From Candidatus Poseidoniaceae archaeon (GTDB lineage Archaea; Thermoplasmatota; Poseidoniia; Poseidoniales; Poseidoniaceae): DNA of 64,000 bases. The DNA lies in assembly GCA_943788295.1 (NCBI GenBank), contig CALSPS010000002.1, forward strand, positions 187,352 through 251,351. Direction: 5' to 3'. Both the position numbers and the translations under genes were made by a program. The notes below the pieces were generated by a model, which searched no databases, was not told where the DNA came from, and saw nothing but the letters and a program-made list of their open reading frames with translations. This document shows, piece after piece, positions 1 to 64,000 of this stretch; the first letter of the stretch is position 1, and every line of letters begins with the position of its first letter.

Positions 1-630
1 TTGACCAACCTCTGGTCCGAGCCCGTGGACCAGATTGAAGACGCCGCTTGGTAGATTCAATTCGTCAAGCGTTTCAGCCAAGATGTTCGCTGTGAGTGGT
101 GTCATTTCACTTGGTTTGGCGACGATAGCGTTGCCCATCAGCAGGGCAGGTGCGACCTTCCAAGAGAGCAAATAAAGCGGTAAATTCCATGGTGTGATTA
201 ACCCAACAACACCCAAGCCATTGCGATGGACATAATTCATGGCGTCCTTCATTTCAAAGGTCATCTCCTTTTGTTCTCTTGCAAATGAAGCAAAGAAGCG
301 GAAGTTCTCAACAGATCTTGAGGCATCAACACGCCGTGCAAGCGAGATTGGTTTTCCAGTGTCGAGGGATTCTGCTTGCGCAATCTGTTCGTGTTTTGAT
401 TCGAGGGCATCGGCAATCGTTTCAAGCCAGGTGATGCGTTCAGCCATCGGCGTTGCATTCCACCCAGATTGGGCTTTCTTTGCCGCAACAGCAGCAGACT
501 CGACATCACTCGACTTTGATCGTGGGATCGTGGCAATCACCTGCCCGTTTGCAGGATTGATGTCTTCCAAAGTTTGTCCATCGTGAGCCTCAACAAAGGC
601 TCCGTCGATGTAATTTTTCAGGTGAAGCAT
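1..630 (-). CDS. Aldehyde dehydrogenase family protein, partial (3' end lies outside the window)
   Basis: Manual minus-strand translation from ATG at 628-630 gives MLHLKNYIDGAFVEAHDGQTLEDINPANGQ...GLGVVGLITPWNLPLYLLSWKVAPALLMGNAIVAKPSEMTPLTA. The GxxxxPWNFP...WKxAPAL..GN.VV.KPSE motifs are classic ALDH. GGAGG lies about 9 nt upstream, and the start is 3 nt after the stop of the upstream gene. Not in the ORF track because it runs off the edge. Confidence 0.8.
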   Translation of the reverse strand, partial: MLHLKNYIDGAFVEAHDGQTLEDINPANGQVIATIPRSKSSDVESAAVAAKKAQSGWNATPMAERITWLETIADALESKHEQIAQAESLDTGKPISLARRVDASRSVENFRFFASFAREQKEMTFEMKDAMNYVHRNGLGVVGLITPWNLPLYLLSWKVAPALLMGNAIVAKPSEMTPLTANILAETLDELNLPSGVFNLVHGLGPEVGQ

Positions 631-633
631 CGT

Positions 634-1749
634 TCAGGCCTCCACATCGTAGAGCCATCTGTCTTCGTCCGGATCCCATTCATCCCATGTTGGTAATGTT
701 TCCAAGCGTTCAAGGTATTGCTCGGGTACGATGCCAGGCACGATGAATGCCTTTTGTCGGTGCAATGGGTATGGGTTTCGAAGGTTGATTCCAAGCACAC
801 CAAGGACTGCTCGGGCGACATACCATGTGGCTTGTGAATTCCAGCCATGGGCGATTTTGACAACGATTCCGAGTCCCTTAGGGTAATCTGGATGTTCAAT
901 CGCTAGGCCAAGCAATCCATCTGCGCCTTCTTTGGCGATGACTTTTCCTTCACCTGCTTTGAGAACTGTAGAATCGAGACGATTGAAACCACCAACTAAG
1001 TCTGGATGACGGACCATTGCCTCCCAAATCCAATCCTTGTCTTTGTCGCGTACGAGCCCGGCATAGATTTGTGCAAGTTCTGCAACCGTGTTTGAAACGG
1101 TTGGCAAACCACATCCGTCTTTTGCAACCCTCAAAGGACTCCAGTCCTCACCGAGGTAGGTGCGAATTTCTCTCATGTAAGCGTGAAAGACTTCGTGAGT
1201 CGGCAGGGTATATCCTGCACGATTCCAACCTTTTTTCCTGCACCCATGTAGGATTGCGGCATGTTCTCCCGAGCAGGTGTGGAACCAACGGCGCGGCCGT
1301 CTAACCTGTCGGCCAAATTGAATCAATGGCACATCCAGTGGGGTGAGCATCAAAGGCCATTCTTCCTCAAAAAGCAAGGATTGTGCCGCTGCGACGTGCT
1401 CAGTGTCCCCGTTGTGAGAGGCGACCGCAATCGCCTTCTGTTCCCACGTAGCGTCTTCAAGCTCTTTGGTGAATGCCTTGAGCATGAACGGTTTCATCAT
1501 CGATCGACCATAACACAAGACGTTCCCGCCAAACGAGTGGATCACCTCATCACCATGGGCCCAAGCTACTGCACCATGAATCGTGGTTTCAGAAACGCCA
1601 TTGCGCCGGTAATCAACCAGTGGCTCCCACGCCACTTCACGCCCAGTGGGAATGCCCTCGACTTGCTCGCCCAATGGGCTATCAGGATACATTGCACTGC
1701 CCGGTCGGCCGGGCTCAACTGCGGATGGAGTGTCATGTTCAATCGACAA
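634..1749 (-). CDS. Asparaginase family protein (L-asparaginase II / PF06089-like)
   Basis: 371 aa ORF. The CSGEHAAILHGC motif resembles the CSGKHAGML signature of Rhizobium-type asparaginase II. Its stop TGA (634-636) lies 3 nt upstream of the ALDH start, suggesting an operon. Confidence 0.55.
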   Translation of the reverse strand: MSIEHDTPSAVEPGRPGSAMYPDSPLGEQVEGIPTGREVAWEPLVDYRRNGVSETTIHGAVAWAHGDEVIHSFGGNVLCYGRSMMKPFMLKAFTKELEDATWEQKAIAVASHNGDTEHVAAAQSLLFEEEWPLMLTPLDVPLIQFGRQVRRPRRWFHTCSGEHAAILHGCRKKGWNRAGYTLPTHEVFHAYMREIRTYLGEDWSPLRVAKDGCGLPTVSNTVAELAQIYAGLVRDKDKDWIWEAMVRHPDLVGGFNRLDSTVLKAGEGKVIAKEGADGLLGLAIEHPDYPKGLGIVVKIAHGWNSQATWYVARAVLGVLGINLRNPYPLHRQKAFIVPGIVPEQYLERLETLPTWDEWDPDEDRWLYDVEA

Positions 1750-1758
1750 TACTTCACC

Positions 1759-3006
1759 TCACCTGTTCAATCGTGTTTCCACAAGGGGTACAACTTGTTC
1801 CATGTACGCTTCCATGTCTCGGCAGACACGGTCTGAATCGTGATTGAAGAAATCAAACCAAGCCATGATTCGGTCTTCGGGATGGAAGCGTTCAATCATT
1901 TGCTGTGCCACTTCCTCGACGTTACCAATCAGTGCGTTGTTGGCTGCATTGCTCACTTTGCTGGGGTCAATGGTCCCTTCCAGTGCATTCCAATACGCTC
2001 CAAGAGCGGCCTTGGCTTCTTGATGAGCGGCGGTGCTTTGCTGCTCTAGAGTCAATCCGTCCTCTGCGTTGAGGAACACGAATGAAGTCCGGGGCATGTC
2101 GCTGCGTTGCCATGCACCTCCATCTGGATGGAACACTTCTGACATTCGAGCATGTGTGGCTTCGATGACCTCTGGTTTGGTGATTGATAGATTGAACACC
2201 TTGACCGGCAGAACGGTGTTGAGGAAAGTTTGAGCGCGAGGATCGTGAGTTCCAGCAACCAGTTCTAGCAGGCCTCTTCTGAAGTGACTCGGTACGATTT
2301 TCAGGTCTTCGAAAACATAGCGTCGAGGAATATGAATTTCTTCTGGGGCAGATTTGAGGCCCTCGAATTCAATGGCCGCATCTTGGACTTTTTTCCAATC
2401 CTCATCAGATCTGAAATTGTTCCGGGTGAGAATGGTCTCGTATGTGTGCGATGAATTCACAACATCACCTCTCAGCAGGCGCAAGAATATGTCGCCTGCT
2501 TCCATGAAGATTTGACCGCGAAGTGCTGGCCATGCTGCCTCTTCAATCGCGTTCCTTGGCACGATTCCATACGGCCTTGCCATGAACTCAAAGCGTCCAG
2601 CGGAGAATCCAACGTGGAGTTTACGATGTTCGTTAGGGTTCAGTCCATGCAATTGCAGGGTGTTCGCAATTCGCTCGGCTTGGGCGATGGGGCCGCCAGA
2701 GGCTAAAATCGAAACCACTGCACTACCAATTTCAATCGATTTCGTCCTTCTAAATGACTCCATTGCAAGTTGCGGAAAGTCCGTGCACAGTCCAACTTCC
2801 CCTTGCCAGTGGGGCACGACAGGTCTGCTGTTGCTCTTCTGCGTTTCAGTTGAAAGGTGGGCCTGAGCAATCCATCCAACACCAAAACCAAGGCGATCAG
2901 CGCACTCCAATTGTTGGAAGTAATGTTCGAACATTTCGTTCTCTGTCGGCACTTGACCCGCTGCGTCAGGGGTCTGGCTGATTGAGAAAAAGATGTCATG
3001 GTCCAT
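1759..3006 (-). CDS. Luciferase-like (LLM-class) flavin-dependent oxidoreductase
   Basis: ADRLGFGVGWIAQAHL and the overall pattern resemble the LLM family (GFD..W..EHH). Start moved to M30 (MDHDIFFSISQ, ATG at 3004-3006) to match the typical LLM N-terminus (MKFGIF...) and to remove the overlap with the upstream TPR gene. The track ORF extends to 3093. Confidence 0.5.
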   Translation of the reverse strand: MDHDIFFSISQTPDAAGQVPTENEMFEHYFQQLECADRLGFGVGWIAQAHLSTETQKSNSRPVVPHWQGEVGLCTDFPQLAMESFRRTKSIEIGSAVVSILASGGPIAQAERIANTLQLHGLNPNEHRKLHVGFSAGRFEFMARPYGIVPRNAIEEAAWPALRGQIFMEAGDIFLRLLRGDVVNSSHTYETILTRNNFRSDEDWKKVQDAAIEFEGLKSAPEEIHIPRRYVFEDLKIVPSHFRRGLLELVAGTHDPRAQTFLNTVLPVKVFNLSITKPEVIEATHARMSEVFHPDGGAWQRSDMPRTSFVFLNAEDGLTLEQQSTAAHQEAKAALGAYWNALEGTIDPSKVSNAANNALIGNVEEVAQQMIERFHPEDRIMAWFDFFNHDSDRVCRDMEAYMEQVVPLVETRLNR

Positions 3007-3082
3007 AGGTGGCACCGGTCGTCCCAGTCGAAGCCACATCATAACGAGTGTGGCGGAACCGTTTGACAAAATGACGTAATCT

Positions 3083-3937
3083 TCACTTCTCATCAGGGGA
3101 TTTTTTGAAGTCTGTGAGCGCTTCTATGCGTTGACGTACAGCGATTGGAGTGGGCAATCCAGCGTTGATGAAGGCATGTAGGCAGTCGGACAACTGAAGC
3201 ATTGCCGTCTCATAGTCTTCTTCGATTTCTGCAATGTCCGCAAGGCCCCAACGGGCAACAAGCTGTCCAGAAAGATCTTCCAATCCCACAGCAAGGTCAA
3301 GCGATTGGGTGTAGAGGTCCTTTGCGGCATCAAATTGGCCAAGTGTGGCTTGGCTGTGGCCCATATCGGCCATGGCTTCCATTTGGCCTTCTTCGTCCCT
3401 CATGTCCATGAGCAGTTCGATTCGCCTCGAGCCATGAACGAGGGCAGTTTCGTGATTGTGTTGCTTTTTGGCAAGCGCTTCGAGCAAGGCGAGACCGTAA
3501 ACAATACCGTTGTTGTCCTTGACTTTTTCACGAATTCGCAATGAGCGAGAGGCAAACATTTGCGCTTCTTCGTAGGCTTCTTCAGCCATGTGCAGCAACG
3601 CAACGTGATGGGCAACGGCTGCAGCGAGGGGTCCTCCACCCTCAAGCAATTCACTTTGGGCCGTTAATTCAGAGAGTGCATCGATGGAGGCACCTGTCAA
3701 TTTGAGGTGTTCAAATTCGGCCCAACCCGACTCGATTTCGTCTGTTGCGTTTGATTTGGCATGCGTTAGCAACCGTTCGGCGAGTGGTTCGTCTTCAAGT
3801 TCGAGGGCAAGTGGGATGAGGCGCAAAGCAAGGGGTGTGTTGATGTCATCCATTGCCCCGCCTTCGGTCAGCATATCCAATATCCGCCTTGCTTGATCTG
3901 CGGTCACTTCGCCGTCCATGGTTGGCGGCTGTGGCAC
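3083..3937 (-). CDS. TPR-repeat protein
   Basis: 284 aa, helical repeat pattern with Ala/Leu/Gly periodicity typical of tetratricopeptide repeats. No catalytic motif. Confidence 0.4.
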   Translation of the reverse strand: MPQPPTMDGEVTADQARRILDMLTEGGAMDDINTPLALRLIPLALELEDEPLAERLLTHAKSNATDEIESGWAEFEHLKLTGASIDALSELTAQSELLEGGGPLAAAVAHHVALLHMAEEAYEEAQMFASRSLRIREKVKDNNGIVYGLALLEALAKKQHNHETALVHGSRRIELLMDMRDEEGQMEAMADMGHSQATLGQFDAAKDLYTQSLDLAVGLEDLSGQLVARWGLADIAEIEEDYETAMLQLSDCLHAFINAGLPTPIAVRQRIEALTDFKKSPDEK

Positions 3938-4008
3938 CGCGTCAAGAACGTATCTCCTCGGCGCCGGACACGCTGAACCTTCATACGCACAAAGCGGTTG
4001 CGTCCTTC

Positions 4009-4986
4009 ATGGGCAAGTATGACGGGTACTTGCAAGGGTTGAGCATCGCAGCGATTCTCATTCTTGCTCCTCTGGCTCTGCAATCCTTGCTGAGTCAAGA
4101 TGAGGCCCAAGTGGTCTATGTCGCTGTCCCCGTGGAAAATGAAAACGAAACTTCCCCTTCTGATCCCATCTCAAACGAAGAAGCACGTGCACCCGAGTTG
4201 ACTCGAGATGAAGTGGCAAGAATTGCCACCTTCAACATCAAGGTGTTTGGCGAGACAAAGATGGGTAAACCAGAGGTTGTTTCTGTCTTGGTTGATACTG
4301 TACTGCGCTACGACTTGGTCGCCGTTCAAGAAATCAAGGACATCGATCAAACGGTTCCTTATGATTTCCTTGATGCCATCAATAACCGCAGCAGTAGCCC
4401 TTGGGGCATGCTTCTTAGTGAGCGTTCAGGGCAACAGGAAGATGATCGCTCCTCACAGGAACAATATGCCTTTTATTACAACACTTCGATGTTCGAACCA
4501 ATTGGCAATGGCACGTTGTTTAACGACAGCGAAGATGATGCTTTCCAGCGGGAACCGTTTCAGGCGCGGTTTTCATTGATCAACGAAACGGACAACACCT
4601 CAAGTTTTGATTTGAGTTTGATCACTGTTCACACCAAACCGGCAGCTGCCGTCGATGAGATCAACGCCATGGGTGAGGTTGCCTCCCGCTACCTCGCGCA
4701 ACATCCCGATGAGGAAGACCTTGTGCTGCTCGGTGATTTTAATGCAGATTGCACCTATGCTTCGGAGCAAGATTTAGCAAATTCAGCGCTTGCAGGCGGT
4801 AATTTCACTTGGATTGTTGGAAACGACGCAGACACAACGGTCGCCTCAAGTTCCTGCGCTTATGATCGAATCTTGACGACGGGAGACCTGAGCGGTCGGA
4901 TGACTGGGAACTGGGGCATCGATGAAGTGTTTACGAGCAGCAATGTTTCGGACCACTACCCAGTTTGGTTTGACATCCGCCGATGA
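4009..4986 (+). CDS. Secreted endonuclease/exonuclease/phosphatase (EEP, DNase I-like) family protein
   Basis: N-terminal signal anchor (LSIAAILILAPLALQSLLS), ATFNIKVFGETK at the N-terminus of the domain, and a C-terminal SDHYPVWFDIRR (the SDHxPV catalytic His motif of EEP). Start moved to the internal ATG at 4009 (MGKYDG) because the track ORF from 3853 overlaps the convergent TPR gene. Confidence 0.7.
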   Translation: MGKYDGYLQGLSIAAILILAPLALQSLLSQDEAQVVYVAVPVENENETSPSDPISNEEARAPELTRDEVARIATFNIKVFGETKMGKPEVVSVLVDTVLRYDLVAVQEIKDIDQTVPYDFLDAINNRSSSPWGMLLSERSGQQEDDRSSQEQYAFYYNTSMFEPIGNGTLFNDSEDDAFQREPFQARFSLINETDNTSSFDLSLITVHTKPAAAVDEINAMGEVASRYLAQHPDEEDLVLLGDFNADCTYASEQDLANSALAGGNFTWIVGNDADTTVASSSCAYDRILTTGDLSGRMTGNWGIDEVFTSSNVSDHYPVWFDIRR

Positions 4987-5802
4987 TCAAATGCTTCGCA
5001 ATCGTCCACCGTCAACGGCCAAACTAACGCCTCGAATGCCACCTGATGCGGGCAATGCAAGGAAGGAAATGGCGCTAGCAGTCTCCAGTGGGTCAATCAG
5101 CCGCTCAATTGGAACTTGGCCAAGCCAGCCAGCCTGGACCTCTTCGAGCGATTTCCCAGTTCTTTCTTGAATCGATGCTGCAAGCGAGCCAAGGCGACTG
5201 GTGTCGGTAAAGCCGGGAAGGACATTGTTGATGGTGATGCAGGGTGCAAGTTCTCTTGACAAGGTCTTGGACCAAGACGCCATGGCTCCACGAAGTGTGT
5301 TTGACAGTCCGATGTTTGGTATTGGCTCTTTCACCGATGTGGATATAATTTGGATAATACGGCCGTATCCATCGCTCTCCATTCCGGGCACGAGCATTTG
5401 TGTGAGGGTGTGAGCAGCGTGAAGGTGGCGTTTGAAAGGCGCTTCAAAATCTTCGAGGTTGTTGGCAAGCAATGGACCGCCGGGTGGGCCTGCTGCGTTG
5501 TTGATGAGGATGTGGACATTGCCGCGTTGCTGAAGGAGAATCGGAATGGCTGCCCGGATTGCTTTCTGGTCCTCGAGGTCCAGGGCAAGGCTTGCATGAT
5601 CTCCTCCCCCAAGTGCAGCAAGTTCTTCGCACAGAGACAAAAGAGCCTCTGCGTTTCTGGCGCTTACGGTGACGTTCGCTCCTGCTTTAGCCATCATCTG
5701 GGCTGTGGCTCGGCCGATGCCTTTGCTTGCACCACACACCAACACGTGCTTTCCTTTCAGGGCGGTTGTTGCGTAGGGGAAGTCGTCACCGAGCAGGTCC
5801 AT
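4987..5802 (-). CDS. Short-chain dehydrogenase/reductase (SDR) family oxidoreductase
   Basis: GKHVLVCGASKGIGRATAQ is a Rossmann TGxxxGIG motif, NAAG is present, and length is typical (~270 aa). Start placed at M50 (MDLLGDD, ATG at 5800-5802), since the track ORF to 5949 overlaps the upstream hydrolase gene. Confidence 0.75.
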   Translation of the reverse strand: MDLLGDDFPYATTALKGKHVLVCGASKGIGRATAQMMAKAGANVTVSARNAEALLSLCEELAALGGGDHASLALDLEDQKAIRAAIPILLQQRGNVHILINNAAGPPGGPLLANNLEDFEAPFKRHLHAAHTLTQMLVPGMESDGYGRIIQIISTSVKEPIPNIGLSNTLRGAMASWSKTLSRELAPCITINNVLPGFTDTSRLGSLAASIQERTGKSLEEVQAGWLGQVPIERLIDPLETASAISFLALPASGGIRGVSLAVDGGRLRSI

Positions 5803-5845
5803 GCCCCACCCAGTGAGTGCTTCGTCATAGGTGTTCGGATGGGGT

Positions 5846-6622
5846 CTAGAGCCAATCACGGATGGCATTGAGCTGCACCAACCAATCATCGCTGGCCACA
5901 TCAATGATGGAATAGTGGTCGCCAGGGAGCCACAACTTCTGAACTTCAATGCCCTTTGCTTTCATGACGCGGGCATAAGTTTCGGATTGATCTCTTGGTA
6001 CATCGACATCCCGTTCGCCATGGACGAGCAAAAGTGAGGCATCAGCAGGGTGATCTACGGGATTCAATTGCCGCCAAAGTTCGGGTTCCGCTTCAGGACT
6101 CGAACCAATCCATCTGCGGACTGCATCTCCTTCGTCAGATAGTTTGGCTTGGTCTGCACTCATCAGGTCGGTGATCGGTGCCTGGGCGATGGTGAGCCAC
6201 GGTCGGCGCTCGGCTTTTGCTGCCAACATTAACGCAAGATGGCCGCCTGCTGAATGGCCCATAATCATTGAGCGCGTAATGTCAATGCCAGGAAGCAAGG
6301 CGAGTTGGCCCCATGCTCGCATGACGTCTGAAAGGGTGTCCATCCAAACGCCTTCATCGCCATCACTCCATCCTTTGAATTCGATGTTCCATGCAGCAAT
6401 TCCAGCTTCAGCTAAATCATCAGCAATGGGTCGCATGAGTTCACTTGTCCACTGAGATTTCCAGAAACCGCCGTGTATCAGCATGATGCACGGAACGCCT
6501 TCTGGCTTCTGGAAGGCAGATGGATCATCAGGCATGTGAAGGTCGGCAAACTGCCAATCTTCAGCACCCCACTGCATCCGGTCAACGCCCATATCCACCA
6601 TTGTAAGGGTCTTCCCTATCAC
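5846..6622 (-). CDS. Alpha/beta hydrolase (esterase/lipase-type)
   Basis: The oxyanion-hole motif HGGFW (HGGG-like) and the nucleophile elbow GHSAGG are present. 258 aa. Confidence 0.65.
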   Translation of the reverse strand: MIGKTLTMVDMGVDRMQWGAEDWQFADLHMPDDPSAFQKPEGVPCIMLIHGGFWKSQWTSELMRPIADDLAEAGIAAWNIEFKGWSDGDEGVWMDTLSDVMRAWGQLALLPGIDITRSMIMGHSAGGHLALMLAAKAERRPWLTIAQAPITDLMSADQAKLSDEGDAVRRWIGSSPEAEPELWRQLNPVDHPADASLLLVHGERDVDVPRDQSETYARVMKAKGIEVQKLWLPGDHYSIIDVASDDWLVQLNAIRDWL

Positions 6623-6675
6623 CCTTACCTCATGTCTGGCAAGAGTTCAAAGGGTGAACAACGCAGCGCAAGAAT

Positions 6676-7122
6676 ATGACCAACCCACTGGATGTTGAAT
6701 TTGAAACGATGACTGGAACAACAACGACACTCCGCACCATCGGTGGGGAATCAACGACAACTTGGGTTGTTGTTAACGTGGCAAGTGCGTGTGGATTCAC
6801 GAGACAGTATGACGGCTTACAGGCATTATCGCAACAAGAAGGGGTCACCGTTGTGGGCTTCCCGTGCAATCAATTCGGAGGTCAAGAACCCGGCACTCAT
6901 GCCGAGATATGTTCCTTCACTGAAGAAAAATACAGCGTCACATTCCCACTCATGGCAAAAATCGATGTCAAAGGCGACAACAGTGCGCCGTTGTTCCAGG
7001 TGTTGACTTCTCTATCGGAAAACACAGGCAATATCCGTTGGAATTTCTCCAAGTTTGTCATTGACAGTGAAGGATCTGTCACAAGATTTGGCTCTCGCGA
7101 TGAGCCTGAAGACCTGCTTTGA
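6676..7122 (+). CDS. gpx: Glutathione peroxidase
   Basis: VVVNVASACGFTRQYDGLQALSQQEGVTVVGFPCNQFGGQEPG is the canonical GPx signature (VNVAS.CG.T ... FPCNQFG.QEPG). Confidence 0.85.
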   Translation: MTNPLDVEFETMTGTTTTLRTIGGESTTTWVVVNVASACGFTRQYDGLQALSQQEGVTVVGFPCNQFGGQEPGTHAEICSFTEEKYSVTFPLMAKIDVKGDNSAPLFQVLTSLSENTGNIRWNFSKFVIDSEGSVTRFGSRDEPEDLL

Positions 7123-7177
7123 TTCCATCGCAGGTTGACTGATTGGATTTCATGCAATGGCATTGATTCGAATGATG

Positions 7178-7198
7178 CCGTCCGTTTAGAAGACGGCC
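7178..7198. terminator. Hairpin between convergent gpx and GST genes (possible bidirectional terminator)
   Basis: gccgtc-cgtttagaa-gacggc is a 6-bp stem with a 9-nt loop, followed by ctttgtg. It lies in the 89-bp gap between two convergent stops. Confidence 0.2.
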
Positions 7199-7211
7199 TT
7201 TGTGCGCGAAT

Positions 7212-7883
7212 TCATGCTTTTGGGCTGAATGCATTGGATTTGAACACCCAACGGAATTCATCTTCTTGGGCGCCATAGTAGGCTTCAACTCGGGAATCGT
7301 TCGACACAAATGCGTGGTACTTCAGAAGTCCTGGGTAATTTTGAATCATGTCTTTTTCGATTCCGTCAAATTGCCCTGAGAACATCATGAAGACGTTGAG
7401 GAATGCTTTGACATCTGCGAGGGTCATGTCCTCAGTTCCAATCAACCAGCCTGTAGAACTTGCTTCGATCACCTTTTCCAAATCTCGCAGTGCAACATCG
7501 ATGGGTCCCCCTTCGACAAAGAGTGCCTGGCGTGCTGCAATTTTTTCATCCAAATCTTCAATGTAGAAGGTAGGAGTGAAATGGACCCTCCAATTGTTGA
7601 TGATTTCAATCATCTCATCGACCTTTCCTCGAACGAAGAGATCTTCAGGTTCGATGCCGGCTAGGGTTGCGGCGTATCGCATGAGCGCGTTGGATTCTGC
7701 AAGGGTTCCCTGCGGAGTCTTTAGAATCGGGAGAAGGCCGTAAGGCAATTCACCCTGCTCTTTCAAAGCCAGAAAACCTTCTCGATCAACGGTGGTGTTT
7801 TTCCAGTTCACTTGAGAGATTTCCAAACAAAATCGAGTGGGTTCTGCGTAACCGGGCGATGCGAAATAAATCAATTCGTGCAT
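7212..7883 (-). CDS. Glutathione S-transferase family protein
   Basis: LPILKTPQGTLAESNALMRYAA matches the GST N-terminal thioredoxin-fold motif (vP.L...g..l.ES.AIlrYla). 223 aa. Confidence 0.7.
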   Translation of the reverse strand: MHELIYFASPGYAEPTRFCLEISQVNWKNTTVDREGFLALKEQGELPYGLLPILKTPQGTLAESNALMRYAATLAGIEPEDLFVRGKVDEMIEIINNWRVHFTPTFYIEDLDEKIAARQALFVEGGPIDVALRDLEKVIEASSTGWLIGTEDMTLADVKAFLNVFMMFSGQFDGIEKDMIQNYPGLLKYHAFVSNDSRVEAYYGAQEDEFRWVFKSNAFSPKA

Positions 7884-7928
7884 AACCGTTGCTGAGAGGT
7901 TCGGCTCTTGAACAATCGGGTTGTGTCC

Positions 7929-9335
7929 TCAGGGGCTGACACGTCGGCGGTCTCGTGGGAAGAGGACCGTTTCACGAACGTTCTTCGCACCGGTGAGTTT
8001 CATCAGAATACGCTCAACACCAAGGCCCCAGCCTGCATGTGGCGGGACACCATGACGGAATCCTGCTACATAGAATTCGAATTCTTCGGGGTCCAAGTCC
8101 ATGCCCTTGAGGTTTTCAATCAACACGTCCATTCGGTGTTCTCGCTGGCCGCCAGATGTTAATTCATCACGGCCGAAGTTGAGATCGAAACCACGGCTGA
8201 GTTGCTTCCCTGTGCTTCCGTCTTCGCCCTCCACATGATGAATGTAGAACGGTTTGAGATCCATTGGCCAGCGGGGTAGGAAGTAAAATTGTGGCAAATC
8301 TTCTGCGAGCAAATCAGAGTTTTCTGCATCGATGTCATCGCCCCACTCAATTTTCCCTCCTTTTGCTTTAATGGTGTCAATTGCGTCGCAATAGGACAAC
8401 CGTGGAAACGGCAACTCTGGTACGATGACTTCGATTGGTTCTTCGTCTTGAGTCGCTCTGTAAGCGTTGATTGTAGCAATGTGAGCGTTGCATTCATCGT
8501 CGGTTGTGATCGAACTCCAGATGTGGTGGATCATGCGTTCGAGGACACCCATGACGTCCTCGTCGTTCGCCCACGAGCACTCGATATCGAAGGATATGAA
8601 TTCATTCAAATGTCGATATGTGTCGTGTTTCTCAGCACGGAAGGCCGGACCAACTTCGAACACCCGCTCAAGACCTCCCGACATGCACAATTGCTTGAAT
8701 AATTGTGGCGATTGGTTGAGGAAGGCAGGGGTGTCAAAGTACATCATTGGGAACAAATCTGTGCCACCTTCTGTCGCAGTTGCGACAATTTTTGGAGTGT
8801 GAGTTTCAAAAAAGCCTTCTGAAATGAGGGCTTCCCTTCCATACTGCAATACCTTTCCACGCAGCTTGAACATGGCGTTGACTTGAGCCCTGCGTAAATC
8901 CAAGAATCGGTTGTCAAGCCGAGTGTCGAGGGCCACGTGAACTGTGTCGGTGACGCCGAGTGGCAGTGGTGCTTCAGCCCGTGCAATCACCACGGCAGAG
9001 GTGGCGACAACCTCGTATGCTGGAGGTGGTGTTGGCTCGCCTTCCTTGGTCTTAGGTGGGCGCTTTTGGGACACCGTTCCCGTGAACTGTAAGGTCGATT
9101 CACGGGTCATGCGTTGAACCATATCGAGGGTCTCATCACCAACGTTGTCCCCTTTGAGGAAGATCTGGGTCGTCCCGGTACCGTCGCGAAGGTCGACAAA
9201 ACAAATGGCGCCTTTGCCTCTGTTGGCTTCCATGAAGCCAGCAACAGTTACTTCTTGGCCGATTAAATCAGCACCTAGGTCTTGAATTTGGCCCAGAGTG
9301 TGGGTGCGGTAAGAGGTTGGAACCCATGTGGTCAT
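7929..9335 (-). CDS. aspS: Aspartate--tRNA ligase, archaeal type (class IIb)
   Basis: Near-colinear similarity, recalled from memory, to Thermococcus-type AspRS: SYRTHTLGQI (YRTH N-terminus), LDTRLDNRFLDLRR, THTPKIVATATEGGTDLFPM, QSPQLFKQ, motif 2 FRAEKHDTYRHLNEF, motif 3 GLGVERILM, and a C-terminal RETVLFPRDRRRVSP. Start set at MTTWVP (ATG 9333-9335). An alternative start MSSRRRP is at 9362; the track ORF to 9539 is too long. Confidence 0.85.
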   Translation of the reverse strand: MTTWVPTSYRTHTLGQIQDLGADLIGQEVTVAGFMEANRGKGAICFVDLRDGTGTTQIFLKGDNVGDETLDMVQRMTRESTLQFTGTVSQKRPPKTKEGEPTPPPAYEVVATSAVVIARAEAPLPLGVTDTVHVALDTRLDNRFLDLRRAQVNAMFKLRGKVLQYGREALISEGFFETHTPKIVATATEGGTDLFPMMYFDTPAFLNQSPQLFKQLCMSGGLERVFEVGPAFRAEKHDTYRHLNEFISFDIECSWANDEDVMGVLERMIHHIWSSITTDDECNAHIATINAYRATQDEEPIEVIVPELPFPRLSYCDAIDTIKAKGGKIEWGDDIDAENSDLLAEDLPQFYFLPRWPMDLKPFYIHHVEGEDGSTGKQLSRGFDLNFGRDELTSGGQREHRMDVLIENLKGMDLDPEEFEFYVAGFRHGVPPHAGWGLGVERILMKLTGAKNVRETVLFPRDRRRVSP

Positions 9336-9494
9336 GTAGCGAGGGCGTCGTCTAGAGGACATCAACCATTCGTTCGTACAGTCACCCCCGAGCCATCCCG
9401 AATGAAACATAAAATCTCCAATTATTCTTTTTGGGAATATTGGTTGTTGTGAATAAGCGTTCCATTCATATAGTTGCGGTTGAGGGGGGGTGGC

Positions 9495-10730
9495 ATGACA
9501 GGCGACCTGTTCTCTTCTGAATCCGTAACCCGGGGCCACCCTGACAAGCTTTGCGACACCGTATCGGATGCCATTGTAGACGCCTGTTTGGCCGTTGATC
9601 CAAACGCCCGTGTGGCGGTTGAAACCTGTGTCAAGGGGAAAGAAAACCTAGGACTCATTGTGCTTGCTGGTGAAGTTTCACTCAACGGTCCGGCACCAGA
9701 TTACGAAGCAGTTGCACGCACTGCGGCCGTCGAGGTGGGGTACAACTCCCATGAGATTGGAATGGATGCAAGATCCGCTGAGTGGACAGAAGTCCAAGTT
9801 CACATCACAACTCAATCTTCAAACATCGCACAGGGTGTCAACAAGGATGGATTATCACAAGGTGCCGGTGACCAAGGGCTCATGTTTGGGTATGCCTGCA
9901 CTGAAACCGAATCATTCGACGAATTGAAGGGTCGCTTTTTCCCACTTGCTGCTGCGCTGTCCCAACGGCTCACACGACGGCTGACTGCCGTTCGAGAACA
10001 AGGCATTCTTCCATGGGCAAGACCCGATGGTAAATCTCAGGTGACCGTGGAGTACGACGAACATGGTGCCGTGTCAAAGGTACACACCGTTGTCATTGCC
10101 ATCCAACACGACAAGGCTCTCAAGGAACAATTTGACGGTTCAGAGGAAGCAGAACTCGCTCATGTGCGCAGCGAAATCGAGAAACATGTTGTCCAGTATG
10201 CCATCCCCGAAAGTTTGCTTGAGGGCGGTTACAAATTAGTCGTCAACGGGACAGGCCGTTTCGCAGATCCAGGAGGCCCATACGCAGATGCTGGTTTGAC
10301 TGGTCGAAAAATCATCGTCGATACATACGGAGGCATGGGCCGCCATGGTGGTGGCGCATTCTCAGGAAAAGATCCATCCAAAGTCGATCGGTCCGCAGCC
10401 TACGCATCCCGTTGGGCAGCAAAACACGTCGTCGCTGCTGGTCTTGCAGACCGTTGTGAAATCCAGCTTGCATACGTGATTGGCGTGGCTGAACCAGTGA
10501 GCGTTCGTGTTGAAACCTTCGGTACTTCCAGCCTAAACGATCGACTTCTTTCTGATCGTGTCAAGAAGGTCTTCGATTTCAGACCGGGCGCCATTGCTCG
10601 AGATTTACAACTTCTACGGCCAATTTATTCCACCACCGCAGCAGGTGGGCATTTCGGAAGGATTCCAGGGGACGATGGAACGTTCCCTTGGGAAGTGATT
10701 GAAGAATCACGTATTTCGAAGTTGCAGTAA
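9495..10730 (+). CDS. metK: S-adenosylmethionine synthetase (bacterial/eukaryal MetK type)
   Basis: FSSESVTRGHPDKLCDTVSDAIVDACL is the MetK N-terminal GHPDK signature, with MetK glycine-rich loops downstream. Start at ATG 9495, preceded by GAGGGGGGG. An AT-rich divergent intergenic region (9336..9494) is shared with aspS. Confidence 0.85.
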   Translation: MTGDLFSSESVTRGHPDKLCDTVSDAIVDACLAVDPNARVAVETCVKGKENLGLIVLAGEVSLNGPAPDYEAVARTAAVEVGYNSHEIGMDARSAEWTEVQVHITTQSSNIAQGVNKDGLSQGAGDQGLMFGYACTETESFDELKGRFFPLAAALSQRLTRRLTAVREQGILPWARPDGKSQVTVEYDEHGAVSKVHTVVIAIQHDKALKEQFDGSEEAELAHVRSEIEKHVVQYAIPESLLEGGYKLVVNGTGRFADPGGPYADAGLTGRKIIVDTYGGMGRHGGGAFSGKDPSKVDRSAAYASRWAAKHVVAAGLADRCEIQLAYVIGVAEPVSVRVETFGTSSLNDRLLSDRVKKVFDFRPGAIARDLQLLRPIYSTTAAGGHFGRIPGDDGTFPWEVIEESRISKLQ

Positions 10731-10820
10731 TGTCTTCTTCTCGGTATGGAAAGCGAATATTGAGCGGCCCATAGGGCCGATTCACTCAAGAGGTAGGCAT
10801 CCGTGGCTTGACTCGGTCTT

Positions 10821-13800
10821 ATGTCGTCTCGCTCCACTCGTGCTTTGGCCCTCGTCTCTGTTTTGCTTCTCGCAAGCCTCGCTCCGCTTGCGGTGCCGGC
10901 TGCTGCACACAGCGCAATTTTACTCTCCACAGACACCAGTCACGTGGTTCTTCAGCCCGGCGATGCAACCAACGTTACGCTCACAATCGAAAACAACGGC
11001 TCCTCCATCGAATCCTTCAACATCAGCGTGGATGACTCTGGACTTTCCAATGTGTGGACCGTAACTGCGGTTGATGCAACAGTGGACAATGTGTTCCCAA
11101 CTTGGACACGCAACACAACCATCGTTGTGCAATTGGCGACCGGGGCATTACCATCTGATGGTGGTTCATTCCTCATCGAGGTGACAGAACCAGATCAGAA
11201 CATTACTTCCTCGGTCGTCGTTTATGTCAACGTGCAACCTTCCTACAATCCTTTGTTGGATTTCAGTTCAAGCGGTCCTTTGTTGGAAATGGCGGCTGGT
11301 GCCTCAGGCAACGTCGCCGTTGACATCACCAATGGCGGTTCTGTAGCAGATACCCTTCTTTTGGATGTGGATTTCGAGCCAGACCTTGCCGCATGGTGGG
11401 CATCGAACGGCAACGCTACGGGTGGTAACGGGACCGGCAACGGGACTGGCAGCGGGAATGGAACCGGCAACGGGACTGGCAGCGGGAATGGAACCGGTAA
11501 CGGGACTGGCAGCGGGAATGGAACCGGTAACGGGACTGGCAGCGGGAATGGAACCGGTAACGGGACTGGCAGCGGGAACGGAACCGGCAATGGAACAGGT
11601 GGTGCCAACACAACCACCATCTCGAACGTCCTGATGTTCGGGAACAGTTACACCGCAAGCAGCAGCCTAAACGGTTTGCTCGAATCCATGGGCGTGCTCA
11701 ACGCCGATGCTATTTCGCCGGGTGGTAAGCGTTTAGATCAACACTGGAGCGATGTCAACACCTCTGCTCATGCCTCAAACACCACCTTGAGGGACCCAGC
11801 GATTGACTGGGACTACGTAGTGCTTCAAGATCAAAGTCAAGTCCCAGGATTCTATCGTACAACCTCCTCTTGGATTGCAAGTAAGGATGGCGCGGTTGCA
11901 TTAAGCCAAGCCGTCGATGATGAAGGCTCTGAGTCAATTTTGTTCATGACATGGGGCCGTCGAAATGGAGATGCGATGAATCCGACCCTCTACTCAAATT
12001 TCACGGTCATGCAGGACCGCTTAGAAGAGGGCTACATCGACTACAGGGACAACATGACTGCTGCGGGTTCAACAGTTTGGATTGCACCTGTCGGTCTTGC
12101 CTTCAAGCACATTCACGATAATGTGGTTGCGGGTGGCGTCAACGCAAGCGTCAGTGGAAATCTGTTTTACGACCTCTATTCTTCAGACGGAAGCCACCCT
12201 TCCCTTGCTGGAAGTTACCTTGCAGCGTGTGTGCTTTATGCCACAATGACTGGAACATCCCCAGTTGGCTCGAACGACACCGTCTCCCTCAACGCCAACA
12301 TAAAACTCCAACTTCAGCAAGCAGCTGCTGCGACCGTCTTCAACGAAACATCGCACCTCGACTATCCTTGGGAAAGTTCGAGCACAACTTCGACAACGAG
12401 TGCACGAGGTTTGGGCGGTGGCGTTCCAGCTGGATGGAATGTCCAATGGGTCGACGATCAACTGGACAACATGAGTGCAGGGGAAACCCGTCAAGTGACC
12501 TTGCAGATCAGCGTACCTGCGGATGTAACACCAGATTTCTACGGATTCAGGCTTTACGCAGCATCGACCCAGGGCAACGTCTCGAGTTCGACCATTGTTG
12601 TTGTTCACGTGGACGAACAACACAACCTAAGCATGGCGTTCCTCGACCAAGATGCAGACTTCATCCCTGGGTCAACCCAGAACACAAGCGTTGTAGTGAC
12701 CAACACCGGAAACGCTGAGGCTGATTTCGATTGGTCGATTGAATCCATATCAGGTCCTTGCGCATTCGCCCTTCCTGTCGCGTCTGCGCTCGCCGTTTCA
12801 CCAGATCAAGCGGTCAATGTTGCCGTTCAGGTCGATGTGCCTGCCTCTGCAACCATTGCCGATTCATGCACATTCAGCCTTTCCGGGTCAACACCTGATG
12901 GCAGTGCGATGATGGTTGCAGGAAGCGACACATTCACGATCGCTGTCGATGAACATGTCGAGTTCGAAGTTGTTGCTTTGGATTCGGTGGTTGAAGTGGA
13001 ACATGGTGCTGCATCCATGTACAATGTTCGTCTGTACAACAACGGAAGCGAAACCCGTTCGTTCAACCTAGAGGTTGTCGAGGTGACAGGCTTGGACACC
13101 GTTGTGACCTCCTCTCTTACGATTGATGTGGCCGCGGGTGAAACTGGTCTTTGGGCCATTGAAACTCAGGCAGATGAAGGCACAGTGGGCGACTTCATTC
13201 AATTCTTTGAGGTCATCCGTGGAGATCAAACTTCAACCACATCTGTGGAAATTGAAGTCTTGCCAACGGCACAAATCGAGTTGGCAGGGCCTCTGGATGG
13301 TCGAATTTTGATGCAGCCAGGTTCCACAAGCAGCACCGTCTTGACTGTGACCAATACTGGTACAGGAAACGTTTCTTTGGTGGCTTCTCTTTCCGGGCTA
13401 CCGGCTTCAGTCCAAGCGGAAATCAGCCACACATCGCTGTCGCTGACCGTTGGTGAAACCGCTCAAGTTCACCTCAATCTTTCTTTAGCGAACAATGCAG
13501 ATCCGGGGACGCATCCACTCACGATAGGCTTTGGTGGTTCAGGGGCCTCGGCAACAACAAGCATTGATTTGCAAATCCAAGACCGGTTTGCAGTGCTTGT
13601 TTCCACCACCTCGAGCGATATGGTCGCAGGCCCAGCCAACAATGCAAGTGCCACCTTTGATGTCACCAACCTCGGCACTTCCACGGACATTTACCAACTC
13701 AGCATCGTTGATGCCTCACAATCCGATTGGTTTTCATTCACGCTCTCCACGACCTCGGTCACGGTTGGAGCAGGAGAAACGGCAACCGTTGAATTGTCTG

Positions 13801-14951
13801 TTCGTGAAATTTCCACTGGTGCCACTTCCAACGGAATCACAGTGGCTCTTCTCGCAAGTTCTGGTACCGATGAAAATGCAGAGCATCACGTCAACTTGAC
13901 GGTACGTCCACAGATTGCTGGAGCGACCATTACCGTCATTGCTGATGATGATGAAGCCAAGCCTGGATCAAGCATTCGCGGCACAGTTGTGGTTCAGAAC
14001 AGCGGGACGGGCCAAGACCAACTTCTGCTGACCACCGTTGGTTTGGATTGTGGTGTGACGGCTCAATTCAACCTCGAAGCAGGTGCTTCGTCTTCCGCAA
14101 TTCCATGGTCGTGTGTCATTGAAGACACTGCACAATCTGGGCTTGGGGAATTGCTCTTCAGAGTCACCAGTTCGGCCCGCAGCGAGTATGTTGCAACCTA
14201 CACTGAAATTTACTCTGTTGAACCGTCATGGGATGCAAGTAATGTCCTTCAAGTCACAACCGATCTCGCCTCATACGCCGTACCCTATTCAGGCGGTACG
14301 ACTCTCGTTGTAACGGTTGAAAACCTCGCCAACACCCAAGTGTCGGGATCTTTGGATTTCGCTGGTGAAGGTTCAGCCATGCTCTTAGGGGAATGGTCAA
14401 GGTATGTTGACAATGCAAGCACATCGGCCTTTGTGCTCGCACCGTTTGCAAGCGTTGACTTTGAATTAACCCTTACTTCGAACGTTCAAAATGAAGAGGA
14501 TGCTGACTTATTCATCAAGGTCACTTACACCATCGATGCTACGACAACCACTTCTTCTGACCAATCTCCAAATTTTGCTGTGGAAGTTGCCGGTCCTGCC
14601 CAAGCACCACAAGGCGTAACCCTGCCGCTTGGATTCCAATTGGATCAGAATTCAACATTGAACGCATTGATCGGTGGTTGGGTCTTTTCCCTGCTTCTTC
14701 TTAGCGTGATGTACATCCAACGCTCACGTCGGGGCGAAGTGGAGGTTGAATCAGAGGACCAGGATGACGAAGTCGTTGAAGAAGCCTCGGAACCTGAACC
14801 AGCAACCTTAGGGTACAACGAGTGTCGAATGGAAGATGGCAAGGTCAGTTGCCCATCATGTGACGCTCGACTTGGTGTGCCTCGAAGCAGCGTGGCACCA
14901 TTCCGCTTTACATGTCCAAAGTGTCAAACTACGATCCGCGTGATTGAATGA
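10821..14951 (+). CDS. Giant secreted surface protein: signal peptide, NGT-sequon repeat linker, SGNH-hydrolase-like domain, long beta-rich repeat region, C-terminal TM helix and cytoplasmic acidic tail with zinc ribbon
   Basis: 1376 aa. The N-terminus MSSRSTRALALVSVLLLASLAPLAVPAAAHS is a signal peptide. (GNGTGNGTGS)n spans aa ~200-260. The VLMFGNSYT...DWDYVVLQDQSQ...ILFMTWGRRNG...DGSHPSLAGSYLAACVLYATMTG pattern matches an SGNH-like hydrolase family (recalled as DUF4886-type). It is Thr/Ser/Val-rich with many NxS/T sequons. The C-terminus has a TM helix (LIGGWVFSLLLLSVMYI), then an Asp/Glu-rich tail and CPSCDARLGVPRSSVAPFRFTCPKCQTTIRV. Confidence 0.7.
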   Translation: MSSRSTRALALVSVLLLASLAPLAVPAAAHSAILLSTDTSHVVLQPGDATNVTLTIENNGSSIESFNISVDDSGLSNVWTVTAVDATVDNVFPTWTRNTTIVVQLATGALPSDGGSFLIEVTEPDQNITSSVVVYVNVQPSYNPLLDFSSSGPLLEMAAGASGNVAVDITNGGSVADTLLLDVDFEPDLAAWWASNGNATGGNGTGNGTGSGNGTGNGTGSGNGTGNGTGSGNGTGNGTGSGNGTGNGTGSGNGTGNGTGGANTTTISNVLMFGNSYTASSSLNGLLESMGVLNADAISPGGKRLDQHWSDVNTSAHASNTTLRDPAIDWDYVVLQDQSQVPGFYRTTSSWIASKDGAVALSQAVDDEGSESILFMTWGRRNGDAMNPTLYSNFTVMQDRLEEGYIDYRDNMTAAGSTVWIAPVGLAFKHIHDNVVAGGVNASVSGNLFYDLYSSDGSHPSLAGSYLAACVLYATMTGTSPVGSNDTVSLNANIKLQLQQAAAATVFNETSHLDYPWESSSTTSTTSARGLGGGVPAGWNVQWVDDQLDNMSAGETRQVTLQISVPADVTPDFYGFRLYAASTQGNVSSSTIVVVHVDEQHNLSMAFLDQDADFIPGSTQNTSVVVTNTGNAEADFDWSIESISGPCAFALPVASALAVSPDQAVNVAVQVDVPASATIADSCTFSLSGSTPDGSAMMVAGSDTFTIAVDEHVEFEVVALDSVVEVEHGAASMYNVRLYNNGSETRSFNLEVVEVTGLDTVVTSSLTIDVAAGETGLWAIETQADEGTVGDFIQFFEVIRGDQTSTTSVEIEVLPTAQIELAGPLDGRILMQPGSTSSTVLTVTNTGTGNVSLVASLSGLPASVQAEISHTSLSLTVGETAQVHLNLSLANNADPGTHPLTIGFGGSGASATTSIDLQIQDRFAVLVSTTSSDMVAGPANNASATFDVTNLGTSTDIYQLSIVDASQSDWFSFTLSTTSVTVGAGETATVELSVREISTGATSNGITVALLASSGTDENAEHHVNLTVRPQIAGATITVIADDDEAKPGSSIRGTVVVQNSGTGQDQLLLTTVGLDCGVTAQFNLEAGASSSAIPWSCVIEDTAQSGLGELLFRVTSSARSEYVATYTEIYSVEPSWDASNVLQVTTDLASYAVPYSGGTTLVVTVENLANTQVSGSLDFAGEGSAMLLGEWSRYVDNASTSAFVLAPFASVDFELTLTSNVQNEEDADLFIKVTYTIDATTTTSSDQSPNFAVEVAGPAQAPQGVTLPLGFQLDQNSTLNALIGGWVFSLLLLSVMYIQRSRRGEVEVESEDQDDEVVEEASEPEPATLGYNECRMEDGKVSCPSCDARLGVPRSSVAPFRFTCPKCQTTIRVIE
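11425..11606 (+). repeat. Tandem 30-bp direct repeat (about 5.5 near-identical copies) inside the surface-protein gene, encoding GNGTGNGTGS units
   Basis: The unit gaaccggcaacgggactggcagcgggaatg recurs at 11461, 11491, 11521 and 11551 with only synonymous ggc/ggt and aat/aac changes. Partial copies flank it at 11431 and 11581. The repeat also creates spurious ORFs in other frames on both strands. Confidence 0.9.
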
Positions 14952-14954
14952 ATC

Positions 14955-15761
14955 TTATTCGGTTGAAGTTCTCTGAGCAATGAGCAAAAAGGCAGTGTGG
15001 CCGAATGGCCCGTTGACTGGTCGCATACCACCTTTCGATGCCTTGCCCCATTGGCGCTCCATGAGTTCTCCAGCCCATTCTACGGTGAGGCCAGCGCCTT
15101 CAGCAGCTTCCCATGCCAATTCAACTTGGCTGGTCACGGGGCAATAACACGCCATACGCCCGCCGACGGCAAGCAGCGAGGCGACAGCGTCAATTGCAGT
15201 GGGGTGTTGAGGCAAATCGAGAATGATTGCATCAAAAAACTCTGAATGAGAGCGAATTTCATCAACCACCTCTTCAATGGCTCCGTGAACGTGATGGTGG
15301 CTGGGGAATTCATGCCAAGATGCTCGTGCACGATCCATGTTTTTTAGGCCAACATCGGCGTGTTCTGATCGTGGTTCTACAGTGACATGAGTTCCACTTC
15401 CTCCAAGTGACCTCGCAATGTGCATCGAGAGGCCTGCACTGCCTAGTCCTGCTTCTAGGACACGGTCGCCCGATCCAATTCCAAGTTTTGCGATAAAGTA
15501 GCCAGCGTCTTTGGCACTGATGGTTTGTGCCCTTCGGAGCATTCCTCTGGAAAGTTCGGGGAGGCGGGGCGGCATTCTCGTCAATTGCTTTTGGCCAAGG
15601 GTGATGACGGTACCATAGGGTGCGCTCCCGATTGTATCAACAGGATCAAAAACACCCAAACCTTTGACTTTGCGAACGCCAGCCGACATTTCCACAACAT
15701 GGACTTTCCCTTCTGCTTCGACCAGAACTGCCCACGCATCGTTGACCATAAGCGATGCCAA
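14955..15761 (-). CDS. trmI: tRNA (adenine57/58-N1)-methyltransferase TrmI
   Basis: GDRVLEAGLGSAGLS is the SAM-binding motif 1. FFDAIILDLPQHP and a C-terminal GPFGHTAFLLIAQR match the TrmI/Gcd14 family (...HTGFLtfARk). Confidence 0.75.
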   Translation of the reverse strand: MASLMVNDAWAVLVEAEGKVHVVEMSAGVRKVKGLGVFDPVDTIGSAPYGTVITLGQKQLTRMPPRLPELSRGMLRRAQTISAKDAGYFIAKLGIGSGDRVLEAGLGSAGLSMHIARSLGGSGTHVTVEPRSEHADVGLKNMDRARASWHEFPSHHHVHGAIEEVVDEIRSHSEFFDAIILDLPQHPTAIDAVASLLAVGGRMACYCPVTSQVELAWEAAEGAGLTVEWAGELMERQWGKASKGGMRPVNGPFGHTAFLLIAQRTSTE

Positions 15762-15794
15762 CCGACGCTCGGTTTCAATCCTTCGTGGACCAAG

Positions 15795-15936
15795 ATGTTC
15801 TTTTGTTTAGGTTCCAGCGAAAATTATACATTTGTGCTTATTATAATCACATTGTAGCCCAGTGCCCCGTTTGTAAATTTAGATGCGCAGTCGGGAAAGG
15901 GGTTGGTTAAAATACCAACTAGGATGTGAAGGAAAC
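15795..15936 (+). promoter_or_regulatory. AT-rich divergent promoter region with several TATA-like boxes upstream of surface protein 2 (and trmI on the other strand)
   Basis: aaaattataca (15821-31), ttataatc (15841-48) and ttgtaaatttag (15871-82) sit in a locally AT-rich stretch. A weak SD AAGGAAAC precedes the ATG at 15937. Confidence 0.25.
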
Positions 15937-18900
15937 ATGAAGATGCCCGCTCGCCTTCTTGCTCTAACCATCGTAACTCTGTTCGTAGGAAGTGTTCTTA
16001 CAGGATTTACTGCAGAAATGAACTCAGTTTCATCAGATTTGATTCTTGAAGAACCTGCTGCTGTGAACCAAGCAAGTTCCGCAACAAGCCCTGGACACGT
16101 CGTGTTCGGCCAATACATCTCATCTGACAATTGTGGGCACTGCTCGAAGACAGGTGGAGGTTCTGACGCTCATCACGCAGTCAAGCAACTTCACCCGGAT
16201 GAGTACGTGTACATCACCTACATGTCCGCATCCTATGGCGACACAGACACCGCACGTGCTGGAAACGTCGCCCCATACAACTGGGCTTGGTCCACCGGTG
16301 GAGCACCCGATGCCTATTTCGGTGACCGAACCGACAAAGGCCAAAGTGGTGCATCAGCCAATTATGACACCTACGACACCCTCTTCTCCTCCGGTGGAGG
16401 AATGGCTTCAACCGTCAACGATTACGGAATGTCTGCATCAATCTCCCAAAGCGGTGGAACCTATGATGTCGATATTTCTTACCGATACTCCGGATCTGCA
16501 TCGCCAGCAAGCAACATGAAATTGTATGCAGCCCTCGTTGACAAAGACTGCACAGGGTACACCTACAGTTCGGGTATTCCCCATGGCTACAACTGCTGGA
16601 TGGCTTGGCTCACTGCTGGTGACACCTACAAATCAAAGAACGCAGGTACAGGATCGTCTTTCATCAGCGTAACACCAACATCCACCTCCCAATCCGAGAC
16701 TTGGAGCAGTATTCCAACCTCAGTGGTCCCAGGTGGTATCAACAAGGCGGTCGTCATTGGTGTGCTCATGTCTGGCAATCAAGTGTCCCTTGGCGGCAGT
16801 TCTGCCCACGTATACCACGCTATTGATTCCACAATGGGTCCAAAGATGGACCTGACCCCAGGGCCACTCACCGCCACAAATCCAGAAGGCGGCTCAGCTT
16901 ATGTGATCGGTGACACACTCACACTCTCCTCGAGCATCAGCAATGTTGGCGACCTTGATTACACCGCAGGTGGTACAATTGAATTCTTCTACAAGAACGG
17001 CGTCAACGAAGTTACCATCGATACGGTCTCTCTCAACAACCTCGCAATGGGCGCATCTCAGCCTGCTTCGGTTTCCTTTGACACATCGGTCCTTCCAAGC
17101 AATGGTTGGAAAACAACCTTCGGTGTTCGATTGACCGGATTGGTCGATGAAACCCAAAGCGCAAACAACGTCGCTCAGACGGAACTTGACCATGACCGGC
17201 CCCCCTTGGCCATGAAGGCCCAGGTCGAAGGCTCGAATGTCATTGCACGAGGCACCCAATTCAACATCCTTGCAAAGGGTGATGCAGACGACAATGTTGA
17301 CACGATTGAAAGCATGTCGTTCAACATTGAAGTCTCACCGAGCAGCCAAAACCAATGGTCGAATGCCATCGTCTCTGGTGGTGAAATGATCTTGTATCCC
17401 GGCTCAGCAAGCGAAGGTCGGGAATACCTCCTCAGTCCATCAATGGACATGACCTCTGGCTGGTATGACATCCGCTCACAAACTGTTGATTCACGAAGCC
17501 AAACCAGCGCATGGAGTGTGACCGCAGATGCCTTTGAACTTGCAAATGGGATTCCATCCATTGTCGCTGAACCGATCCCTTCGGTTCTGTGCGACATCAC
17601 CAGTAAAGTCGATATGACCCCTCACGTTTCGGATCCTGAAACCCCTCTAGAGGACCTTGTCATTACCTCGGACAGCCCTGCGTTCATCGCATGGCATGCC
17701 GCATCTGCAGAACTCGAAGTCAACTTTGCATGGAGCGAAATCAATGGATGCCCTCTCGGACAACAAGGCATCGAAATCCGAGTCGATGATGGTGGAGATT
17801 ATTCTCAAACCGGTGAATTGCCGTATGGGACCCTCTTGTTTAACATCCTCGAGAACGGACAACCTCGCTGGGAAGGCCTTCCAACTCAAACCATCGATGA
17901 AGGTGGCAGCGGTCTTATTGATTTGCTTCCATTCCTTTCCGACACTGACGACACCGGCCAATCGGTGAATGCAAACACCCTCGCCGTGTCGATGGTGAGC
18001 AGCTCCAACCCAGATGTGATTGAGTTCACCCTTGACGGCTACGCACTCGGCTTCGAGACTTTGGATGACGATGTCAACGGCCAGTCGATTGTAACCCTTC
18101 GTGCGAGCGATGGTGAACAAATCTCAGAACAGACCATGATGGTTCAAATCAACCCTGAAAACGATGCACCTCGTGTCGATATGGAGGGACTTGAATCCAT
18201 CAAACTCAAGCGAAACGAAGAGATGGTTGTCGACTTAGTCTCTCGAATCACAGACATTGACGATCCTGCTTCTGAGGCCTTTGTCACGGTGACACCATCC
18301 GAAGCTGGGGCTGCCCGGTACAATTTGCTCACGGGTCTGCTTACGATTCAGTTCGAAAAAGTTGGTTTACAAACTGTTTCGATCGAAGTCATGGACAAGT
18401 ATGACACCAACACCTACACGATGAACATCGAAATCTACGATGCGCTTCCTCTTGAACTCGCACTGGTTGACGATGGAACCGGTCACATCTTTGCGGACAT
18501 GTCAAACGCTTACATCGGGCAAACTCCAATCATTACAATGACCCTGACCGACAACGCTCCCGTGTTTACCTACCTGTATGCGACCTGGAACGTCTGCAAC
18601 ACCCTAACTGGTACCTGTGATGGGTTGCTCAGTTTTGAGATGGATGTGACCCAATCCAACACAGGCTGGACCAATGAACTCGATATGCCGTCCTTGGTCT
18701 TCGAAGGGCAATCTGCCCGTGCAGATGGAGCACGAGACCGTGATTACTACGAAGTTGAATTGATGGGTACCGCTGACGATGGTGAGGATTACAAGACCCT
18801 TTCAAAGGTCAAGTGGGACATCACTGAGAACGCACCAACGCCAGAAGAGATGACGGATGATGCGCTATCGAATCACATCGTGAACCTCCTGGCCACAAAA

Positions 18901-19374
18901 GCATCTCTCGAAGGTGCAATTTCGGAATCAAACGGAGACACAACCGAACTCGAGGCAGACCTTGTTGAGGTCAAAGCAAATCTCGACCTTGCTTGTGATG
19001 ATCCACGGGCTCAATGCCCGACCGACGGTAACTCGGGTGCAGCCGTAGCTGAAACAGGGGAAATCCTCCCAATCGAAACCATTGCATTTGTCGTCATTGG
19101 CGTGGTCATTGCGGCCCTTCTCATCGGTCTCATGATGACTCGGGGTGGGCGCGAGCAGGAAGATGTTGCATGGAATGCAGGCACCGTACCCGCTAACGAT
19201 ATGGTCGCTAACTCGATGTACGGTGGAGCCCAGGAATTGTTCCAAGCACCAGCACCGATCGTGCCTCAAGCACCATCAGCAGGACCACCATTGCCAGCAA
19301 CAGGACTGCCTGTTGGATGGACAATGGAGCAATGGGTCTACTATGGACAGCAATACCTCGACGACCAACGTTGA
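15937..19374 (+). CDS. Giant secreted surface protein 2 (signal anchor, Ser/Thr/Asp-rich beta-repeat ectodomain, C-terminal TM helix and short cytoplasmic tail)
   Basis: Start at MKMPARLLALTIVTLFVGSVLTGF (ATG 15937); the track ORF begins 54 nt earlier. It is >1100 aa, low in Cys apart from a few pairs, and has many D/T/S-rich Ig-like or cadherin-like stretches. The C-terminal TM is IAFVVIGVVIAALLIGLMM, followed by a Pro/Ala-rich tail ending GWTMEQWVYYGQQYL. Confidence 0.65.
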   Translation: MKMPARLLALTIVTLFVGSVLTGFTAEMNSVSSDLILEEPAAVNQASSATSPGHVVFGQYISSDNCGHCSKTGGGSDAHHAVKQLHPDEYVYITYMSASYGDTDTARAGNVAPYNWAWSTGGAPDAYFGDRTDKGQSGASANYDTYDTLFSSGGGMASTVNDYGMSASISQSGGTYDVDISYRYSGSASPASNMKLYAALVDKDCTGYTYSSGIPHGYNCWMAWLTAGDTYKSKNAGTGSSFISVTPTSTSQSETWSSIPTSVVPGGINKAVVIGVLMSGNQVSLGGSSAHVYHAIDSTMGPKMDLTPGPLTATNPEGGSAYVIGDTLTLSSSISNVGDLDYTAGGTIEFFYKNGVNEVTIDTVSLNNLAMGASQPASVSFDTSVLPSNGWKTTFGVRLTGLVDETQSANNVAQTELDHDRPPLAMKAQVEGSNVIARGTQFNILAKGDADDNVDTIESMSFNIEVSPSSQNQWSNAIVSGGEMILYPGSASEGREYLLSPSMDMTSGWYDIRSQTVDSRSQTSAWSVTADAFELANGIPSIVAEPIPSVLCDITSKVDMTPHVSDPETPLEDLVITSDSPAFIAWHAASAELEVNFAWSEINGCPLGQQGIEIRVDDGGDYSQTGELPYGTLLFNILENGQPRWEGLPTQTIDEGGSGLIDLLPFLSDTDDTGQSVNANTLAVSMVSSSNPDVIEFTLDGYALGFETLDDDVNGQSIVTLRASDGEQISEQTMMVQINPENDAPRVDMEGLESIKLKRNEEMVVDLVSRITDIDDPASEAFVTVTPSEAGAARYNLLTGLLTIQFEKVGLQTVSIEVMDKYDTNTYTMNIEIYDALPLELALVDDGTGHIFADMSNAYIGQTPIITMTLTDNAPVFTYLYATWNVCNTLTGTCDGLLSFEMDVTQSNTGWTNELDMPSLVFEGQSARADGARDRDYYEVELMGTADDGEDYKTLSKVKWDITENAPTPEEMTDDALSNHIVNLLATKASLEGAISESNGDTTELEADLVEVKANLDLACDDPRAQCPTDGNSGAAVAETGEILPIETIAFVVIGVVIAALLIGLMMTRGGREQEDVAWNAGTVPANDMVANSMYGGAQELFQAPAPIVPQAPSAGPPLPATGLPVGWTMEQWVYYGQQYLDDQR

Positions 19375-19447
19375 GTCGAATCACCCCATCATCTTCATAC
19401 ATGGTGGATTGTAAACCCATAAAGGGGAGTAGCGTGGAGGCCATACT

Positions 19448-21526
19448 GTGACCGAAGAGACTGACGACGTCGTTGCTCCCGTCGAGGCGGCGGAAGAGGC
19501 CACTGTTGCTGTCGAAAAAACAGCTTCAGAGGTGGACAAAACCGAGGTGACCGTGTGGGCCCCCGAACCGTCAACAGACGCCGACGATGTCATGTCACTC
19601 AGCGTTGACGAGTGGATTCAATCCGTCAATTTTGATTCGACCGAAGACGTTCCAATTCCAGACCGCTTAGTGGACCAAGTCATCGGCCAAGAAGCGGGTT
19701 CAGTGGTGATCAAAAAAGCCGCAGAACAACGCCGCCACATGCTTATGATCGGCGATCCAGGTACTGGGAAATCCATGCTTGCCCGCTCAATGACCGATTT
19801 GCTCCCCAAGGATGCGCTTGAAGACCTTCTCGTGTATCCAAACGAAGACGATGAGAATGAACCCCGCGTCCGTTCCGTTCCTGCAGGCCGAGGCGACCGA
19901 ATCGTCAAGTTGCAAAAGGAATCAATGCGCACTCAGCGAGAACGCTCCCAAAAAATGCTCTTGATTGCATTTGCAGCCGTCGGTTTCCTCATTCTCATCG
20001 CCACGCTTCAATCAGGTGATATCATCACCCTGCTGTTTGGTGGTTTCTTGCTTATGTTCGGCTACATGTTCATCCGGGGACGATTGAGTTCTGGAGACGA
20101 GAGCCGAATTCCCAAGGTGCTCGTGAAGCATGAAAATTCATCCCCTCCACCGTTCGTCGATGCAACAGCTACCCTTTCAGGGTCCCTTCTCGGTGATGTT
20201 CGCCACGATCCTTTCCAGTCAGGCGGAATGGAAACACCTGCACACGATCGTGTCGAGCCAGGTGCGATCCACCGTGCTCACAAAGGCGTGCTTTACATCG
20301 ACGAGGTCAACCTTCTTCGTCTTGAGGAGCAACAAGCCTTGTTGACTGCAATGCAAGAGCGAGCCTTCCCTATCTCAGGACGCTCAGAACGCTCTTCGGG
20401 TGCATTGACGAAGACAGAACCTGTGCCATGCGACTTCATCTTGATCGCTGCTGGAAACCTCGATGCAATACAAGGGATGCACCCAGCGCTACGAAGCCGT
20501 ATCCGTGGCTATGGATACGAAGTTTATGTCAACTCAGAAATGCCTGACACCGCACGAAACCGAAGGCGCTTGATTCGCTTCATTGCCCAAGAAGTCCGCC
20601 GAGACATGGGCACTTCTCGCGAAATACCTCATTTTGAAAAGAGTGCGGTCGCTATCATTCTACGCGAAGCCCAACGCAGAGCAGGTCGACGAGGCAAGCT
20701 CTCCCTGCGCCTGCGTGAACTCGGAGGATTGGTTCGGATTGCGGGAGATCTTGCCATGGAAGAGGGCGCACCTCTTACCACTGCAGCACACGTCCTTGGC
20801 GCCCGTAACATCGCTAAGCCGCTTGAACAACAGGTGGCAGACCGAATGATTGAGCGCCGTCAAGATTACGCATTGGTCGTTAATTCCGGTGAGCGAATCG
20901 GACGAGTGAACGGACTTGCGGTCCTCGGAGCTAATTCTGGCTTGTCGGATTTCAGCGGGATCATGTTGCCCGTCGAAGCACTTGTCACTCCGTCTCAAGG
21001 CGGTGGTGGGAAAATTCACGCTACAGGTGGTCTTTCTGACCTCGCTAAAGAAAGCGTCACAAACGTGAGTGCTGTGATTAAGAAACTGACTGGGAAGGAC
21101 ATCTCTGATTATGACATCCACATCCAATTCGTGGATACCCATGGGGTGGATGGCGACTCCGCTTCCATCACCATCGCAACAGCAATCATTTCCGCTCTCG
21201 AAAGCATCCCAATTCGTCAAGATTTGGCCATGACGGGTTCTCTGTCGGTTCGTGGTGAAGTTCTGCCAATTGGCGGTGTTACCGCTAAAATCGAAGCAGC
21301 AGCTCGCTCGGGCATCAAAACCGTCGTCATTCCACGTGCAAACATGCAAGACGTTCTCTTGGATGAAAAATACGAAGCCATGGTCGAGGTGGTCCCAGTT
21401 GATACACTCGATGAAGTCATGGAATTTGCACTCATCAAGCATGCAGAAAAGGCAGGATTGGTCGAACGGTTGGGTGCTGTCATCGACCGTCTGACTCCTC
21501 TTCCAAGCAAGGTTCAATCCGCTTGA
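19448..21526 (+). CDS. lonB: Archaeal membrane-bound Lon protease (LonB)
   Basis: LVDQVIGQE is present. The Walker A is [18 protein letters not shown]. Two TM helices are inserted in the AAA+ domain ([31 protein letters not shown]), which is the hallmark of archaeal LonB. The C-terminal Lon protease domain carries [16 protein letters not shown] (catalytic Ser). It starts with GTG at 19448 and an acidic 55-aa N-terminal extension. Confidence 0.85.
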
Positions 21527-21600
21527 GCACGCTAGCAAGACGACGCCTCTTGATGGACATAGGCGTTGGGTACAAGAAGACCCCTTGATTCGGTGAACGC

Positions 21601-22977
21601 ATGGACACGAAGGAAGATGCACCACTTCCGGTTGTCGACGCCAGCAAGGGTGCCCTTTTGGTCCTCTTTTTGGTCACCGTTATCGACATGATTGGTTTTG
21701 GAATCGTCATCCCTTTCCTGACCTATTTGGTTGAAGATCTCACTCCTGCAAGTCAAGAAGCCAGCATCGGCATCTGGGTGGGTGTCCTTATGACTTCTTA
21801 CTCAGCAGCCCAATTCCTTTTTTCCCCCTTTTGGGGCTCCCTTTCAGACAGAATAGGGCGTCGCCCGGTCCTGATGGTGGGTTTGGTTGGCAACACCGTC
21901 TTTTTCACGATGTTTGGCCTTGCCAACACATTGCTGATCGCTCTCGCGGCTCGCTTCTTAGCAGGCGTTTTCAACGGTAATCTTGCTGTAGCTCGGGCCT
22001 ACATTGGTGATGTGAGCACTCCGCAACAACTTGCCACACGAATGGGGCTCATTGGGGCAGCATTCGGTTTGGGGTTCACATTTGGCCCATTCATCGGCGG
22101 CGAACTTTCAGACCCTGCGAGCAGATGGGAGGTCTTTACCGGGACCATCTTTGACGCTAACCCTTACCTTTTACCGTGTGCAGTGGCCAGTTTATTGTCG
22201 ATTCTTTCACTGCTCGTTGCCATTCGGAACCTTCCGGAGTCGCTGCCTCTTGAGCGACGAACAAAGAGTGAGCGCACCTCCTGGACCGGTGGCATGATTC
22301 AAACAATGAAGAACACCTCGTCCATGCTCCGCTCGGGAAGTGTCTCCGTCGTTATTTGGGTCTCAATGCTGTTCATTTTCGGGTTTACAATCATGCACGC
22401 CGTCTTCATCCTCTACACTCAAATGTCACCAACTGATGGTGGTCTGGCGTTTAGCGAGGCAGACAACGGACGTGTTTTTGCTATGATTGGAATCACGGGT
22501 ATTCTTACTCAAGGGTTCCTCATCGGACCCCTTTCCCGTCGTCTGGGCACCCGTCGGCTCATTCCCATTGCCATCGCCATCACCGGGCTGGGACTTGTTT
22601 TGATTCCATACACTGAGTTTGAACACCGATGGTTGCACATCTTGATCGTGGGTACGCTGATTTCGATTGGCAACGGTTTGTTCCAGCCCTCCTCCTCCTC
22701 GTTCCTGACCCGTATTGCAAAATCCGAAGGCTATGAGTTGGGTGTTGTGATGGGTGCTCAAGAATCAGTCGGTGCCTTTGCAAGGATCATTGGACCACTC
22801 ACTGGAGGCTTTGTTTGGGTCTACACTGATGCAAGAGACTGGCCTTTAGATTACCACACTGCATTCCATTTGTGTGGTGTCTTGATGATCTTAGCAGGCA
22901 TGATGTCCTTGCGCCTACCACTCCTCCCTCAAGACGAATCAAATCAAAGTTCGGAACCATCGTTTGCAGAAGAGTAA
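21601..22977 (+). CDS. MFS transporter
   Basis: About 12 predicted TM segments. MFS motif A is present as GSLSDRIGRRPVLMVGL. Confidence 0.8.
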   Translation: MDTKEDAPLPVVDASKGALLVLFLVTVIDMIGFGIVIPFLTYLVEDLTPASQEASIGIWVGVLMTSYSAAQFLFSPFWGSLSDRIGRRPVLMVGLVGNTVFFTMFGLANTLLIALAARFLAGVFNGNLAVARAYIGDVSTPQQLATRMGLIGAAFGLGFTFGPFIGGELSDPASRWEVFTGTIFDANPYLLPCAVASLLSILSLLVAIRNLPESLPLERRTKSERTSWTGGMIQTMKNTSSMLRSGSVSVVIWVSMLFIFGFTIMHAVFILYTQMSPTDGGLAFSEADNGRVFAMIGITGILTQGFLIGPLSRRLGTRRLIPIAIAITGLGLVLIPYTEFEHRWLHILIVGTLISIGNGLFQPSSSSFLTRIAKSEGYELGVVMGAQESVGAFARIIGPLTGGFVWVYTDARDWPLDYHTAFHLCGVLMILAGMMSLRLPLLPQDESNQSSEPSFAEE

Positions 22978-23017
22978 CCGACATCATCTTCAAATGGTAA
23001 TATTGTCCCCTTGAATC

Positions 23018-24442
23018 ATGGAACAGGTGAACACGGCTTGGGACTCTGGGCGTTTCAATCGTCGCGTTTCGACATTCGCTCATGCACTGATCATCATCAG
23101 CTTAGCAGTTGTCTGGTTGATTTTACTCAAAGGTGTTCTTCAGCCTTTTTTCATCGCTTTAGGCATCTACTTTGTCTTGAAACCCGGCTCTGACTACCTC
23201 TCTACCAACGGCTTCCCTGTCATTTTGTCCTACCTCACCATGGTGCTGTTGACCATGCTGGTTGTCTCATCCGCCGCTTTTTTCGCATATTATCAGGCAT
23301 CTGATGTGCTCTCTGATGAGGCGAAAATGGAGGATTACAATGATCTCCTTGAGGAGCGTTGGCACGACCTGAAAAGCACACCACTCATCTCCATTGCATT
23401 TGAAGATGAAGCTGCGATGAACAACAGCCTTGTCGAGGACCTCGCCTCTTGGGGTGTGATGGAAAATGATGAGCAACTTTCTGATGTTGCTGTGGGCATG
23501 TTAGCGGGCGTAGGTTCTCTTCTTGCGACCAGTGTCACCGTGATGTTTTTCTTAATTTTCATCATCTTCGAAGCCAGTTTGTTGCCCGGGCGAATTGAAC
23601 GCGCTTGGCCTGGTGGAGCCAGTCAAAAGGTACAAATTGTTCGCACCAAGATTGAAGCGAGCGTCAACACTTACATCATTGTCAAAACAGGTGTTGGTTT
23701 AGGAACAGCAGTCTGTGCTGGGATCGTTATGCTTGTTTTTGGCATCGATTTGTGGTTCACTTGGGCTCTTCTCACCTTTTTATTGAACTATGTGCCCTAC
23801 ATTGGTTCTCTTATCGCAACCCTCCCACCAATCATCCTTGGTTTGATTCTCCTCGAACCAATGTCGCTTCTTCTGCTGATTCTTTTGCTGCTCACCAACC
23901 AACAACTGTGGGGTCAAATCATTGAGACCCGCTGGGCTGGTCGGGCCCTTGACTTGTCACCTGTGGTTCTGCTTCTCGTGACGGCGATTTCCTTTGCTGG
24001 ATGGGGTATTCTTGGGATGATTTTGGCAGTACCATTTGCAGTCATTGTCAAGATTGTTCTTGAGAACATAGAGGCGACCCGCCCAATCTCAATCCTTCTG
24101 TCAGAACGAGCACCTTCGATTGATGAGGCTTGGGAAGAAGCCATGAAGGACGGACGGCTATCGTCCTTTGAGACTCAATCATTGAGCCAATTGCAAGAAG
24201 TGCTTGGCTATTCAGACAGGGAGATTCGTTTGATCTCCGGCCGCATTGCCATTCAGCGGGTGTTGCGAAGAAACCGGATTACTGACGATCAATTGGATTT
24301 GATTTCCGAGGTTGCAGACGCTCTCCAGAACCACCAAGATCTTGCTGCTGAAGTGACTTCGACGTTGCATGAAGGAAAACTAAGCAAGGAAACGAAACCA
24401 CTGCTCCAACGAATGTTGGTTGCTATTGAAGAGGAAGAGTAA
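23018..24442 (+). CDS. AI-2E family transporter (PerM/YhhT-like permease)
   Basis: Multi-TM protein with LLNYVPYIGSLIATLPPIILGL matching the conserved AI-2E/PF01594 core. It has a long C-terminal cytoplasmic extension. Confidence 0.6.
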   Translation: MEQVNTAWDSGRFNRRVSTFAHALIIISLAVVWLILLKGVLQPFFIALGIYFVLKPGSDYLSTNGFPVILSYLTMVLLTMLVVSSAAFFAYYQASDVLSDEAKMEDYNDLLEERWHDLKSTPLISIAFEDEAAMNNSLVEDLASWGVMENDEQLSDVAVGMLAGVGSLLATSVTVMFFLIFIIFEASLLPGRIERAWPGGASQKVQIVRTKIEASVNTYIIVKTGVGLGTAVCAGIVMLVFGIDLWFTWALLTFLLNYVPYIGSLIATLPPIILGLILLEPMSLLLLILLLLTNQQLWGQIIETRWAGRALDLSPVVLLLVTAISFAGWGILGMILAVPFAVIVKIVLENIEATRPISILLSERAPSIDEAWEEAMKDGRLSSFETQSLSQLQEVLGYSDREIRLISGRIAIQRVLRRNRITDDQLDLISEVADALQNHQDLAAEVTSTLHEGKLSKETKPLLQRMLVAIEEEE

Positions 24443-24709
24443 TCACAGAACTTCAGTTAGGATTTTTTCCAACTCGGTGTTGATCATCAAGATTAGGGTT
24501 CCAAATTCCGGTGGAATGTTGGGGTCCTCATACAATTCTTCCAACTTGGATTGGGCCATTGCGATGCGAACATCGAGTTTCTTAGCCTTGTTGAGCAACC
24601 AATTTTCACAGGCTTCCTTGGCTTGACGGCGAATGTTTCGTGGGACTTTTGGGTCATCAATTTGGTTGATGACTGTGGCTACTTGTTGAAGACGAGTTTC
24701 GATGTCCAT
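24443..24709 (-). CDS. UPF0147 family small protein (archaeal)
   Basis: MDIETRLQQVATVINQIDDPKVPRNIRRQAKEA...EDPNIPPEFGTLILMINTELEKIL carries the VPRNIRR motif and an ~88 aa length typical of UPF0147. Start moved to the ATG at 24707-24709, which is preceded by GGGG. The track ORF (to 24955) adds 82 non-conserved residues. Confidence 0.55.
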   Translation of the reverse strand: MDIETRLQQVATVINQIDDPKVPRNIRRQAKEACENWLLNKAKKLDVRIAMAQSKLEELYEDPNIPPEFGTLILMINTELEKILTEVL

Positions 24710-24784
24710 AATTACAGCCCCTTTGGTCGCTACCTGTTGCTGTGTGTAGGCCGTCTTTAAGTTGATTGCCGGCCCCCGCACACC

Positions 24785-25783
24785 ATGGACATCAGCGAAA
24801 ACGACATCCTTGGGTGGTCGAGAATCTTCGCATTGACCCTCGGAATGGGTTGGGCTGCATGGATGGACCACAAGGAACGGAAAGTGGCAAACGAGCATTG
24901 GATGGTTTGGATCAAGCCAGCGCTGTTTTTGTGGGCCCTCGACCTCATGGCCCAAGGTGCAGATTGGACCATTTACCTCACCGCCTCAGCAGCCGTGGCA
25001 TACGCAAGCGGGGCTGTCATCGGTCGTCCCTCAATCAGTGATGCGCGTGCTGGTTCGAGAATTGACCTAATTGTGTTTGTTTGGTACGCTGTGAGCGCTG
25101 TTGGGTTGTTGATGGGTGCTCTTGAATATCAATCCACAAATCCACTGGATGTGATGCTCGGTGATGCAGATCGACTTGGTTCACTTTGGTGGAAAACCCT
25201 CTCGGTGCTGTTTGTCATTCTGATCATTGATGCCGCGTGGCGGTTCAGACTGCTTCACGGTGGAGCTGATGCAAAGGCCCTGATGTGGGTCGCCATATTG
25301 ATTCCTAACTGGTCGACAGTTCCCCTTTCCCTTAACGATGCTACATCCACCGCCTTAGTGGCTTTACCACCAAGTCTTGCGTTGCTCATGTGGGGTGGTT
25401 TGAGTTTCCTCGTCATTCCTTTCATTCTGTTCGTCCGAAACATTGCGTCAAGAAACATCAACCGTCTTGGTGATCTTCGTCTTGCTTGGCACGCATCGAA
25501 GATAAATTTGGACCAGGTTCTCCAAAGGCACGTTTGGTTGCTGACCACCCTCATCGAATTACCGGACGGAACCACTGGCATCCATCACAGAACACGGGCA
25601 CCACGAACGACGCCTTCTCGTGAGGCATTGGAAGGCTCAGTTCAAGCCTTAGCCGAGGCTGGTGTCGAAGAAGTGTGGGTCAGTTCGAAATTACCATTGC
25701 TGGTGTTCCTATTGCCTGCAATTGCGCCATTGGTTCTTTTGGGAGACCCGATGGTGTTGGTTATGCCGCTGCTCGGCTTGTAA
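24785..25783 (+). CDS. A24-family aspartic peptidase (archaeal prepilin/preflagellin peptidase, FlaK/PibD-like)
   Basis: It is polytopic. The first catalytic Asp lies in AAWMDHKERKV and the second in LLHGGADAKALMWV (the GxGDxK motif of type IV prepilin peptidases). Confidence 0.7.
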   Translation: MDISENDILGWSRIFALTLGMGWAAWMDHKERKVANEHWMVWIKPALFLWALDLMAQGADWTIYLTASAAVAYASGAVIGRPSISDARAGSRIDLIVFVWYAVSAVGLLMGALEYQSTNPLDVMLGDADRLGSLWWKTLSVLFVILIIDAAWRFRLLHGGADAKALMWVAILIPNWSTVPLSLNDATSTALVALPPSLALLMWGGLSFLVIPFILFVRNIASRNINRLGDLRLAWHASKINLDQVLQRHVWLLTTLIELPDGTTGIHHRTRAPRTTPSREALEGSVQALAEAGVEEVWVSSKLPLLVFLLPAIAPLVLLGDPMVLVMPLLGL

Positions 25784-25813
25784 GCCAAAAATACGACTGC
25801 TGAGGAGCAAACA

Positions 25814-25963
25814 TCATGCGCCCTTGCGCTCGATGTTCTTAGCACGGAGCCCCTTGTAACCGCACTTGCGGCAACGTGCGGCACGCACTGCATTACGGGC
25901 GTTGCACTTCATGCAAATCTTGCGGTGGAGCAAGCGGGCCTCTGCTTCGGGGAATCGTGCCAT
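25814..25963 (-). CDS. rpl40e: 50S ribosomal protein L40e
   Basis: Manual reverse-strand translation gives [49 protein letters not shown] (49 aa). [10 protein letters not shown] plus C-x2-C...C-x2-C is the L40e signature. It is below the 60-aa track cutoff; two spurious ORFs (25642..25893, 25662..25859) overlap it. Confidence 0.85.
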
Positions 25964-26036
25964 GGCAAAGCGACCAACTCCCCCTATTTAATCACAACCG
26001 AGGCATCGAATACAGGACAGTACGGCCTTTTCTTGA

Positions 26037-26864
26037 TTGGACCTTTGTCGGACGTCGGGGCGAAGTAGTGTTGAAAGGCTTCGGGGAACAGGCAGGGGCA
26101 TGCGTGTCTTGCGCCTTCCAGGGATTCATCACGATTCCAATGTCGTGGTCGTGTCTGGTTCGGTTGGCGCACTGTTGATTGACGCTGGCACATCGTGGTA
26201 TCAAGCGCTGCAGGTTGAGCGAATCAAAGGAGTGCTGGACGATGGTCTTACACTTGACCGTATTGTGTTGACAAGCAAGCGTTTCCCGTGCTCAGGAGGG
26301 GCGAAGCACATTGCAGCGGCTTTCGACCATTGCCCTGTCCACATTCACCCAGAGGGCCAAGCCGCTTTGGAGACCGGTGATTTCTTTTCGACCTGGGCCA
26401 ATCGTTACGACTCTGACATGCCAGCAATTGCTGCAACAGCGTGCATTGACGGTGAGGTCTTTGCCTTGGGTGATGGTCAAGTGGAGTCACTTCACCTTCC
26501 TGGTTGTTCTCCAGATGGTCTTGGGTATTGGATTGAAGATCAAGGTATGATGGTTGTTGGTTGTCTCCTACCAAGAGCGGACCGTCCTGCTCGATGGGAT
26601 CTTCCTGGTGGGTGTTTACCAGATTTGATTGAGAGTTTAGAAAGGGTGAAAGCCAAGCGACCAAAAGCGATAGTCCCATTCCAAGGGCCAGCCATACGGG
26701 GACAGAAACGCGTGAATATTGTTCTCGACCAACATCTGGAATTTTTGCGCTCATGTGAACTTCGAGAGGGGGCACCACCAATCTCTTGGGGCCGACCAGC
26801 ACCTACAGCGCTATGGTACACCTCAAACCCACCATGGCCTTTGGAAGAAAAGGAATCTGTTTAA
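26037..26864 (+). CDS. Hypothetical protein (possible degenerate metallo-beta-lactamase-fold)
   Basis: VVVVSGSVGALLIDAGT resembles MBL motif 1, but no HxHxDH follows. The likely true start is MRVLRL at 26100. Confidence 0.3.
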   Translation: MDLCRTSGRSSVERLRGTGRGMRVLRLPGIHHDSNVVVVSGSVGALLIDAGTSWYQALQVERIKGVLDDGLTLDRIVLTSKRFPCSGGAKHIAAAFDHCPVHIHPEGQAALETGDFFSTWANRYDSDMPAIAATACIDGEVFALGDGQVESLHLPGCSPDGLGYWIEDQGMMVVGCLLPRADRPARWDLPGGCLPDLIESLERVKAKRPKAIVPFQGPAIRGQKRVNIVLDQHLEFLRSCELREGAPPISWGRPAPTALWYTSNPPWPLEEKESV

Positions 26865-27508
26865 GCAACAACCGGTAGATCAAGCATCAGTGGCTGAGGC
26901 AGTTCAGAGCGTTCTTGTTCATTTCCCAAAATCTTAGCTCGTCTGTTTGCTCGTTGCCTTGCTTTTTCATGAAATGGTTTCTTCCCGTCAATGGAATCAG
27001 TCTGGCTGCCATCCATGCCGTATGTGGCACGAGTCCAACCGCTTTGGATCTGGATGATGTGATTTTCAAGACGCATGCTCGTGATGGGGCCATCATGCGT
27101 GAACAAGTGCACTCCCCTGCCCGGTACATGCCCCCCAACCATCCACACCTGGCCAGATTGAGTCGCGACCAAAAACGATGATTCACTTGAAGAAACAGTG
27201 CACATCGAGCGCACAACGCCACCTTCTACAGCAAATTTGTCAATGACATCCATGCTCGGAATAGAAATCAGTGTGACGCCACCGTTGGCGTCACCAATAA
27301 CGCCAGTTTCTATGCTCATGGATGGGCCGCGGAGGACCACCATGACGGTTGCGATGGCATCAAGTTTGGTTCTCTTATTGATTCCAACGTTAGGTCTCCA
27401 CTGAATGAGGCCATCGTCCATGGCCACGAGGCACCCCACCGGTGTGACAAGGCTTCGGACTACTACTCGGTTGTTCATACAACAGAAAGCAGAGCCGGAG
27501 GTACTCAT
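26861..27508 (-). CDS. Hypothetical protein with three beta-strand-rich internal repeats (possible small beta-propeller/PQQ-like)
   Basis: Repeats VRSLVTPVGCLVAMDDGLIQW, VRSMCTVSSSESSFLVATQSGQVWMV and ITSMRLENHIIQIQSGW. No catalytic motif. Confidence 0.3.
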   Translation of the reverse strand: MSTSGSAFCCMNNRVVVRSLVTPVGCLVAMDDGLIQWRPNVGINKRTKLDAIATVMVVLRGPSMSIETGVIGDANGGVTLISIPSMDVIDKFAVEGGVVRSMCTVSSSESSFLVATQSGQVWMVGGHVPGRGVHLFTHDGPITSMRLENHIIQIQSGWTRATYGMDGSQTDSIDGKKPFHEKARQRANRRAKILGNEQERSELPQPLMLDLPVVA

Positions 27509-27548
27509 TCATTTTCTAGACCCGTAGGTCGAAAACTGAAAGTGAACG

Positions 27549-27827
27549 TCAGTAGGTGTCTTCGGCTTTGCTGTCCTTCTTCCACTTGCGGTAGCAGGAT
27601 TTACAGACGCGCACTCGTCCCTTCCGTTGAGTGTAGCCTCCGTCGCCCCACACATCGATCGCATTGTCAATCGACAGCGAGCGGCCACCGAAGCTCTTGT
27701 CTGCAAAGTTATCGCAGGAGTTGATTCCACAGGGAATCTCGCCTTCTTTCTTTGACTTCTTTGCTTTCTTGTCGACGTTTTCGCCGGCATCGGCCTTGTG
27801 TTTTCGTGCCTTTGCTTTGAAGCCCAT
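27549..27827 (-). CDS. Small Lys-rich zinc-ribbon protein (hypothetical nucleic-acid-binding)
   Basis: 92 aa. The N-terminus is KAKARKHKADAGENVDKKAKKSKKEGE. Cys pairs are CGINSC and CKSCYRKWKK. It lies immediately downstream of tfb on the same strand. Confidence 0.4.
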   Translation of the reverse strand: MGFKAKARKHKADAGENVDKKAKKSKKEGEIPCGINSCDNFADKSFGGRSLSIDNAIDVWGDGGYTQRKGRVRVCKSCYRKWKKDSKAEDTY

Positions 27828-27878
27828 GAGTCAAAGCACAAGGCCCCGATTCATCAAGGTTACCACGCATTGAAGCGT

Positions 27879-28892
27879 TCACTGCTCGGAAACATAGCCG
27901 AGTTGACTCAGCAAACCATCGATCAGTCGAAGCAGTCCCCTCAGGGTCACTTCAGACACATTGGCGACTCCACACACTTCAGATTGTGTTCGAGGAGAAC
28001 CTGATTCGCTGGATGCTTTGTAAATCAGTGCTGCTGCGACACCCATTGGCTTCTTCCCTTGCCAGATGTCCTCGTGCGGTTGAATGGCGGACCACAGGTG
28101 GCCCACTTGGATGTGGGTGTTTGGTGGTAATTGGAGATCTGAGATGAACTTGTCAAAGTACTGGTCTGGGGACGATATCTTGTGGAGGTTTAGCCTCCGG
28201 GACACTTGGCGAATCAAGCGAGAAAGTTCCTTTTCAGTCACATCGAAAGCCCGAGAGATGTCTGGGATTTGACGTGGGAGGTTTTCTTGGCGAGCGACGA
28301 GGTATGTGCATGCTGCAGTCACACCTGCGATGGACCGTCCAGTGACGAACCCTTCACCTGACAAGCGTCGGTACAAACGAGCTGCTTCCTCTTGGAGCGG
28401 CTTTGGTAAACCTGAGTTGTCTCGTATGAATTGGTTAGCACGAACGAGGTTGCGCTCTCTGCTCTTTCGAGTTTTGGAACGCTCATCGATGACTCGACGG
28501 CGTCGCCACTCTCTGCGTGCTTGGGATGAGATCCCGTGGCGTCCTGCTGATCCAGTGTTCAGGTCGCGAACATCAATCGTGGTGTTCAGGCCCTTGTCGG
28601 CTAGAGTGTAGGTGAGCGGTTGGCCAACCCGTGAGCGATCTTGGCTTCTGTCCCTGTTGGTCCACTCTGCGCCTGGGTCAATGACGTTTTCTTCAACGAC
28701 GAGACCGCATGCATTGCATGTGATTTCGCCGCGGCTGTCGTCAAGTTGCCAGTCCACGACGCCGCATTCTTCGCATGGTCGTGTGTGACCCTCCAGCGTT
28801 CGCCGGACGGAATGGCTGCTTTCTCTCGAGTCACGCGTGACCGGGGAGCTTGTGTTTAGGTTGCTTGTTTGGGGCTTTGTGTTTTGCTTCAT
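27879..28892 (-). CDS. tfb: Transcription initiation factor IIB (TFB)
   Basis: N-terminal zinc ribbon CEECG...CNACG, B-linker, and two cyclin-fold repeats (RNLVRANQFIRD..., GRSIAGVTAACTYLVAR...). It has an unusually long Ser/Thr-rich 38-aa N-terminal extension. Confidence 0.85.
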   Translation of the reverse strand: MKQNTKPQTSNLNTSSPVTRDSRESSHSVRRTLEGHTRPCEECGVVDWQLDDSRGEITCNACGLVVEENVIDPGAEWTNRDRSQDRSRVGQPLTYTLADKGLNTTIDVRDLNTGSAGRHGISSQARREWRRRRVIDERSKTRKSRERNLVRANQFIRDNSGLPKPLQEEAARLYRRLSGEGFVTGRSIAGVTAACTYLVARQENLPRQIPDISRAFDVTEKELSRLIRQVSRRLNLHKISSPDQYFDKFISDLQLPPNTHIQVGHLWSAIQPHEDIWQGKKPMGVAAALIYKASSESGSPRTQSEVCGVANVSEVTLRGLLRLIDGLLSQLGYVSEQ

Positions 28893-28928
28893 CTTCTCAA
28901 CTCCTTGTTCAGTAGTTGAGAACCTTTC

Positions 28929-28940
28929 TATTTAAAACCC
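28929..28940 (-). promoter_or_regulatory. Putative TATA box for tfb
   Basis: The minus strand reads GGTTTTAAATAG, about 37-50 nt upstream of the tfb ATG (28890-28892). Confidence 0.3.
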
Positions 28941-29141
28941 TGTGTGGGGGTGCTGATCGCTGAACGATAGACTCCTCGTAGGATAGACGGTCTGTTTGGG
29001 GTTCTCCGTAAGTAAACCATGATTACCTCGAACTGAATATAAACTGTTGTTTGAGGGATTTCATGGGGAAGGCATGGTCTAACCATCCCGAAGCAAGAGT
29101 TCAAAGACGGTACGCGGTACCCAACAAGCAGGGAGAAGACC

Positions 29142-30449
29142 ATGCCAGCAACTGTCGTTCTTGGAGCACAATGGGGAGATGAAGGAAAAGGAAAACTAGT
29201 GGACAGGATTGCTGAACAGGCCACATGGGTTGTTCGTTTCCAAGGTGGTAACAACGCCGGACACACAGTGGTTCTCGGAGAACAAGTCCTCAAGTTCCAT
29301 TTGCTCCCATCGGGAATCACCCGCAAGGAATGCAACTTGGTTCTCGGCGACGGCATGGTGATTGATCCTTGGGTTCTTGACACCGAATTAAACGGCTGGA
29401 AGGACAGCACGGGTGAGGACCCCAGAGGCGACCGTTTGTTCATCAGCGAACGGGCTCACGTGATTCTCCCCTACCATTGCATTTTAGACGGTCAGGATAA
29501 GAAAATCGGTACAACAGGACGAGGTATAGGCCCGACCTATGCAGATAAAATCAACAGAATTGGATTGCGGTTCGGTGACCTTGCCGAAGTGAACGGTGAT
29601 GACGAATGGATTCACTCGACGGCGAACAGAATGAACGCCAGCCTTACTGCTGCAGGATGCGAGGACCGAATCAAGGAGGCAGACCTCAAATCTGATGTGG
29701 CCTGGATCCTCGAATCGTACGCTGGCTGCATTGCCAACACTGGTTTGATGCTCGATAACGCACTCAAACTGGATGAACATGTCATCCTCGAAGGCGCTCA
29801 AGGATGCTTGCTTGATATTGACCAAGGCACTTTCCCCTACGTCACATCATCTGTGACTTCACGCGGCAATGCCGGCCACGGTGCGGGCATTCATCCGGGC
29901 CATGTTGAAGACGTGATTGGCATCACGAAAGCCTACATCACGCGCGTGGGCCACGGAGCAATGCCGACTGAATTGGAAGATGAAGTCGGAGACCACCTAG
30001 GTACCATCGGTCATGAATTTGGTACCACCACCGGACGCAAGCGACGCTGCGGTTGGTTCGATGCTGTTGTCATGCGTCATGCACAGCGAGTGAATGGATT
30101 CACAGGACTTGCCTTGACGAAATTGGATGTGCTTGGTGGTCTTGAAGAATTGAACATCTGTGTGGCATACGAATTGGATGGGAAGGAAATCCTCGAAATG
30201 CCAGCAAGTGCCACCGCACTCGCCCGATGCAATCCGATTTACATCACAATGCCAGGATTCCCTGGTCATTCCCTCGAGGAATGGCTCGCCATTGCCAAGA
30301 AGGCTAACGCCGATGCTGCGGGATACGCATCACTGCCAACAGCCGCTCAATTGTACATCAAAAAGATCGAAGCGCTTGTGGGTGTACCTTGCACCAGCGT
30401 TGGCGTTGGACCAGACCGTGATGCAACGATTGACTGCGTTGATGCGTGA
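29142..30449 (+). CDS. purA: Adenylosuccinate synthetase
   Basis: The N-terminal GAQWGDEGKGKLVD is the PurA P-loop signature, with GNNAGHTV and GTTGRGIGP motifs downstream. GGGAGAAG precedes the ATG. Confidence 0.9.
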   Translation: MPATVVLGAQWGDEGKGKLVDRIAEQATWVVRFQGGNNAGHTVVLGEQVLKFHLLPSGITRKECNLVLGDGMVIDPWVLDTELNGWKDSTGEDPRGDRLFISERAHVILPYHCILDGQDKKIGTTGRGIGPTYADKINRIGLRFGDLAEVNGDDEWIHSTANRMNASLTAAGCEDRIKEADLKSDVAWILESYAGCIANTGLMLDNALKLDEHVILEGAQGCLLDIDQGTFPYVTSSVTSRGNAGHGAGIHPGHVEDVIGITKAYITRVGHGAMPTELEDEVGDHLGTIGHEFGTTTGRKRRCGWFDAVVMRHAQRVNGFTGLALTKLDVLGGLEELNICVAYELDGKEILEMPASATALARCNPIYITMPGFPGHSLEEWLAIAKKANADAAGYASLPTAAQLYIKKIEALVGVPCTSVGVGPDRDATIDCVDA

Positions 30450-30511
30450 AGGCTTTCATCCTATATTGAGGTGAAGACTCAAAAAGGATTGGCCCAACCG
30501 ACCGTTTACAG

Positions 30512-30584
30512 GGGCGTTTAGCTCAGTTGGAAGAGTGCTTGGTTTGCAACCAAGATGTCGTGGGTTCAAATCCCACAACGTCCA
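30512..30584 (+). tRNA. tRNA-Ala (anticodon TGC)
   Basis: Hand-folded cloverleaf. The acceptor stem gggcgtt/aacgtcc carries the G3:U70 wobble (the Ala identity element). D stem is gctc/gagt, the anticodon loop tttgcaa, the T arm gtggg-ttcaaat-cccac, and the discriminator A73. No CCA is encoded. Confidence 0.9.
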
Positions 30585-30643
30585 TTTCCCTGCTCAAAGA
30601 GTCTGAACCCCGTGAGGTTTTGACTCACTGTGATTGTCATCAA

Positions 30644-31969
30644 TCATTCAAGAAGTGCCTCAGCATCCTTGAGTTCGCGTTTCAACTTTCGCTCCAAGAT
30701 CTCAATTTGGTCTTTGAGGTTCTGGATCACGCTCATGGCATTGCTGGCGTTGCCCTTCATGGCTTGGAAGTCACCAAGGTCGGTTTTAATTTGAGCAAGA
30801 GATTTCCTCAAGGCATCCACATCCACCTCAATCTCACCCTGAGCATGGAGTTGCTCGTTGACAAGTTGGATGCGCAAGGTTCGGTAGATCACCTCCAGAG
30901 CAAGGAAGTCGTCGTTCTTCCAGTCCACGCCGACAAGGTAATTTTCATCTTCCTTTTCAACAACGAAAGAACGAACACCCATGTGCTTACGCTCCATGAG
31001 GCCGATGCCGCAGAGAGCAGAGCGATTCTTGACACCTTCACGAATCTGCCGAAGCAATTCTTTTCGAGGAATCTTACCCGCTTTGGCTTCAATGGCCACC
31101 CGCAGCGGAGGAAGGCCGGTGTGATTTATGACCAGGACAATGTCACCAACCTTGGAACGTGAAGCACCTTCCCCTTCACCACCCGTGTGTTCCACGCGGT
31201 CACCAAACAAACCAGCGATGTCCTGTAGCGCATCAACACTGTCATTTTCAAAGTGAATACCCTTGCCAGTGCTCTTCTCATGGAGTTCTTCAATCTCCTG
31301 TTCCTTAGCTTGGAGGGTTTCATCGACGTTGAGTGCATCTTCTATGCGCTTCATTCGAGCGTCAAGTTGTTCACCCATTTCGGTCATGGTTTGAGCCACC
31401 ATGGTCCGAATTTCACCGACACGTTCCCGTTGTTCCCGAACAAACTTGCCGAGGTTGGTCTTTTCGTCCGTGATGTCCGTGGCTTGGCTGAGTATGGTCA
31501 TCACCTGTGTGGCCTGATCCAAGAGGACTTGGCCTGTCTTTGCAGGAATGGAATTAGCCTGTTCGGGGTCAGTTAGGTTGTTTGTAACTGATTTCAACAA
31601 ACGCTCAAGAAGGCCGTCTGAGCCAAGAGTCTCTTGCATGCGACGTGCGAGGATTGAATCGTTGCCCGTCAAATTAGACTCGACAAAAGCCTCTAGATTT
31701 TTGTTGATTTCTTGTTGTTGTGAGAGGGTTTGCTCAGCCGTGTGTTCCACCATGCGCTCAAGTTCACTTGTGTCTAACGAGAGAGAGGCATTGGCCATTG
31801 CGAGAATACCGATTTGAGTGGCATTATTGAGGTAGTCAATCAAATCCTCTTTCGAATTTCGGAATTGTTCCGGGATTTGAATCCATACATTGTGTGGAAT
31901 ATTGAGTTCAATTGAATGTGACGATTGCTCAACATTGGGTTCCTGTGTGCGGGGTTCTCTGATGGTCAT
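30644..31969 (-). CDS. Coiled-coil protein with C-terminal PD-(D/E)XK nuclease-like domain (DUF2130/RmuC-like)
   Basis: 441 aa. Residues ~60-250 are heptad-rich and Gln/Glu-rich. The C-terminal core VGDIVLVINHTGLPPLRVAIEAKAGKIPRKELL has D276 ... E294-x-K296 in PD-(D/E)XK spacing, followed by a coiled-coil tail. Confidence 0.5.
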   Translation of the reverse strand: MTIREPRTQEPNVEQSSHSIELNIPHNVWIQIPEQFRNSKEDLIDYLNNATQIGILAMANASLSLDTSELERMVEHTAEQTLSQQQEINKNLEAFVESNLTGNDSILARRMQETLGSDGLLERLLKSVTNNLTDPEQANSIPAKTGQVLLDQATQVMTILSQATDITDEKTNLGKFVREQRERVGEIRTMVAQTMTEMGEQLDARMKRIEDALNVDETLQAKEQEIEELHEKSTGKGIHFENDSVDALQDIAGLFGDRVEHTGGEGEGASRSKVGDIVLVINHTGLPPLRVAIEAKAGKIPRKELLRQIREGVKNRSALCGIGLMERKHMGVRSFVVEKEDENYLVGVDWKNDDFLALEVIYRTLRIQLVNEQLHAQGEIEVDVDALRKSLAQIKTDLGDFQAMKGNASNAMSVIQNLKDQIEILERKLKRELKDAEALLE

Positions 31970-32058
31970 GTCTCTACAAGGCTCCTACCCCTTATAAATT
32001 GTTCAACCGGTTAAATTTGGGCTGGCATAAGTATGGCAGGGATTCGAGTCACAAGCGT

Positions 32059-32508
32059 TCAGTTCAGCCATGTATTGGATGGTTCTAAGAGCAATTTTTC
32101 AGCGTGCCAACCGGAAAAATGAACCGTTGGTGCAGGCAAATCAATCCCCTCTGATCTTAGGTCTGTGAAGAATTTCATAAGTGAAAGAAAGCCGTTGATG
32201 GGTAATGCATTCTCCACTGCATCATTGGGTGCGAGCGTCCAGAATAATTCAGGTACACATCCGCCGATCATGCTTGAGATACCAACCATCTTTGATTCCC
32301 CGAGGTTTACTTCGGAATCTTGAATGCACATGAGCCAGATGTGCAGATCCTCATACTTCTCGATTCTAGGCTGTAGCAATGCGATTGAGCGTCGAAGTTC
32401 ATCGCGATGTTGCCTCACAAAGCCCAAATCCACCTTGGTGAACCCTCTTGGTATTCCCAAAGCTTGCAGTACCGTTTCTAAATTCCATCCATAGGTTATT
32501 GATGCCAT
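32059..32508 (-). CDS. Hypothetical protein (149 aa) upstream of the DUF2130-like gene
   Basis: No recognisable motif. Same strand, 89-bp gap to the downstream gene. Confidence 0.3.
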   Translation of the reverse strand: MASITYGWNLETVLQALGIPRGFTKVDLGFVRQHRDELRRSIALLQPRIEKYEDLHIWLMCIQDSEVNLGESKMVGISSMIGGCVPELFWTLAPNDAVENALPINGFLSLMKFFTDLRSEGIDLPAPTVHFSGWHAEKLLLEPSNTWLN

Positions 32509-32639
32509 ATTTTGAACTTACAATTCACAGTATATGAACCAAAATAAGACGGCTGTTCTCGAAGTGAAAGTAAAATCACAACTCCTCTTGTCGCACAGAT
32601 GGGGCACGTTGAACTAAATGTTCACCATTGGCAAACCAA

Positions 32640-34511
32640 TCAAACACACACTGTATGCGTGCAGGCTGGTGGTGTGAAGTATTGCCGATCTTCTGGGATG
32701 AAGGTGTCCAACTGCAAGGTTGAGCCTTCGCCTTCTTGGATGAAGACGACTGATGAGGTGCTCGCTGGAAGGTAATCCTCGCCTGTTGACAGCAGGCTGA
32801 GTCTTAATCGGTGACCTGCCTCAATCTCAGCGTCCAACGGCATGAATTCCATCTTCGCATTGATGGTTTCGACCAGTGGGGTCCATGTTTGGATGTCATC
32901 CCCGCCTGCGTGATACCGCAAATCCATGATAGCGTGTCCAATATGGATGCATTCATCGTTTTCATCGCAATCTTCCAAGAGCGCGTAAAGTTGGCCACCA
33001 ACCGTAGCGGTCGTCACATCGACATGGAGTCGAGGCGTGCCTGCGACGTACAATGTTTCGCCCAGTGGTTCTGATTCCCAAGTCGGGCCTGTTGTCGCAT
33101 CTGGTAATACGCTCATTCCTCCGCCCACACTCGTGAGCATACCTCCAAGGTCCATGCTCATGACTTCAACGTCGATTGGAGGGTAGCGGTCTTCAAGTCG
33201 CCAAGAACCCTGATTCGATTGGATTTCGACGTACAATCCGGGTTGTTCACCCTCGCCTCGTAGATAGAAATCAAACCACTCAAGGAGGTCTTGCATCCAA
33301 TCCATTCGAACCATTTCAGGGAAGGCTTCTCCTCCTCGGCCGCCCATGTCGGAACGGTCGAACAGTTGTTGTGGGCGGTCTGGATAATCGTGATCCCATT
33401 GACCAAACAAGCCCTTTGCATCGATGCCTGCATCCTTCAGAGCGTTGATGGTCGGAACCGCCATGTGAGGGTCGACGTTCCAATCGTGCATGCCTTGAAT
33501 CAGGTAAACGCTGCCTTGGTAATTTTCGATCACTCGGTCGAGGAAGTAACGTTCTGCCCAATAATCACCTGCAACTTCAGAACCAAAAATATAGGCGGAA
33601 ACGCCAGTTCCGGGCCCAATGAGGTAATCTGGGCATATGTTTTGGTAATCTTCCTCATCACCGTCAATTCCGTATGATCCGTAGACCCCGTTGTGCATGA
33701 TCGGTGCGCGTGCTTCTGCTGAGCCGTTGCGCCACATCAATTCCTTGACGCCGATGAGGCCGGAGATTGGCACGATGGTCTTGAGGTAATCATGTTCTGC
33801 CCCAAACATAGCTGCTTGCCAAGGTGTGCTGCCGTCGTAGGATTTTCCAATCATGCCAACAGCGCCGTTGGACCAATTTTGTTCACCAAACCAGCGAACT
33901 GCCGCGTCGTTGCCGAGTTGCTCTGCGTTGCCCATGAGGTCCATGCAGTGGTTCGAGCGACCCGTGCCGGCAACTGAAACTTGGGCGAAGGCATAGCCAT
34001 GCGGGAGAATCTGGTCGATGATCATCTGGCCGAGCCATGTGCCAGGTACCTCGATGCTCGGTGTTTCAACCGATGCTTCCTGGAAGTATGGTCCAAATTC
34101 CGCAATCACAGGGACCTTGACGCCTTCTGGAACATTTGGTCGCCACACTGCAAGGCTGATGACCGCGTCGTCTGGAGCAGCCCCACCCTCGCTGATTGGA
34201 AGGGAATACTCGACAAAGTGGTGGGTTGAATTCCATTCGTTCTCCGTTGCGAGAATTTCGTAAGGACCAACTTCCAACGCTATGCCGAAGTCGCCTTCTG
34301 TTTCATAGGGCAAGGTCGACCTCTCCCACACTGGAACCCGGTAAGGGTTTGAAGATCCTTCTTCGTCGACAACGAGGTCCATGACGGCTTCACCGAACAC
34401 AGCCGAGACGAATAAAAAGACCAAAGAGACGGCAATTGTCGAGCCCAACACGAGGTTGAATTCTCTTGAGCGTTGACTTCGCTCAATCAAATCGCTCTCC
34501 AAATCGCTCAT
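32640..34511 (-). CDS. Membrane-anchored S15/CocE-NonD family hydrolase (X-Pro dipeptidyl-peptidase-like)
   Basis: N-terminal signal anchor (LVLGSTIAVSLVFLFVSAVF). The GKSYDGSTPWQAA nucleophile elbow is GxSYxG as in S15 peptidases. A C-terminal beta-sandwich-like region follows. 623 aa. Confidence 0.6.
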   Translation of the reverse strand: MSDLESDLIERSQRSREFNLVLGSTIAVSLVFLFVSAVFGEAVMDLVVDEEGSSNPYRVPVWERSTLPYETEGDFGIALEVGPYEILATENEWNSTHHFVEYSLPISEGGAAPDDAVISLAVWRPNVPEGVKVPVIAEFGPYFQEASVETPSIEVPGTWLGQMIIDQILPHGYAFAQVSVAGTGRSNHCMDLMGNAEQLGNDAAVRWFGEQNWSNGAVGMIGKSYDGSTPWQAAMFGAEHDYLKTIVPISGLIGVKELMWRNGSAEARAPIMHNGVYGSYGIDGDEEDYQNICPDYLIGPGTGVSAYIFGSEVAGDYWAERYFLDRVIENYQGSVYLIQGMHDWNVDPHMAVPTINALKDAGIDAKGLFGQWDHDYPDRPQQLFDRSDMGGRGGEAFPEMVRMDWMQDLLEWFDFYLRGEGEQPGLYVEIQSNQGSWRLEDRYPPIDVEVMSMDLGGMLTSVGGGMSVLPDATTGPTWESEPLGETLYVAGTPRLHVDVTTATVGGQLYALLEDCDENDECIHIGHAIMDLRYHAGGDDIQTWTPLVETINAKMEFMPLDAEIEAGHRLRLSLLSTGEDYLPASTSSVVFIQEGEGSTLQLDTFIPEDRQYFTPPACTHTVCV

Positions 34512-34590
34512 TTCCTTCCCTCCTGCAGACTTGCCTTGTGAGGGCCTCTTTTGAGGTTACCGAGTCAATGGTTGTCGGTGTAAATGAGGC

Positions 34591-35937
34591 CTAATCGTCC
34601 CTTTGTCGCTGATTGCGAGACCGATTTCGATTCCTCGAACGGTTGTTTCCACCTTGATTCGAACCGCTCTGCCCGCTGCGTTGTTGTTGGCCACTGTTGC
34701 GACCCTGTCCCCCTCTTGGGCGGTTTCGATTGCGTTGTTTTTTCTTCGGTGCGTTCGGGTCTTTGATTTTGCCCGGTTTTTGACCAGGCTTCGGAATCGC
34801 ACCGATGAAGTGGAATTCGTGAGAACTATCGACGGGTATTTCTTTGCCGATCAATTGTTGAATGCCGACGAGATAACCTGATTCGGTGTCGTCGCAAAAG
34901 CCGTACGCTACACCCGTTTTCCCTGCACGAGCGGTACGTCCAATGCGGTGAACATAACTCTCTGGCTCATTGGGCAAGTCGTAATTGAAGACGTGCGTGA
35001 CACCATCCACGTCAATGCCTCGGCTGGCAATGTCGGTGGCCACCAAAATCGGTATCGAGCCGCTCTTGAAACCAGCCAATGCCTTGGTTCTCGCTCCTTG
35101 GCTTTTGTTTCCATGGATTGCTGCAGCGGAAATGCCGCTTTGATCCAACTGCTTGACAAGACGGTTTGCCCCGTGCTTTGTCCGTGTAAAGACGATGCCA
35201 CATTCCACCCGTTCTTGTTTGATGATTTTGACCAAAAGTCGGCGCTTGTCTGCCTTTCGCAAGAACATTATTTTCTGGTCAATCCGATCAACAGTGACTT
35301 CTTCGGGTGTAATGTCCACTTTGATGGCGTCATGAAGAAACGAACCAGCGAGGTTGGCAATAGAGGAGGGCATTGTCGCACTAAACAAAAGATTCTGGCG
35401 CCTTTTTGGCAACAGTTTCAACACTTTCTTGATGTCGTGAATGAAGCCCATGTCAAGCATTCTGTCGGCTTCGTCCAGAACAAAGAACTCAACATGAGTG
35501 ATGTCGATGTGACCTTGGTTGATCAAGTCGAGCAAGCGGCCAGGTGTTGCAACGAGAATGTCCAATCCCTTTTGCAAAGCTCGAACCTGTGGGTTTTGAT
35601 TGACACCTCCAAAGATGACCTTGTGACGGATGTCCAAATGTTCACTGTAAGCGTCAAACCGCTCATCGATTTGGGCAGCAAGTTCCCTTGTCGGTGACAG
35701 CACCAAGGCACGAATCTTTCGCTTGCCTTGGGGTCTGTTACGGCTCATTATTTGAAGCACCGGGAGCGCAAATGCTGCGGTTTTTCCGGTTCCTGTTTGG
35801 GCCACTCCGAGCACGTCCCGTCCTGCGAGAAGGGGCGGTATGGACTGCTCTTGGACTGGAGTGGGGGTTGTGTACCCTTCAGCAGACACGGCTCGCAAGA
35901 GTGGTTCTGATAGTCCAAGTGCTTGAAAATCGGTCAT
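34591..35937 (-). CDS. DEAD-box ATP-dependent RNA helicase with C-terminal Arg/Gly/Asn-rich tail
   Basis: The Q-motif is TPTPVQEQSIP, motif I AQTGTGKTAAF, motif II DEAD, motif III SAT, and motif VI HRIGRTARAG. Start set at MTDFQALGL (ATG 35935-35937); the track ORF to 36153 adds 72 spurious residues. The tail is GGQGRNSGQQQRSGQSGSNQGGNNRSRNRNRSRNQRQRDD. Confidence 0.85.
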   Translation of the reverse strand: MTDFQALGLSEPLLRAVSAEGYTTPTPVQEQSIPPLLAGRDVLGVAQTGTGKTAAFALPVLQIMSRNRPQGKRKIRALVLSPTRELAAQIDERFDAYSEHLDIRHKVIFGGVNQNPQVRALQKGLDILVATPGRLLDLINQGHIDITHVEFFVLDEADRMLDMGFIHDIKKVLKLLPKRRQNLLFSATMPSSIANLAGSFLHDAIKVDITPEEVTVDRIDQKIMFLRKADKRRLLVKIIKQERVECGIVFTRTKHGANRLVKQLDQSGISAAAIHGNKSQGARTKALAGFKSGSIPILVATDIASRGIDVDGVTHVFNYDLPNEPESYVHRIGRTARAGKTGVAYGFCDDTESGYLVGIQQLIGKEIPVDSSHEFHFIGAIPKPGQKPGKIKDPNAPKKKQRNRNRPRGGQGRNSGQQQRSGQSGSNQGGNNRSRNRNRSRNQRQRDD

Positions 35938-36076
35938 TGAAATCCCTCGTTCTATTGACGCAGTGAATCGCTGTGTGCAATCTGAACAAGCCAAGGTCCC
36001 GGCATCTCCCCTAAGAAGCAGGGGGGTTGAAAACCGGTGCGTGCAATGATTGGAAAGGACTCCAACCAACGCCGTT

Positions 36077-37633
36077 TCACAGAATTGGTTGGTTACGAAG
36101 CCATTCAAGATCCGAGATGTACAACTGGCGGATGTCATCCAATCCAAGCACAAGCATAGCGAGGCGCTCTAAGCCCATGCCCCAAGCGAGAACGGGCGTT
36201 GAGATGCCCAGAGGTTCGGTGACTTCGGGTCGGAAAATTCCAGCACCGCCAAGTTCCAACCATTGACCTCGCCATTTCACTTCGATTTCTAAACTTGGCT
36301 CGGTGTACGGGAAATACGCCGGCCGAACACGAACTTCAGGGTAACCCATCTTGGCGTAGAAGGTCTTCAGGGTGGTCACCAGCATTTGCAGGTTGGCCCC
36401 CTCTTCCATGATGATGCCTTCGATTTGGTGGAATTCTGGGAGGTGGGTTCGGTCGATCGCTTCCTTCCTGAACACCCGATCTACCGAAAACACACGGCAA
36501 GCCTCGTTTGGATGGGCTGCAAGGTATTGGATGGTGTTGACCGTGGTGTGGGTTCTCAGCAGTCCCTTTTCTGATGTGGTCTTTGAAAACGCACCACCCC
36601 AACCGACTGAGCCAGTTTCGCCCCCGTGTTCGTGAATGTCCCCCCATGCTTTGACAAGGTCATCTGGAAGCGGTATTGAAGCGGGCGAATCAAGATAGAA
36701 TGTATCCTGCATTTCACGCGCTGGGTGGTCTTGTGGAATGAACAAAGCATCCATGTTCCATCCTGCAGTTTGGACGTAATCATCAACCAGTTCTGAGAAT
36801 CCCATTTCCAAGAAAATCGAGCGTACCCTTTCGATCAGTGCTTGCATTGGATGGCTTCGACCGGTTCGAGGTGTGGCGGATTCAAGCGTGACATCGAAAC
36901 TTCTGAATTCCGCTTCTTTCCAAGCCTCTGATTGCAGCAATTCTGTGGTGATGTCGGAAATGGCTTGCTTTTCTTGAAGGTGTCCGCTGTCGACAGAAGA
37001 CCCGGCACCGGTGATGGTCCATGTGCGGGTTGTTGCCTCAGTGACTTCGATCAACCCACGTCGAGATTTGAAATGCTCAAACAGAGCAGCATCGGCTGAT
37101 TCTGCTGAGAGCGGAAGTGCGTTGAGAAACGAGGTGCGTTGTGCGATTTGCTCGCTCACTTCGTCAGGATTTGGTGCGTGGAACGCTCCCTTGACCAGTT
37201 CGACCCCTAGGCGTTTTAGCAAGCCCACACCAGGCCCCGCTTCATGGCGTTCAAAGGCTGTCTGAAGGTTGGCCATCGTTGGTTCCGAAGTGGTTTGAAT
37301 CCAAGTCCAAAGTCGCTGCTCAAGCAGTCCGTTGTCGATGGCATTGTTTCCCTCCGGTGCCGCCTTGACGGTCCTTGTCACCTGCTCATTGGTGTCGACC
37401 AAACCGTGGTTTGTGAGGCCGTGGCCAGCGCCAACTGCAATGGCTTGATCGTTCCATTCACAGGCTTGGAGAATCGCATCAAGCGTCCACTCCTTCCCAG
37501 CATCTTGTTGCATCACTTTGAGCATTCTCCGCTCAGGATTCAGCAAGTTAGGGGCCTCCATGAAAAACTCGGTGTGCCCAACGCCCTTCAAATCTGTCCT
37601 TGTTTTTGACTGCAGAATGAGGTTCGCACGCAC
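36077..37633 (-). CDS. pheS: Phenylalanine--tRNA ligase alpha subunit (archaeal/eukaryotic type)
   Basis: Class II motif 2 FRKEAIDRTHLPEFHQIEG and motif 3 GMGLERLAMLVLG are present, with N-terminal winged-helix-like repeats. An alternative start MEAPNLL is at 37561. Confidence 0.85.
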   Translation of the reverse strand: MRANLILQSKTRTDLKGVGHTEFFMEAPNLLNPERRMLKVMQQDAGKEWTLDAILQACEWNDQAIAVGAGHGLTNHGLVDTNEQVTRTVKAAPEGNNAIDNGLLEQRLWTWIQTTSEPTMANLQTAFERHEAGPGVGLLKRLGVELVKGAFHAPNPDEVSEQIAQRTSFLNALPLSAESADAALFEHFKSRRGLIEVTEATTRTWTITGAGSSVDSGHLQEKQAISDITTELLQSEAWKEAEFRSFDVTLESATPRTGRSHPMQALIERVRSIFLEMGFSELVDDYVQTAGWNMDALFIPQDHPAREMQDTFYLDSPASIPLPDDLVKAWGDIHEHGGETGSVGWGGAFSKTTSEKGLLRTHTTVNTIQYLAAHPNEACRVFSVDRVFRKEAIDRTHLPEFHQIEGIIMEEGANLQMLVTTLKTFYAKMGYPEVRVRPAYFPYTEPSLEIEVKWRGQWLELGGAGIFRPEVTEPLGISTPVLAWGMGLERLAMLVLGLDDIRQLYISDLEWLRNQPIL

Positions 37634-37648
37634 TCAAGGTTTGGGCGG

Positions 37649-38026
37649 TCACTCTTCTTCATCCCAAAGCGTCCTTTCGCATTTGGAGCATTGGAAAGCA
37701 ACTGGTTTGGGGCCATCGACCGTGGTAACATGCCCACATGGGCCGCAAAGGATGGTTGAACGAATTGGCTCATCCAGCGTCACATCGACCCGAAACATCA
37801 CTCGGCCAGCATCCGGCATCTTCTCGGCACTAGGTTGCCAATGTTCAATTTCCTCTGGTGTCATGCTCCGTTGCGAGGTCATGGTCATTCCAACAAGGAA
37901 CAGCACGATTCCCGAAATGCCAATCGTACCACCCATTGCGTACAAACCTCCAACCGATAGGAAGGCACCAGTGACAATGCAAATAATCGCAGCGATGAGA
38001 AAATTTTCTTTCGCATTTTGCATCAT
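37649..38026 (-). CDS. Small membrane protein with two TM helices and a C-terminal zinc ribbon
   Basis: TM helices are FLIAAIICIVTGAFLSVGGLYAM and GISGIVLFLVGMTM. The C-terminus has CGPCGH ... CSKCE. It sits between pheS and the aminotransferase on the same strand. Confidence 0.4.
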   Translation of the reverse strand: MMQNAKENFLIAAIICIVTGAFLSVGGLYAMGGTIGISGIVLFLVGMTMTSQRSMTPEEIEHWQPSAEKMPDAGRVMFRVDVTLDEPIRSTILCGPCGHVTTVDGPKPVAFQCSKCERTLWDEEE

Positions 38027-38035
38027 GGGTCAACC

Positions 38036-39394
38036 TCAGGATAGGGCGTGAGCTAGTGCTTGGGCGACACGGGGGATCTGGGCGAGTGGTATTGCACACA
38101 GACCAATGCGTACGCCTCCTGTGAGTGGGACTAAGAACACATTTTGTTGAGCACAAGCCTCAGCGATTTCTGCTGGTTGGTCATGCTCAAGCCAAGCAAA
38201 GAATCCATCGTGCGTTGGGTTGAGGGGGACATTGAGTTCTTCACATGCTGCAGTGAATGCCATGCGTCGCTCGCTCAGCAAGGATTGAAGTCGGTCTCGC
38301 TCTTTGCTCCATGCGGCTCCAGTTTCATCGGATGCGTGCAGTTCACTCACGGTGTACTGGGACACCCGTGGAGCAGCAGACCATGTTTGACGGCCGGTGA
38401 CGCCCATCACAGTATCGATGCGTTCTGTCACCGCTGCGTCTGGGTGAACGCTGACCAAAGCACCGGTTCGCAATCCATAGATGGTATGGGATTTTGACAA
38501 TGAAAGAGCAAACGTGATCAGAAGGTTTTCCGGCCAAGGCCAGCCGTTTGTCATGGCTTCATGGAGGGTCTCAGCCCAACCATGAGGCTCTTCGGCATAG
38601 AGGTGATATGCAGCATCAAGCAAGAGCGTGTGCCCAACATCCTCGTTGACAGAGGCGCTTTCCATCACGGCTTCTAACAGCGCCATGCGTCCATCTGCGG
38701 TCAGGGAGAGTCCCGTAGGGTTGTGTGCAGGATCGTTCAACCACATCATCACCTTGTCTTGTTTCTTGCACAGTCCTGAAAGTTGGAGTTTGAAGCCCTC
38801 GATGTCCACGTAGGGGTAGGGGCTGCTGTTTTCTGGCAACAGCGGGTAAGTCGTCACCTTGAGGTCACATCCCGAAAGGAATCCTTTGTATGGACCCCAA
38901 TGTCGGTCACGCAACATGACATGGTCGCCTCGATTGGCGAAGTTCGTCGCTGCGAGGTAAAGCGCACCCGAACCTCCCGCAGATGCGGTTGCAGTGATGG
39001 AAAGGCCCATCGCCTCCAATTCGTTTCGTCGGTCTCCAAGGGCTAATGTTTTCGCTAAATCAAGAAAAGCCGGCAGTCCCTTGAGTGGGGCATAGGCTGC
39101 GATTTCGACCGGTGGTGCCTTTCGAACAGCCTCATCAACAACTGCGTTGATGGCAAGCGCACCATCGTCCTCAAGCAAAGCACCAATCGTGCCGTTGACA
39201 GCATCAATGCCTTCTGCTACGGCGTTCTGGTAACGCCCCCACCAAGCAAAGATTGTATCACTTCCCACTTTTGTCTGTGCGTAGGGGTTCAGCAAACCTG
39301 CACCGGCGTCGTGGTCCATGAGGGTGCGAATGCGGGTTTGCTCTTTGAGTTGCCTCTCGGTTTTGGTAGGGAAGGCATCCGTTTCATTCATCAA
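38036..39394 (-). CDS. Aspartate/aromatic amino acid aminotransferase (class I, subfamily Ia)
   Basis: Colinear with the AspC/TyrB architecture. The PLP lysine lies in FALSLSKSHTIYGLRTGAL (compare SFSKNFGLYGERVG), and NPTG is present. The N-terminus may start at a later Met (MDHDAG, 39319). Confidence 0.75.
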   Translation of the reverse strand: MMNETDAFPTKTERQLKEQTRIRTLMDHDAGAGLLNPYAQTKVGSDTIFAWWGRYQNAVAEGIDAVNGTIGALLEDDGALAINAVVDEAVRKAPPVEIAAYAPLKGLPAFLDLAKTLALGDRRNELEAMGLSITATASAGGSGALYLAATNFANRGDHVMLRDRHWGPYKGFLSGCDLKVTTYPLLPENSSPYPYVDIEGFKLQLSGLCKKQDKVMMWLNDPAHNPTGLSLTADGRMALLEAVMESASVNEDVGHTLLLDAAYHLYAEEPHGWAETLHEAMTNGWPWPENLLITFALSLSKSHTIYGLRTGALVSVHPDAAVTERIDTVMGVTGRQTWSAAPRVSQYTVSELHASDETGAAWSKERDRLQSLLSERRMAFTAACEELNVPLNPTHDGFFAWLEHDQPAEIAEACAQQNVFLVPLTGGVRIGLCAIPLAQIPRVAQALAHALS

Positions 39395-39438
39395 GGGTTA
39401 GCCTTTGGCCGTACCATCGCCTGTGTAGCATAGCTGGT

Positions 39439-39511
39439 AGTGCATCGGATTTGTAATCCGAAGGCCGGGGGTTCGAGTCCCTCCGCAGGCTCCTTTCATC
39501 GATAAGACCGA
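39439..39511 (+). tRNA. tRNA-Thr (anticodon TGT)
   Basis: Hand-folded: acceptor gcctgtg/cgcaggc (one G-U pair), D arm gcat-agctggta-gtgc, anticodon arm tcgga-tttgtaa-tccga, T arm ggggg-ttcgagt-ccctc, discriminator U73 followed by cc. Confidence 0.85.
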
Positions 39512-39524
39512 TAACTCGGTTGTT

Positions 39525-39989
39525 GTGTCAAAAGACATGCGCCCATTCCACCTTGCGTTTCCCGTGACGCACCTTGAATCGACAGAATCCTTCTATGTCG
39601 ATGTTCTTGAATGCAGCATTGGCCGGCGAACCGACCGATCGATCAATTTCAATTTTCATGGCCATCAGATTGTGGCTCACCTTGTTGAATCAATGCCCGA
39701 TGCAACCGACGGGGGCCGTATCGATGGGCGTCAAGTTCCTCCGTTCCATTTCGGTTTGGTCATGGAATGGGATCAATGGCATCGCCTTCGCGACCGCCTT
39801 GAAGCGATGGACATTGAGTTCCGGCTTAAGCCTCATATCCGCTATCCAGGGACAGTTGGTGAACAATCCACTCTGTTTCTCGACGATCCTTCTGGGAATG
39901 CCTTGGAATTCAAATCATTCCGCGAGGATGAACGTTTGTTCGCCACACTTCCGGGCAACGAACATGCGCCCGGCGGTGGAGCCCTCTAA
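39525..39989 (+). CDS. VOC (glyoxalase/bleomycin-resistance/extradiol dioxygenase) family protein
   Basis: FHLAFPVTHLESTESFYVDVLEC matches the VOC beta-alpha-beta-beta-beta N-terminal module. 154 aa. Confidence 0.5.
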   Translation: MSKDMRPFHLAFPVTHLESTESFYVDVLECSIGRRTDRSINFNFHGHQIVAHLVESMPDATDGGRIDGRQVPPFHFGLVMEWDQWHRLRDRLEAMDIEFRLKPHIRYPGTVGEQSTLFLDDPSGNALEFKSFREDERLFATLPGNEHAPGGGAL

Positions 39990-40026
39990 AGCGAACGCTC
40001 AAGGTTGAAGAGCGGCTGGCCAAAGC

Positions 40027-40902
40027 ATGGTCGCCCAACGCCTGGACGGGAAACTCTGCGCTGCAAGCGTGGAAGAAGAACTTCAGGGGCGAATCAGCGC
40101 TTGCCAAGAAAAGGGAATAACGCCGCATCTTGCGGTTGTGATCGTAGGGGACGATCCTGCAAGCCACGTGTATGTGAACTCCAAAGTGAAGGCGTGCAAG
40201 CGACTTGGCATCAAGAGCACGCACATCGAACTCGCGGCCTCATCCACAGAAGCAGAAGTTCGTGATGTCATTCATCGCCTCAACAGGGATACAAGTCTAC
40301 ATGGAATCCTTGTTCAGTCTCCACTTCCTTCTCACATGGATGAAGAGGGTTTAACCGACCTCATCGACCCATCAAAGGATGTTGATGGCTTTCATCCTCA
40401 AAACCTTGGACGCTTGGTTCAAGGGCGTCTTGACGGCATGCTGCCCTGTACCCCAAGTGGTGTGATGCGAATGCTAAGATGGGCCAACATCGATTTGACG
40501 GGCCTGCGCGCTGTTGTTCTTGGCCGTTCACGAATTGTCGGTATGCCACAAGCCTTGCTGCTTGGTGCGAAAGGGGCCGACGCAACAGTGACCGTCGTTC
40601 ATTCTCGCACCAAAGACGCACAGGCTGTGTGCGCTCAAGCAGATGTGGTTGTCGCCGCCATTGGTCGACCTGAAATGGTCACGGTAGATTGGATCAAACC
40701 GGGTGCAGTCGTGGTTGACGTCGGCATCAATCGCGTCGATGATGCAACCCGTGAACGTGGCTGGCGATTAGCGGGTGATGTTCATCCAGATGTTGCGGAA
40801 AAAGCGGCATGGTTGTCTCCTGTTCCAGGTGGCGTAGGTCCAATGACCATCGCGATGTTAATGGAAAACACAGTGCGTGCAGCTGAACAAAACGGTAACT
40901 GA
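40027..40902 (+). CDS. folD: Bifunctional methylenetetrahydrofolate dehydrogenase/methenyl-THF cyclohydrolase
   Basis: LDGKLCAASVEEEL...PHLAVVIVGDDPASHVYVNSKVKAC and VVLGRSRIVGMPQALLL are canonical FolD motifs. Confidence 0.9.
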   Translation: MVAQRLDGKLCAASVEEELQGRISACQEKGITPHLAVVIVGDDPASHVYVNSKVKACKRLGIKSTHIELAASSTEAEVRDVIHRLNRDTSLHGILVQSPLPSHMDEEGLTDLIDPSKDVDGFHPQNLGRLVQGRLDGMLPCTPSGVMRMLRWANIDLTGLRAVVLGRSRIVGMPQALLLGAKGADATVTVVHSRTKDAQAVCAQADVVVAAIGRPEMVTVDWIKPGAVVVDVGINRVDDATRERGWRLAGDVHPDVAEKAAWLSPVPGGVGPMTIAMLMENTVRAAEQNGN

Positions 40903-40912
40903 GGATTGATCT

Positions 40913-41713
40913 ATGGAACAAAAAGCCCCACGACTTTCGAGCGCTTCACTTGTCGTTGGTGGTCTTTGTGTTGCTTTTGCCATTCTCAACAGTACGGCCG
41001 ACCTCATTTTACAAGCAGGACTGACCGTCGAAGAAGTTGCCAGCCTCGGTCTTGCTGGATGCTGTTTTGTTGTCTCCTTCCTTGCTTCTCGCGAACGTCC
41101 AATCCCAGAACTGTTGAACCAACCGACCATTCAAGAGCAATACGACGCCCTTGAATCAACGCCAACACCCTACCGTTCATCATCCGCAGAACAATCCCCG
41201 CAGCACTCTGGAATGACGCCGGTATCGCCCACACCCGTGATGACCATGCCGGCGTTTGAACCGCTAGCAGCGTCTGCTCCTATTGAACGCGCATCAGTGC
41301 CAAACGCCGAGGATGTGGCATCGGCTCTCGCATCGCTTTCCTCCGGCTCAATCGGCACGGCTGCCGCAGAGCAAGTTGCCGTTCACCCCGCCCCTCACAT
41401 CCATACTGAACAGGGGCGCGAGTTTACACAACCCGTCGGTTCACTGGCAGAGTCCTTCGTGAGGACACCAATCACCAACGTCCCTTTGCCCGGTAAGATG
41501 AATGAGCCAGAACCAGCACCGCAAACGCTTGATGGGTTGCCTTCAATGCCTGATTTGGATGAATTGCTCAACGCACCCCCTGCGCAGTCAGCAGTTTCCC
41601 CGCCTTCTGTGCCCTCGCTTCCAGACCTTGATGCCTTGCTCAACAGCGTTCCATCACCGGTTCACGAAGCGCCCGTCACGCCTGACTTGCCCGACCTCGA
41701 GGGGTTGTTTTGA
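40913..41713 (+). CDS. Pro/Ser/Ala-rich membrane protein with C-terminal LPDLDxLLN-type repeats (hypothetical)
   Basis: Two N-terminal hydrophobic segments (LVVGGLCVAFAILN, LGLAGCCFVVSFLA). A low-complexity Pro-rich tail follows, ending LPSMPDLDELLNAPP...LPDLDALLNSVP...LPDLEGLF (three copies of an LPDL[DE]xL motif). Confidence 0.45.
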   Translation: MEQKAPRLSSASLVVGGLCVAFAILNSTADLILQAGLTVEEVASLGLAGCCFVVSFLASRERPIPELLNQPTIQEQYDALESTPTPYRSSSAEQSPQHSGMTPVSPTPVMTMPAFEPLAASAPIERASVPNAEDVASALASLSSGSIGTAAAEQVAVHPAPHIHTEQGREFTQPVGSLAESFVRTPITNVPLPGKMNEPEPAPQTLDGLPSMPDLDELLNAPPAQSAVSPPSVPSLPDLDALLNSVPSPVHEAPVTPDLPDLEGLF

Positions 41714-41744
41714 ATCCGTACGAAGTTCAATAGAGGTTGGTATC

Positions 41745-42632
41745 ATGGAACAAATCATGTGGTCTGATGCGTTTGATTTGCACAGCCATTCCACAAACAG
41801 CGACGGTGAGCATTCTGTCGACCGTGTGGCCGAGCTCATGGCTGAAGCAGGTGTAAAGCACTGGGCCCTTACTGACCACGACACCATCGCAGGTTGGGAT
41901 GATGCGAAGCTCGCTGCCCAACAAGTAGGAATCGAATTCATCCCAGGGGTTGAGATCACATGCGAACCAGGGCTTGCCGTTTGTGAACAAGAAATGCAGC
42001 GTTGGCAGCGAGATCGGGCTCCAACGTCTTGGCACTTGTTGGCGTACTTTCCACCTGCAACCACCTCTAAAGTGCAACGAGAAGAATTCCGTCAATGGCT
42101 AGCACCGCTTGGCGAAAGCCGCGGCCCAAGAATGGAAAAGATGGTTGCTTTGGCCAACCAGCATGGCATGAACATCGACCTCGATTCGGTCATGGCTCGA
42201 GCAGAGGGATCTGTTGGGCGCCCACACCTTGCGGATGAATTAATTGCCAAAGGGTTTGCAGTTGACCGTCAAGACGCCTTCGACCAGTGGCTGGGGGATG
42301 GTCGGCCATTGGCCATCACACGCTCAAAACCCTCAATTGAAGAAGCCACTCAAGCCGTGCATTCTTCCGGTGGTTTTGTTTCTCTTGCTCACCCCATCTA
42401 TTACGGGGTAGAAGCCAAAACGCTAGCAAAACATTGCAGTGCATTGGGCGTTGATGCTATCGAATGCTTCCACCGAAGTCATCCTGATTCCTATCGGCAC
42501 GCAATGATGATGGCTGCAAGGGAGCATGGAATGCACTTGACCGCAGGTTCAGATTTCCACGGTCTTTCTTCGATGCAAACACCCGGTAAAACTCCACTGC
42601 CCTTAGCGGATCTTCCACCATCGCTTGGATGA
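41745..42632 (+). CDS. PHP-domain phosphoesterase (TrpH/YciV-like)
   Basis: FDLHSHSTNSDGEHS...HWALTDHDT is the PHP His-cluster signature. Start set at ATG 41745 (MEQIMW); the track ORF from 41502 overlaps the upstream gene in another frame. Confidence 0.75.
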   Translation: MEQIMWSDAFDLHSHSTNSDGEHSVDRVAELMAEAGVKHWALTDHDTIAGWDDAKLAAQQVGIEFIPGVEITCEPGLAVCEQEMQRWQRDRAPTSWHLLAYFPPATTSKVQREEFRQWLAPLGESRGPRMEKMVALANQHGMNIDLDSVMARAEGSVGRPHLADELIAKGFAVDRQDAFDQWLGDGRPLAITRSKPSIEEATQAVHSSGGFVSLAHPIYYGVEAKTLAKHCSALGVDAIECFHRSHPDSYRHAMMMAAREHGMHLTAGSDFHGLSSMQTPGKTPLPLADLPPSLG

Positions 42633-42650
42633 TTCAATGAAGGGCCATTC

Positions 42651-43487
42651 TCACTCAGCAACAGGTTTGCGAGTGATGGTATCGATGATCAGTGCTGCTT
42701 CGAACAGAAGAATCACAGGCATGGCCACAAGGAAAAGGGACAATGGGTCGGGCGGTGAAAGAAAGGCACCAAGAACAAAAGCGCTGAACCAAATGTGCCT
42801 TCGGACCTTTCGTACATCAGACCTCGATGCAATTTGAAGTCGTAAGACAAGCAAGGTCGCAACCGGCGCTTGGAACCCAATGGCTGAAGCGACGGCTAAG
42901 TTAGCGATGAACCCGACATAGCCTGAAAGGCGCCATTCGGTTGAAAGTCCAGCACTTTGCGCATCGTTGGTGAGGTATTCCAGGAGCATTGGGGTCAGCA
43001 AATTCCAGGCATACATGACACCTAAGCACGCGAGGGCAACGCTTGACACAATGGTGAGGACAAGGGTGGCGCTTGGTCGCGGAGCCGTCGCTTTTAGTTC
43101 ACGCATACGTTGCTTGAGATCTGGATTCTTGCTGCCCAGCCATGCGCCTTCACCAAACAATAAGACCAGCACTGAAAATGCTCCGCAATACGCTGCAAGT
43201 TTGACTTGGAGCAAAATAAATTCCACTGGTGTGAGCACGATGATGTTGACATCATCTGGCAACCGGTTAGGTTCAATCAACCAAGCAATGAACATCGATG
43301 TGAGTGGAAAACAGACCACAAAGGTCAGGCCAAAGGCAGCGGCTAGCAGCCTCACGCGACGTCGCAGATGAGCCTTGATATCCAGCAGCAACCTACCACC
43401 GGGGCTATCCATGAGTTCCCCGACCGAATCGGCCAGTTCAGTCGCTCCGGCCATGGTCTGTGGAGGGGCAACGCCCTCATAACACAC
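42651..43487 (-). CDS. tatC: Sec-independent protein translocase TatC
   Basis: Six TM helices. DIKAHLRRRVRL resembles the TatC N-terminal LxEHLxELRxRL, and FLSPPDPLSLFLVAMPVILLFEA the C-terminal SPPD...LYE motif. Start uncertain (43487, 43454 or 43412). No tatA seen nearby. Confidence 0.65.
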   Translation of the reverse strand: MCYEGVAPPQTMAGATELADSVGELMDSPGGRLLLDIKAHLRRRVRLLAAAFGLTFVVCFPLTSMFIAWLIEPNRLPDDVNIIVLTPVEFILLQVKLAAYCGAFSVLVLLFGEGAWLGSKNPDLKQRMRELKATAPRPSATLVLTIVSSVALACLGVMYAWNLLTPMLLEYLTNDAQSAGLSTEWRLSGYVGFIANLAVASAIGFQAPVATLLVLRLQIASRSDVRKVRRHIWFSAFVLGAFLSPPDPLSLFLVAMPVILLFEAALIIDTITRKPVAE

Positions 43488-43493
43488 ACCATT

Positions 43494-44933
43494 TCATTCG
43501 TTTTCCCAAATGTGCGAGGGGGTTGAGTCAATGAAGCTTCGACCGTGCTTCTTCAAGCGCCACAAACGATGGATGACAAAACCGGTGATCCATAGCGAAG
43601 GTAAGGACAAGAGAAACGCTTGCCACATAACGTCTTCATGATAGTCATTGAGGACTCGGACTTGGACCACATCCTCGTCACCAGTGCTTGGGTTGTGCAT
43701 CACGACAAGGCTGTAGACCTTAGGCGAATCAATTTCAAGCATCAGTGTTGAATTTGGAGCGACCGTGTAGTGCTCTCCCAGAGTTTTCATAATCGACCAA
43801 TCAATGGAGCCATTCTCCATAGCAGGAGGAGCAGATTCCACGATTAACACCACCACCTCGAGGGTGATGTCTCCATGGAGGTTTGTCACGGTTGTGTCGA
43901 CCGTGTTGCCTGGGTCGAATTTTTGGATAATTTCGAAGGTTGAATCTTCAGGGCCAAGCTGGTAAGACACCCTCTCGTCCATCGTTGCCGTTTGTGCATT
44001 GACGGCCATGAAAATGAGCGCCACCATGACCAAGGTTACAATCCCTTCAACGGTCACATGCCGACGAACTTTTGGAATGGTGAATCCTTTGAAGAAACCA
44101 CCGTAATCGTTGCGCAATCTTGGTTGAAGGTGGTGGATGAATAAGGCACCCACTCCACCAACCAGCATACCGAGCGGGATGTCGACAAACCAGTGGATGC
44201 CAAGGTAGAGGATCGTGAAGATGAACAGCGCAGTGTTGAGGCAAACGAAGATGTGGTAGCGGTAGTGCTGCCATTCCTTCATTTTACCACCCGCTTCCCT
44301 TACATGCAACCAATTGAGCAGGATGATGCCGAACGGAATGGCGACATGGAGCGATGGAACTGCGTTGTCAAGTGGGTCATGTAGGGCGTAGAAGACATTG
44401 TACCATGCTTCGTGGTAGAGCAGAGCATCCATCCCCGGAATCCAAGAAGAGGTCACTTCGACGTTGAAGAACAGGTAATATGGAACAGCAATCGCGTAAA
44501 TCAACAGGTAATTGAGCGTCACTTTGTCCGTCATGTCCCTGTCTCCAGTGTAGGCAAAATACACCGTTGTGACATAAATGAGGAAGAGGTAGATGAACAA
44601 GTAATGGAAATTAAGGAATGAGGTCAGCGCTTGGTTGGCAAAGAAATTTTGAATGTGAAGTGTGAAATCTCCCTCAATTGAATGGACCAATTCTGTCCAG
44701 TGCCCCGTCTGCATCTTGATTGGTTCATTCAGTGCGTCGGTGATTGCCTTCCAACGAATGATGACGATGTACCCCATGGCGTGCAGGTAGTACCTTTGAT
44801 CGTGAATCACTTCAGCCCATTTCCCTAAAGGAGTCCTCATGTTCTTATCATGGAGGGTGAAGAACCAACAAATGATTGGCGTTAGAACCAAAATGAGTCC
44901 CATCATGATTCCATACGGGTCCATATTTGCCAT
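43494..44933 (-). CDS. PAP2-superfamily membrane phosphatase fused to a C-terminal extracytoplasmic domain and terminal TM helix
   Basis: About 8 TM helices. PAP2 motif 2 PSLHVA and motif 3 GIHWFVDIPLG are present. A ~150-aa soluble domain and a final TM (WQAFLLSLPSLWITGFVIHRLW) follow. Confidence 0.5.
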   Translation of the reverse strand: MANMDPYGIMMGLILVLTPIICWFFTLHDKNMRTPLGKWAEVIHDQRYYLHAMGYIVIIRWKAITDALNEPIKMQTGHWTELVHSIEGDFTLHIQNFFANQALTSFLNFHYLFIYLFLIYVTTVYFAYTGDRDMTDKVTLNYLLIYAIAVPYYLFFNVEVTSSWIPGMDALLYHEAWYNVFYALHDPLDNAVPSLHVAIPFGIILLNWLHVREAGGKMKEWQHYRYHIFVCLNTALFIFTILYLGIHWFVDIPLGMLVGGVGALFIHHLQPRLRNDYGGFFKGFTIPKVRRHVTVEGIVTLVMVALIFMAVNAQTATMDERVSYQLGPEDSTFEIIQKFDPGNTVDTTVTNLHGDITLEVVVLIVESAPPAMENGSIDWSIMKTLGEHYTVAPNSTLMLEIDSPKVYSLVVMHNPSTGDEDVVQVRVLNDYHEDVMWQAFLLSLPSLWITGFVIHRLWRLKKHGRSFIDSTPSHIWENE

Positions 44934-45018
44934 GGGCCTGCTTGACTGCTTTAGGCGTTATGACGTCAAATGACGCCGAGCGTATGTTTCAACAATAGCC
45001 TGCGTCACCGGCCAAGAG

Positions 45019-46212
45019 GTGAAAGGGGATGGCTTCTTCCTGTGCTATGGGAGGACCATGTGGAAGCCTGCACCTGAGAACACTCTTGAGAGTCTGAGGC
45101 ACGCAATTCAGATGCATGATGGCATCGAATTCGACCTCCGACTCACCAAAGACAAGGAGGTTATCATTCACCATGATGGGATCGTCTCTGTTCCCAAAGA
45201 AAAGTTGGGCTCAGGTGATGCTTGGGTTGAACACCGCACTCTAAGCGAACTCGAATCGTTTGGATTTTGTTCCTTCCGTAGCCTTCTCGAAGATTCGATT
45301 GTGCACTCCGAATGGCGCGACAATGGTAAAATGGGCTGTGTTGAATTGAAACGGCCTCATCCCAAAACAGATGTTGGCGGCGGGTACTTTGGTGCAAGCC
45401 AACACAGAAAACACATCACTCAGTTGATCAACGCCTCCGATGCGATCCTCAATGAATTTGAGATTCCTCATGAAAATACGGTGTTTTACGCCTTTCACCG
45501 TGGAATGAAATCGTCCATCAAAACTTCCTCCACCACCCGTCCTTGGGCTGAACTTCTCCCGTACATTCCTCCGTTTGGAAACCGGACCACAAAGCGCCTG
45601 CGCGCCCTCCCACAATTCCTGACTCACTCGTTCTCCAAATTGGTTGAAAGCCATAGCGGGAGTGGCGCTTCGATGATTCCTGCAGCCATTGAATATTTTG
45701 TGCCTCCAATCAACAAGATGCCAGTCGGCAAAAAGGTAGGCCTTAGCGGAAAAGGTGCGGAACACCTCAAGGCCGTCCAGGGGGGTTTCCCCGTGTATGT
45801 TTGGCCAACGAAACCAGACGTAGAGCACATGTTGCTCGCTGCTGGCCTCACAGGGCTAACCGATCATGCGGATCCGGATTTGACTTGGCTGCCCAGCGGT
45901 CATGCACGCTGGACACAACCAGCTAGCCTTCCACTTGATGTGGAACAAACAGAACTGCTGAAATCAGCGACCAAAGCCACTCACCTCGATATTCTAAAGG
46001 AATTGAAAACCAACGTTACTCCGTGGACTGAATGCAACCCGAGTGAGCGTTCTTCCCTTATTCAGATGTGGTCAAAACGCTGGTCGTGGGGCGAGATGCC
46101 GAAGCAGAATCAACATGTGGTCTCCAAAGATTCGAACAGCCCCCCGTGGCAAGCAGTTCGATTGATTGGTCACAGAGGATCGGGCAAGACTTCCCGTCCA
46201 GTCTTGAATTGA
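45019..46212 (+). CDS. Glycerophosphodiester phosphodiesterase (GDPD) family protein with C-terminal extension
   Basis: The N-terminus is YGRTMWKPAPENTLESLRHAIQMHDGIEFDLRLTKDKEVIIHHDG (HRG..PENT...E.D..LTKDG..V..HD). The TIM-barrel end is GLTGLTDHADPD. The C-terminal ~100 aa end with a second HRGSG-type motif. Confidence 0.6.
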   Translation: MKGDGFFLCYGRTMWKPAPENTLESLRHAIQMHDGIEFDLRLTKDKEVIIHHDGIVSVPKEKLGSGDAWVEHRTLSELESFGFCSFRSLLEDSIVHSEWRDNGKMGCVELKRPHPKTDVGGGYFGASQHRKHITQLINASDAILNEFEIPHENTVFYAFHRGMKSSIKTSSTTRPWAELLPYIPPFGNRTTKRLRALPQFLTHSFSKLVESHSGSGASMIPAAIEYFVPPINKMPVGKKVGLSGKGAEHLKAVQGGFPVYVWPTKPDVEHMLLAAGLTGLTDHADPDLTWLPSGHARWTQPASLPLDVEQTELLKSATKATHLDILKELKTNVTPWTECNPSERSSLIQMWSKRWSWGEMPKQNQHVVSKDSNSPPWQAVRLIGHRGSGKTSRPVLN

Positions 46213-46215
46213 TGT

Positions 46216-47382
46216 TCACTCGACGTGGCGAAGACTTTGTTCTTCTGCGATGTACTTAGGTCGGTAAAGCGGGGTGCCTTTCCCGTTTCGCATAACGCTG
46301 CGTTCATCGACAATTTGAGCGCCGATTCCAGCCACTCGAGCCCAGCCAAAGAAGGTGGTGTAGTAGGTCGGGTCGGTCAATCCAATGTGGTGCAACAATG
46401 CTCCACTTGCAATGTCGACATTGGCGTTAGGATTGCTGATTTTAGGATTCTCAGAGAGAACCCGTGGCGCAACCTCTCTGAGCGTTTTGATGATTTTGAA
46501 GTTCTCATCTTCAGGGCAGATTTCTTCTCCCAAAGCAAACTGAGCGGTTGCTCTTGGGTCTTCAGTGCGGAGAACAGCGTGACCGAAACCAAACACGGGT
46601 CGCTTGGCAGCGAGTTCAGCGCGTACGAAGGCCTCCACTTTCGCAGCATCACTGGTGCCAACACGCAGGACAAATTCCAGACAGGACTGGTTTGCCCGTC
46701 CGTGCAATGGCCCGGAAAGGGCGTTCATAGCACCTGCCATAGCAGAATAGATGGTTGCGTGACCAGAGGCAATCGCTTTGCCGGTGAAGGTCGAGAGATT
46801 GCCGCCACCATGATCCATGTGCAACACGAGGTAAGTGGAAATCACTCGGGTCATTTTCTCCTTGTCGATTCCATCCAAATCAAGCGTGTTGACAAACCTG
46901 TCAACAAGCGAGGCGTCTGGGTCATCAGCGGGGATGTTTTCTGTTCGCCCTTCTCGGATTCGGAAGACTAAGCCCATGAGCCGAGGCATTCGAGCGATGA
47001 GGTTCATGGCGTCAGAGCGCCAATCATTGGTGGTTTCAATCATACCAAGGGCGTGAATGCCAACGCTTAGCCAGTCCATTGGGTGACCGGTGGTGGGAAG
47101 CGCATGGAGCACGGATTCAAGGTCGCCAGGGATTGTTGCTCTCTGTGCTAATTCACTTCGAATCTGGGCGGATTGCTCCGAGGTTGGAAGTTCCTTATTG
47201 AATAGGAGGTAAATGATGTCCTCCGGGGCAAATGCGGCCAGCTCCGTGATGGGATAGCCACAATAGTGGACCCCTTCGCTCGGGGTTACGAATGAGGTTC
47301 GACAGGTTCCGACCGGCACGCCTCGCATACCCGTGTTTAGGTGGTCAGAGGTGACTTCAAGCAAGACGTCCTTATCGCTCAT
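46216..47382 (-). CDS. Citrate synthase
   Basis: GFGHAVLRTEDPRA matches the citrate synthase signature (GFGHRVYK.DPRA). The length and HAxxxxxLS motifs fit, and a TTTATA box lies ~36 bp upstream. Confidence 0.85.
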   Translation of the reverse strand: MSDKDVLLEVTSDHLNTGMRGVPVGTCRTSFVTPSEGVHYCGYPITELAAFAPEDIIYLLFNKELPTSEQSAQIRSELAQRATIPGDLESVLHALPTTGHPMDWLSVGIHALGMIETTNDWRSDAMNLIARMPRLMGLVFRIREGRTENIPADDPDASLVDRFVNTLDLDGIDKEKMTRVISTYLVLHMDHGGGNLSTFTGKAIASGHATIYSAMAGAMNALSGPLHGRANQSCLEFVLRVGTSDAAKVEAFVRAELAAKRPVFGFGHAVLRTEDPRATAQFALGEEICPEDENFKIIKTLREVAPRVLSENPKISNPNANVDIASGALLHHIGLTDPTYYTTFFGWARVAGIGAQIVDERSVMRNGKGTPLYRPKYIAEEQSLRHVE

Positions 47383-47497
47383 TTATGGTCCACCGTGCCC
47401 CTCCACCGAGGCTTCTCGTATAAAGACGGCTGCTCCGTCTTTCAATCACGTTCGTTAAGGTGTGATTTCCAACACTTACTTCAGAAAAAGCAAGTGT

Positions 47498-47968
47498 TCA
47501 TTTTCGCCGATTCAAAGGCGGCCAGTTACGAAATCCCTTTGTGGACTCACGGTCAGCAAAGACGTGGATTCGAATGGCCTCGCCATCAATCACGATCGCA
47601 TCTTCGGCAGTGAGGCCTGGGCACTCTTCTTTGACTTCCTTCCATGACCGCTCGGTCGCCAAATTCTCGGACCACCATGGGAAGGCTGCACATTGTTGAG
47701 GGCGCACTTCGTAAATTGAGCAACGCTTTTCACCGTCAAGAAAAATGCACACATCATCGCTCGGTCGGCTTTGGAGGACATAGCGGCCATCCAGTGTTTT
47801 ACGGCAATCCCTCTCGAGCCATGCCTCCACCTCCATTTCATGGTGCAAAGCGATGCGTTCAGCATCTCGAATGGAGAGGTAGACAATCCCTCCTGGCTGA
47901 TCACAGCACCTGCCACAATTCGTCTGGCAGGAAAAGGGCACTCCGCCCATCCACCATGCGGCTTTCAT
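47498..47968 (-). CDS. YkgJ-family (UPF0153) zinc/iron-sulfur-binding protein
   Basis: CQTNCGRCCDQ is a CxxCGxCC motif, with a downstream Cys (CIFLDGEKRCSIYEVRPQQC). It overlaps the upstream gene by 4 nt. Confidence 0.55.
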   Translation of the reverse strand: MKAAWWMGGVPFSCQTNCGRCCDQPGGIVYLSIRDAERIALHHEMEVEAWLERDCRKTLDGRYVLQSRPSDDVCIFLDGEKRCSIYEVRPQQCAAFPWWSENLATERSWKEVKEECPGLTAEDAIVIDGEAIRIHVFADRESTKGFRNWPPLNRRK

Positions 47969-50025
47969 TCCTCTTCACCTTGAGCGCTCGAGGGAACAGC
48001 GTGAAGAGTAGCCAGTTTGATTGTACGGTGTTGTTCTGGGGTGTCTTCAAGCAGGTCCATCATGTCAATGTTCGCTGCATCAACGTCCCATTCACCTTCC
48101 GGTACGAAACTGTCCAGATCAGCCACTGGGTCTGAACGAGGGGTGCTTTTCTTTCTTCGACCGATGGTTCGCTTTTTCTTCACTTCGTCTTCCGTAAACG
48201 GAGGCAGTGGTTCTCGATCTGGATCGATCTCGACAAGTTGCTCTTCCAAATGCCTCAAATCATCAGCAATCTGAATCAACTCCTCGATTGACGCACCTGA
48301 TGTTTGTTCTGCCAAGGCCATCATTTTGTTTTCAAGGTCTTCAAGTTGAATCGAACTTTGCGCAAAGGCTTGTTCAAACGAACCGATTTGTTGGTCGATG
48401 CTCTCATCTAAATCTGTTAAAATTTCGGCAGCGGTTCCATAGTCTTGCTCTTCAATCCGACCGGTTCGTGCCACAAGATGCTCTTCTCGTTCGTGGAGAT
48501 CAAGGACGGAGGGGACTTTCAAATCCAAATCACGAAGTGCCGTTTTCATGTACGCTTCATGCCGAGATTGAGCGTTTTTTGCCATGGCTTGTGTGTCGAA
48601 TTCGGGGGGCGTGTAATCGTCTTCGCCAATGATTGGAAGCGTGGTGTGGATGTCAATTCCACCGATAGTATCATCGCTGTAAACAACATCAATGGCCTCA
48701 GCAATCAAGGTCGTCGCAATATCAGAAACGCGTTCTCTTTGGACGCTTGGCGCCGGATGTTGAGAGCGCACAGGTTCGCCCATCAAGACAGCAGCCACAT
48801 CGTCGCCATCAAGCAAATCTTGACCAGAACTGATGGCCAATGCTACCAAATCCAAATTGGCTTTAGTGGACCGCCACCCTCCTCCTTGGTGCAGGACAAT
48901 GCTTGCGAGTTGTCCATCGTCAAGCATCAGGCTTCGCTTGAGTGCAAGTTGCCTCGCATAGAGCACCATGCTGGTTGGTTTTGGGGCTTGAATGCGAACT
49001 GCAGCAGCGTTCTTGACCAAATCCCACAGTCTTGAAGCTGGCCAACGCTCTGGCTCAATGGTTGTGCTTAGCACGACATGAACGCCCATGTTGAGGGCGT
49101 AGTCAACCATTGTACCCAGCAGGGAAGCTGCTGTTGGATGGTCGGCCATAAGATGAGCATCATCGATCGCTAAAAGACGAGCTTGGGCGATTGCTTCCTG
49201 CCATCCTGCCGGCAGTTGGTCCAAGTGTTGTATGTCAGCAGAACCGAGCAGAAACACATCACCCTCTTGACGCCGAAGTATGCCTTGAGCGATGGCATGA
49301 AGCAAGTGGGACCGGCCAGTTTCATTCGGGCCTACCACGAGCAACGGGTTGAGTGACATGCCGGGGGAATCAACAACGGCTTCTGCTGCTTGAGTGGCTC
49401 TGAGGTTCTCTTCAACGGTGAACCATTGCTTGAAACTCATCTGTGATTCGGGCCGCAGTTTGATTGGCCATGGTGCATCAACCGGAGCGAGGGTAGCGTG
49501 ATGGTAAGCCGTGTTCACCTCGGGTGTGGCAAGGGCGTTCGGGAGTTCGTGAATGGTTCTCCCTCGTTGATCATCGAGGACGCTTGACCAAACAGGACGA
49601 CCGTCCATTTCCATTCCAACAAAAAAATCATCCTCGTCAACCGGGGCCCTTTGTTCATCAAACCGTTCTGCTGTCCGTTGCCTCAGTGTACGAAGACGAG
49701 ATGCCACAATCGAGGCAAGTGAGTCATCATCCTCGTTGAGCTGGAGGGCTGGTTGGTGGACTTTACTCCCTTTGCCAAGAACCGCATCGGCGATGATGTC
49801 GTAGGTTGGGCGCTCGACAACACCAACACGTTGCAACAAAGAGCCACTGCGTGAATCGGGCACTGCTTGCTTACCAAGCAAGCGGTTTAATCGTGATTTA
49901 GGCCGCTTTTGTGGTGCTTCGCTTGGCACCTTTTCAGCAGGAAGTTTGGTTTGTGCTCCCACTTCAGCAAGTCCTTTCTTGGCTTGAGCAATGGCGAAGT
50001 TGAGGTCTTCATTTCGCGAACTCAT
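47965..50025 (-). CDS. DnaA-homologous AAA+ protein (Hda/DnaA domain III-like) with degenerate Walker A, long N-terminal region and acidic coiled-coil C-terminus; no DnaA domain IV
   Basis: Residues 200-370 align motif-by-motif to DnaA domain III. FTVEENLRATQAAEAVVDSPGMSLNPLLVVGPNETGRSHLLHAIAQ compares with F..F..G.SN..A.AAA.AV...PG..[21 protein letters not shown]. Walker B is LLAIDDAHL (LLIDDIQFL), sensor I HVVLSTT (IVLTSD), and box VIII-like RIQAPKPTSMVLYARQ. The Walker-A Lys is replaced by Arg (GPNETGRS, 49309..49332). Confidence 0.6.
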   Translation of the reverse strand: MSSRNEDLNFAIAQAKKGLAEVGAQTKLPAEKVPSEAPQKRPKSRLNRLLGKQAVPDSRSGSLLQRVGVVERPTYDIIADAVLGKGSKVHQPALQLNEDDDSLASIVASRLRTLRQRTAERFDEQRAPVDEDDFFVGMEMDGRPVWSSVLDDQRGRTIHELPNALATPEVNTAYHHATLAPVDAPWPIKLRPESQMSFKQWFTVEENLRATQAAEAVVDSPGMSLNPLLVVGPNETGRSHLLHAIAQGILRRQEGDVFLLGSADIQHLDQLPAGWQEAIAQARLLAIDDAHLMADHPTAASLLGTMVDYALNMGVHVVLSTTIEPERWPASRLWDLVKNAAAVRIQAPKPTSMVLYARQLALKRSLMLDDGQLASIVLHQGGGWRSTKANLDLVALAISSGQDLLDGDDVAAVLMGEPVRSQHPAPSVQRERVSDIATTLIAEAIDVVYSDDTIGGIDIHTTLPIIGEDDYTPPEFDTQAMAKNAQSRHEAYMKTALRDLDLKVPSVLDLHEREEHLVARTGRIEEQDYGTAAEILTDLDESIDQQIGSFEQAFAQSSIQLEDLENKMMALAEQTSGASIEELIQIADDLRHLEEQLVEIDPDREPLPPFTEDEVKKKRTIGRRKKSTPRSDPVADLDSFVPEGEWDVDAANIDMMDLLEDTPEQHRTIKLATLHAVPSSAQGEEE

Positions 50026-51965
50026 GCTCCACCCTCCCTTTCTTTCCGCAGTCGCTCAAGATCTTCAATCTCCCAAGAACTCAATGAATCTTCAATAGAC
50101 GGAGGAGCCTGTTCACTCGAGGCGATTTCTCTTGGCAACTGTTTTGGTTGTGCTTCTGCCTCAACCCCGGGTCGGGCAGAAAGAGGTGTTAGCGCTGTTG
50201 AAGCGTTTGTTGGTTGTTTATTCTTAATCGCCTCGATTGGACTGGGCTGACTCTTGATGGATGGAAGGCTATGCTGGCGAGTTGAGGCATGCTGTTGGGC
50301 TGCGTCGCGAAGCGATCGACCATTGAATTTCCTTGGCTGGAATGTTTTGTTCACTGCAGCTTCTTGCCGTGCTTCATAGGTTGCTAACTGATGGGACAGT
50401 GCAACGGATGCTCGATGTGAGGTGGGTGGCTTGAATTCGGGTGAAGATTCAGGGGCATGGGCCACAGCAGCCTGGGTTTGGAATTGCGAATGCTGAGCGG
50501 CAGGTGCGTTCTTCTTCTTCCTTCTTTGAATCCGTTGTGGGGTTCTTGGTCCGCTAGGTTTGGTCGGTTGTTTGGCGATGGGGGTTGGCTCGGGCATCGC
50601 TTGAGGCTCAGGAGTTTGCGCTTCCCTGACTTTGGATTCAACAGGAGTCTGTATTGATGTTGGAATCTGCTGATCGATTTGAACTTCAGCTGGTTGAGCC
50701 ACTTCGGCCACGGTCATTGGCTCATTTGGAGGGGAGGGCCTTGGTTGTTGATCTTCAGCCCATGCTTGGATTTGTCCCTCTAATGCTGCAGTGGCTTGTT
50801 GACGTTCCTCGCTTGTCAACGGTTCTTCACCACCGATCATTGTCATCTCGCCTGCCTCTGAAGTTTGGACAGGTGAATGCTCAATGGCACGTTTCAACTG
50901 CTGTTCGATCCATTGACGTTCATCATCTGTTGGAGGGGCACACAACGGATGGTCTAGAAGAAGTTCTGGATCAAGCAGCCATTGTTCAACATCGCTTTGT
51001 TGAATCATCGAAAAGCACCGCTCTAAGCGGTGACGGGGTTCAAGTTCAAAGGCGTTCAAATCTGCAGTGGTAAGGAGCACATGATCATCCATTCGAACAC
51101 CGTCGACTGCGTCTCGCAGAAAATCGATTGTCGGCCCGTCACCGTTCATTCCAGCAAGGTATTCCACGCCTTCAAGAACGACCACAGCGCGCATGTTTTC
51201 CCATAAAAAAGCGTCAATTTTAGCCCTGACCTCTTGGAGTGTTGGTTGAATAGCCCGTGGATGGTTGCCTGTGCTGAGCCAATGGCATGCAGAAACTGGT
51301 AGGCCATGTTCGACGCTCAGCGAATCCACATCGTGTCGAGAGAGAACGAGCACGGGCCGCCCATGGTTCGCTAGGTGGCCTGCAAGGGTGAACACCTCAG
51401 ATGGGTCCAATGCATCGAGCATCAAAGCATCACCAGGATGGATCATTTTCTCGCTGCCTTGGTGCCGCCCCATGTAGGCTTGACTTCGTTGTTTGATCGC
51501 TTCGGGCGCATCCACAGTGACCTCGAGTTCAGGCAACCGTTCTTCGCGCCGCCAGCTGCCTTTTCGCAGGGTGACGTTTGACCACCACCGTTCGTCGACC
51601 AAGGGCTCGGCGGATGCCGCTTCCAAATGTAAAAAAGCGGTCGGATAAAGCGTTGAAACCCGTTGGGCTTCAGCAGCAGATAACTCGTGAACTGCGAGCA
51701 GAGTTTCCATTGGCATTGCATCATTTTCGATTTCCAGCAAAGCCTCGAGCCCAAACAGAAGAGCATCTGATTCGTGCATCGCCAACACGGGATGGCCTTC
51801 GATGAACAACACTTGGCCGATCCTTGGCATAGCATCCTTTGGTTTGCGTTCCGTTCGGATGTAGCCGGTCGTGGTGAGGCGTGCCATGTCCGAAGACAAA
51901 ATCCGCAAGGCATTGGGGTCGCCACGGCGTACTTCCGTGACATCTCCCTGCGGCAATTCGGTCAT
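50022..51965 (-). CDS. DUF835-like domain protein with long Pro/Gln/Ala-rich low-complexity C-terminal half
   Basis: The central region (aa ~180-315, nt 51020..51428) GRPVLVLSRHD...WLS...AIQPTLQEVRAKIDAFLWENMRAVVVLEGVEYLAGMNGDGPTIDFLRDAVDGVRMDDHVLLTTADLNAFE matches, from memory, the archaeal DUF835 pattern (LxxLxxIxxFxxxxxxxVVLLDGLEYLIxxNGFxxVLKFL). Assigned from memory only. It overlaps the downstream DnaA-like gene by 4 nt. Confidence 0.4.
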   Translation of the reverse strand: MTELPQGDVTEVRRGDPNALRILSSDMARLTTTGYIRTERKPKDAMPRIGQVLFIEGHPVLAMHESDALLFGLEALLEIENDAMPMETLLAVHELSAAEAQRVSTLYPTAFLHLEAASAEPLVDERWWSNVTLRKGSWRREERLPELEVTVDAPEAIKQRSQAYMGRHQGSEKMIHPGDALMLDALDPSEVFTLAGHLANHGRPVLVLSRHDVDSLSVEHGLPVSACHWLSTGNHPRAIQPTLQEVRAKIDAFLWENMRAVVVLEGVEYLAGMNGDGPTIDFLRDAVDGVRMDDHVLLTTADLNAFELEPRHRLERCFSMIQQSDVEQWLLDPELLLDHPLCAPPTDDERQWIEQQLKRAIEHSPVQTSEAGEMTMIGGEEPLTSEERQQATAALEGQIQAWAEDQQPRPSPPNEPMTVAEVAQPAEVQIDQQIPTSIQTPVESKVREAQTPEPQAMPEPTPIAKQPTKPSGPRTPQRIQRRKKKNAPAAQHSQFQTQAAVAHAPESSPEFKPPTSHRASVALSHQLATYEARQEAAVNKTFQPRKFNGRSLRDAAQQHASTRQHSLPSIKSQPSPIEAIKNKQPTNASTALTPLSARPGVEAEAQPKQLPREIASSEQAPPSIEDSLSSWEIEDLERLRKEREGGA

Positions 51966-51971
51966 TCTTCC

Positions 51972-51988
51972 ACACCCCTACGGGGTGT
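51972..51988. promoter_or_regulatory. Perfect 7-bp-stem palindrome immediately upstream of the DUF835-like operon
   Basis: acacccc-tac-ggggtgt lies 7 nt upstream of the operon's first start codon (51965), in the divergent gap to the DUF309 gene. Confidence 0.25.
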
Positions 51989-52000
51989 AAGCCTGCTGAA

Positions 52001-52486
52001 GTGTTCTTGAAGGGTCCGCTTGATTTTCCTCGCCGACAGCGGTTTGAAGCAAGAACGCCTCGGGCCGTCATGGACGGAGAGCATTCGAGGCAATCGATTG
52101 CACCGCTTCAAGGGTCAGAGCTCGAATTGTGGTTAGCTGGACTCGAGGATTTTGATCAAAAAAGATACTGGCACGCTCATGAAGACTGGGAGGATTTGTG
52201 GAACGCTCACAAGCGTAGGCAGGCACCTCAATCTGAAATTTTATTTGTACAAGGCATGATTCAAACAGCCGCCTTGTTGTTGAATCACGAGCGTCAGAAA
52301 ACCCGAGGCGTGAAGAATTTACAACTCAAGGTCAACACAAAGTTGGGTTCGTGGTCTTGTGTTTGGGGCATTGATGTGGCCCAGCATGTTCAATCGATGA
52401 ATACCTTTGCTGCGGATGCGGACATCTGGTCGCTTGATGCGCAAGCGTACGAACTGCCTCGTTGTGGGCGTGAAGTTCAAGCCTAA
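52001..52486 (+). CDS. DUF309-domain protein
   Basis: YWHAHEDWEDLW...FVQGMIQTAALLLNHERQKTRG resembles the DUF309 core (yfeaHEvlEelW ... qGLIqlAvalyH..rgN.rGA). The likely start is MDGEHS at 52070. Confidence 0.45.
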   Translation: MFLKGPLDFPRRQRFEARTPRAVMDGEHSRQSIAPLQGSELELWLAGLEDFDQKRYWHAHEDWEDLWNAHKRRQAPQSEILFVQGMIQTAALLLNHERQKTRGVKNLQLKVNTKLGSWSCVWGIDVAQHVQSMNTFAADADIWSLDAQAYELPRCGREVQA

Positions 52487-52504
52487 GCGCCTCATCCCTC
52501 TTTC

Positions 52505-53152
52505 ATGGAGGAAGTCAATCCCTTGCCAGCGGGCATGCGTAGATTCAACGAATTGGATCTTGCCCGTCCTTTTTTCCTCCGTTTTTGCGGTGCATCGAGT
52601 GCGATTGTGCTTGGCTTCTTTTTCTTGGCTTGGTTTGTGTTCTCCGCAACAAACTCACCGTTAGTGGCCTTGGTTTCGTTGCTTCCATCGCTACCGCTTG
52701 TGTGGTGGCTTTACCAGTCGACCAGTCTGCTTCACGTCCCCTTGGCAGTGGATTTGAATCATCCATTCATGAAGGGTGATCCGATGGGTAAATCAGTGGT
52801 GATGATTCAAATGGTCGATGGTTCATGGATTGATTTAGGCAATGGGCGGGTCCGCCTAGCAGAGGATGATTTGCTTGATGGATGCAATCTTGTGCGGGAC
52901 AACGATGATTACACTCATGTTGGGCATTTCAGTCGACACCCAATGACTCACAGAGGCATCAAAAAACAGGTTGTCATTCTGAATCAAGCCATGGCCCTCC
53001 GCGACGCAGTCAACGGTGAAGAGGATACCATCGAAGAGGCACGACGGCGTGAGCGCTTGGACACGGGCCTTTTGGATCGCTCTTGGATGGAAGAAGAAAC
53101 TGAAATTGAAATCGATCCTGATGGTATTATCAGCAAATTCCGTGGTGAGTAA
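52505..53152 (+). CDS. Hypothetical membrane protein
   Basis: Two N-terminal TM helices (SSAIVLGFFFLAWFVF, LVALVSLLPSLPLVWWL), then a soluble acidic C-terminal domain. Confidence 0.35.
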   Translation: MEEVNPLPAGMRRFNELDLARPFFLRFCGASSAIVLGFFFLAWFVFSATNSPLVALVSLLPSLPLVWWLYQSTSLLHVPLAVDLNHPFMKGDPMGKSVVMIQMVDGSWIDLGNGRVRLAEDDLLDGCNLVRDNDDYTHVGHFSRHPMTHRGIKKQVVILNQAMALRDAVNGEEDTIEEARRRERLDTGLLDRSWMEEETEIEIDPDGIISKFRGE

Positions 53153-53214
53153 ACCCTCCATTCTTGCGTCGTTCGACCCTGCCCCTTCAAAACCAAGAGG
53201 TATGACGCTTATGT

Positions 53215-53829
53215 GTGAATGCACCATCGAGATGGGGCCACCGGCTCGAGCAGTTGAGCGGTCCTGAGCAGGAAACTCTGCTTGGAACTTCTCTTTCCCG
53301 TCGCTTCACCATGTTGCCACTCTGGCTTTCACACCCCGCTAACATTGGCGCCTTTTACGGACTTTTGATTTCCTTCGCCCTGATTTTACCTTACAGGTTT
53401 GCAGGTGAAGACAACAGTTCATGGTTGCCGAATTGGGTGTTTCATGCATCGTTGTTGATCGTGGCATGCTTGCTGCTTGGTTTGGCATCACTCTTGCTGA
53501 TTCACTGGTCCAAGCGCTTTCCAGTGGCACCTCCACGTGTCGTTCTTTACCCCATGCCATTCGTTGGGTTGGCCCTCTTGACGCTCACTCGCACTGACAT
53601 CATCCAAGCCCCAACACTGCTTGTTTGGTGTTTGTTGTTGTTACCAGGCCCGATGTATGTCCACCTCTCATGGGCACCTCGTTGGCGTTTGTTGTGCATG
53701 CTCGAAGATGGAAAGGATCCTTTCATCGGCATGGAGTCGAAAGAACCTGAACCTCTAGAAGATGCAGCAACCCTTGCTGGGGACGATGAAGATTTACTTT
53801 CGGTCGTCGAAGAATACGCTGAGGAATGA
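53215..53829 (+). CDS. Hypothetical polytopic membrane protein
   Basis: About four TM helices and an acidic C-terminal tail. The likely start is MLPLWLS at 53311. Confidence 0.35.
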   Translation: MNAPSRWGHRLEQLSGPEQETLLGTSLSRRFTMLPLWLSHPANIGAFYGLLISFALILPYRFAGEDNSSWLPNWVFHASLLIVACLLLGLASLLLIHWSKRFPVAPPRVVLYPMPFVGLALLTLTRTDIIQAPTLLVWCLLLLPGPMYVHLSWAPRWRLLCMLEDGKDPFIGMESKEPEPLEDAATLAGDDEDLLSVVEEYAEE

Positions 53830-53830
53830 C

Positions 53831-55051
53831 TCAGATCAGGCCAAGCGTTGGTCCAACTTTTTCGAACAAGCGAAGCACTTCATCCAAGTCATCACGAGAA
53901 AGGCCGGCAGACATTTGTGTTCTGATCCGAGCCTTGTCACGAGCCACCATCGGGAATACGATTGCTCCAGCCATGACCCCTTCCTCGCCGAGCGCTCTTG
54001 TCATGGCCTTTGCAACACTTGAATCTCCACACATCACTGGTATGATCGGCGTGACAGATGAACCGGTATCGAAGCCGAGTGATTGCAATTCCTTTCTGAA
54101 ATAATTGGTGTTTTCCCACAACTTGGCATGGTGTTCGGGCTCTTCCATCAGGACCTCAACAGCCGCTTTTTGTGCGGCTGCGACGCCTGGCGGTTGTGAA
54201 CCGGAAAGCAACCATGAGCGCGAGTGATTCAATGCATGGGTTCGGGTCATTTCCGTACCTGCAAGAATACCTCCTTGAACACCAAGGGCCTTTGAGAATG
54301 AACCAGTTTCAAAGTCCACTTTTCCTTGAAGATTGAATTGAGCAACAATGCCCGCTCCTTTTTCCCCAAGAACCCCTTCTCCATGGCAATCATCAACATA
54401 GACCATAGCCCCGTATTCCTCTGCTAACGCTGTGACTTCATCGAGGGGAGCAATGTCGCCATCCATAGAAAACACACCATCGGTAATGATCAACTTCCGT
54501 TTTGCATCGTCGTGTGCTTTGAGGACAGCTTCAAGTTCTCCCATGTCATTGTGTGCATACACACCTCGACTGGCTTTCGTCAGGCGAACACCATCGATGA
54601 TGGACCCGTGATTCAGTTCATCACTGATGATCACATCTTGAGGGCCGGTGACAAGGGTAGGGATCAATCCTACGTTGACCGTGTATCCTGCCGAATAAAT
54701 CAAAGAGGCTTCAACGCCCTTGAATTCAGCAACTTTTCGTTCTGCCTCAAGGTGGATGTCCATGGTGCCTGCAATCGCACGAACGCTTCCGCTCCCTGCT
54801 CCATATTTTTCAGTGGCTTCAAGCATGGCTTGCTTGACCTTTGGATGGGTGGTGAGGTTGAGGTAATTGTTGGCCGAAAGCATGATCGTTGGTTTTCCAT
54901 CCATCCGACATCGAGGCTGATTTGGACTTTCCAATGTTGGCGGCTCCCACAACAGTGATTTGTCTGACAGTTCATCATAACGGGCTTTCATCCAAGACAT
55001 ATCACCGGGCATAGCATCGCCTCCGCCCGATGCGAACGAATCCAGATTCAA
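53831..55051 (-). CDS. kbl: Glycine C-acetyltransferase / 2-amino-3-ketobutyrate CoA ligase (AONS/KBL family)
   Basis: Colinear with E. coli Kbl from memory: NNYLNLTTHP (NNYLGLANHP), FSMDGDIAPL, DDCHGEG, TGSFSKALG (PLP Lys), and C-terminal ARIRTQMSAGLSRDDLDEV (QARIRTQMSAAHTPEQI). BioF is not fully excluded. Start uncertain (55051-54991). Confidence 0.75.
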   Translation of the reverse strand: MNLDSFASGGGDAMPGDMSWMKARYDELSDKSLLWEPPTLESPNQPRCRMDGKPTIMLSANNYLNLTTHPKVKQAMLEATEKYGAGSGSVRAIAGTMDIHLEAERKVAEFKGVEASLIYSAGYTVNVGLIPTLVTGPQDVIISDELNHGSIIDGVRLTKASRGVYAHNDMGELEAVLKAHDDAKRKLIITDGVFSMDGDIAPLDEVTALAEEYGAMVYVDDCHGEGVLGEKGAGIVAQFNLQGKVDFETGSFSKALGVQGGILAGTEMTRTHALNHSRSWLLSGSQPPGVAAAQKAAVEVLMEEPEHHAKLWENTNYFRKELQSLGFDTGSSVTPIIPVMCGDSSVAKAMTRALGEEGVMAGAIVFPMVARDKARIRTQMSAGLSRDDLDEVLRLFEKVGPTLGLI

Positions 55052-55121
55052 GTTCCTTTGGGAAGAACATTCTCGCCTCGTATGTTCGAACCATGCACCT
55101 CAAAAGGGAGGCGTCCGTCCC

Positions 55122-55595
55122 GTGGCCATGGAGTTGAGCGGAAAGGTCAGCAGCGGTCTAGGCCGGGCGCACGTGTTCATGGCTCAACCGCACTACCAAG
55201 AGCAATTCCGGGCTCTGCTTGGAAAAACGGCATGGCCGGGAACGCTCAATGTAACCGTTCACGGGACTGATTTGATCAACTATATTGCCTTAAGAAAGAA
55301 GTCAGGCATCGATACATTGGACGCGTCAACAGAGGACCGTGACGCTGCACTGAATGTCCCCGTCGGTTCTTTTGAGGCTCATCGAATCCGTGGTTTTCTA
55401 AGGGATGGTGTATCCTTTGGCGGTGCTACAGCATTCATAGCCGAATTCAAAACTCAATCTGGTACCATCGCATGTGCATTGCTTATCCCCGACTTGACCC
55501 GACACATCGACGTTGTCGAGGTCATTGCAGGAGCATGTTTGCGTGAAAAGTTCAACCTTGAAGACGATGCACTGGTCCAAATAAAGTTGGATTGA
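55122..55595 (+). CDS. ribK: CTP-dependent riboflavin kinase, archaeal type (DUF120/MJ0056 family)
   Basis: GKVSSGLGRAHVF...PGTLNV and the C-terminal LREKFNLEDDALVQIKL match MJ0056-type RibK (GEVVSGLGEGRYF...EGTLNL...LREQFNLKDGDVIKI). Confidence 0.75.
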   Translation: MAMELSGKVSSGLGRAHVFMAQPHYQEQFRALLGKTAWPGTLNVTVHGTDLINYIALRKKSGIDTLDASTEDRDAALNVPVGSFEAHRIRGFLRDGVSFGGATAFIAEFKTQSGTIACALLIPDLTRHIDVVEVIAGACLREKFNLEDDALVQIKLD

Positions 55596-55597
55596 TC

Positions 55598-56512
55598 TCA
55601 TCGATGACGAACGATGGGAAGTTCCCCTAACCTTGCCCACTCATTAAGGAGCAGGCTCTTTTGCTCATGGCGGGCAGCCTCTCTCCATCGCTTTCTCATC
55701 GTTCGCTCAACGGCTGGTCCAGCAGGAGGTGCTGAGAAACATTGCACATGAATGGGAGTTGCATCAAGAGGTAATTCATCCCAGTGCACACCCCACAAGA
55801 TCAACCAATCCGGTGGGGCCACTCCAAAGTCCGCAGGTGTATCCGCATCCTCAAGGGCAGCCTTCACCTCTGCTGGGTCAATTTCTCCAATGCACATTCT
55901 ATGCAGAGCCATCGCAGTGCGTCGGACTTGATTCCAAAGGAACGCTTCGCCGACAATTTCGAATCCTACCACCCGCTTATCGACCACCCAAGGGGTGCAA
56001 GAATAAATCGTTCGAATGGGGTTCTTTCCTTCTTCAAGCCGAGCAAAATTCGTTGCATCATACGTTCCTTCAAACATCTCCAACCAGTCGGTGAACACTT
56101 CGCCTGGGTGAGTCCAAAACTCGATGCCTTCAAGCCGGTAACGGTAAACCCGGTGAACGGCCATACGAGGGTTCCATGATTCATCGATTTCCTTCACATC
56201 GAGAAATGCGATGTCTTTTGGAAGCCTGTCATCAAGCGCCCGCACCATTTTTCGTGGCGTTAATGCTTGCCATAATTCCCTTTTTATTCGAACTACACCG
56301 CCGTTCAATCTGACATGAACACCAGCATCGGTTCTGCTCGAGAGCACAAGGTTGTGTTGATCTTCTTCCGGGTCAAGCCACTTTAAGCTCCGAAACACCC
56401 GGATGAGTTCGCCTTGTACAGTTTTCACATCCGGTTGAATCTGACTGCCATGATAAGCATCGCCAAGATAGCCAATTCGAAAGGCAAGGCGAACGGTGGT
56501 GCCGTCCGCCAT
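55598..56512 (-). CDS. truA: tRNA pseudouridine(38-40) synthase TruA
   Basis: RIGYLGDAYHGSQIQP (YdGt.f.GwQ.Q) and the catalytic SRTDAGVHV motif are present. Confidence 0.8.
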   Translation of the reverse strand: MADGTTVRLAFRIGYLGDAYHGSQIQPDVKTVQGELIRVFRSLKWLDPEEDQHNLVLSSRTDAGVHVRLNGGVVRIKRELWQALTPRKMVRALDDRLPKDIAFLDVKEIDESWNPRMAVHRVYRYRLEGIEFWTHPGEVFTDWLEMFEGTYDATNFARLEEGKNPIRTIYSCTPWVVDKRVVGFEIVGEAFLWNQVRRTAMALHRMCIGEIDPAEVKAALEDADTPADFGVAPPDWLILWGVHWDELPLDATPIHVQCFSAPPAGPAVERTMRKRWREAARHEQKSLLLNEWARLGELPIVRHR

Positions 56513-56521
56513 CTGCTCACC

Positions 56522-57043
56522 TCAAGCGTCTTCAGAGAGCATTTCAATGGCTTCTTCAGGAGAGTAACCGAGTCCACCAACAGCCCACATCAGGGCCTGC
56601 TTGAGCCAGGGTTGAACCATTGGGTTCTTCTTGGTAGGATCCATCACCTCGATGGCATCGACAATGTTTCGACTTGCATTGAACAAGACTTCATCGGTCG
56701 GGATGTCATTTAGTTCGAGTTTCTTTGCATACCGTTGGAATTCTTTGACCGCGACAGGTATGCGTCGGCATTCAAGGGCAAAAGTGGCGAAATCAGCAAT
56801 ATATTCCTCGTTTTCCTCATCGAGTTGCATTGCTTTTTTGTACGCCATCATGATCTTTCCCCCGGGAATGATGTCGTCTTGAGCTTCCATGTTCTTCATG
56901 TTGGCAAATTCTGCATACATGTGGTGAACTTGTGCGTTTGTCTTATTGGTTGACATTTTTGCGTCAAGGTCTGCAATGGCACCATCGAGGTCGCCATTAC
57001 GAAGCATTTCAATCGGGCCTTGGAGAAGTTCATCATCGCTCAT
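56522..57043 (-). CDS. Hypothetical helical protein
   Basis: 173 aa, acidic, helical repeat character. No motif. 9-nt gap to truA. Confidence 0.3.
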   Translation of the reverse strand: MSDDELLQGPIEMLRNGDLDGAIADLDAKMSTNKTNAQVHHMYAEFANMKNMEAQDDIIPGGKIMMAYKKAMQLDEENEEYIADFATFALECRRIPVAVKEFQRYAKKLELNDIPTDEVLFNASRNIVDAIEVMDPTKKNPMVQPWLKQALMWAVGGLGYSPEEAIEMLSEDA

Positions 57044-57107
57044 GGTTATCGCCTGTTTTGTTCGGGTGCGTTAGGGCTTTTGAATCACTCGTTTGAGCGT
57101 TTTCGAT

Positions 57108-58169
57108 TCAATCTTTGGAAGTGGTTTCAGAAATTGTTTTCTTCAAATCACTGAGGAGGTGGGATTGACTGTTTTTCTTGTGCATTTCATTCAACAATCC
57201 TTTGGCTTTTTCCCACTTTCGGATGTTGTACATGCAATGCTTTGGATCTGGACGTACGGTTCGGATGGTTCGTTGGTATGTCATGATGCCAATGAATGTT
57301 CGAATGAGGCCTTTGCCGGCTTTTTCGACTTTTGAATCGTTCTCATTTTCGCTTGTTCCTGGAATGCTATGCTTGACGACTGGAACGTTGCTTTCCTCGA
57401 CAATGCCTACGCCGGAATCGGTCAACACCGTAACGGTCGCAAAACCAAGCAGGGTGCCGGTTGGAGATCGAGCAACGACAACTTCTGAGATGCGATCGAA
57501 AAGAATTCGGCGATGGGAGCGTGAAAGCAAAAAGCTGTGTTCAAAGATGATAGCGTCGCTGGTGATGGCGTAATGGAAACTGCGTTGGTAGTAGTAAACT
57601 AAGGCCATGTACGCTGCAACAAATCCACCACCAAAGATGATGAAGTTGTAATTTGGTAGGTATCCGGTATTGCTGTCGTTCAACAGCCCGGTCATGGCGA
57701 TTAAATCATCCAACAAGACAAGGGTTGGTGCAAGCGAGACAATAAGGAGGCCAAAAGTCACCCATCGACCCGATGTCGAGACGTTCATCAACCGATTCAT
57801 CCAAGTGATGAACAACATGACTCCTGTCAGGCCAGCCGCACCGCTGGAGAAGAAGATGGTGGCGAGTAAGCCAACAAAGAAACTCTCGTTGTCTTTCCCG
57901 GGTTCAAACTCAAAAACCAAGTGAATGGCGAGCACAAGAAGGCCAAGCATGTACAGGTTGAGGAATGCAAAGGTGCTCGGCCGCTTTGTGAGCAAGACTT
58001 CCTCGCCGGCAATCAAGCGGAATTTCTTCGACAACTTCTCTTGTTCTGCAGCCATTTCCGCCGCTTGAGATGCTATTGGATCGACAACCGTTTCTTCTTC
58101 GGGGGTCGCCCCGGCCTCTGTGGATTCTTCGCTCATAGCAATCGCTCCATTCGTTTGTGGCGCAGACAA
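57108..58169 (-). CDS. Membrane protein with bacterial-PH (bPH_2/YdbT-like, DUF304) domain
   Basis: It has 4-5 TM helices. YAITSDAIIFEHSFLLSRSHRRILFDRISEVVV...GTLLGFATVTVLT resembles the bPH_2 membrane-flanked PH domain consensus. Confidence 0.45.
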   Translation of the reverse strand: MSAPQTNGAIAMSEESTEAGATPEEETVVDPIASQAAEMAAEQEKLSKKFRLIAGEEVLLTKRPSTFAFLNLYMLGLLVLAIHLVFEFEPGKDNESFFVGLLATIFFSSGAAGLTGVMLFITWMNRLMNVSTSGRWVTFGLLIVSLAPTLVLLDDLIAMTGLLNDSNTGYLPNYNFIIFGGGFVAAYMALVYYYQRSFHYAITSDAIIFEHSFLLSRSHRRILFDRISEVVVARSPTGTLLGFATVTVLTDSGVGIVEESNVPVVKHSIPGTSENENDSKVEKAGKGLIRTFIGIMTYQRTIRTVRPDPKHCMYNIRKWEKAKGLLNEMHKKNSQSHLLSDLKKTISETTSKD

Positions 58170-58238
58170 CCCAAATAAGTCCTTCCACGGTTGCGTCGAA
58201 AATGCATGGCCTCTCGGCTGTTTATCATGAATCGAAGT

Positions 58239-59444
58239 TCAGTGCAAAAAGCCCCAAGAATGTTCAGCATTGCCTCTCGCCCATGCATAGTCGGTTTCTT
58301 TTCGAACTCCATACTCGTCCATGATCCTTAATCGCTCGAGTTTCAGCGGATATTCATTGTATGTGAGGTGAGAGGTCATTCCTCCACGGGTTGGTTGATT
58401 GAAGGTCCAATGAGCGCGTTCGATTGCTTGAACTGTGAGTTCCATTGTTGTCCTGCCGTTCCACATTTTGATGTTGAACTTAGGCAAGGGTGCTCCTGGG
58501 TGGTGGGCATGTTTTCCTTCACTCATCTCCGAGCCCAATTTTTCAATCGTGATTCGATTGAACTTTTCACTCCGCTTGTGCTTGCCATCGTGGAAAAGAC
58601 CGCCTTGGGAAAGCCCCAAATGGCCAAAATCTCGACGTTTCCACGGACGATTGTCCCTTGCTGTGACAGTAAATGAGAGGTGAGGCATGAACCAGTCAAT
58701 GTAGGACCCATCATCGAGGTGAAGAACACCCCAATACCACGGGACTGAAGGGGCTTGGACACTCACCTTTTGGAAGTATGCAGTTCCTTTTACGACTTCA
58801 TCATCAAGGGTTCCTGAGGCCTTAGTGCCATGCAAACGTAGGATGTCATACCCCATGTTTCCAGCATAGGTTGCGGTTGCCTCCCTGGCCGTGGACATCG
58901 CTCCGTTCCAGGGGGTTAACTTGAGGCGCATTTCTTTGGGTACATTTGGATGGCTAGCCTCCTCATCGGTCGTTAGATTGAGCCAAAATTCACTCAAATC
59001 ACTCTTCAGGCCCATGCTTAGATCCTCCTCCAAAAGCGGCACCACTGCTCCGCCACCCTTACCCGAATTAGGATCGGCCGATGGCCACTTTGGGTGTGAA
59101 TCTGGCATGGCGACAATTCGGCAAATCCGTTTGATCACCGGCTCATGCATTTGTGTTCCATCGAACCACCATGCACAAACCATGCCATCAAGGGCCATGC
59201 CGTCGTGGTCGTCGAATCCTGGACGTCCTTGAGGGGTCCATGGAGTGCCACTGACTTCCACAAGAGGATTGTCTTTGGTCGACCACAGCACCATCAATTG
59301 GCGACCACTCGGCTTTCCATCAGGATCCTCGAGCATCACCAACCACCACCACCAATCCCATGTGAGATGGTGAAGAGGTGGCCTATTTTGTAGGGTCCAC
59401 ATCCCTGACAAATCACCAGCAAATGCAGTCATCTCATCGCTCAT
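58239..59444 (-). CDS. AttH/CrtC-like (hydroxyneurosporene synthase/lipocalin-like, COG5621) protein
   Basis: HHLTWDWWWWLVMLED resembles the EWWY motif near the N-terminus of the CrtC/AttH family. ~400 aa, beta-rich. It is the last gene of the ABC operon, with a 4-nt overlap. Confidence 0.4.
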   Translation of the reverse strand: MSDEMTAFAGDLSGMWTLQNRPPLHHLTWDWWWWLVMLEDPDGKPSGRQLMVLWSTKDNPLVEVSGTPWTPQGRPGFDDHDGMALDGMVCAWWFDGTQMHEPVIKRICRIVAMPDSHPKWPSADPNSGKGGGAVVPLLEEDLSMGLKSDLSEFWLNLTTDEEASHPNVPKEMRLKLTPWNGAMSTAREATATYAGNMGYDILRLHGTKASGTLDDEVVKGTAYFQKVSVQAPSVPWYWGVLHLDDGSYIDWFMPHLSFTVTARDNRPWKRRDFGHLGLSQGGLFHDGKHKRSEKFNRITIEKLGSEMSEGKHAHHPGAPLPKFNIKMWNGRTTMELTVQAIERAHWTFNQPTRGGMTSHLTYNEYPLKLERLRIMDEYGVRKETDYAWARGNAEHSWGFLH

Positions 59445-60751
59445 TCAATTTCCTTCCCTTTGAAAATTGCGCCACCAATAAACCACAAGACTGCGCCTTG
59501 AATCAACAAAACAATCGTGGCTATAATCGATGAAACCAAGCCTGTTGAACCAACACCTGGCCTAGAATAGAAGAAATCAAGCGCCAGAGCGCTGGTCTGA
59601 ATCGATCCAAAGTCGTCGTTGAATGAGGTTCCTTGCAAGAGGAATAAGTCCATGTTCGGCCATACGAGCATGGCAGCAGAATCAACGATCATCAAGGCCC
59701 AACCAATCACGGAAAACCGTAAAATTGACGCATCAGGGGCACCCATCGATAACAGGCACATGCCAAGTTCCCATGCTGCAAATGGGATGGCGAGAACGAT
59801 TCCGTATCTCCACATGACGCCTAATGCGCAAAACAGCATGCCATAGACGAGTGATGCCATCATTGTTGCAAAAACGATAGCAAGCCAAACGCCAAGGTCT
59901 GCAAATCTAAAGAAGCCTTCACTTGGACCCATGAAGCCAGAAATTAAGGCAAAGAGGAGGCCGATGCTGATGAAGTACGGCCAAACAATACCAAGATAGC
60001 CAAGAATTCGATACAGGAACACTTCCGTCCGAGCAATCGGCTTGGCCAACATAAAGTGCATCGTTCCTGCTGTCATTTCGTCACGAATCAATCCAGTGGC
60101 CAAGAACAATGGACAAAACAATCCGAGTAAGAGCACGAACCCCATTTTGCCCATGCCGAGCACAAAGGCCATGTGAGTTGCTTCCAATGCGTAGGCTGCA
60201 TCATCAGGATCTTCGTCCACATTGATGTCGGGATTTGCACTCCATTCCCCGTTGAATCGGTTTTGGACAAGTAAAACATCGCACTCAATGTCGTTGTCAT
60301 TTGTGTCTTTTCGCGATGATGTACCATCGTAATTGTAACAATCACCATCGTCATCAAATCCCGTGGATTGATAATTTGAGGTTCCGTCAAAGACGATGTC
60401 GAAGCCATCTTCATCGATGTAATTTGATGCAGGCTCCGGGGCTATGGGTGGGTCGAGAAGTCCGGGGTGCGAATCTGCCATGTAAGGGTCGGTGCCCCAT
60501 TTGAGTTCTTGTCCCGTTGGATAGCCATCGTTGTCGAGGTCCAAGCTGTCACCGTCATTATCAACCGATTCAAAACCTGTTGCCATCACGTCGATGTAGA
60601 TCAGCATCACAAGTGAAATGGCGACAAGGCCAACGCCAAGAACGACCCAAGTTGAGGTTTTGGTGCGGTATTGACGCATCGTAAATTCTGTGATGGCAGC
60701 CGCCTTTCGGTCAAGGGCGCGATAAATCGTGTTGGGCTTCGATTCCATCAC
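59441..60751 (-). CDS. ABC-2 type transporter permease with large extracytoplasmic Asp-rich (Ca-binding-like) loop
   Basis: The first TM is followed by a ~120-aa loop containing DNDGDSLDLDNDGYPTG ... DDDGDCYNYDG ... DNDIECD (DxDxDG-type repeats). About six further TM helices follow. The GTG/ATG start overlaps the upstream ATPase stop. Confidence 0.55.
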   Translation of the reverse strand: MMESKPNTIYRALDRKAAAITEFTMRQYRTKTSTWVVLGVGLVAISLVMLIYIDVMATGFESVDNDGDSLDLDNDGYPTGQELKWGTDPYMADSHPGLLDPPIAPEPASNYIDEDGFDIVFDGTSNYQSTGFDDDGDCYNYDGTSSRKDTNDNDIECDVLLVQNRFNGEWSANPDINVDEDPDDAAYALEATHMAFVLGMGKMGFVLLLGLFCPLFLATGLIRDEMTAGTMHFMLAKPIARTEVFLYRILGYLGIVWPYFISIGLLFALISGFMGPSEGFFRFADLGVWLAIVFATMMASLVYGMLFCALGVMWRYGIVLAIPFAAWELGMCLLSMGAPDASILRFSVIGWALMIVDSAAMLVWPNMDLFLLQGTSFNDDFGSIQTSALALDFFYSRPGVGSTGLVSSIIATIVLLIQGAVLWFIGGAIFKGKEIE

Positions 60752-61740
60752 AACGTCCCTCCGCTGGTAAGATAGCCAAGAATCGATGCTAAGTCATCAT
60801 CCGGGTTATCGATGCTGTGGATTCGATGGTTGTTGTCAACGATCACCGAAGGGAGTTTTGCATGTATTGCACCCAAGTTATGAGTTTGAATTGAGAGGTT
60901 GTTCTTGGTTGGGAATGAAATACCTGAAACATCATCCAAATCGATGACATCCTTTGCTAATGCTTTGGCGTCGTCCGCTTCAATGGTGATGCGGTGAGGG
61001 ATTTGGTCGAGTTTTTCACGTATGGCGTGAAGGTTACCGAGTGCTAAAAGTCGTCCATTGTGAAGGATGATAATTTGCTCAGTGATTCGTTCGATTTCCT
61101 GAAGGATGTGGCTGCTGACGATGATGGTTCGCCCCATTCGTCCCAATTCACGAATGACATTCATGATGGTTGTTCTTGCCAATGGGTCACACCCTTGGAG
61201 TGGTTCATCCAAAATGATCAGTTCTGGATCGTTGACGAGAGCATGCGCAATTTTTGCTCGTTGTCTCATCCCCTTGGAGTATTGCCCAATTTTCTTGTGT
61301 GCAACATCAGCAAGCCCAACGAATTTCAACACTCGGTCCGCCTCAACCATCGCTTCTGCTCGGGTTAGGCCGTTTAGCCTCGCAAAAGTGGAGACGAATT
61401 GATGGGCCGTCATCCAGTCGTACATTTTCTCGTGTTCGGGTACAAACCCTACTCTGGCGTACGGTGCTGGGTTTTTCCACGGGTCGGTGCCAAATAAGCG
61501 AATCTTACCTTGACTTGGTTTGAGTTTACCCATGAGCAATTTGAACATGGTCGATTTACCTGCCCCGTTCATGCCAAGCACGCCTGTTACGCCGCCATTA
61601 AGGGCAAGTGTGATGTTCGAGAGTGCAAAGATTCGCCCGTATGATTTCGAAACGCCCTCAAGCAGAACAGCCGGTGCCGTTGTGTCTGGCCGCCATGCCT
61701 CAGTCTGGCCTTTCCCTTCTTGATCAAAATCTGGCATCAT
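60748..61740 (-). CDS. ABC transporter ATP-binding protein
   Basis: Walker A GMNGAGKST, Q-loop, ABC signature YSKGMRQRAKIA, Walker B LIILDEP, and H-loop SSHIL are present. Start set at ATG 61738-61740, giving an ATGA overlap with the upstream permease stop. The track ORF to 61893 is over-extended. Confidence 0.85.
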   Translation of the reverse strand: MMPDFDQEGKGQTEAWRPDTTAPAVLLEGVSKSYGRIFALSNITLALNGGVTGVLGMNGAGKSTMFKLLMGKLKPSQGKIRLFGTDPWKNPAPYARVGFVPEHEKMYDWMTAHQFVSTFARLNGLTRAEAMVEADRVLKFVGLADVAHKKIGQYSKGMRQRAKIAHALVNDPELIILDEPLQGCDPLARTTIMNVIRELGRMGRTIIVSSHILQEIERITEQIIILHNGRLLALGNLHAIREKLDQIPHRITIEADDAKALAKDVIDLDDVSGISFPTKNNLSIQTHNLGAIHAKLPSVIVDNNHRIHSIDNPDDDLASILGYLTSGGTL

Positions 61741-62780
61741 TCTCGAGTCACCTCCATCGATGATACTCGCGCACTCAGTGTGTAGAGCGCTATGGCATTC
61801 ATTGCAATCACGGAGGCCAACGACCACGTCCAAGAATATTGGTCGTAAGTGGGCTGGGTCCCAATCAGCGTTTGCCCAACATGCGCCATGCAATCATAGG
61901 GCGAAAGGAGGTAGAGAATCTCACGATCGAACAATGTTGAAACCAAAACAGCGAGCACTTTTGTTCCCAAGACGATGGACAGAAGTCCAATTCCGGGGAA
62001 AAATTTACCCTTGGAAACACTTGACAAGGCTAGGCCTATGCTGGTGTAGGTGAACACAAGCATCACGCCCGAAAGGAAGGCTGCGAGAAACAAGGGGAAG
62101 GTATCCATAATCCAAGCCCAGCCGCGACCAAGGGCAATGATTTCAGCGAAGTAATACAAGGTCAGGCTAAGAAGCACGATGATGGATTGAATGACGGCAA
62201 CGGAGATAAATTTCATTCCAACGTAATCGAATCGGGTGATCGGGCGAGAAAAGTAAAGCGCCGATGTGCCATGTTGCCTGTCTTCAGAAATGACGCTACC
62301 GACCAATAATGCGGCAATGATTGGGTAATAGAGGACATTTCTTGGAAAGAAACCAAGCACATGGCCGTACAAGTTATCCCTGCTGACCCCCCAAAGTTGG
62401 TGCAGTGTGCTTTCACCGATCAGACCTGAGATGAGCGTCAATCCAGCATTGCTCAATGAAGCAATGAACACGACCAGAATAAACAGGCGCGTTGGCATGC
62501 CCCATGGGCGGTGTCCCTTCTTGAAAATTCCAAGCAAGTGATGGCGTAAAATCGCCCAGTTTCTCATCCATCGAGGGTTGAGTTCCCCGTTCCACGGTTT
62601 GTATTCTTGCGAGAAGATCTCTCCGCCAGCCGCTGGCGTGTTGGCCACTGGCGTGCTGAGGTCCTCATCGCCTGCTGTCGATCCCCAAGCAGCATCCATT
62701 CGCCCTTGGCCCGTGACTGGGGCAGCTGCGTCGAATTGGACAGGAGGTGCATCTTGGCCCAAAGGTGGCTCTTCAGTCAA
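61737..62780 (-). CDS. ABC-2 type transporter permease
   Basis: Six TM helices after a low-complexity N-terminus. The TTG start at 62780 overlaps the upstream ATPase stop (TTGA). An alternative ATG is at 62702. Confidence 0.55.
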   Translation of the reverse strand: MTEEPPLGQDAPPVQFDAAAPVTGQGRMDAAWGSTAGDEDLSTPVANTPAAGGEIFSQEYKPWNGELNPRWMRNWAILRHHLLGIFKKGHRPWGMPTRLFILVVFIASLSNAGLTLISGLIGESTLHQLWGVSRDNLYGHVLGFFPRNVLYYPIIAALLVGSVISEDRQHGTSALYFSRPITRFDYVGMKFISVAVIQSIIVLLSLTLYYFAEIIALGRGWAWIMDTFPLFLAAFLSGVMLVFTYTSIGLALSSVSKGKFFPGIGLLSIVLGTKVLAVLVSTLFDREILYLLSPYDCMAHVGQTLIGTQPTYDQYSWTWSLASVIAMNAIALYTLSARVSSMEVTRE

Positions 62781-63805
62781 GCTCCGCCACCTCCCATGTG
62801 GGCGGGTGCGTCCACCTTTCGTGCAAGGGCGGGTGAGGCAAGCAAGTCTTCGCTTGACTTCACGTCATAGCCTAGGTTTTCCATGATGACCAAAAATAAG
62901 TCCTCAAGTGATGCTTCATATTCGTGCATTCGTCGAACTTGAGCGCCTGTTTCAGCAGCACACCTCAAGATCCGGGTTGACGTGTCCTCACCGGTGTGTG
63001 CGATTCGCATGACGCGACCTTCGCGTCGCACCGTGAGTCCATCTGCATGCAATGCCTGTTCGAGGCGAGTCGCCCCACCCCACACGTGAATCTCGATTTC
63101 ACGGTCAATGGCTTTGAGATCTTCAATGGCGCCTTGGGCAGCAAGCTTCCCCTTGTGGAGAAGGACAATATTGTCGCACACTCGCTCCACGTCATCCATG
63201 AGATGGGACGCCATCAATACAGAGCGGTTTCCAGATTGAACGGTCGTTGTAAGGGTTTGAATCATGAATTCTCTGGCCTTTGCATCCAAACCGTTTGAGG
63301 GTTCATCAGCGATGATCAGTTCTGGGTCATGGATAAGGGCGCAGGCTAACTTTGTGGCTTGCTTCATGCCAGTGGAAAAACTCCCAATGTTACGGTATCG
63401 TTGCTCTCCAATGCCTACGTATTGAAGTGACTCGTGAGCGCGTGCGAGGGCGATGGTTGGATTCATACCCAACAATTCACCAGAGTATCGAACTTGGTGG
63501 ATTGCATCCATATCGGGGTTGAGTGCATCGTATTCAGGCATGTAACCAATTCGTGCTCGGATTGCATCGCCTTCGGTGCGGATATCATGCCCAAGAACAG
63601 TTCCCTCGCCCTCCGTGGCTTGGATCAAGCCAAGGATGGTTTTTAGGAAGGTCGATTTGCCAGCTCCGTTCGGTCCTAGGAGGCCAGTAGCACCCTTTTT
63701 GACAGCCAAATTTAGATTGTCAAGGGCCACATGAGGGCCGTACGATTTAGTGAGGTTTGTTGTTTTGATAATCAGTTCATCCATACCAAAAGCCCCCCTC
63801 ATCAA
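62777..63805 (-). CDS. ABC transporter ATP-binding protein
   Basis: Walker A GPNGAGKST, signature FSTGMKQATKLA, Walker B LIIADEP, and H-loop ASHLM are present. The likely start is MDELIIK at 63784, preceded by GAGGGGGG. Confidence 0.85.
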   Translation of the reverse strand: MMRGAFGMDELIIKTTNLTKSYGPHVALDNLNLAVKKGATGLLGPNGAGKSTFLKTILGLIQATEGEGTVLGHDIRTEGDAIRARIGYMPEYDALNPDMDAIHQVRYSGELLGMNPTIALARAHESLQYVGIGEQRYRNIGSFSTGMKQATKLACALIHDPELIIADEPSNGLDAKAREFMIQTLTTTVQSGNRSVLMASHLMDDVERVCDNIVLLHKGKLAAQGAIEDLKAIDREIEIHVWGGATRLEQALHADGLTVRREGRVMRIAHTGEDTSTRILRCAAETGAQVRRMHEYEASLEDLFLVIMENLGYDVKSSEDLLASPALARKVDAPAHMGGGGA

Positions 63806-63871
63806 AAACGACGTAAGCGACGGACCTTCAATGCTACCACGTTTTGTGGTCGATTAAAGTGGACTACTGGG

Positions 63872-64000
63872 CTATGCCGCCACGGGTTTTAACGGCAATT
63901 CCTTTCTTGAATCCTTGGAATTCATCTGCGGTGCTGTTGGCGAGCCCATGTCCGAGGAGGTCGCCTTTCTGATTGACGATGAGGCAAGTTTGTGCTGGGC
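63872..64000 (-). CDS. Partial ORF of unknown function (C-terminal 42 codons, continues beyond the window)
   Basis: Open minus-strand frame ...QHKLASSSIRKATSSDMGSPTAPQMNSKDSRKELPLKPVAA ending with TAG at 63872-63874. No motif. It could be non-coding leader. Confidence 0.15.
   Translation of the reverse strand, partial: AQHKLASSSIRKATSSDMGSPTAPQMNSKDSRKELPLKPVAA

Follow-up and report, generated by a model that had tools for sequence, protein, structure and literature searches.

Introduction

Which function could be encoded by an archaeal operon in which two ATPase-permease pairs of ABC transporters are followed by a gene for a soluble protein of an uncharacterised family? Such a locus lies in the window analysed here, a stretch of 64,000 nt from a Candidatus Poseidoniaceae archaeon. 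The archaea of Marine Group II are abundant in the ocean, being the most abundant archaea of its surface, and are uncultured. Their membrane lipids, and hence their share in sedimentary lipid proxies, are still unresolved (PMC8473941, PMC7291766). In the following, the ATPases are termed A1 and A2, the permeases P1 and P2, and the soluble protein X.

Organisation of the operon

The unit is located on the minus strand and comprises five genes in the order A1-P1-A2-P2-X, with all four junctions overlapping by 1–4 nt (Table 1). Open reading frames, junction sequences and the conservation of the overlaps in relatives thereby bear out the original prediction of a five-gene unit with overlapping junctions. 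Among the ~27 other same-strand neighbour pairs of the window two clear 4-nt overlaps were found (47498–51965), the typical spacing being 6–130 nt. Overlapping junctions are far commoner in the operon than in this baseline, which is more than chance. The unit had been proposed to reach up to 63805, the position of a TTG codon. As A1 orthologues align only from residue 8–10 onward and a Shine-Dalgarno-like GAGGGGGG run precedes the ATG at 63784 by 8 nt, A1 probably comprises 335 aa and the unit probably ends at 63784. Judged by the sequence, this ATG is most likely the start codon, rather than the TTG.

Table 1. Features of the operon and its flanks in the window.
Feature	Position	Strand	Length	Remark
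A1, ABC ATPase, DrrA/ABCA-like subfamily	62777..63784	-	335 aa	342 aa from TTG at 63805; ATG start most likely
P1, ABC-2 permease	61737..62780	-	347 aa	TTG start overlaps A1 stop
A2, second ABC ATPase	60748..61740	-	330 aa	longest ORF to 61893
P2, second ABC-2 permease	59441..60751	-	436 aa	
X, soluble protein, uncharacterised archaeal family	58239..59444	-	401 aa	
A1/P1 junction				gcTTGActg (coding strand); TTG start and TGA stop share 4 nt
P1/A2 junction				gaATGATGcc (coding strand); overlap of 4 nt (ATGA) or 1 nt (TGATG)
A2/P2 junction				ttGTGATGga (coding strand); overlap of 4 nt (GTGA) or 1 nt
P2/X junction				gaATGAgc (coding strand); overlap of 4 nt
Shine-Dalgarno-like run	63793..63800	-		upstream of ATG at 63784
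Candidate archaeal TATA-like box	63853..63858	-		TTTAAT; resembles the consensus
Downstream membrane protein with bPH_2 domain	57108..58169	-		PF03703, E 1.8e-7

The upstream neighbour encodes an archaeosine tRNA-guanine transglycosylase (TGT). This gene's stop codon (TAG, 63866–63864) and the A1 start codon are separated by a spacer of 79 nt, into which the candidate TTTAAT box, proposed from its sequence only, falls. An Rfam scan of positions 55000–64000 (E ≤ 1) revealed neither a riboswitch nor any other RNA element within the operon or ahead of it, and scans for bacterial-type promoters and terminators remained at background level. An anti-phage defence system was considered and rejected: PADLOC yielded generic ABC-ATPase cross-matches for A1 and A2 only, and no match for P1, P2, X or the genes downstream. 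The bPH_2 gene follows X after a gap of 69 nt (typically 59–79 nt in relatives). It is present at this place in most loci and missing in five (L056, L057, L059, L060, L064); some MGIIb genomes have lost it. Although syntenic, it probably does not belong to the core of the unit.

Two pairs of ABC-2 transporter subunits

A1 and A2 score well above the gathering cutoff of 25 bits of Pfam PF00005 (A1: E 3.7e-27, 96 bits; A2: E 1.2e-27, 97.6 bits), and both contain Walker A and B motifs, the catalytic glutamate, the signature and the H-loop histidine. In A1 these motifs read GPNGAGKS (Walker A), STGMKQ (signature), LIIADE (Walker B) and ASH (H-loop), and in A2 all are likewise intact (GMNGAGKS, SKGMRQ, LIILDE, SSH). 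A1 additionally exhibits a C-terminal DrrA1-3_C-like domain (PF13732, E 3e-4) and matches the NCBIfam drrA subfamily model with an E-value of 2e-59, which is still under the cutoff of that model. The solved nucleotide-binding domains nearest to A2 are those of ABCA7/1/4/3, followed by NosF and Rv1218c. Taken together, the ATPases score best with ABCA7/1/4/3, NosF and DrrA/GldA models. In contrast to NosFY, GldAFG and DrrAB themselves, no equivalog cutoff is reached, and the partners NosD/NosL and GldG are absent.

P1 and P2 are polytopic, adjoin an ATPase gene and exceed the gathering score of PF12679 (39.6 and 31.5 bits, cutoff 27.2). Both the two ATPases, with PF00005 matches at E ~1e-27, and the two ABC-2 permeases had been predicted correctly. 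According to hydropathy, P1 consists of a hydrophilic N-terminal extension of ~95 aa followed by a membrane domain with four or more hydrophobic segments, and a large outside loop is absent. Its orthologues align from residue 1, with most relatives starting with an ATG at -4. P1 weakly matches the NCBIfam model of GldF, and its nearest solved chain in a PDB sequence search is PmtD (E 0.0046). P2 has ~6 hydrophobic segments. Between the first (aa 35–53) and the remaining ones lies a loop of ~150 aa (aa ~54–203) that is rich in Asp and Cys. The loop resembles thrombospondin type-3 repeats (TSP3_bac, E 0.058), and its length ranges between ~100 and ~340 aa depending on the clade. Large outside loops after the first transmembrane segment are common in ABC-2 and ABCA transporters, and P2 shares this placement. 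Being TSP3-like, Asp/Cys-rich, length-variable and lineage-specific, the loop nevertheless sets P2 apart from ABCA exporters, NosFY, GldAFG and DrrAB. As far as its sequence indicates, P2 is the only subunit with a large outward-facing loop, which probably binds calcium.

The original prediction further assumed a tandem duplication of an ATPase-permease pair, which is misleading: the pairs are old paralogues. A1 and A2 share 37% identity over the nucleotide-binding domain, a BLASTP comparison of P1 and P2 gave no significant similarity (E 0.61), and the only DNA repeat between the pairs is a single stretch around Walker A (48 nt, 71% identical). These three observations rule out a recent tandem duplication. 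Each ABC gene has its own orthologue across the order (58–96% identical); any duplication is older than Poseidoniia. A1/P1 and A2/P2 are two pairs of subunits of ABC-2 (type V) exporters that diverged long ago, and they might assemble either into one A1-A2-P1-P2 heterotetramer or into two homodimeric transporters, as in pmtABCD.

The staphylococcal phenol-soluble modulin exporter pmtABCD shows the same ATPase-permease-ATPase-permease order within one operon. The similarity to the Pmt proteins, in contrast, stays far from equivalog level, with weak NCBIfam matches to PmtA (110 bits), PmtC (103 bits) and PmtD (18.9 bits) against cutoffs of 350, 375 and 220. Moreover, pmtABCD contains no fifth gene of the AttH fold, and its substrates are peptides of a bacterial toxin system. 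ABC-2 systems in general have very diverse substrates. The two transporters encoded by pmtABCD are separate and differ in their roles (PMC9974410).

Protein X and the AttH-like fold

Neither a signal peptide nor a transmembrane segment was found in X, which is accordingly predicted from its sequence to be cytoplasmic; this would place it on the side where ABC-2 exporters load their substrate. No family match of X was obtained with Pfam or NCBIfam, including the proposed check against PF07143, the sole Pfam hit being a spurious one to Kdo (E 0.019). Ten distant relatives gave no meaningful match either, none of the 50 members of a family alignment matches PF07143, PF09410 or a related model at E ≤ 1, and PDB searches with the single sequence and with a profile yielded nothing meaningful. 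The predicted structure, on the other hand, superposes on solved members over both orthogonally packed lipocalin-like barrels that define the AttH-like fold in SCOP, with a clear separation from other beta-barrel folds. X is thus assigned this fold of two lipocalin-like beta barrels on the strength of a model, which matches enzymes hydrating or cyclising isoprenoid chains, among them kievitone hydratase (7a0q). The original prediction had described X as AttH/CrtC-like and was to be dropped if X did not hit that family; at the sequence level the claim fails by this rule of its own, while at the fold level it stands.

The family of X comprises 275 cluster representatives at 50% identity. Its members, although only 18–30% identical, share invariant residues arranged as strand pairs two positions apart (W29/W31, Y223/Q225, W236/W238, Y362/E364, N392/E394), as well as W92 and D95. 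X belongs to a separate archaeal family outside the current HMM libraries (Pfam, NCBIfam).

Three characterised hydratases of this fold offer themselves for comparison, and the HMM scans of X revealed no similarity to such enzymes. CrtC and kievitone hydratase act on isoprenoid double bonds (PMC4717167, PMC5805349), and His239, Trp241, Tyr266 and Asp268 are essential in CrtC (PMC4717167). The pairs Y362-x-E364, W236-x-W238 and N392-x-E394 of X are spaced similarly (i, i+2) to H239-x-W241 and Y266-x-D268 of CrtC; the residues differ, with Glu for Asp, as does the spacing of the acidic residues, and the likeness is one of pattern. No carotenoid genes flank the operon. The third enzyme, the archaeal AttH-like Hgs, makes OH-GDGT, and its homologues are reported almost exclusively from Methanobacteriota and Bathyarchaeota, with MGII/Poseidoniales unmentioned (bioRxiv 10.1101/2025.10.20.683597). 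An Hgs would be expected to resemble the sequence GBSed_1000338311 and to be encoded by a gene overlapping ted, which encodes a B12 radical-SAM desaturase; no Ted gene adjoins X at any locus. Among the X-flanking genes bearing or scanned for Pfam annotation there is no radical-SAM gene.

The AttH proteins of bacteria usually count as exported. AttH/DUF2006 proteins linked to ABC systems are encoded in the Agrobacterium att locus and, with NE1406 (PDB 2ich), in Nitrosomonas. The ABC systems with which such proteins associate in bacteria are of the LolD type (PMC2954199). X differs from them in lacking an export signal and membership in PF09410 or PF07143, in having two ATPase/permease pairs of the ABC-2 (type V) class as partner instead of a LolD-type system, and in a linkage to ABC genes that is confined to one archaeal class. 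The operon is therefore not of the att type, i.e., an exported AttH protein with a LolD/MacB-type transporter. The link to the att locus that had been drawn earlier is loose, with no more than the general theme of an AttH fold next to ABC genes in common.

Conservation across Poseidoniia

All ~75 Poseidoniales/Poseidoniia loci with enough flanking sequence retain the order A1-P1-A2-P2-X, and most of the junctions overlap, so that the operon, as the original prediction asked, is not split in related genomes. The A1/P1 spacing is -4 in 38 of 60 loci and -1 in nine; for P1/A2, 62 of 64 loci show -4 or -1, and for A2/P2, 60 of 68 show -1 or -4. P2 and X are separated by -4 (23 loci), -1 (16) or +9 (22) among 75 loci, 69 of which fall between -4 and +10 nt. 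The conserved overlaps extend down to loci in which X is only 37–42% identical. A metagenome scan with distant-only X sequences retrieved 13 loci, ten of them of the Poseidoniales type. Going by the X loci covered, the unit would be a core operon that only the class Poseidoniia, i.e., Marine Group II and close relatives, possesses.

Synteny by itself is no proof that X and the transporter work together, as collinearity across the order extends to the entire neighbourhood, with Suf genes, NifU, archaeosine TGT, the operon, the bPH_2 gene, a TPR-like gene and TruA. X could be an independent cytoplasmic enzyme, co-transcribed or merely adjacent in a streamlined genome, with long collinear blocks and short overlaps frozen by descent. 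This would fit with the collinearity of the entire neighbourhood of 15–20 kb, which includes housekeeping genes of clearly unrelated function (archaeosine TGT, TruA, Suf), with the 4-nt overlaps of other genes in the window, and with homologues elsewhere that stand without ABC-2 genes. We nevertheless consider it somewhat unlikely. The housekeeping gaps amount to 20–80 nt, whereas P2 and X are spaced by -4, -1 or +9 in nearly all loci, and the gene content downstream varies (bPH_2), yet A1-P1-A2-P2-X is never broken. Furthermore, a hydrophobic-ligand fold beside a lipid-exporter-like ABC system is a coherent pairing with bacterial precedent (PMC2954199).

Homologues of X in other archaea

In ~20 distinct loci outside Poseidoniia, no X homologue is adjoined by an ABC-2 pair. 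Most of these homologues have unrelated neighbours, e.g., peptidases, an MFS transporter, an alcohol dehydrogenase and a UMP kinase. Three of these loci show an association with isoprenoid genes: a geranylgeranyl reductase (GGR) adjoins X in L010, where a squalene-synthase-like gene is also nearby, and in L100, and a UbiA prenyltransferase does so in L088. The X lineages of these three are only 29–32% identical to one another. A putative isopentenyl phosphate kinase next to X in L108 turned out to be an archaeal UMP kinase. In two Bathyarchaeia loci (L084, L085) a conserved 363-aa gene without any Pfam match is located upstream of X; its interpretation as an X paralogue was rejected.

These neighbourhoods also bear on the possibility of detoxification or efflux, in which X would hydrate or sequester either exogenous lipophiles, such as algal terpenoids or prenylated metabolites, or amphipathic molecules that act on membranes, with the ABC-2 transporter(s) expelling them from the membrane. 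Analogies exist in detoxification by kievitone hydratase and in self-protection by PmtCD or DrrAB. The matches to Pmt and DrrA models are, however, far under the family cutoffs. The GGR and UbiA genes beside distant homologues rather suggest endogenous lipid chemistry, and the fixed position amid housekeeping genes in every adequately flanked Poseidoniia locus points to a core function instead of an accessory resistance, making efflux improbable.

Alternatively, X might be non-enzymatic, an adaptor that binds lipids or other hydrophobic ligands and loads or regulates the exporter, as a cytoplasmic counterpart of the lipid-transport role proposed for bacterial AttH/DUF2006 proteins. We regard an adaptor as quite unlikely, as the invariant E364, E394, D95, Q225 and Y362, paired with aromatics, suit a catalytic site better than a greasy pocket, and as homologues in other archaea manage without an adjoining transporter.

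Proposed function and its implications

Our working proposal, the likeliest of the readings considered but a tentative one, is that X modifies an isoprenoid lipid for export or flipping by the ABC-2 transporter(s). Gene structure, family and fold assignments, conservation and the lack of export signals in X are observed; that X is coupled to the transporter, physically or functionally, that it is catalytic and acts on an isoprenoid, and which way transport proceeds is what we infer. Working from the cytoplasmic side of the membrane, X would take a hydrophobic isoprenoid as substrate, i.e., a membrane-lipid chain, a polyprenol or a carotenoid-like molecule. Most likely, an isoprene C=C bond would undergo addition under acid catalysis, resulting in hydration or cyclisation, as this is what the characterised hydratases of its fold (CrtC, kievitone hydratase, Hgs) perform. 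The transporter(s), presumably produced in fixed proportion via translational coupling, would then deliver the product to the cell surface or into the outer leaflet. Against this reading, isoprenoid genes adjoin X homologues at 3 of ~20 loci outside Poseidoniia, the substrates of ABC-2 systems are very diverse, several proteins of the AttH fold are Diels-Alderases or a lyase instead of hydratases, and AttH itself is not known to be catalytic. We know of no hydratase coupled to an ABC exporter. A bolder version, in which X founds a new archaeal family of AttH-fold isoprenoid-chain hydratases/cyclases and a hydroxylated or otherwise altered membrane lipid or polyprenol of MGII is flipped or exported by a dedicated co-translated ABC-2 machine, has a low probability.

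In every adequately flanked Poseidoniia locus, the operon occupies the same genomic position and pairs a protein predicted to have the fold of the OH-GDGT synthase Hgs, which hydroxylates archaeal tetraether lipids, with transporters of a lipid-exporter-like ABC subfamily. Because fold and transporter subfamily are joined in it, it represents a concrete, testable candidate for lipid modification and export. An archaeal family not covered by Pfam and NCBIfam is moreover given a predicted fold assignment. If the coupling were incidental, the ABC genes would be ordinary, and a 'hypothetical protein' would become an AttH-fold protein with an isoprenoid-linked context in other archaea. If X does provide a modified lipid to the transporter(s), archaeal lipids would have in this operon their first enzyme-plus-flippase module, which would also offer a handle on the lipidome and the biomarker contribution of the most abundant archaea of the surface ocean.

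Operon layout and 5′ end

The original prediction described five minus-strand genes with overlapping junctions, namely two pairs of an ABC ATPase (A1, A2) and an ABC-2 permease (P1, P2), followed by a 401-aa protein (X). ORF calling and the junction sequences confirmed this unit. On the coding strand the junctions are gcTTGActg for A1/P1, gaATGATGcc for P1/A2, ttGTGATGga for A2/P2 and gaATGAgc for P2/X, so that at each of them the start of the following gene and the stop of the preceding one overlap by 4 nt, with a 1-nt overlap being an alternative reading for P1/A2 and A2/P2. The dense overlaps of A1-P1-A2-P2-X differ from the local norm. Only two of ~27 other same-strand neighbor pairs in the 64-kb window exhibit a clear 4-nt overlap, and spacers of 6–130 nt are typical. 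Both exceptions belong to one unrelated gene trio, which is syntenic in the homologous loci L001–L003 and whose products are a 647-aa DUF835 protein, a 686-aa protein that contains a DnaA-like ATPase domain and a 156-aa protein with a CxxCxxCC zinc/iron-chelating domain.

While the five-gene set stands, its proposed 5′ limit, a TTG codon at 63805, is probably too far upstream. As orthologs align from residue 8–10 of A1 and a GAGGGGGG run is located 8 nt upstream of an ATG at 63784, this ATG is the probable start of A1. A search of the operon region against Rfam yielded no RNA elements.

Features of the operon and its surroundings (window positions; spacing to the next downstream gene, in nt, as observed in relatives)
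Feature	Position	Strand	Remark	Spacing in relatives
Archaeosine tRNA-guanine transglycosylase (TGT) gene, C-terminal end	stop 63866-63864		upstream of A1	
TATA-like TTTAAT	63858-63853		in 79-nt TGT/A1 spacer; candidate promoter only, by sequence resemblance	
A1 ORF	62777-63805	-	ORF calling; probable true start 63784	-4 in 38/60, -1 in 9/60
P1 ORF	61737-62780	-	ORF calling	-4 or -1 in 62/64
P1 N-terminal extension	62500-62780		residues 1-95	
A2 ORF	60748-61740	-	ORF calling	-1 or -4 in 60/68
P2 ORF	59441-60751	-	ORF calling	-4 in 23/75, -1 in 16/75, +9 in 22/75
P2 loop	60140-60590		residues ~54-203; motifs DNDGD, DEDG, DDDGDC; predicted outward-facing	
X ORF	58239-59444	-	ORF calling	typically 59-79 (to bPH_2 gene)
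bPH_2-domain membrane protein	57108-58169	-	follows operon	
TPR-like protein, 173 aa	56522-57043	-	after bPH_2 gene	
TruA, tRNA pseudouridine synthase	55598-56512	-	after TPR-like gene	
Unrelated trio with 4-nt overlaps	47498-51965	-	DUF835, 686-aa and 156-aa proteins	

ABC ATPases and permeases

Within their known families, the four ABC genes are unremarkable. A1 and A2 match PF00005 of Pfam (E 4e-27 and 1e-27, respectively) and contain complete Walker A, signature, Walker B-Glu and H-loop motifs. Their top-scoring models are DrrA, GldA and NodI, with every equivalog cutoff being missed. The solved nucleotide-binding domains nearest to A2 are those of the lipid exporters ABCA7/1/4/3, followed by NosF and Rv1218c. 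Both permeases score above the gathering threshold of PF12679, an ABC-2 family, and the closest solved chain to P1 is PmtD (E 0.005). P1 begins with a hydrophilic, Pro/Ala/Gly-rich extension of ~95 aa ahead of its first transmembrane segment, which is conserved, as orthologs align from residue 1. In P2, the first transmembrane segment is followed by an Asp/Cys-rich, thrombospondin type-3 repeat-like loop of ~150 aa. A comparison of the window with six homologous loci (L006, L008, L052, L059, L067, L072) showed that the length of this loop differs sharply by clade, with ~100 aa for the deepest relatives, ~150 aa for MGIIa and ~290–340 aa for MGIIb, the latter two being clades of Marine Group II (MGII; Poseidoniales). 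This loop may be a surface domain that binds calcium and whose change is lineage-specific.

The proposed tandem duplication of an ATPase-permease pair found no support as a recent event. A1 and A2 are 37% identical across the nucleotide-binding domain, P1 and P2 share no significant BLASTP similarity, and each ABC gene of the operon has its own ortholog across the order (58–96% identical), which together rules out a recent duplication of A1/P1 and A2/P2. Between the pairs, DNA repetition is limited to 48 nt within the Walker A sequence (71% identity), apart from which a repeat search of the region revealed nothing notable. A defense system was rejected as well, as PADLOC yielded generic ATPase cross-hits only. 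In architecture, the operon comes closest to staphylococcal pmtABCD, whose genes are likewise arranged A-P-A-P and code for two distinct transporters that differ in their roles (PMC9974410, PMC7527219). The products of A1-P1-A2-P2 could assemble either into a single heterotetramer or into a pair of homodimeric transporters. The P1/A2 overlap is nearly universal, which fits with stoichiometric co-production and is compatible with both arrangements.

Conservation within Poseidoniia

The conservation of the neighborhood was surveyed by tblastn, covering contigs that encode X homologs, together with loci obtained by scanning a single genome of each GTDB species. The closest genome match to X from the window was found in a Candidatus Poseidoniales MAG (L073; 97% X identity), while a locus labeled Poseidoniaceae (L011) exhibited 88%. 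In accordance with the predicted unit, the operon is intact in all Poseidoniia loci with enough flank: the order A1-P1-A2-P2-X is present in all such loci of Poseidoniaceae, Thalassarchaeaceae and deeper relatives, and is kept down to 37–42% X identity (L006, L008, L075). In nearly all loci of Poseidoniales the operon is followed by the bPH_2, TPR-like and TruA genes, and five MGIIb loci (L056, L057, L059, L060, L064) lack the bPH_2 gene at this position. One single-cell assembly titled “Deltaproteobacteria bacterium AH-558-G13” (L065, JAOMAZ010000023.1) contains a P2-X-bPH-TPR-TruA block that is typical of Poseidoniales (48% X identity), and this record is probably mislabeled or contaminated.

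As the wider block of SufCBD, NifU, archaeosine TGT, operon, bPH_2, TPR-like gene and TruA is also collinear, synteny alone is no proof of function. It would be in line with X being merely co-located with, and functionally independent of, the ABC genes. Stronger arguments than synteny are the tight spacing and the fact that precisely A1-P1-A2-P2-X is invariant, and such an independence of X is considered rather unlikely.

Fold and conserved residues of protein X

The AttH/CrtC family match that had been predicted for X was not obtained by HMM. X has no Pfam or NCBIfam match, AttH/CrtC-related Pfam models were matched neither by ten distant full-length relatives nor by any of the 50 members of a diverse X alignment, and profile searches of PDB sequences with the X family yielded no match. 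Among 484 close homologs, those with names are labeled as hypothetical proteins from MAGs of Euryarchaeota or Poseidoniales. When 1.84 billion cluster representatives were searched exhaustively with a profile, 275 of these representatives were assigned to the family (E ≤ 0.001). The AlphaFold2 model of X is all-beta and confident (pLDDT 84.5, pTM 0.87), with AttH being its first Foldseek match. According to this predicted structure and the Foldseek matches, X has an AttH-like double-barrel fold, yet belongs to a separate, unclassified sequence family. A cytoplasmic location is predicted for X, which has neither a hydrophobic segment nor a signal-like N-terminus.

The linkage of AttH-like proteins to ABC transporters, on which the original prediction had drawn, is real in bacteria. 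According to the paper on the structure of NE1406, AttH/DUF2006 proteins are associated genomically and with high confidence with ABC systems including the ATP-binding protein LolD, and a lipid-transport role was proposed for them (PMC2954199). The operon differs from these systems in its ABC-2 partner and in an X without export signal. That X serves as a non-catalytic lipid-loading adaptor appears improbable.

Among relatives with identities down to 18–30%, the residues W29, W31, W32, Q49, M51, W54, W92, D95, Y223, Q225, W236, W238, Y362, E364, N392, E394 and W397 are invariant or nearly so. In the AlphaFold2 model they fall in predicted strands, frequently paired at two-position spacing, and by analogy these pairs seem reminiscent of the essential pairs H239-x-W241 and Y266-x-D268 of CrtC (PMC4717167). 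CrtC is an AttH-fold hydratase that adds water to an isoprene double bond (PMC4717167, PMC3145076), as does kievitone hydratase, which has the same fold (PMC5805349). By analogy with the latter and with self-protection by Pmt or DrrAB, the operon might also serve to detoxify and expel lipophilic compounds of exogenous origin, which we regard as quite unlikely.

A 2025 preprint shows that an AttH-like archaeal protein, the hydroxy-GDGT synthase Hgs, converts tetraethers that the radical-SAM enzyme Ted has desaturated into hydroxy-GDGTs. Its homologs were reported mainly in Methanobacteriota and Bathyarchaeota, with Poseidoniales or Marine Group II being unmentioned in the text (bioRxiv 10.1101/2025.10.20.683597). 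Of the genes flanking X that were annotated or scanned, none was a radical-SAM gene.

X homologs outside Poseidoniia

Outside Poseidoniia, the analysis covered ~20 distinct loci with X homologs (24–34% identity), which belong to other Thermoplasmata, to Bathyarchaeia and Aenigmatarchaeota or lie on unassigned metagenome contigs. None of these contains an ABC-2 pair beside X. The only adjoining ABC gene encodes a DrrA-like ATPase on a short contig (L107, 2–2019), 135 nt upstream of a 26%-identical homolog and with no permease between, and this single adjacency is within chance expectation. The neighbors are mostly unrelated genes for peptidases, an MFS transporter, alcohol dehydrogenase and UMP kinase. 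In two Bathyarchaeia loci (L084:3413–4504, L085:284–1375) a conserved 363-aa protein is encoded upstream of X, which is 88% identical between them and exhibits neither a Pfam match nor similarity to X.

In three of the ~20 loci an isoprenoid-lipid gene directly adjoins X. L010 (2530–6805) encodes a geranylgeranyl reductase (GGR) family protein 16 nt downstream of X on the same strand and a squalene-synthase-like protein two genes upstream, L100 (374–2740) contains a convergent digeranylgeranylglycerophospholipid-reductase-like gene directly downstream, and L088 (7069–9044) has a UbiA prenyltransferase gene 60 nt upstream on the same strand. As the three X proteins are only 29–32% identical to each other (24–30% to X of the window), the isoprenoid association arose or persisted in separate lineages. 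By a rough, uncomputed estimate on this small sample, two GGR adjacencies among ~20 loci would occur by chance about once in a thousand.

Possible function and significance

The best reading, a tentative one, is that X acts on an isoprenoid and that the ABC-2 transporter(s) move the product outward. X would act in the cytoplasm or at the inner face of the membrane, most likely by acid-catalyzed hydration or cyclization of a double bond, and the transporter(s) would then carry its product outward, with the acidic loop of P2 facing outside. Gene structure, family and fold assignments, conservation and the lack of export signals were shown directly, and coupling of X to the transporter, substrate class, catalysis and direction of transport are what we infer. 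The observation behind the original prediction was confirmed, while its interpretation is only partly supported.

The findings point to an archaeal AttH-fold family beyond the coverage of HMM libraries. Throughout the dominant surface archaea of the ocean, X is fixed beside a double ABC-2 system with inferred translational coupling, and independent hints elsewhere suggest an isoprenoid-lipid context for it. Given these points, the still unresolved membrane lipids of MGII (PMC8473941, PMC7291766) and the AttH-fold lipid hydroxylase newly demonstrated in other archaea, it is reasonable to consider the operon as a candidate for heterologous-expression lipidomics.
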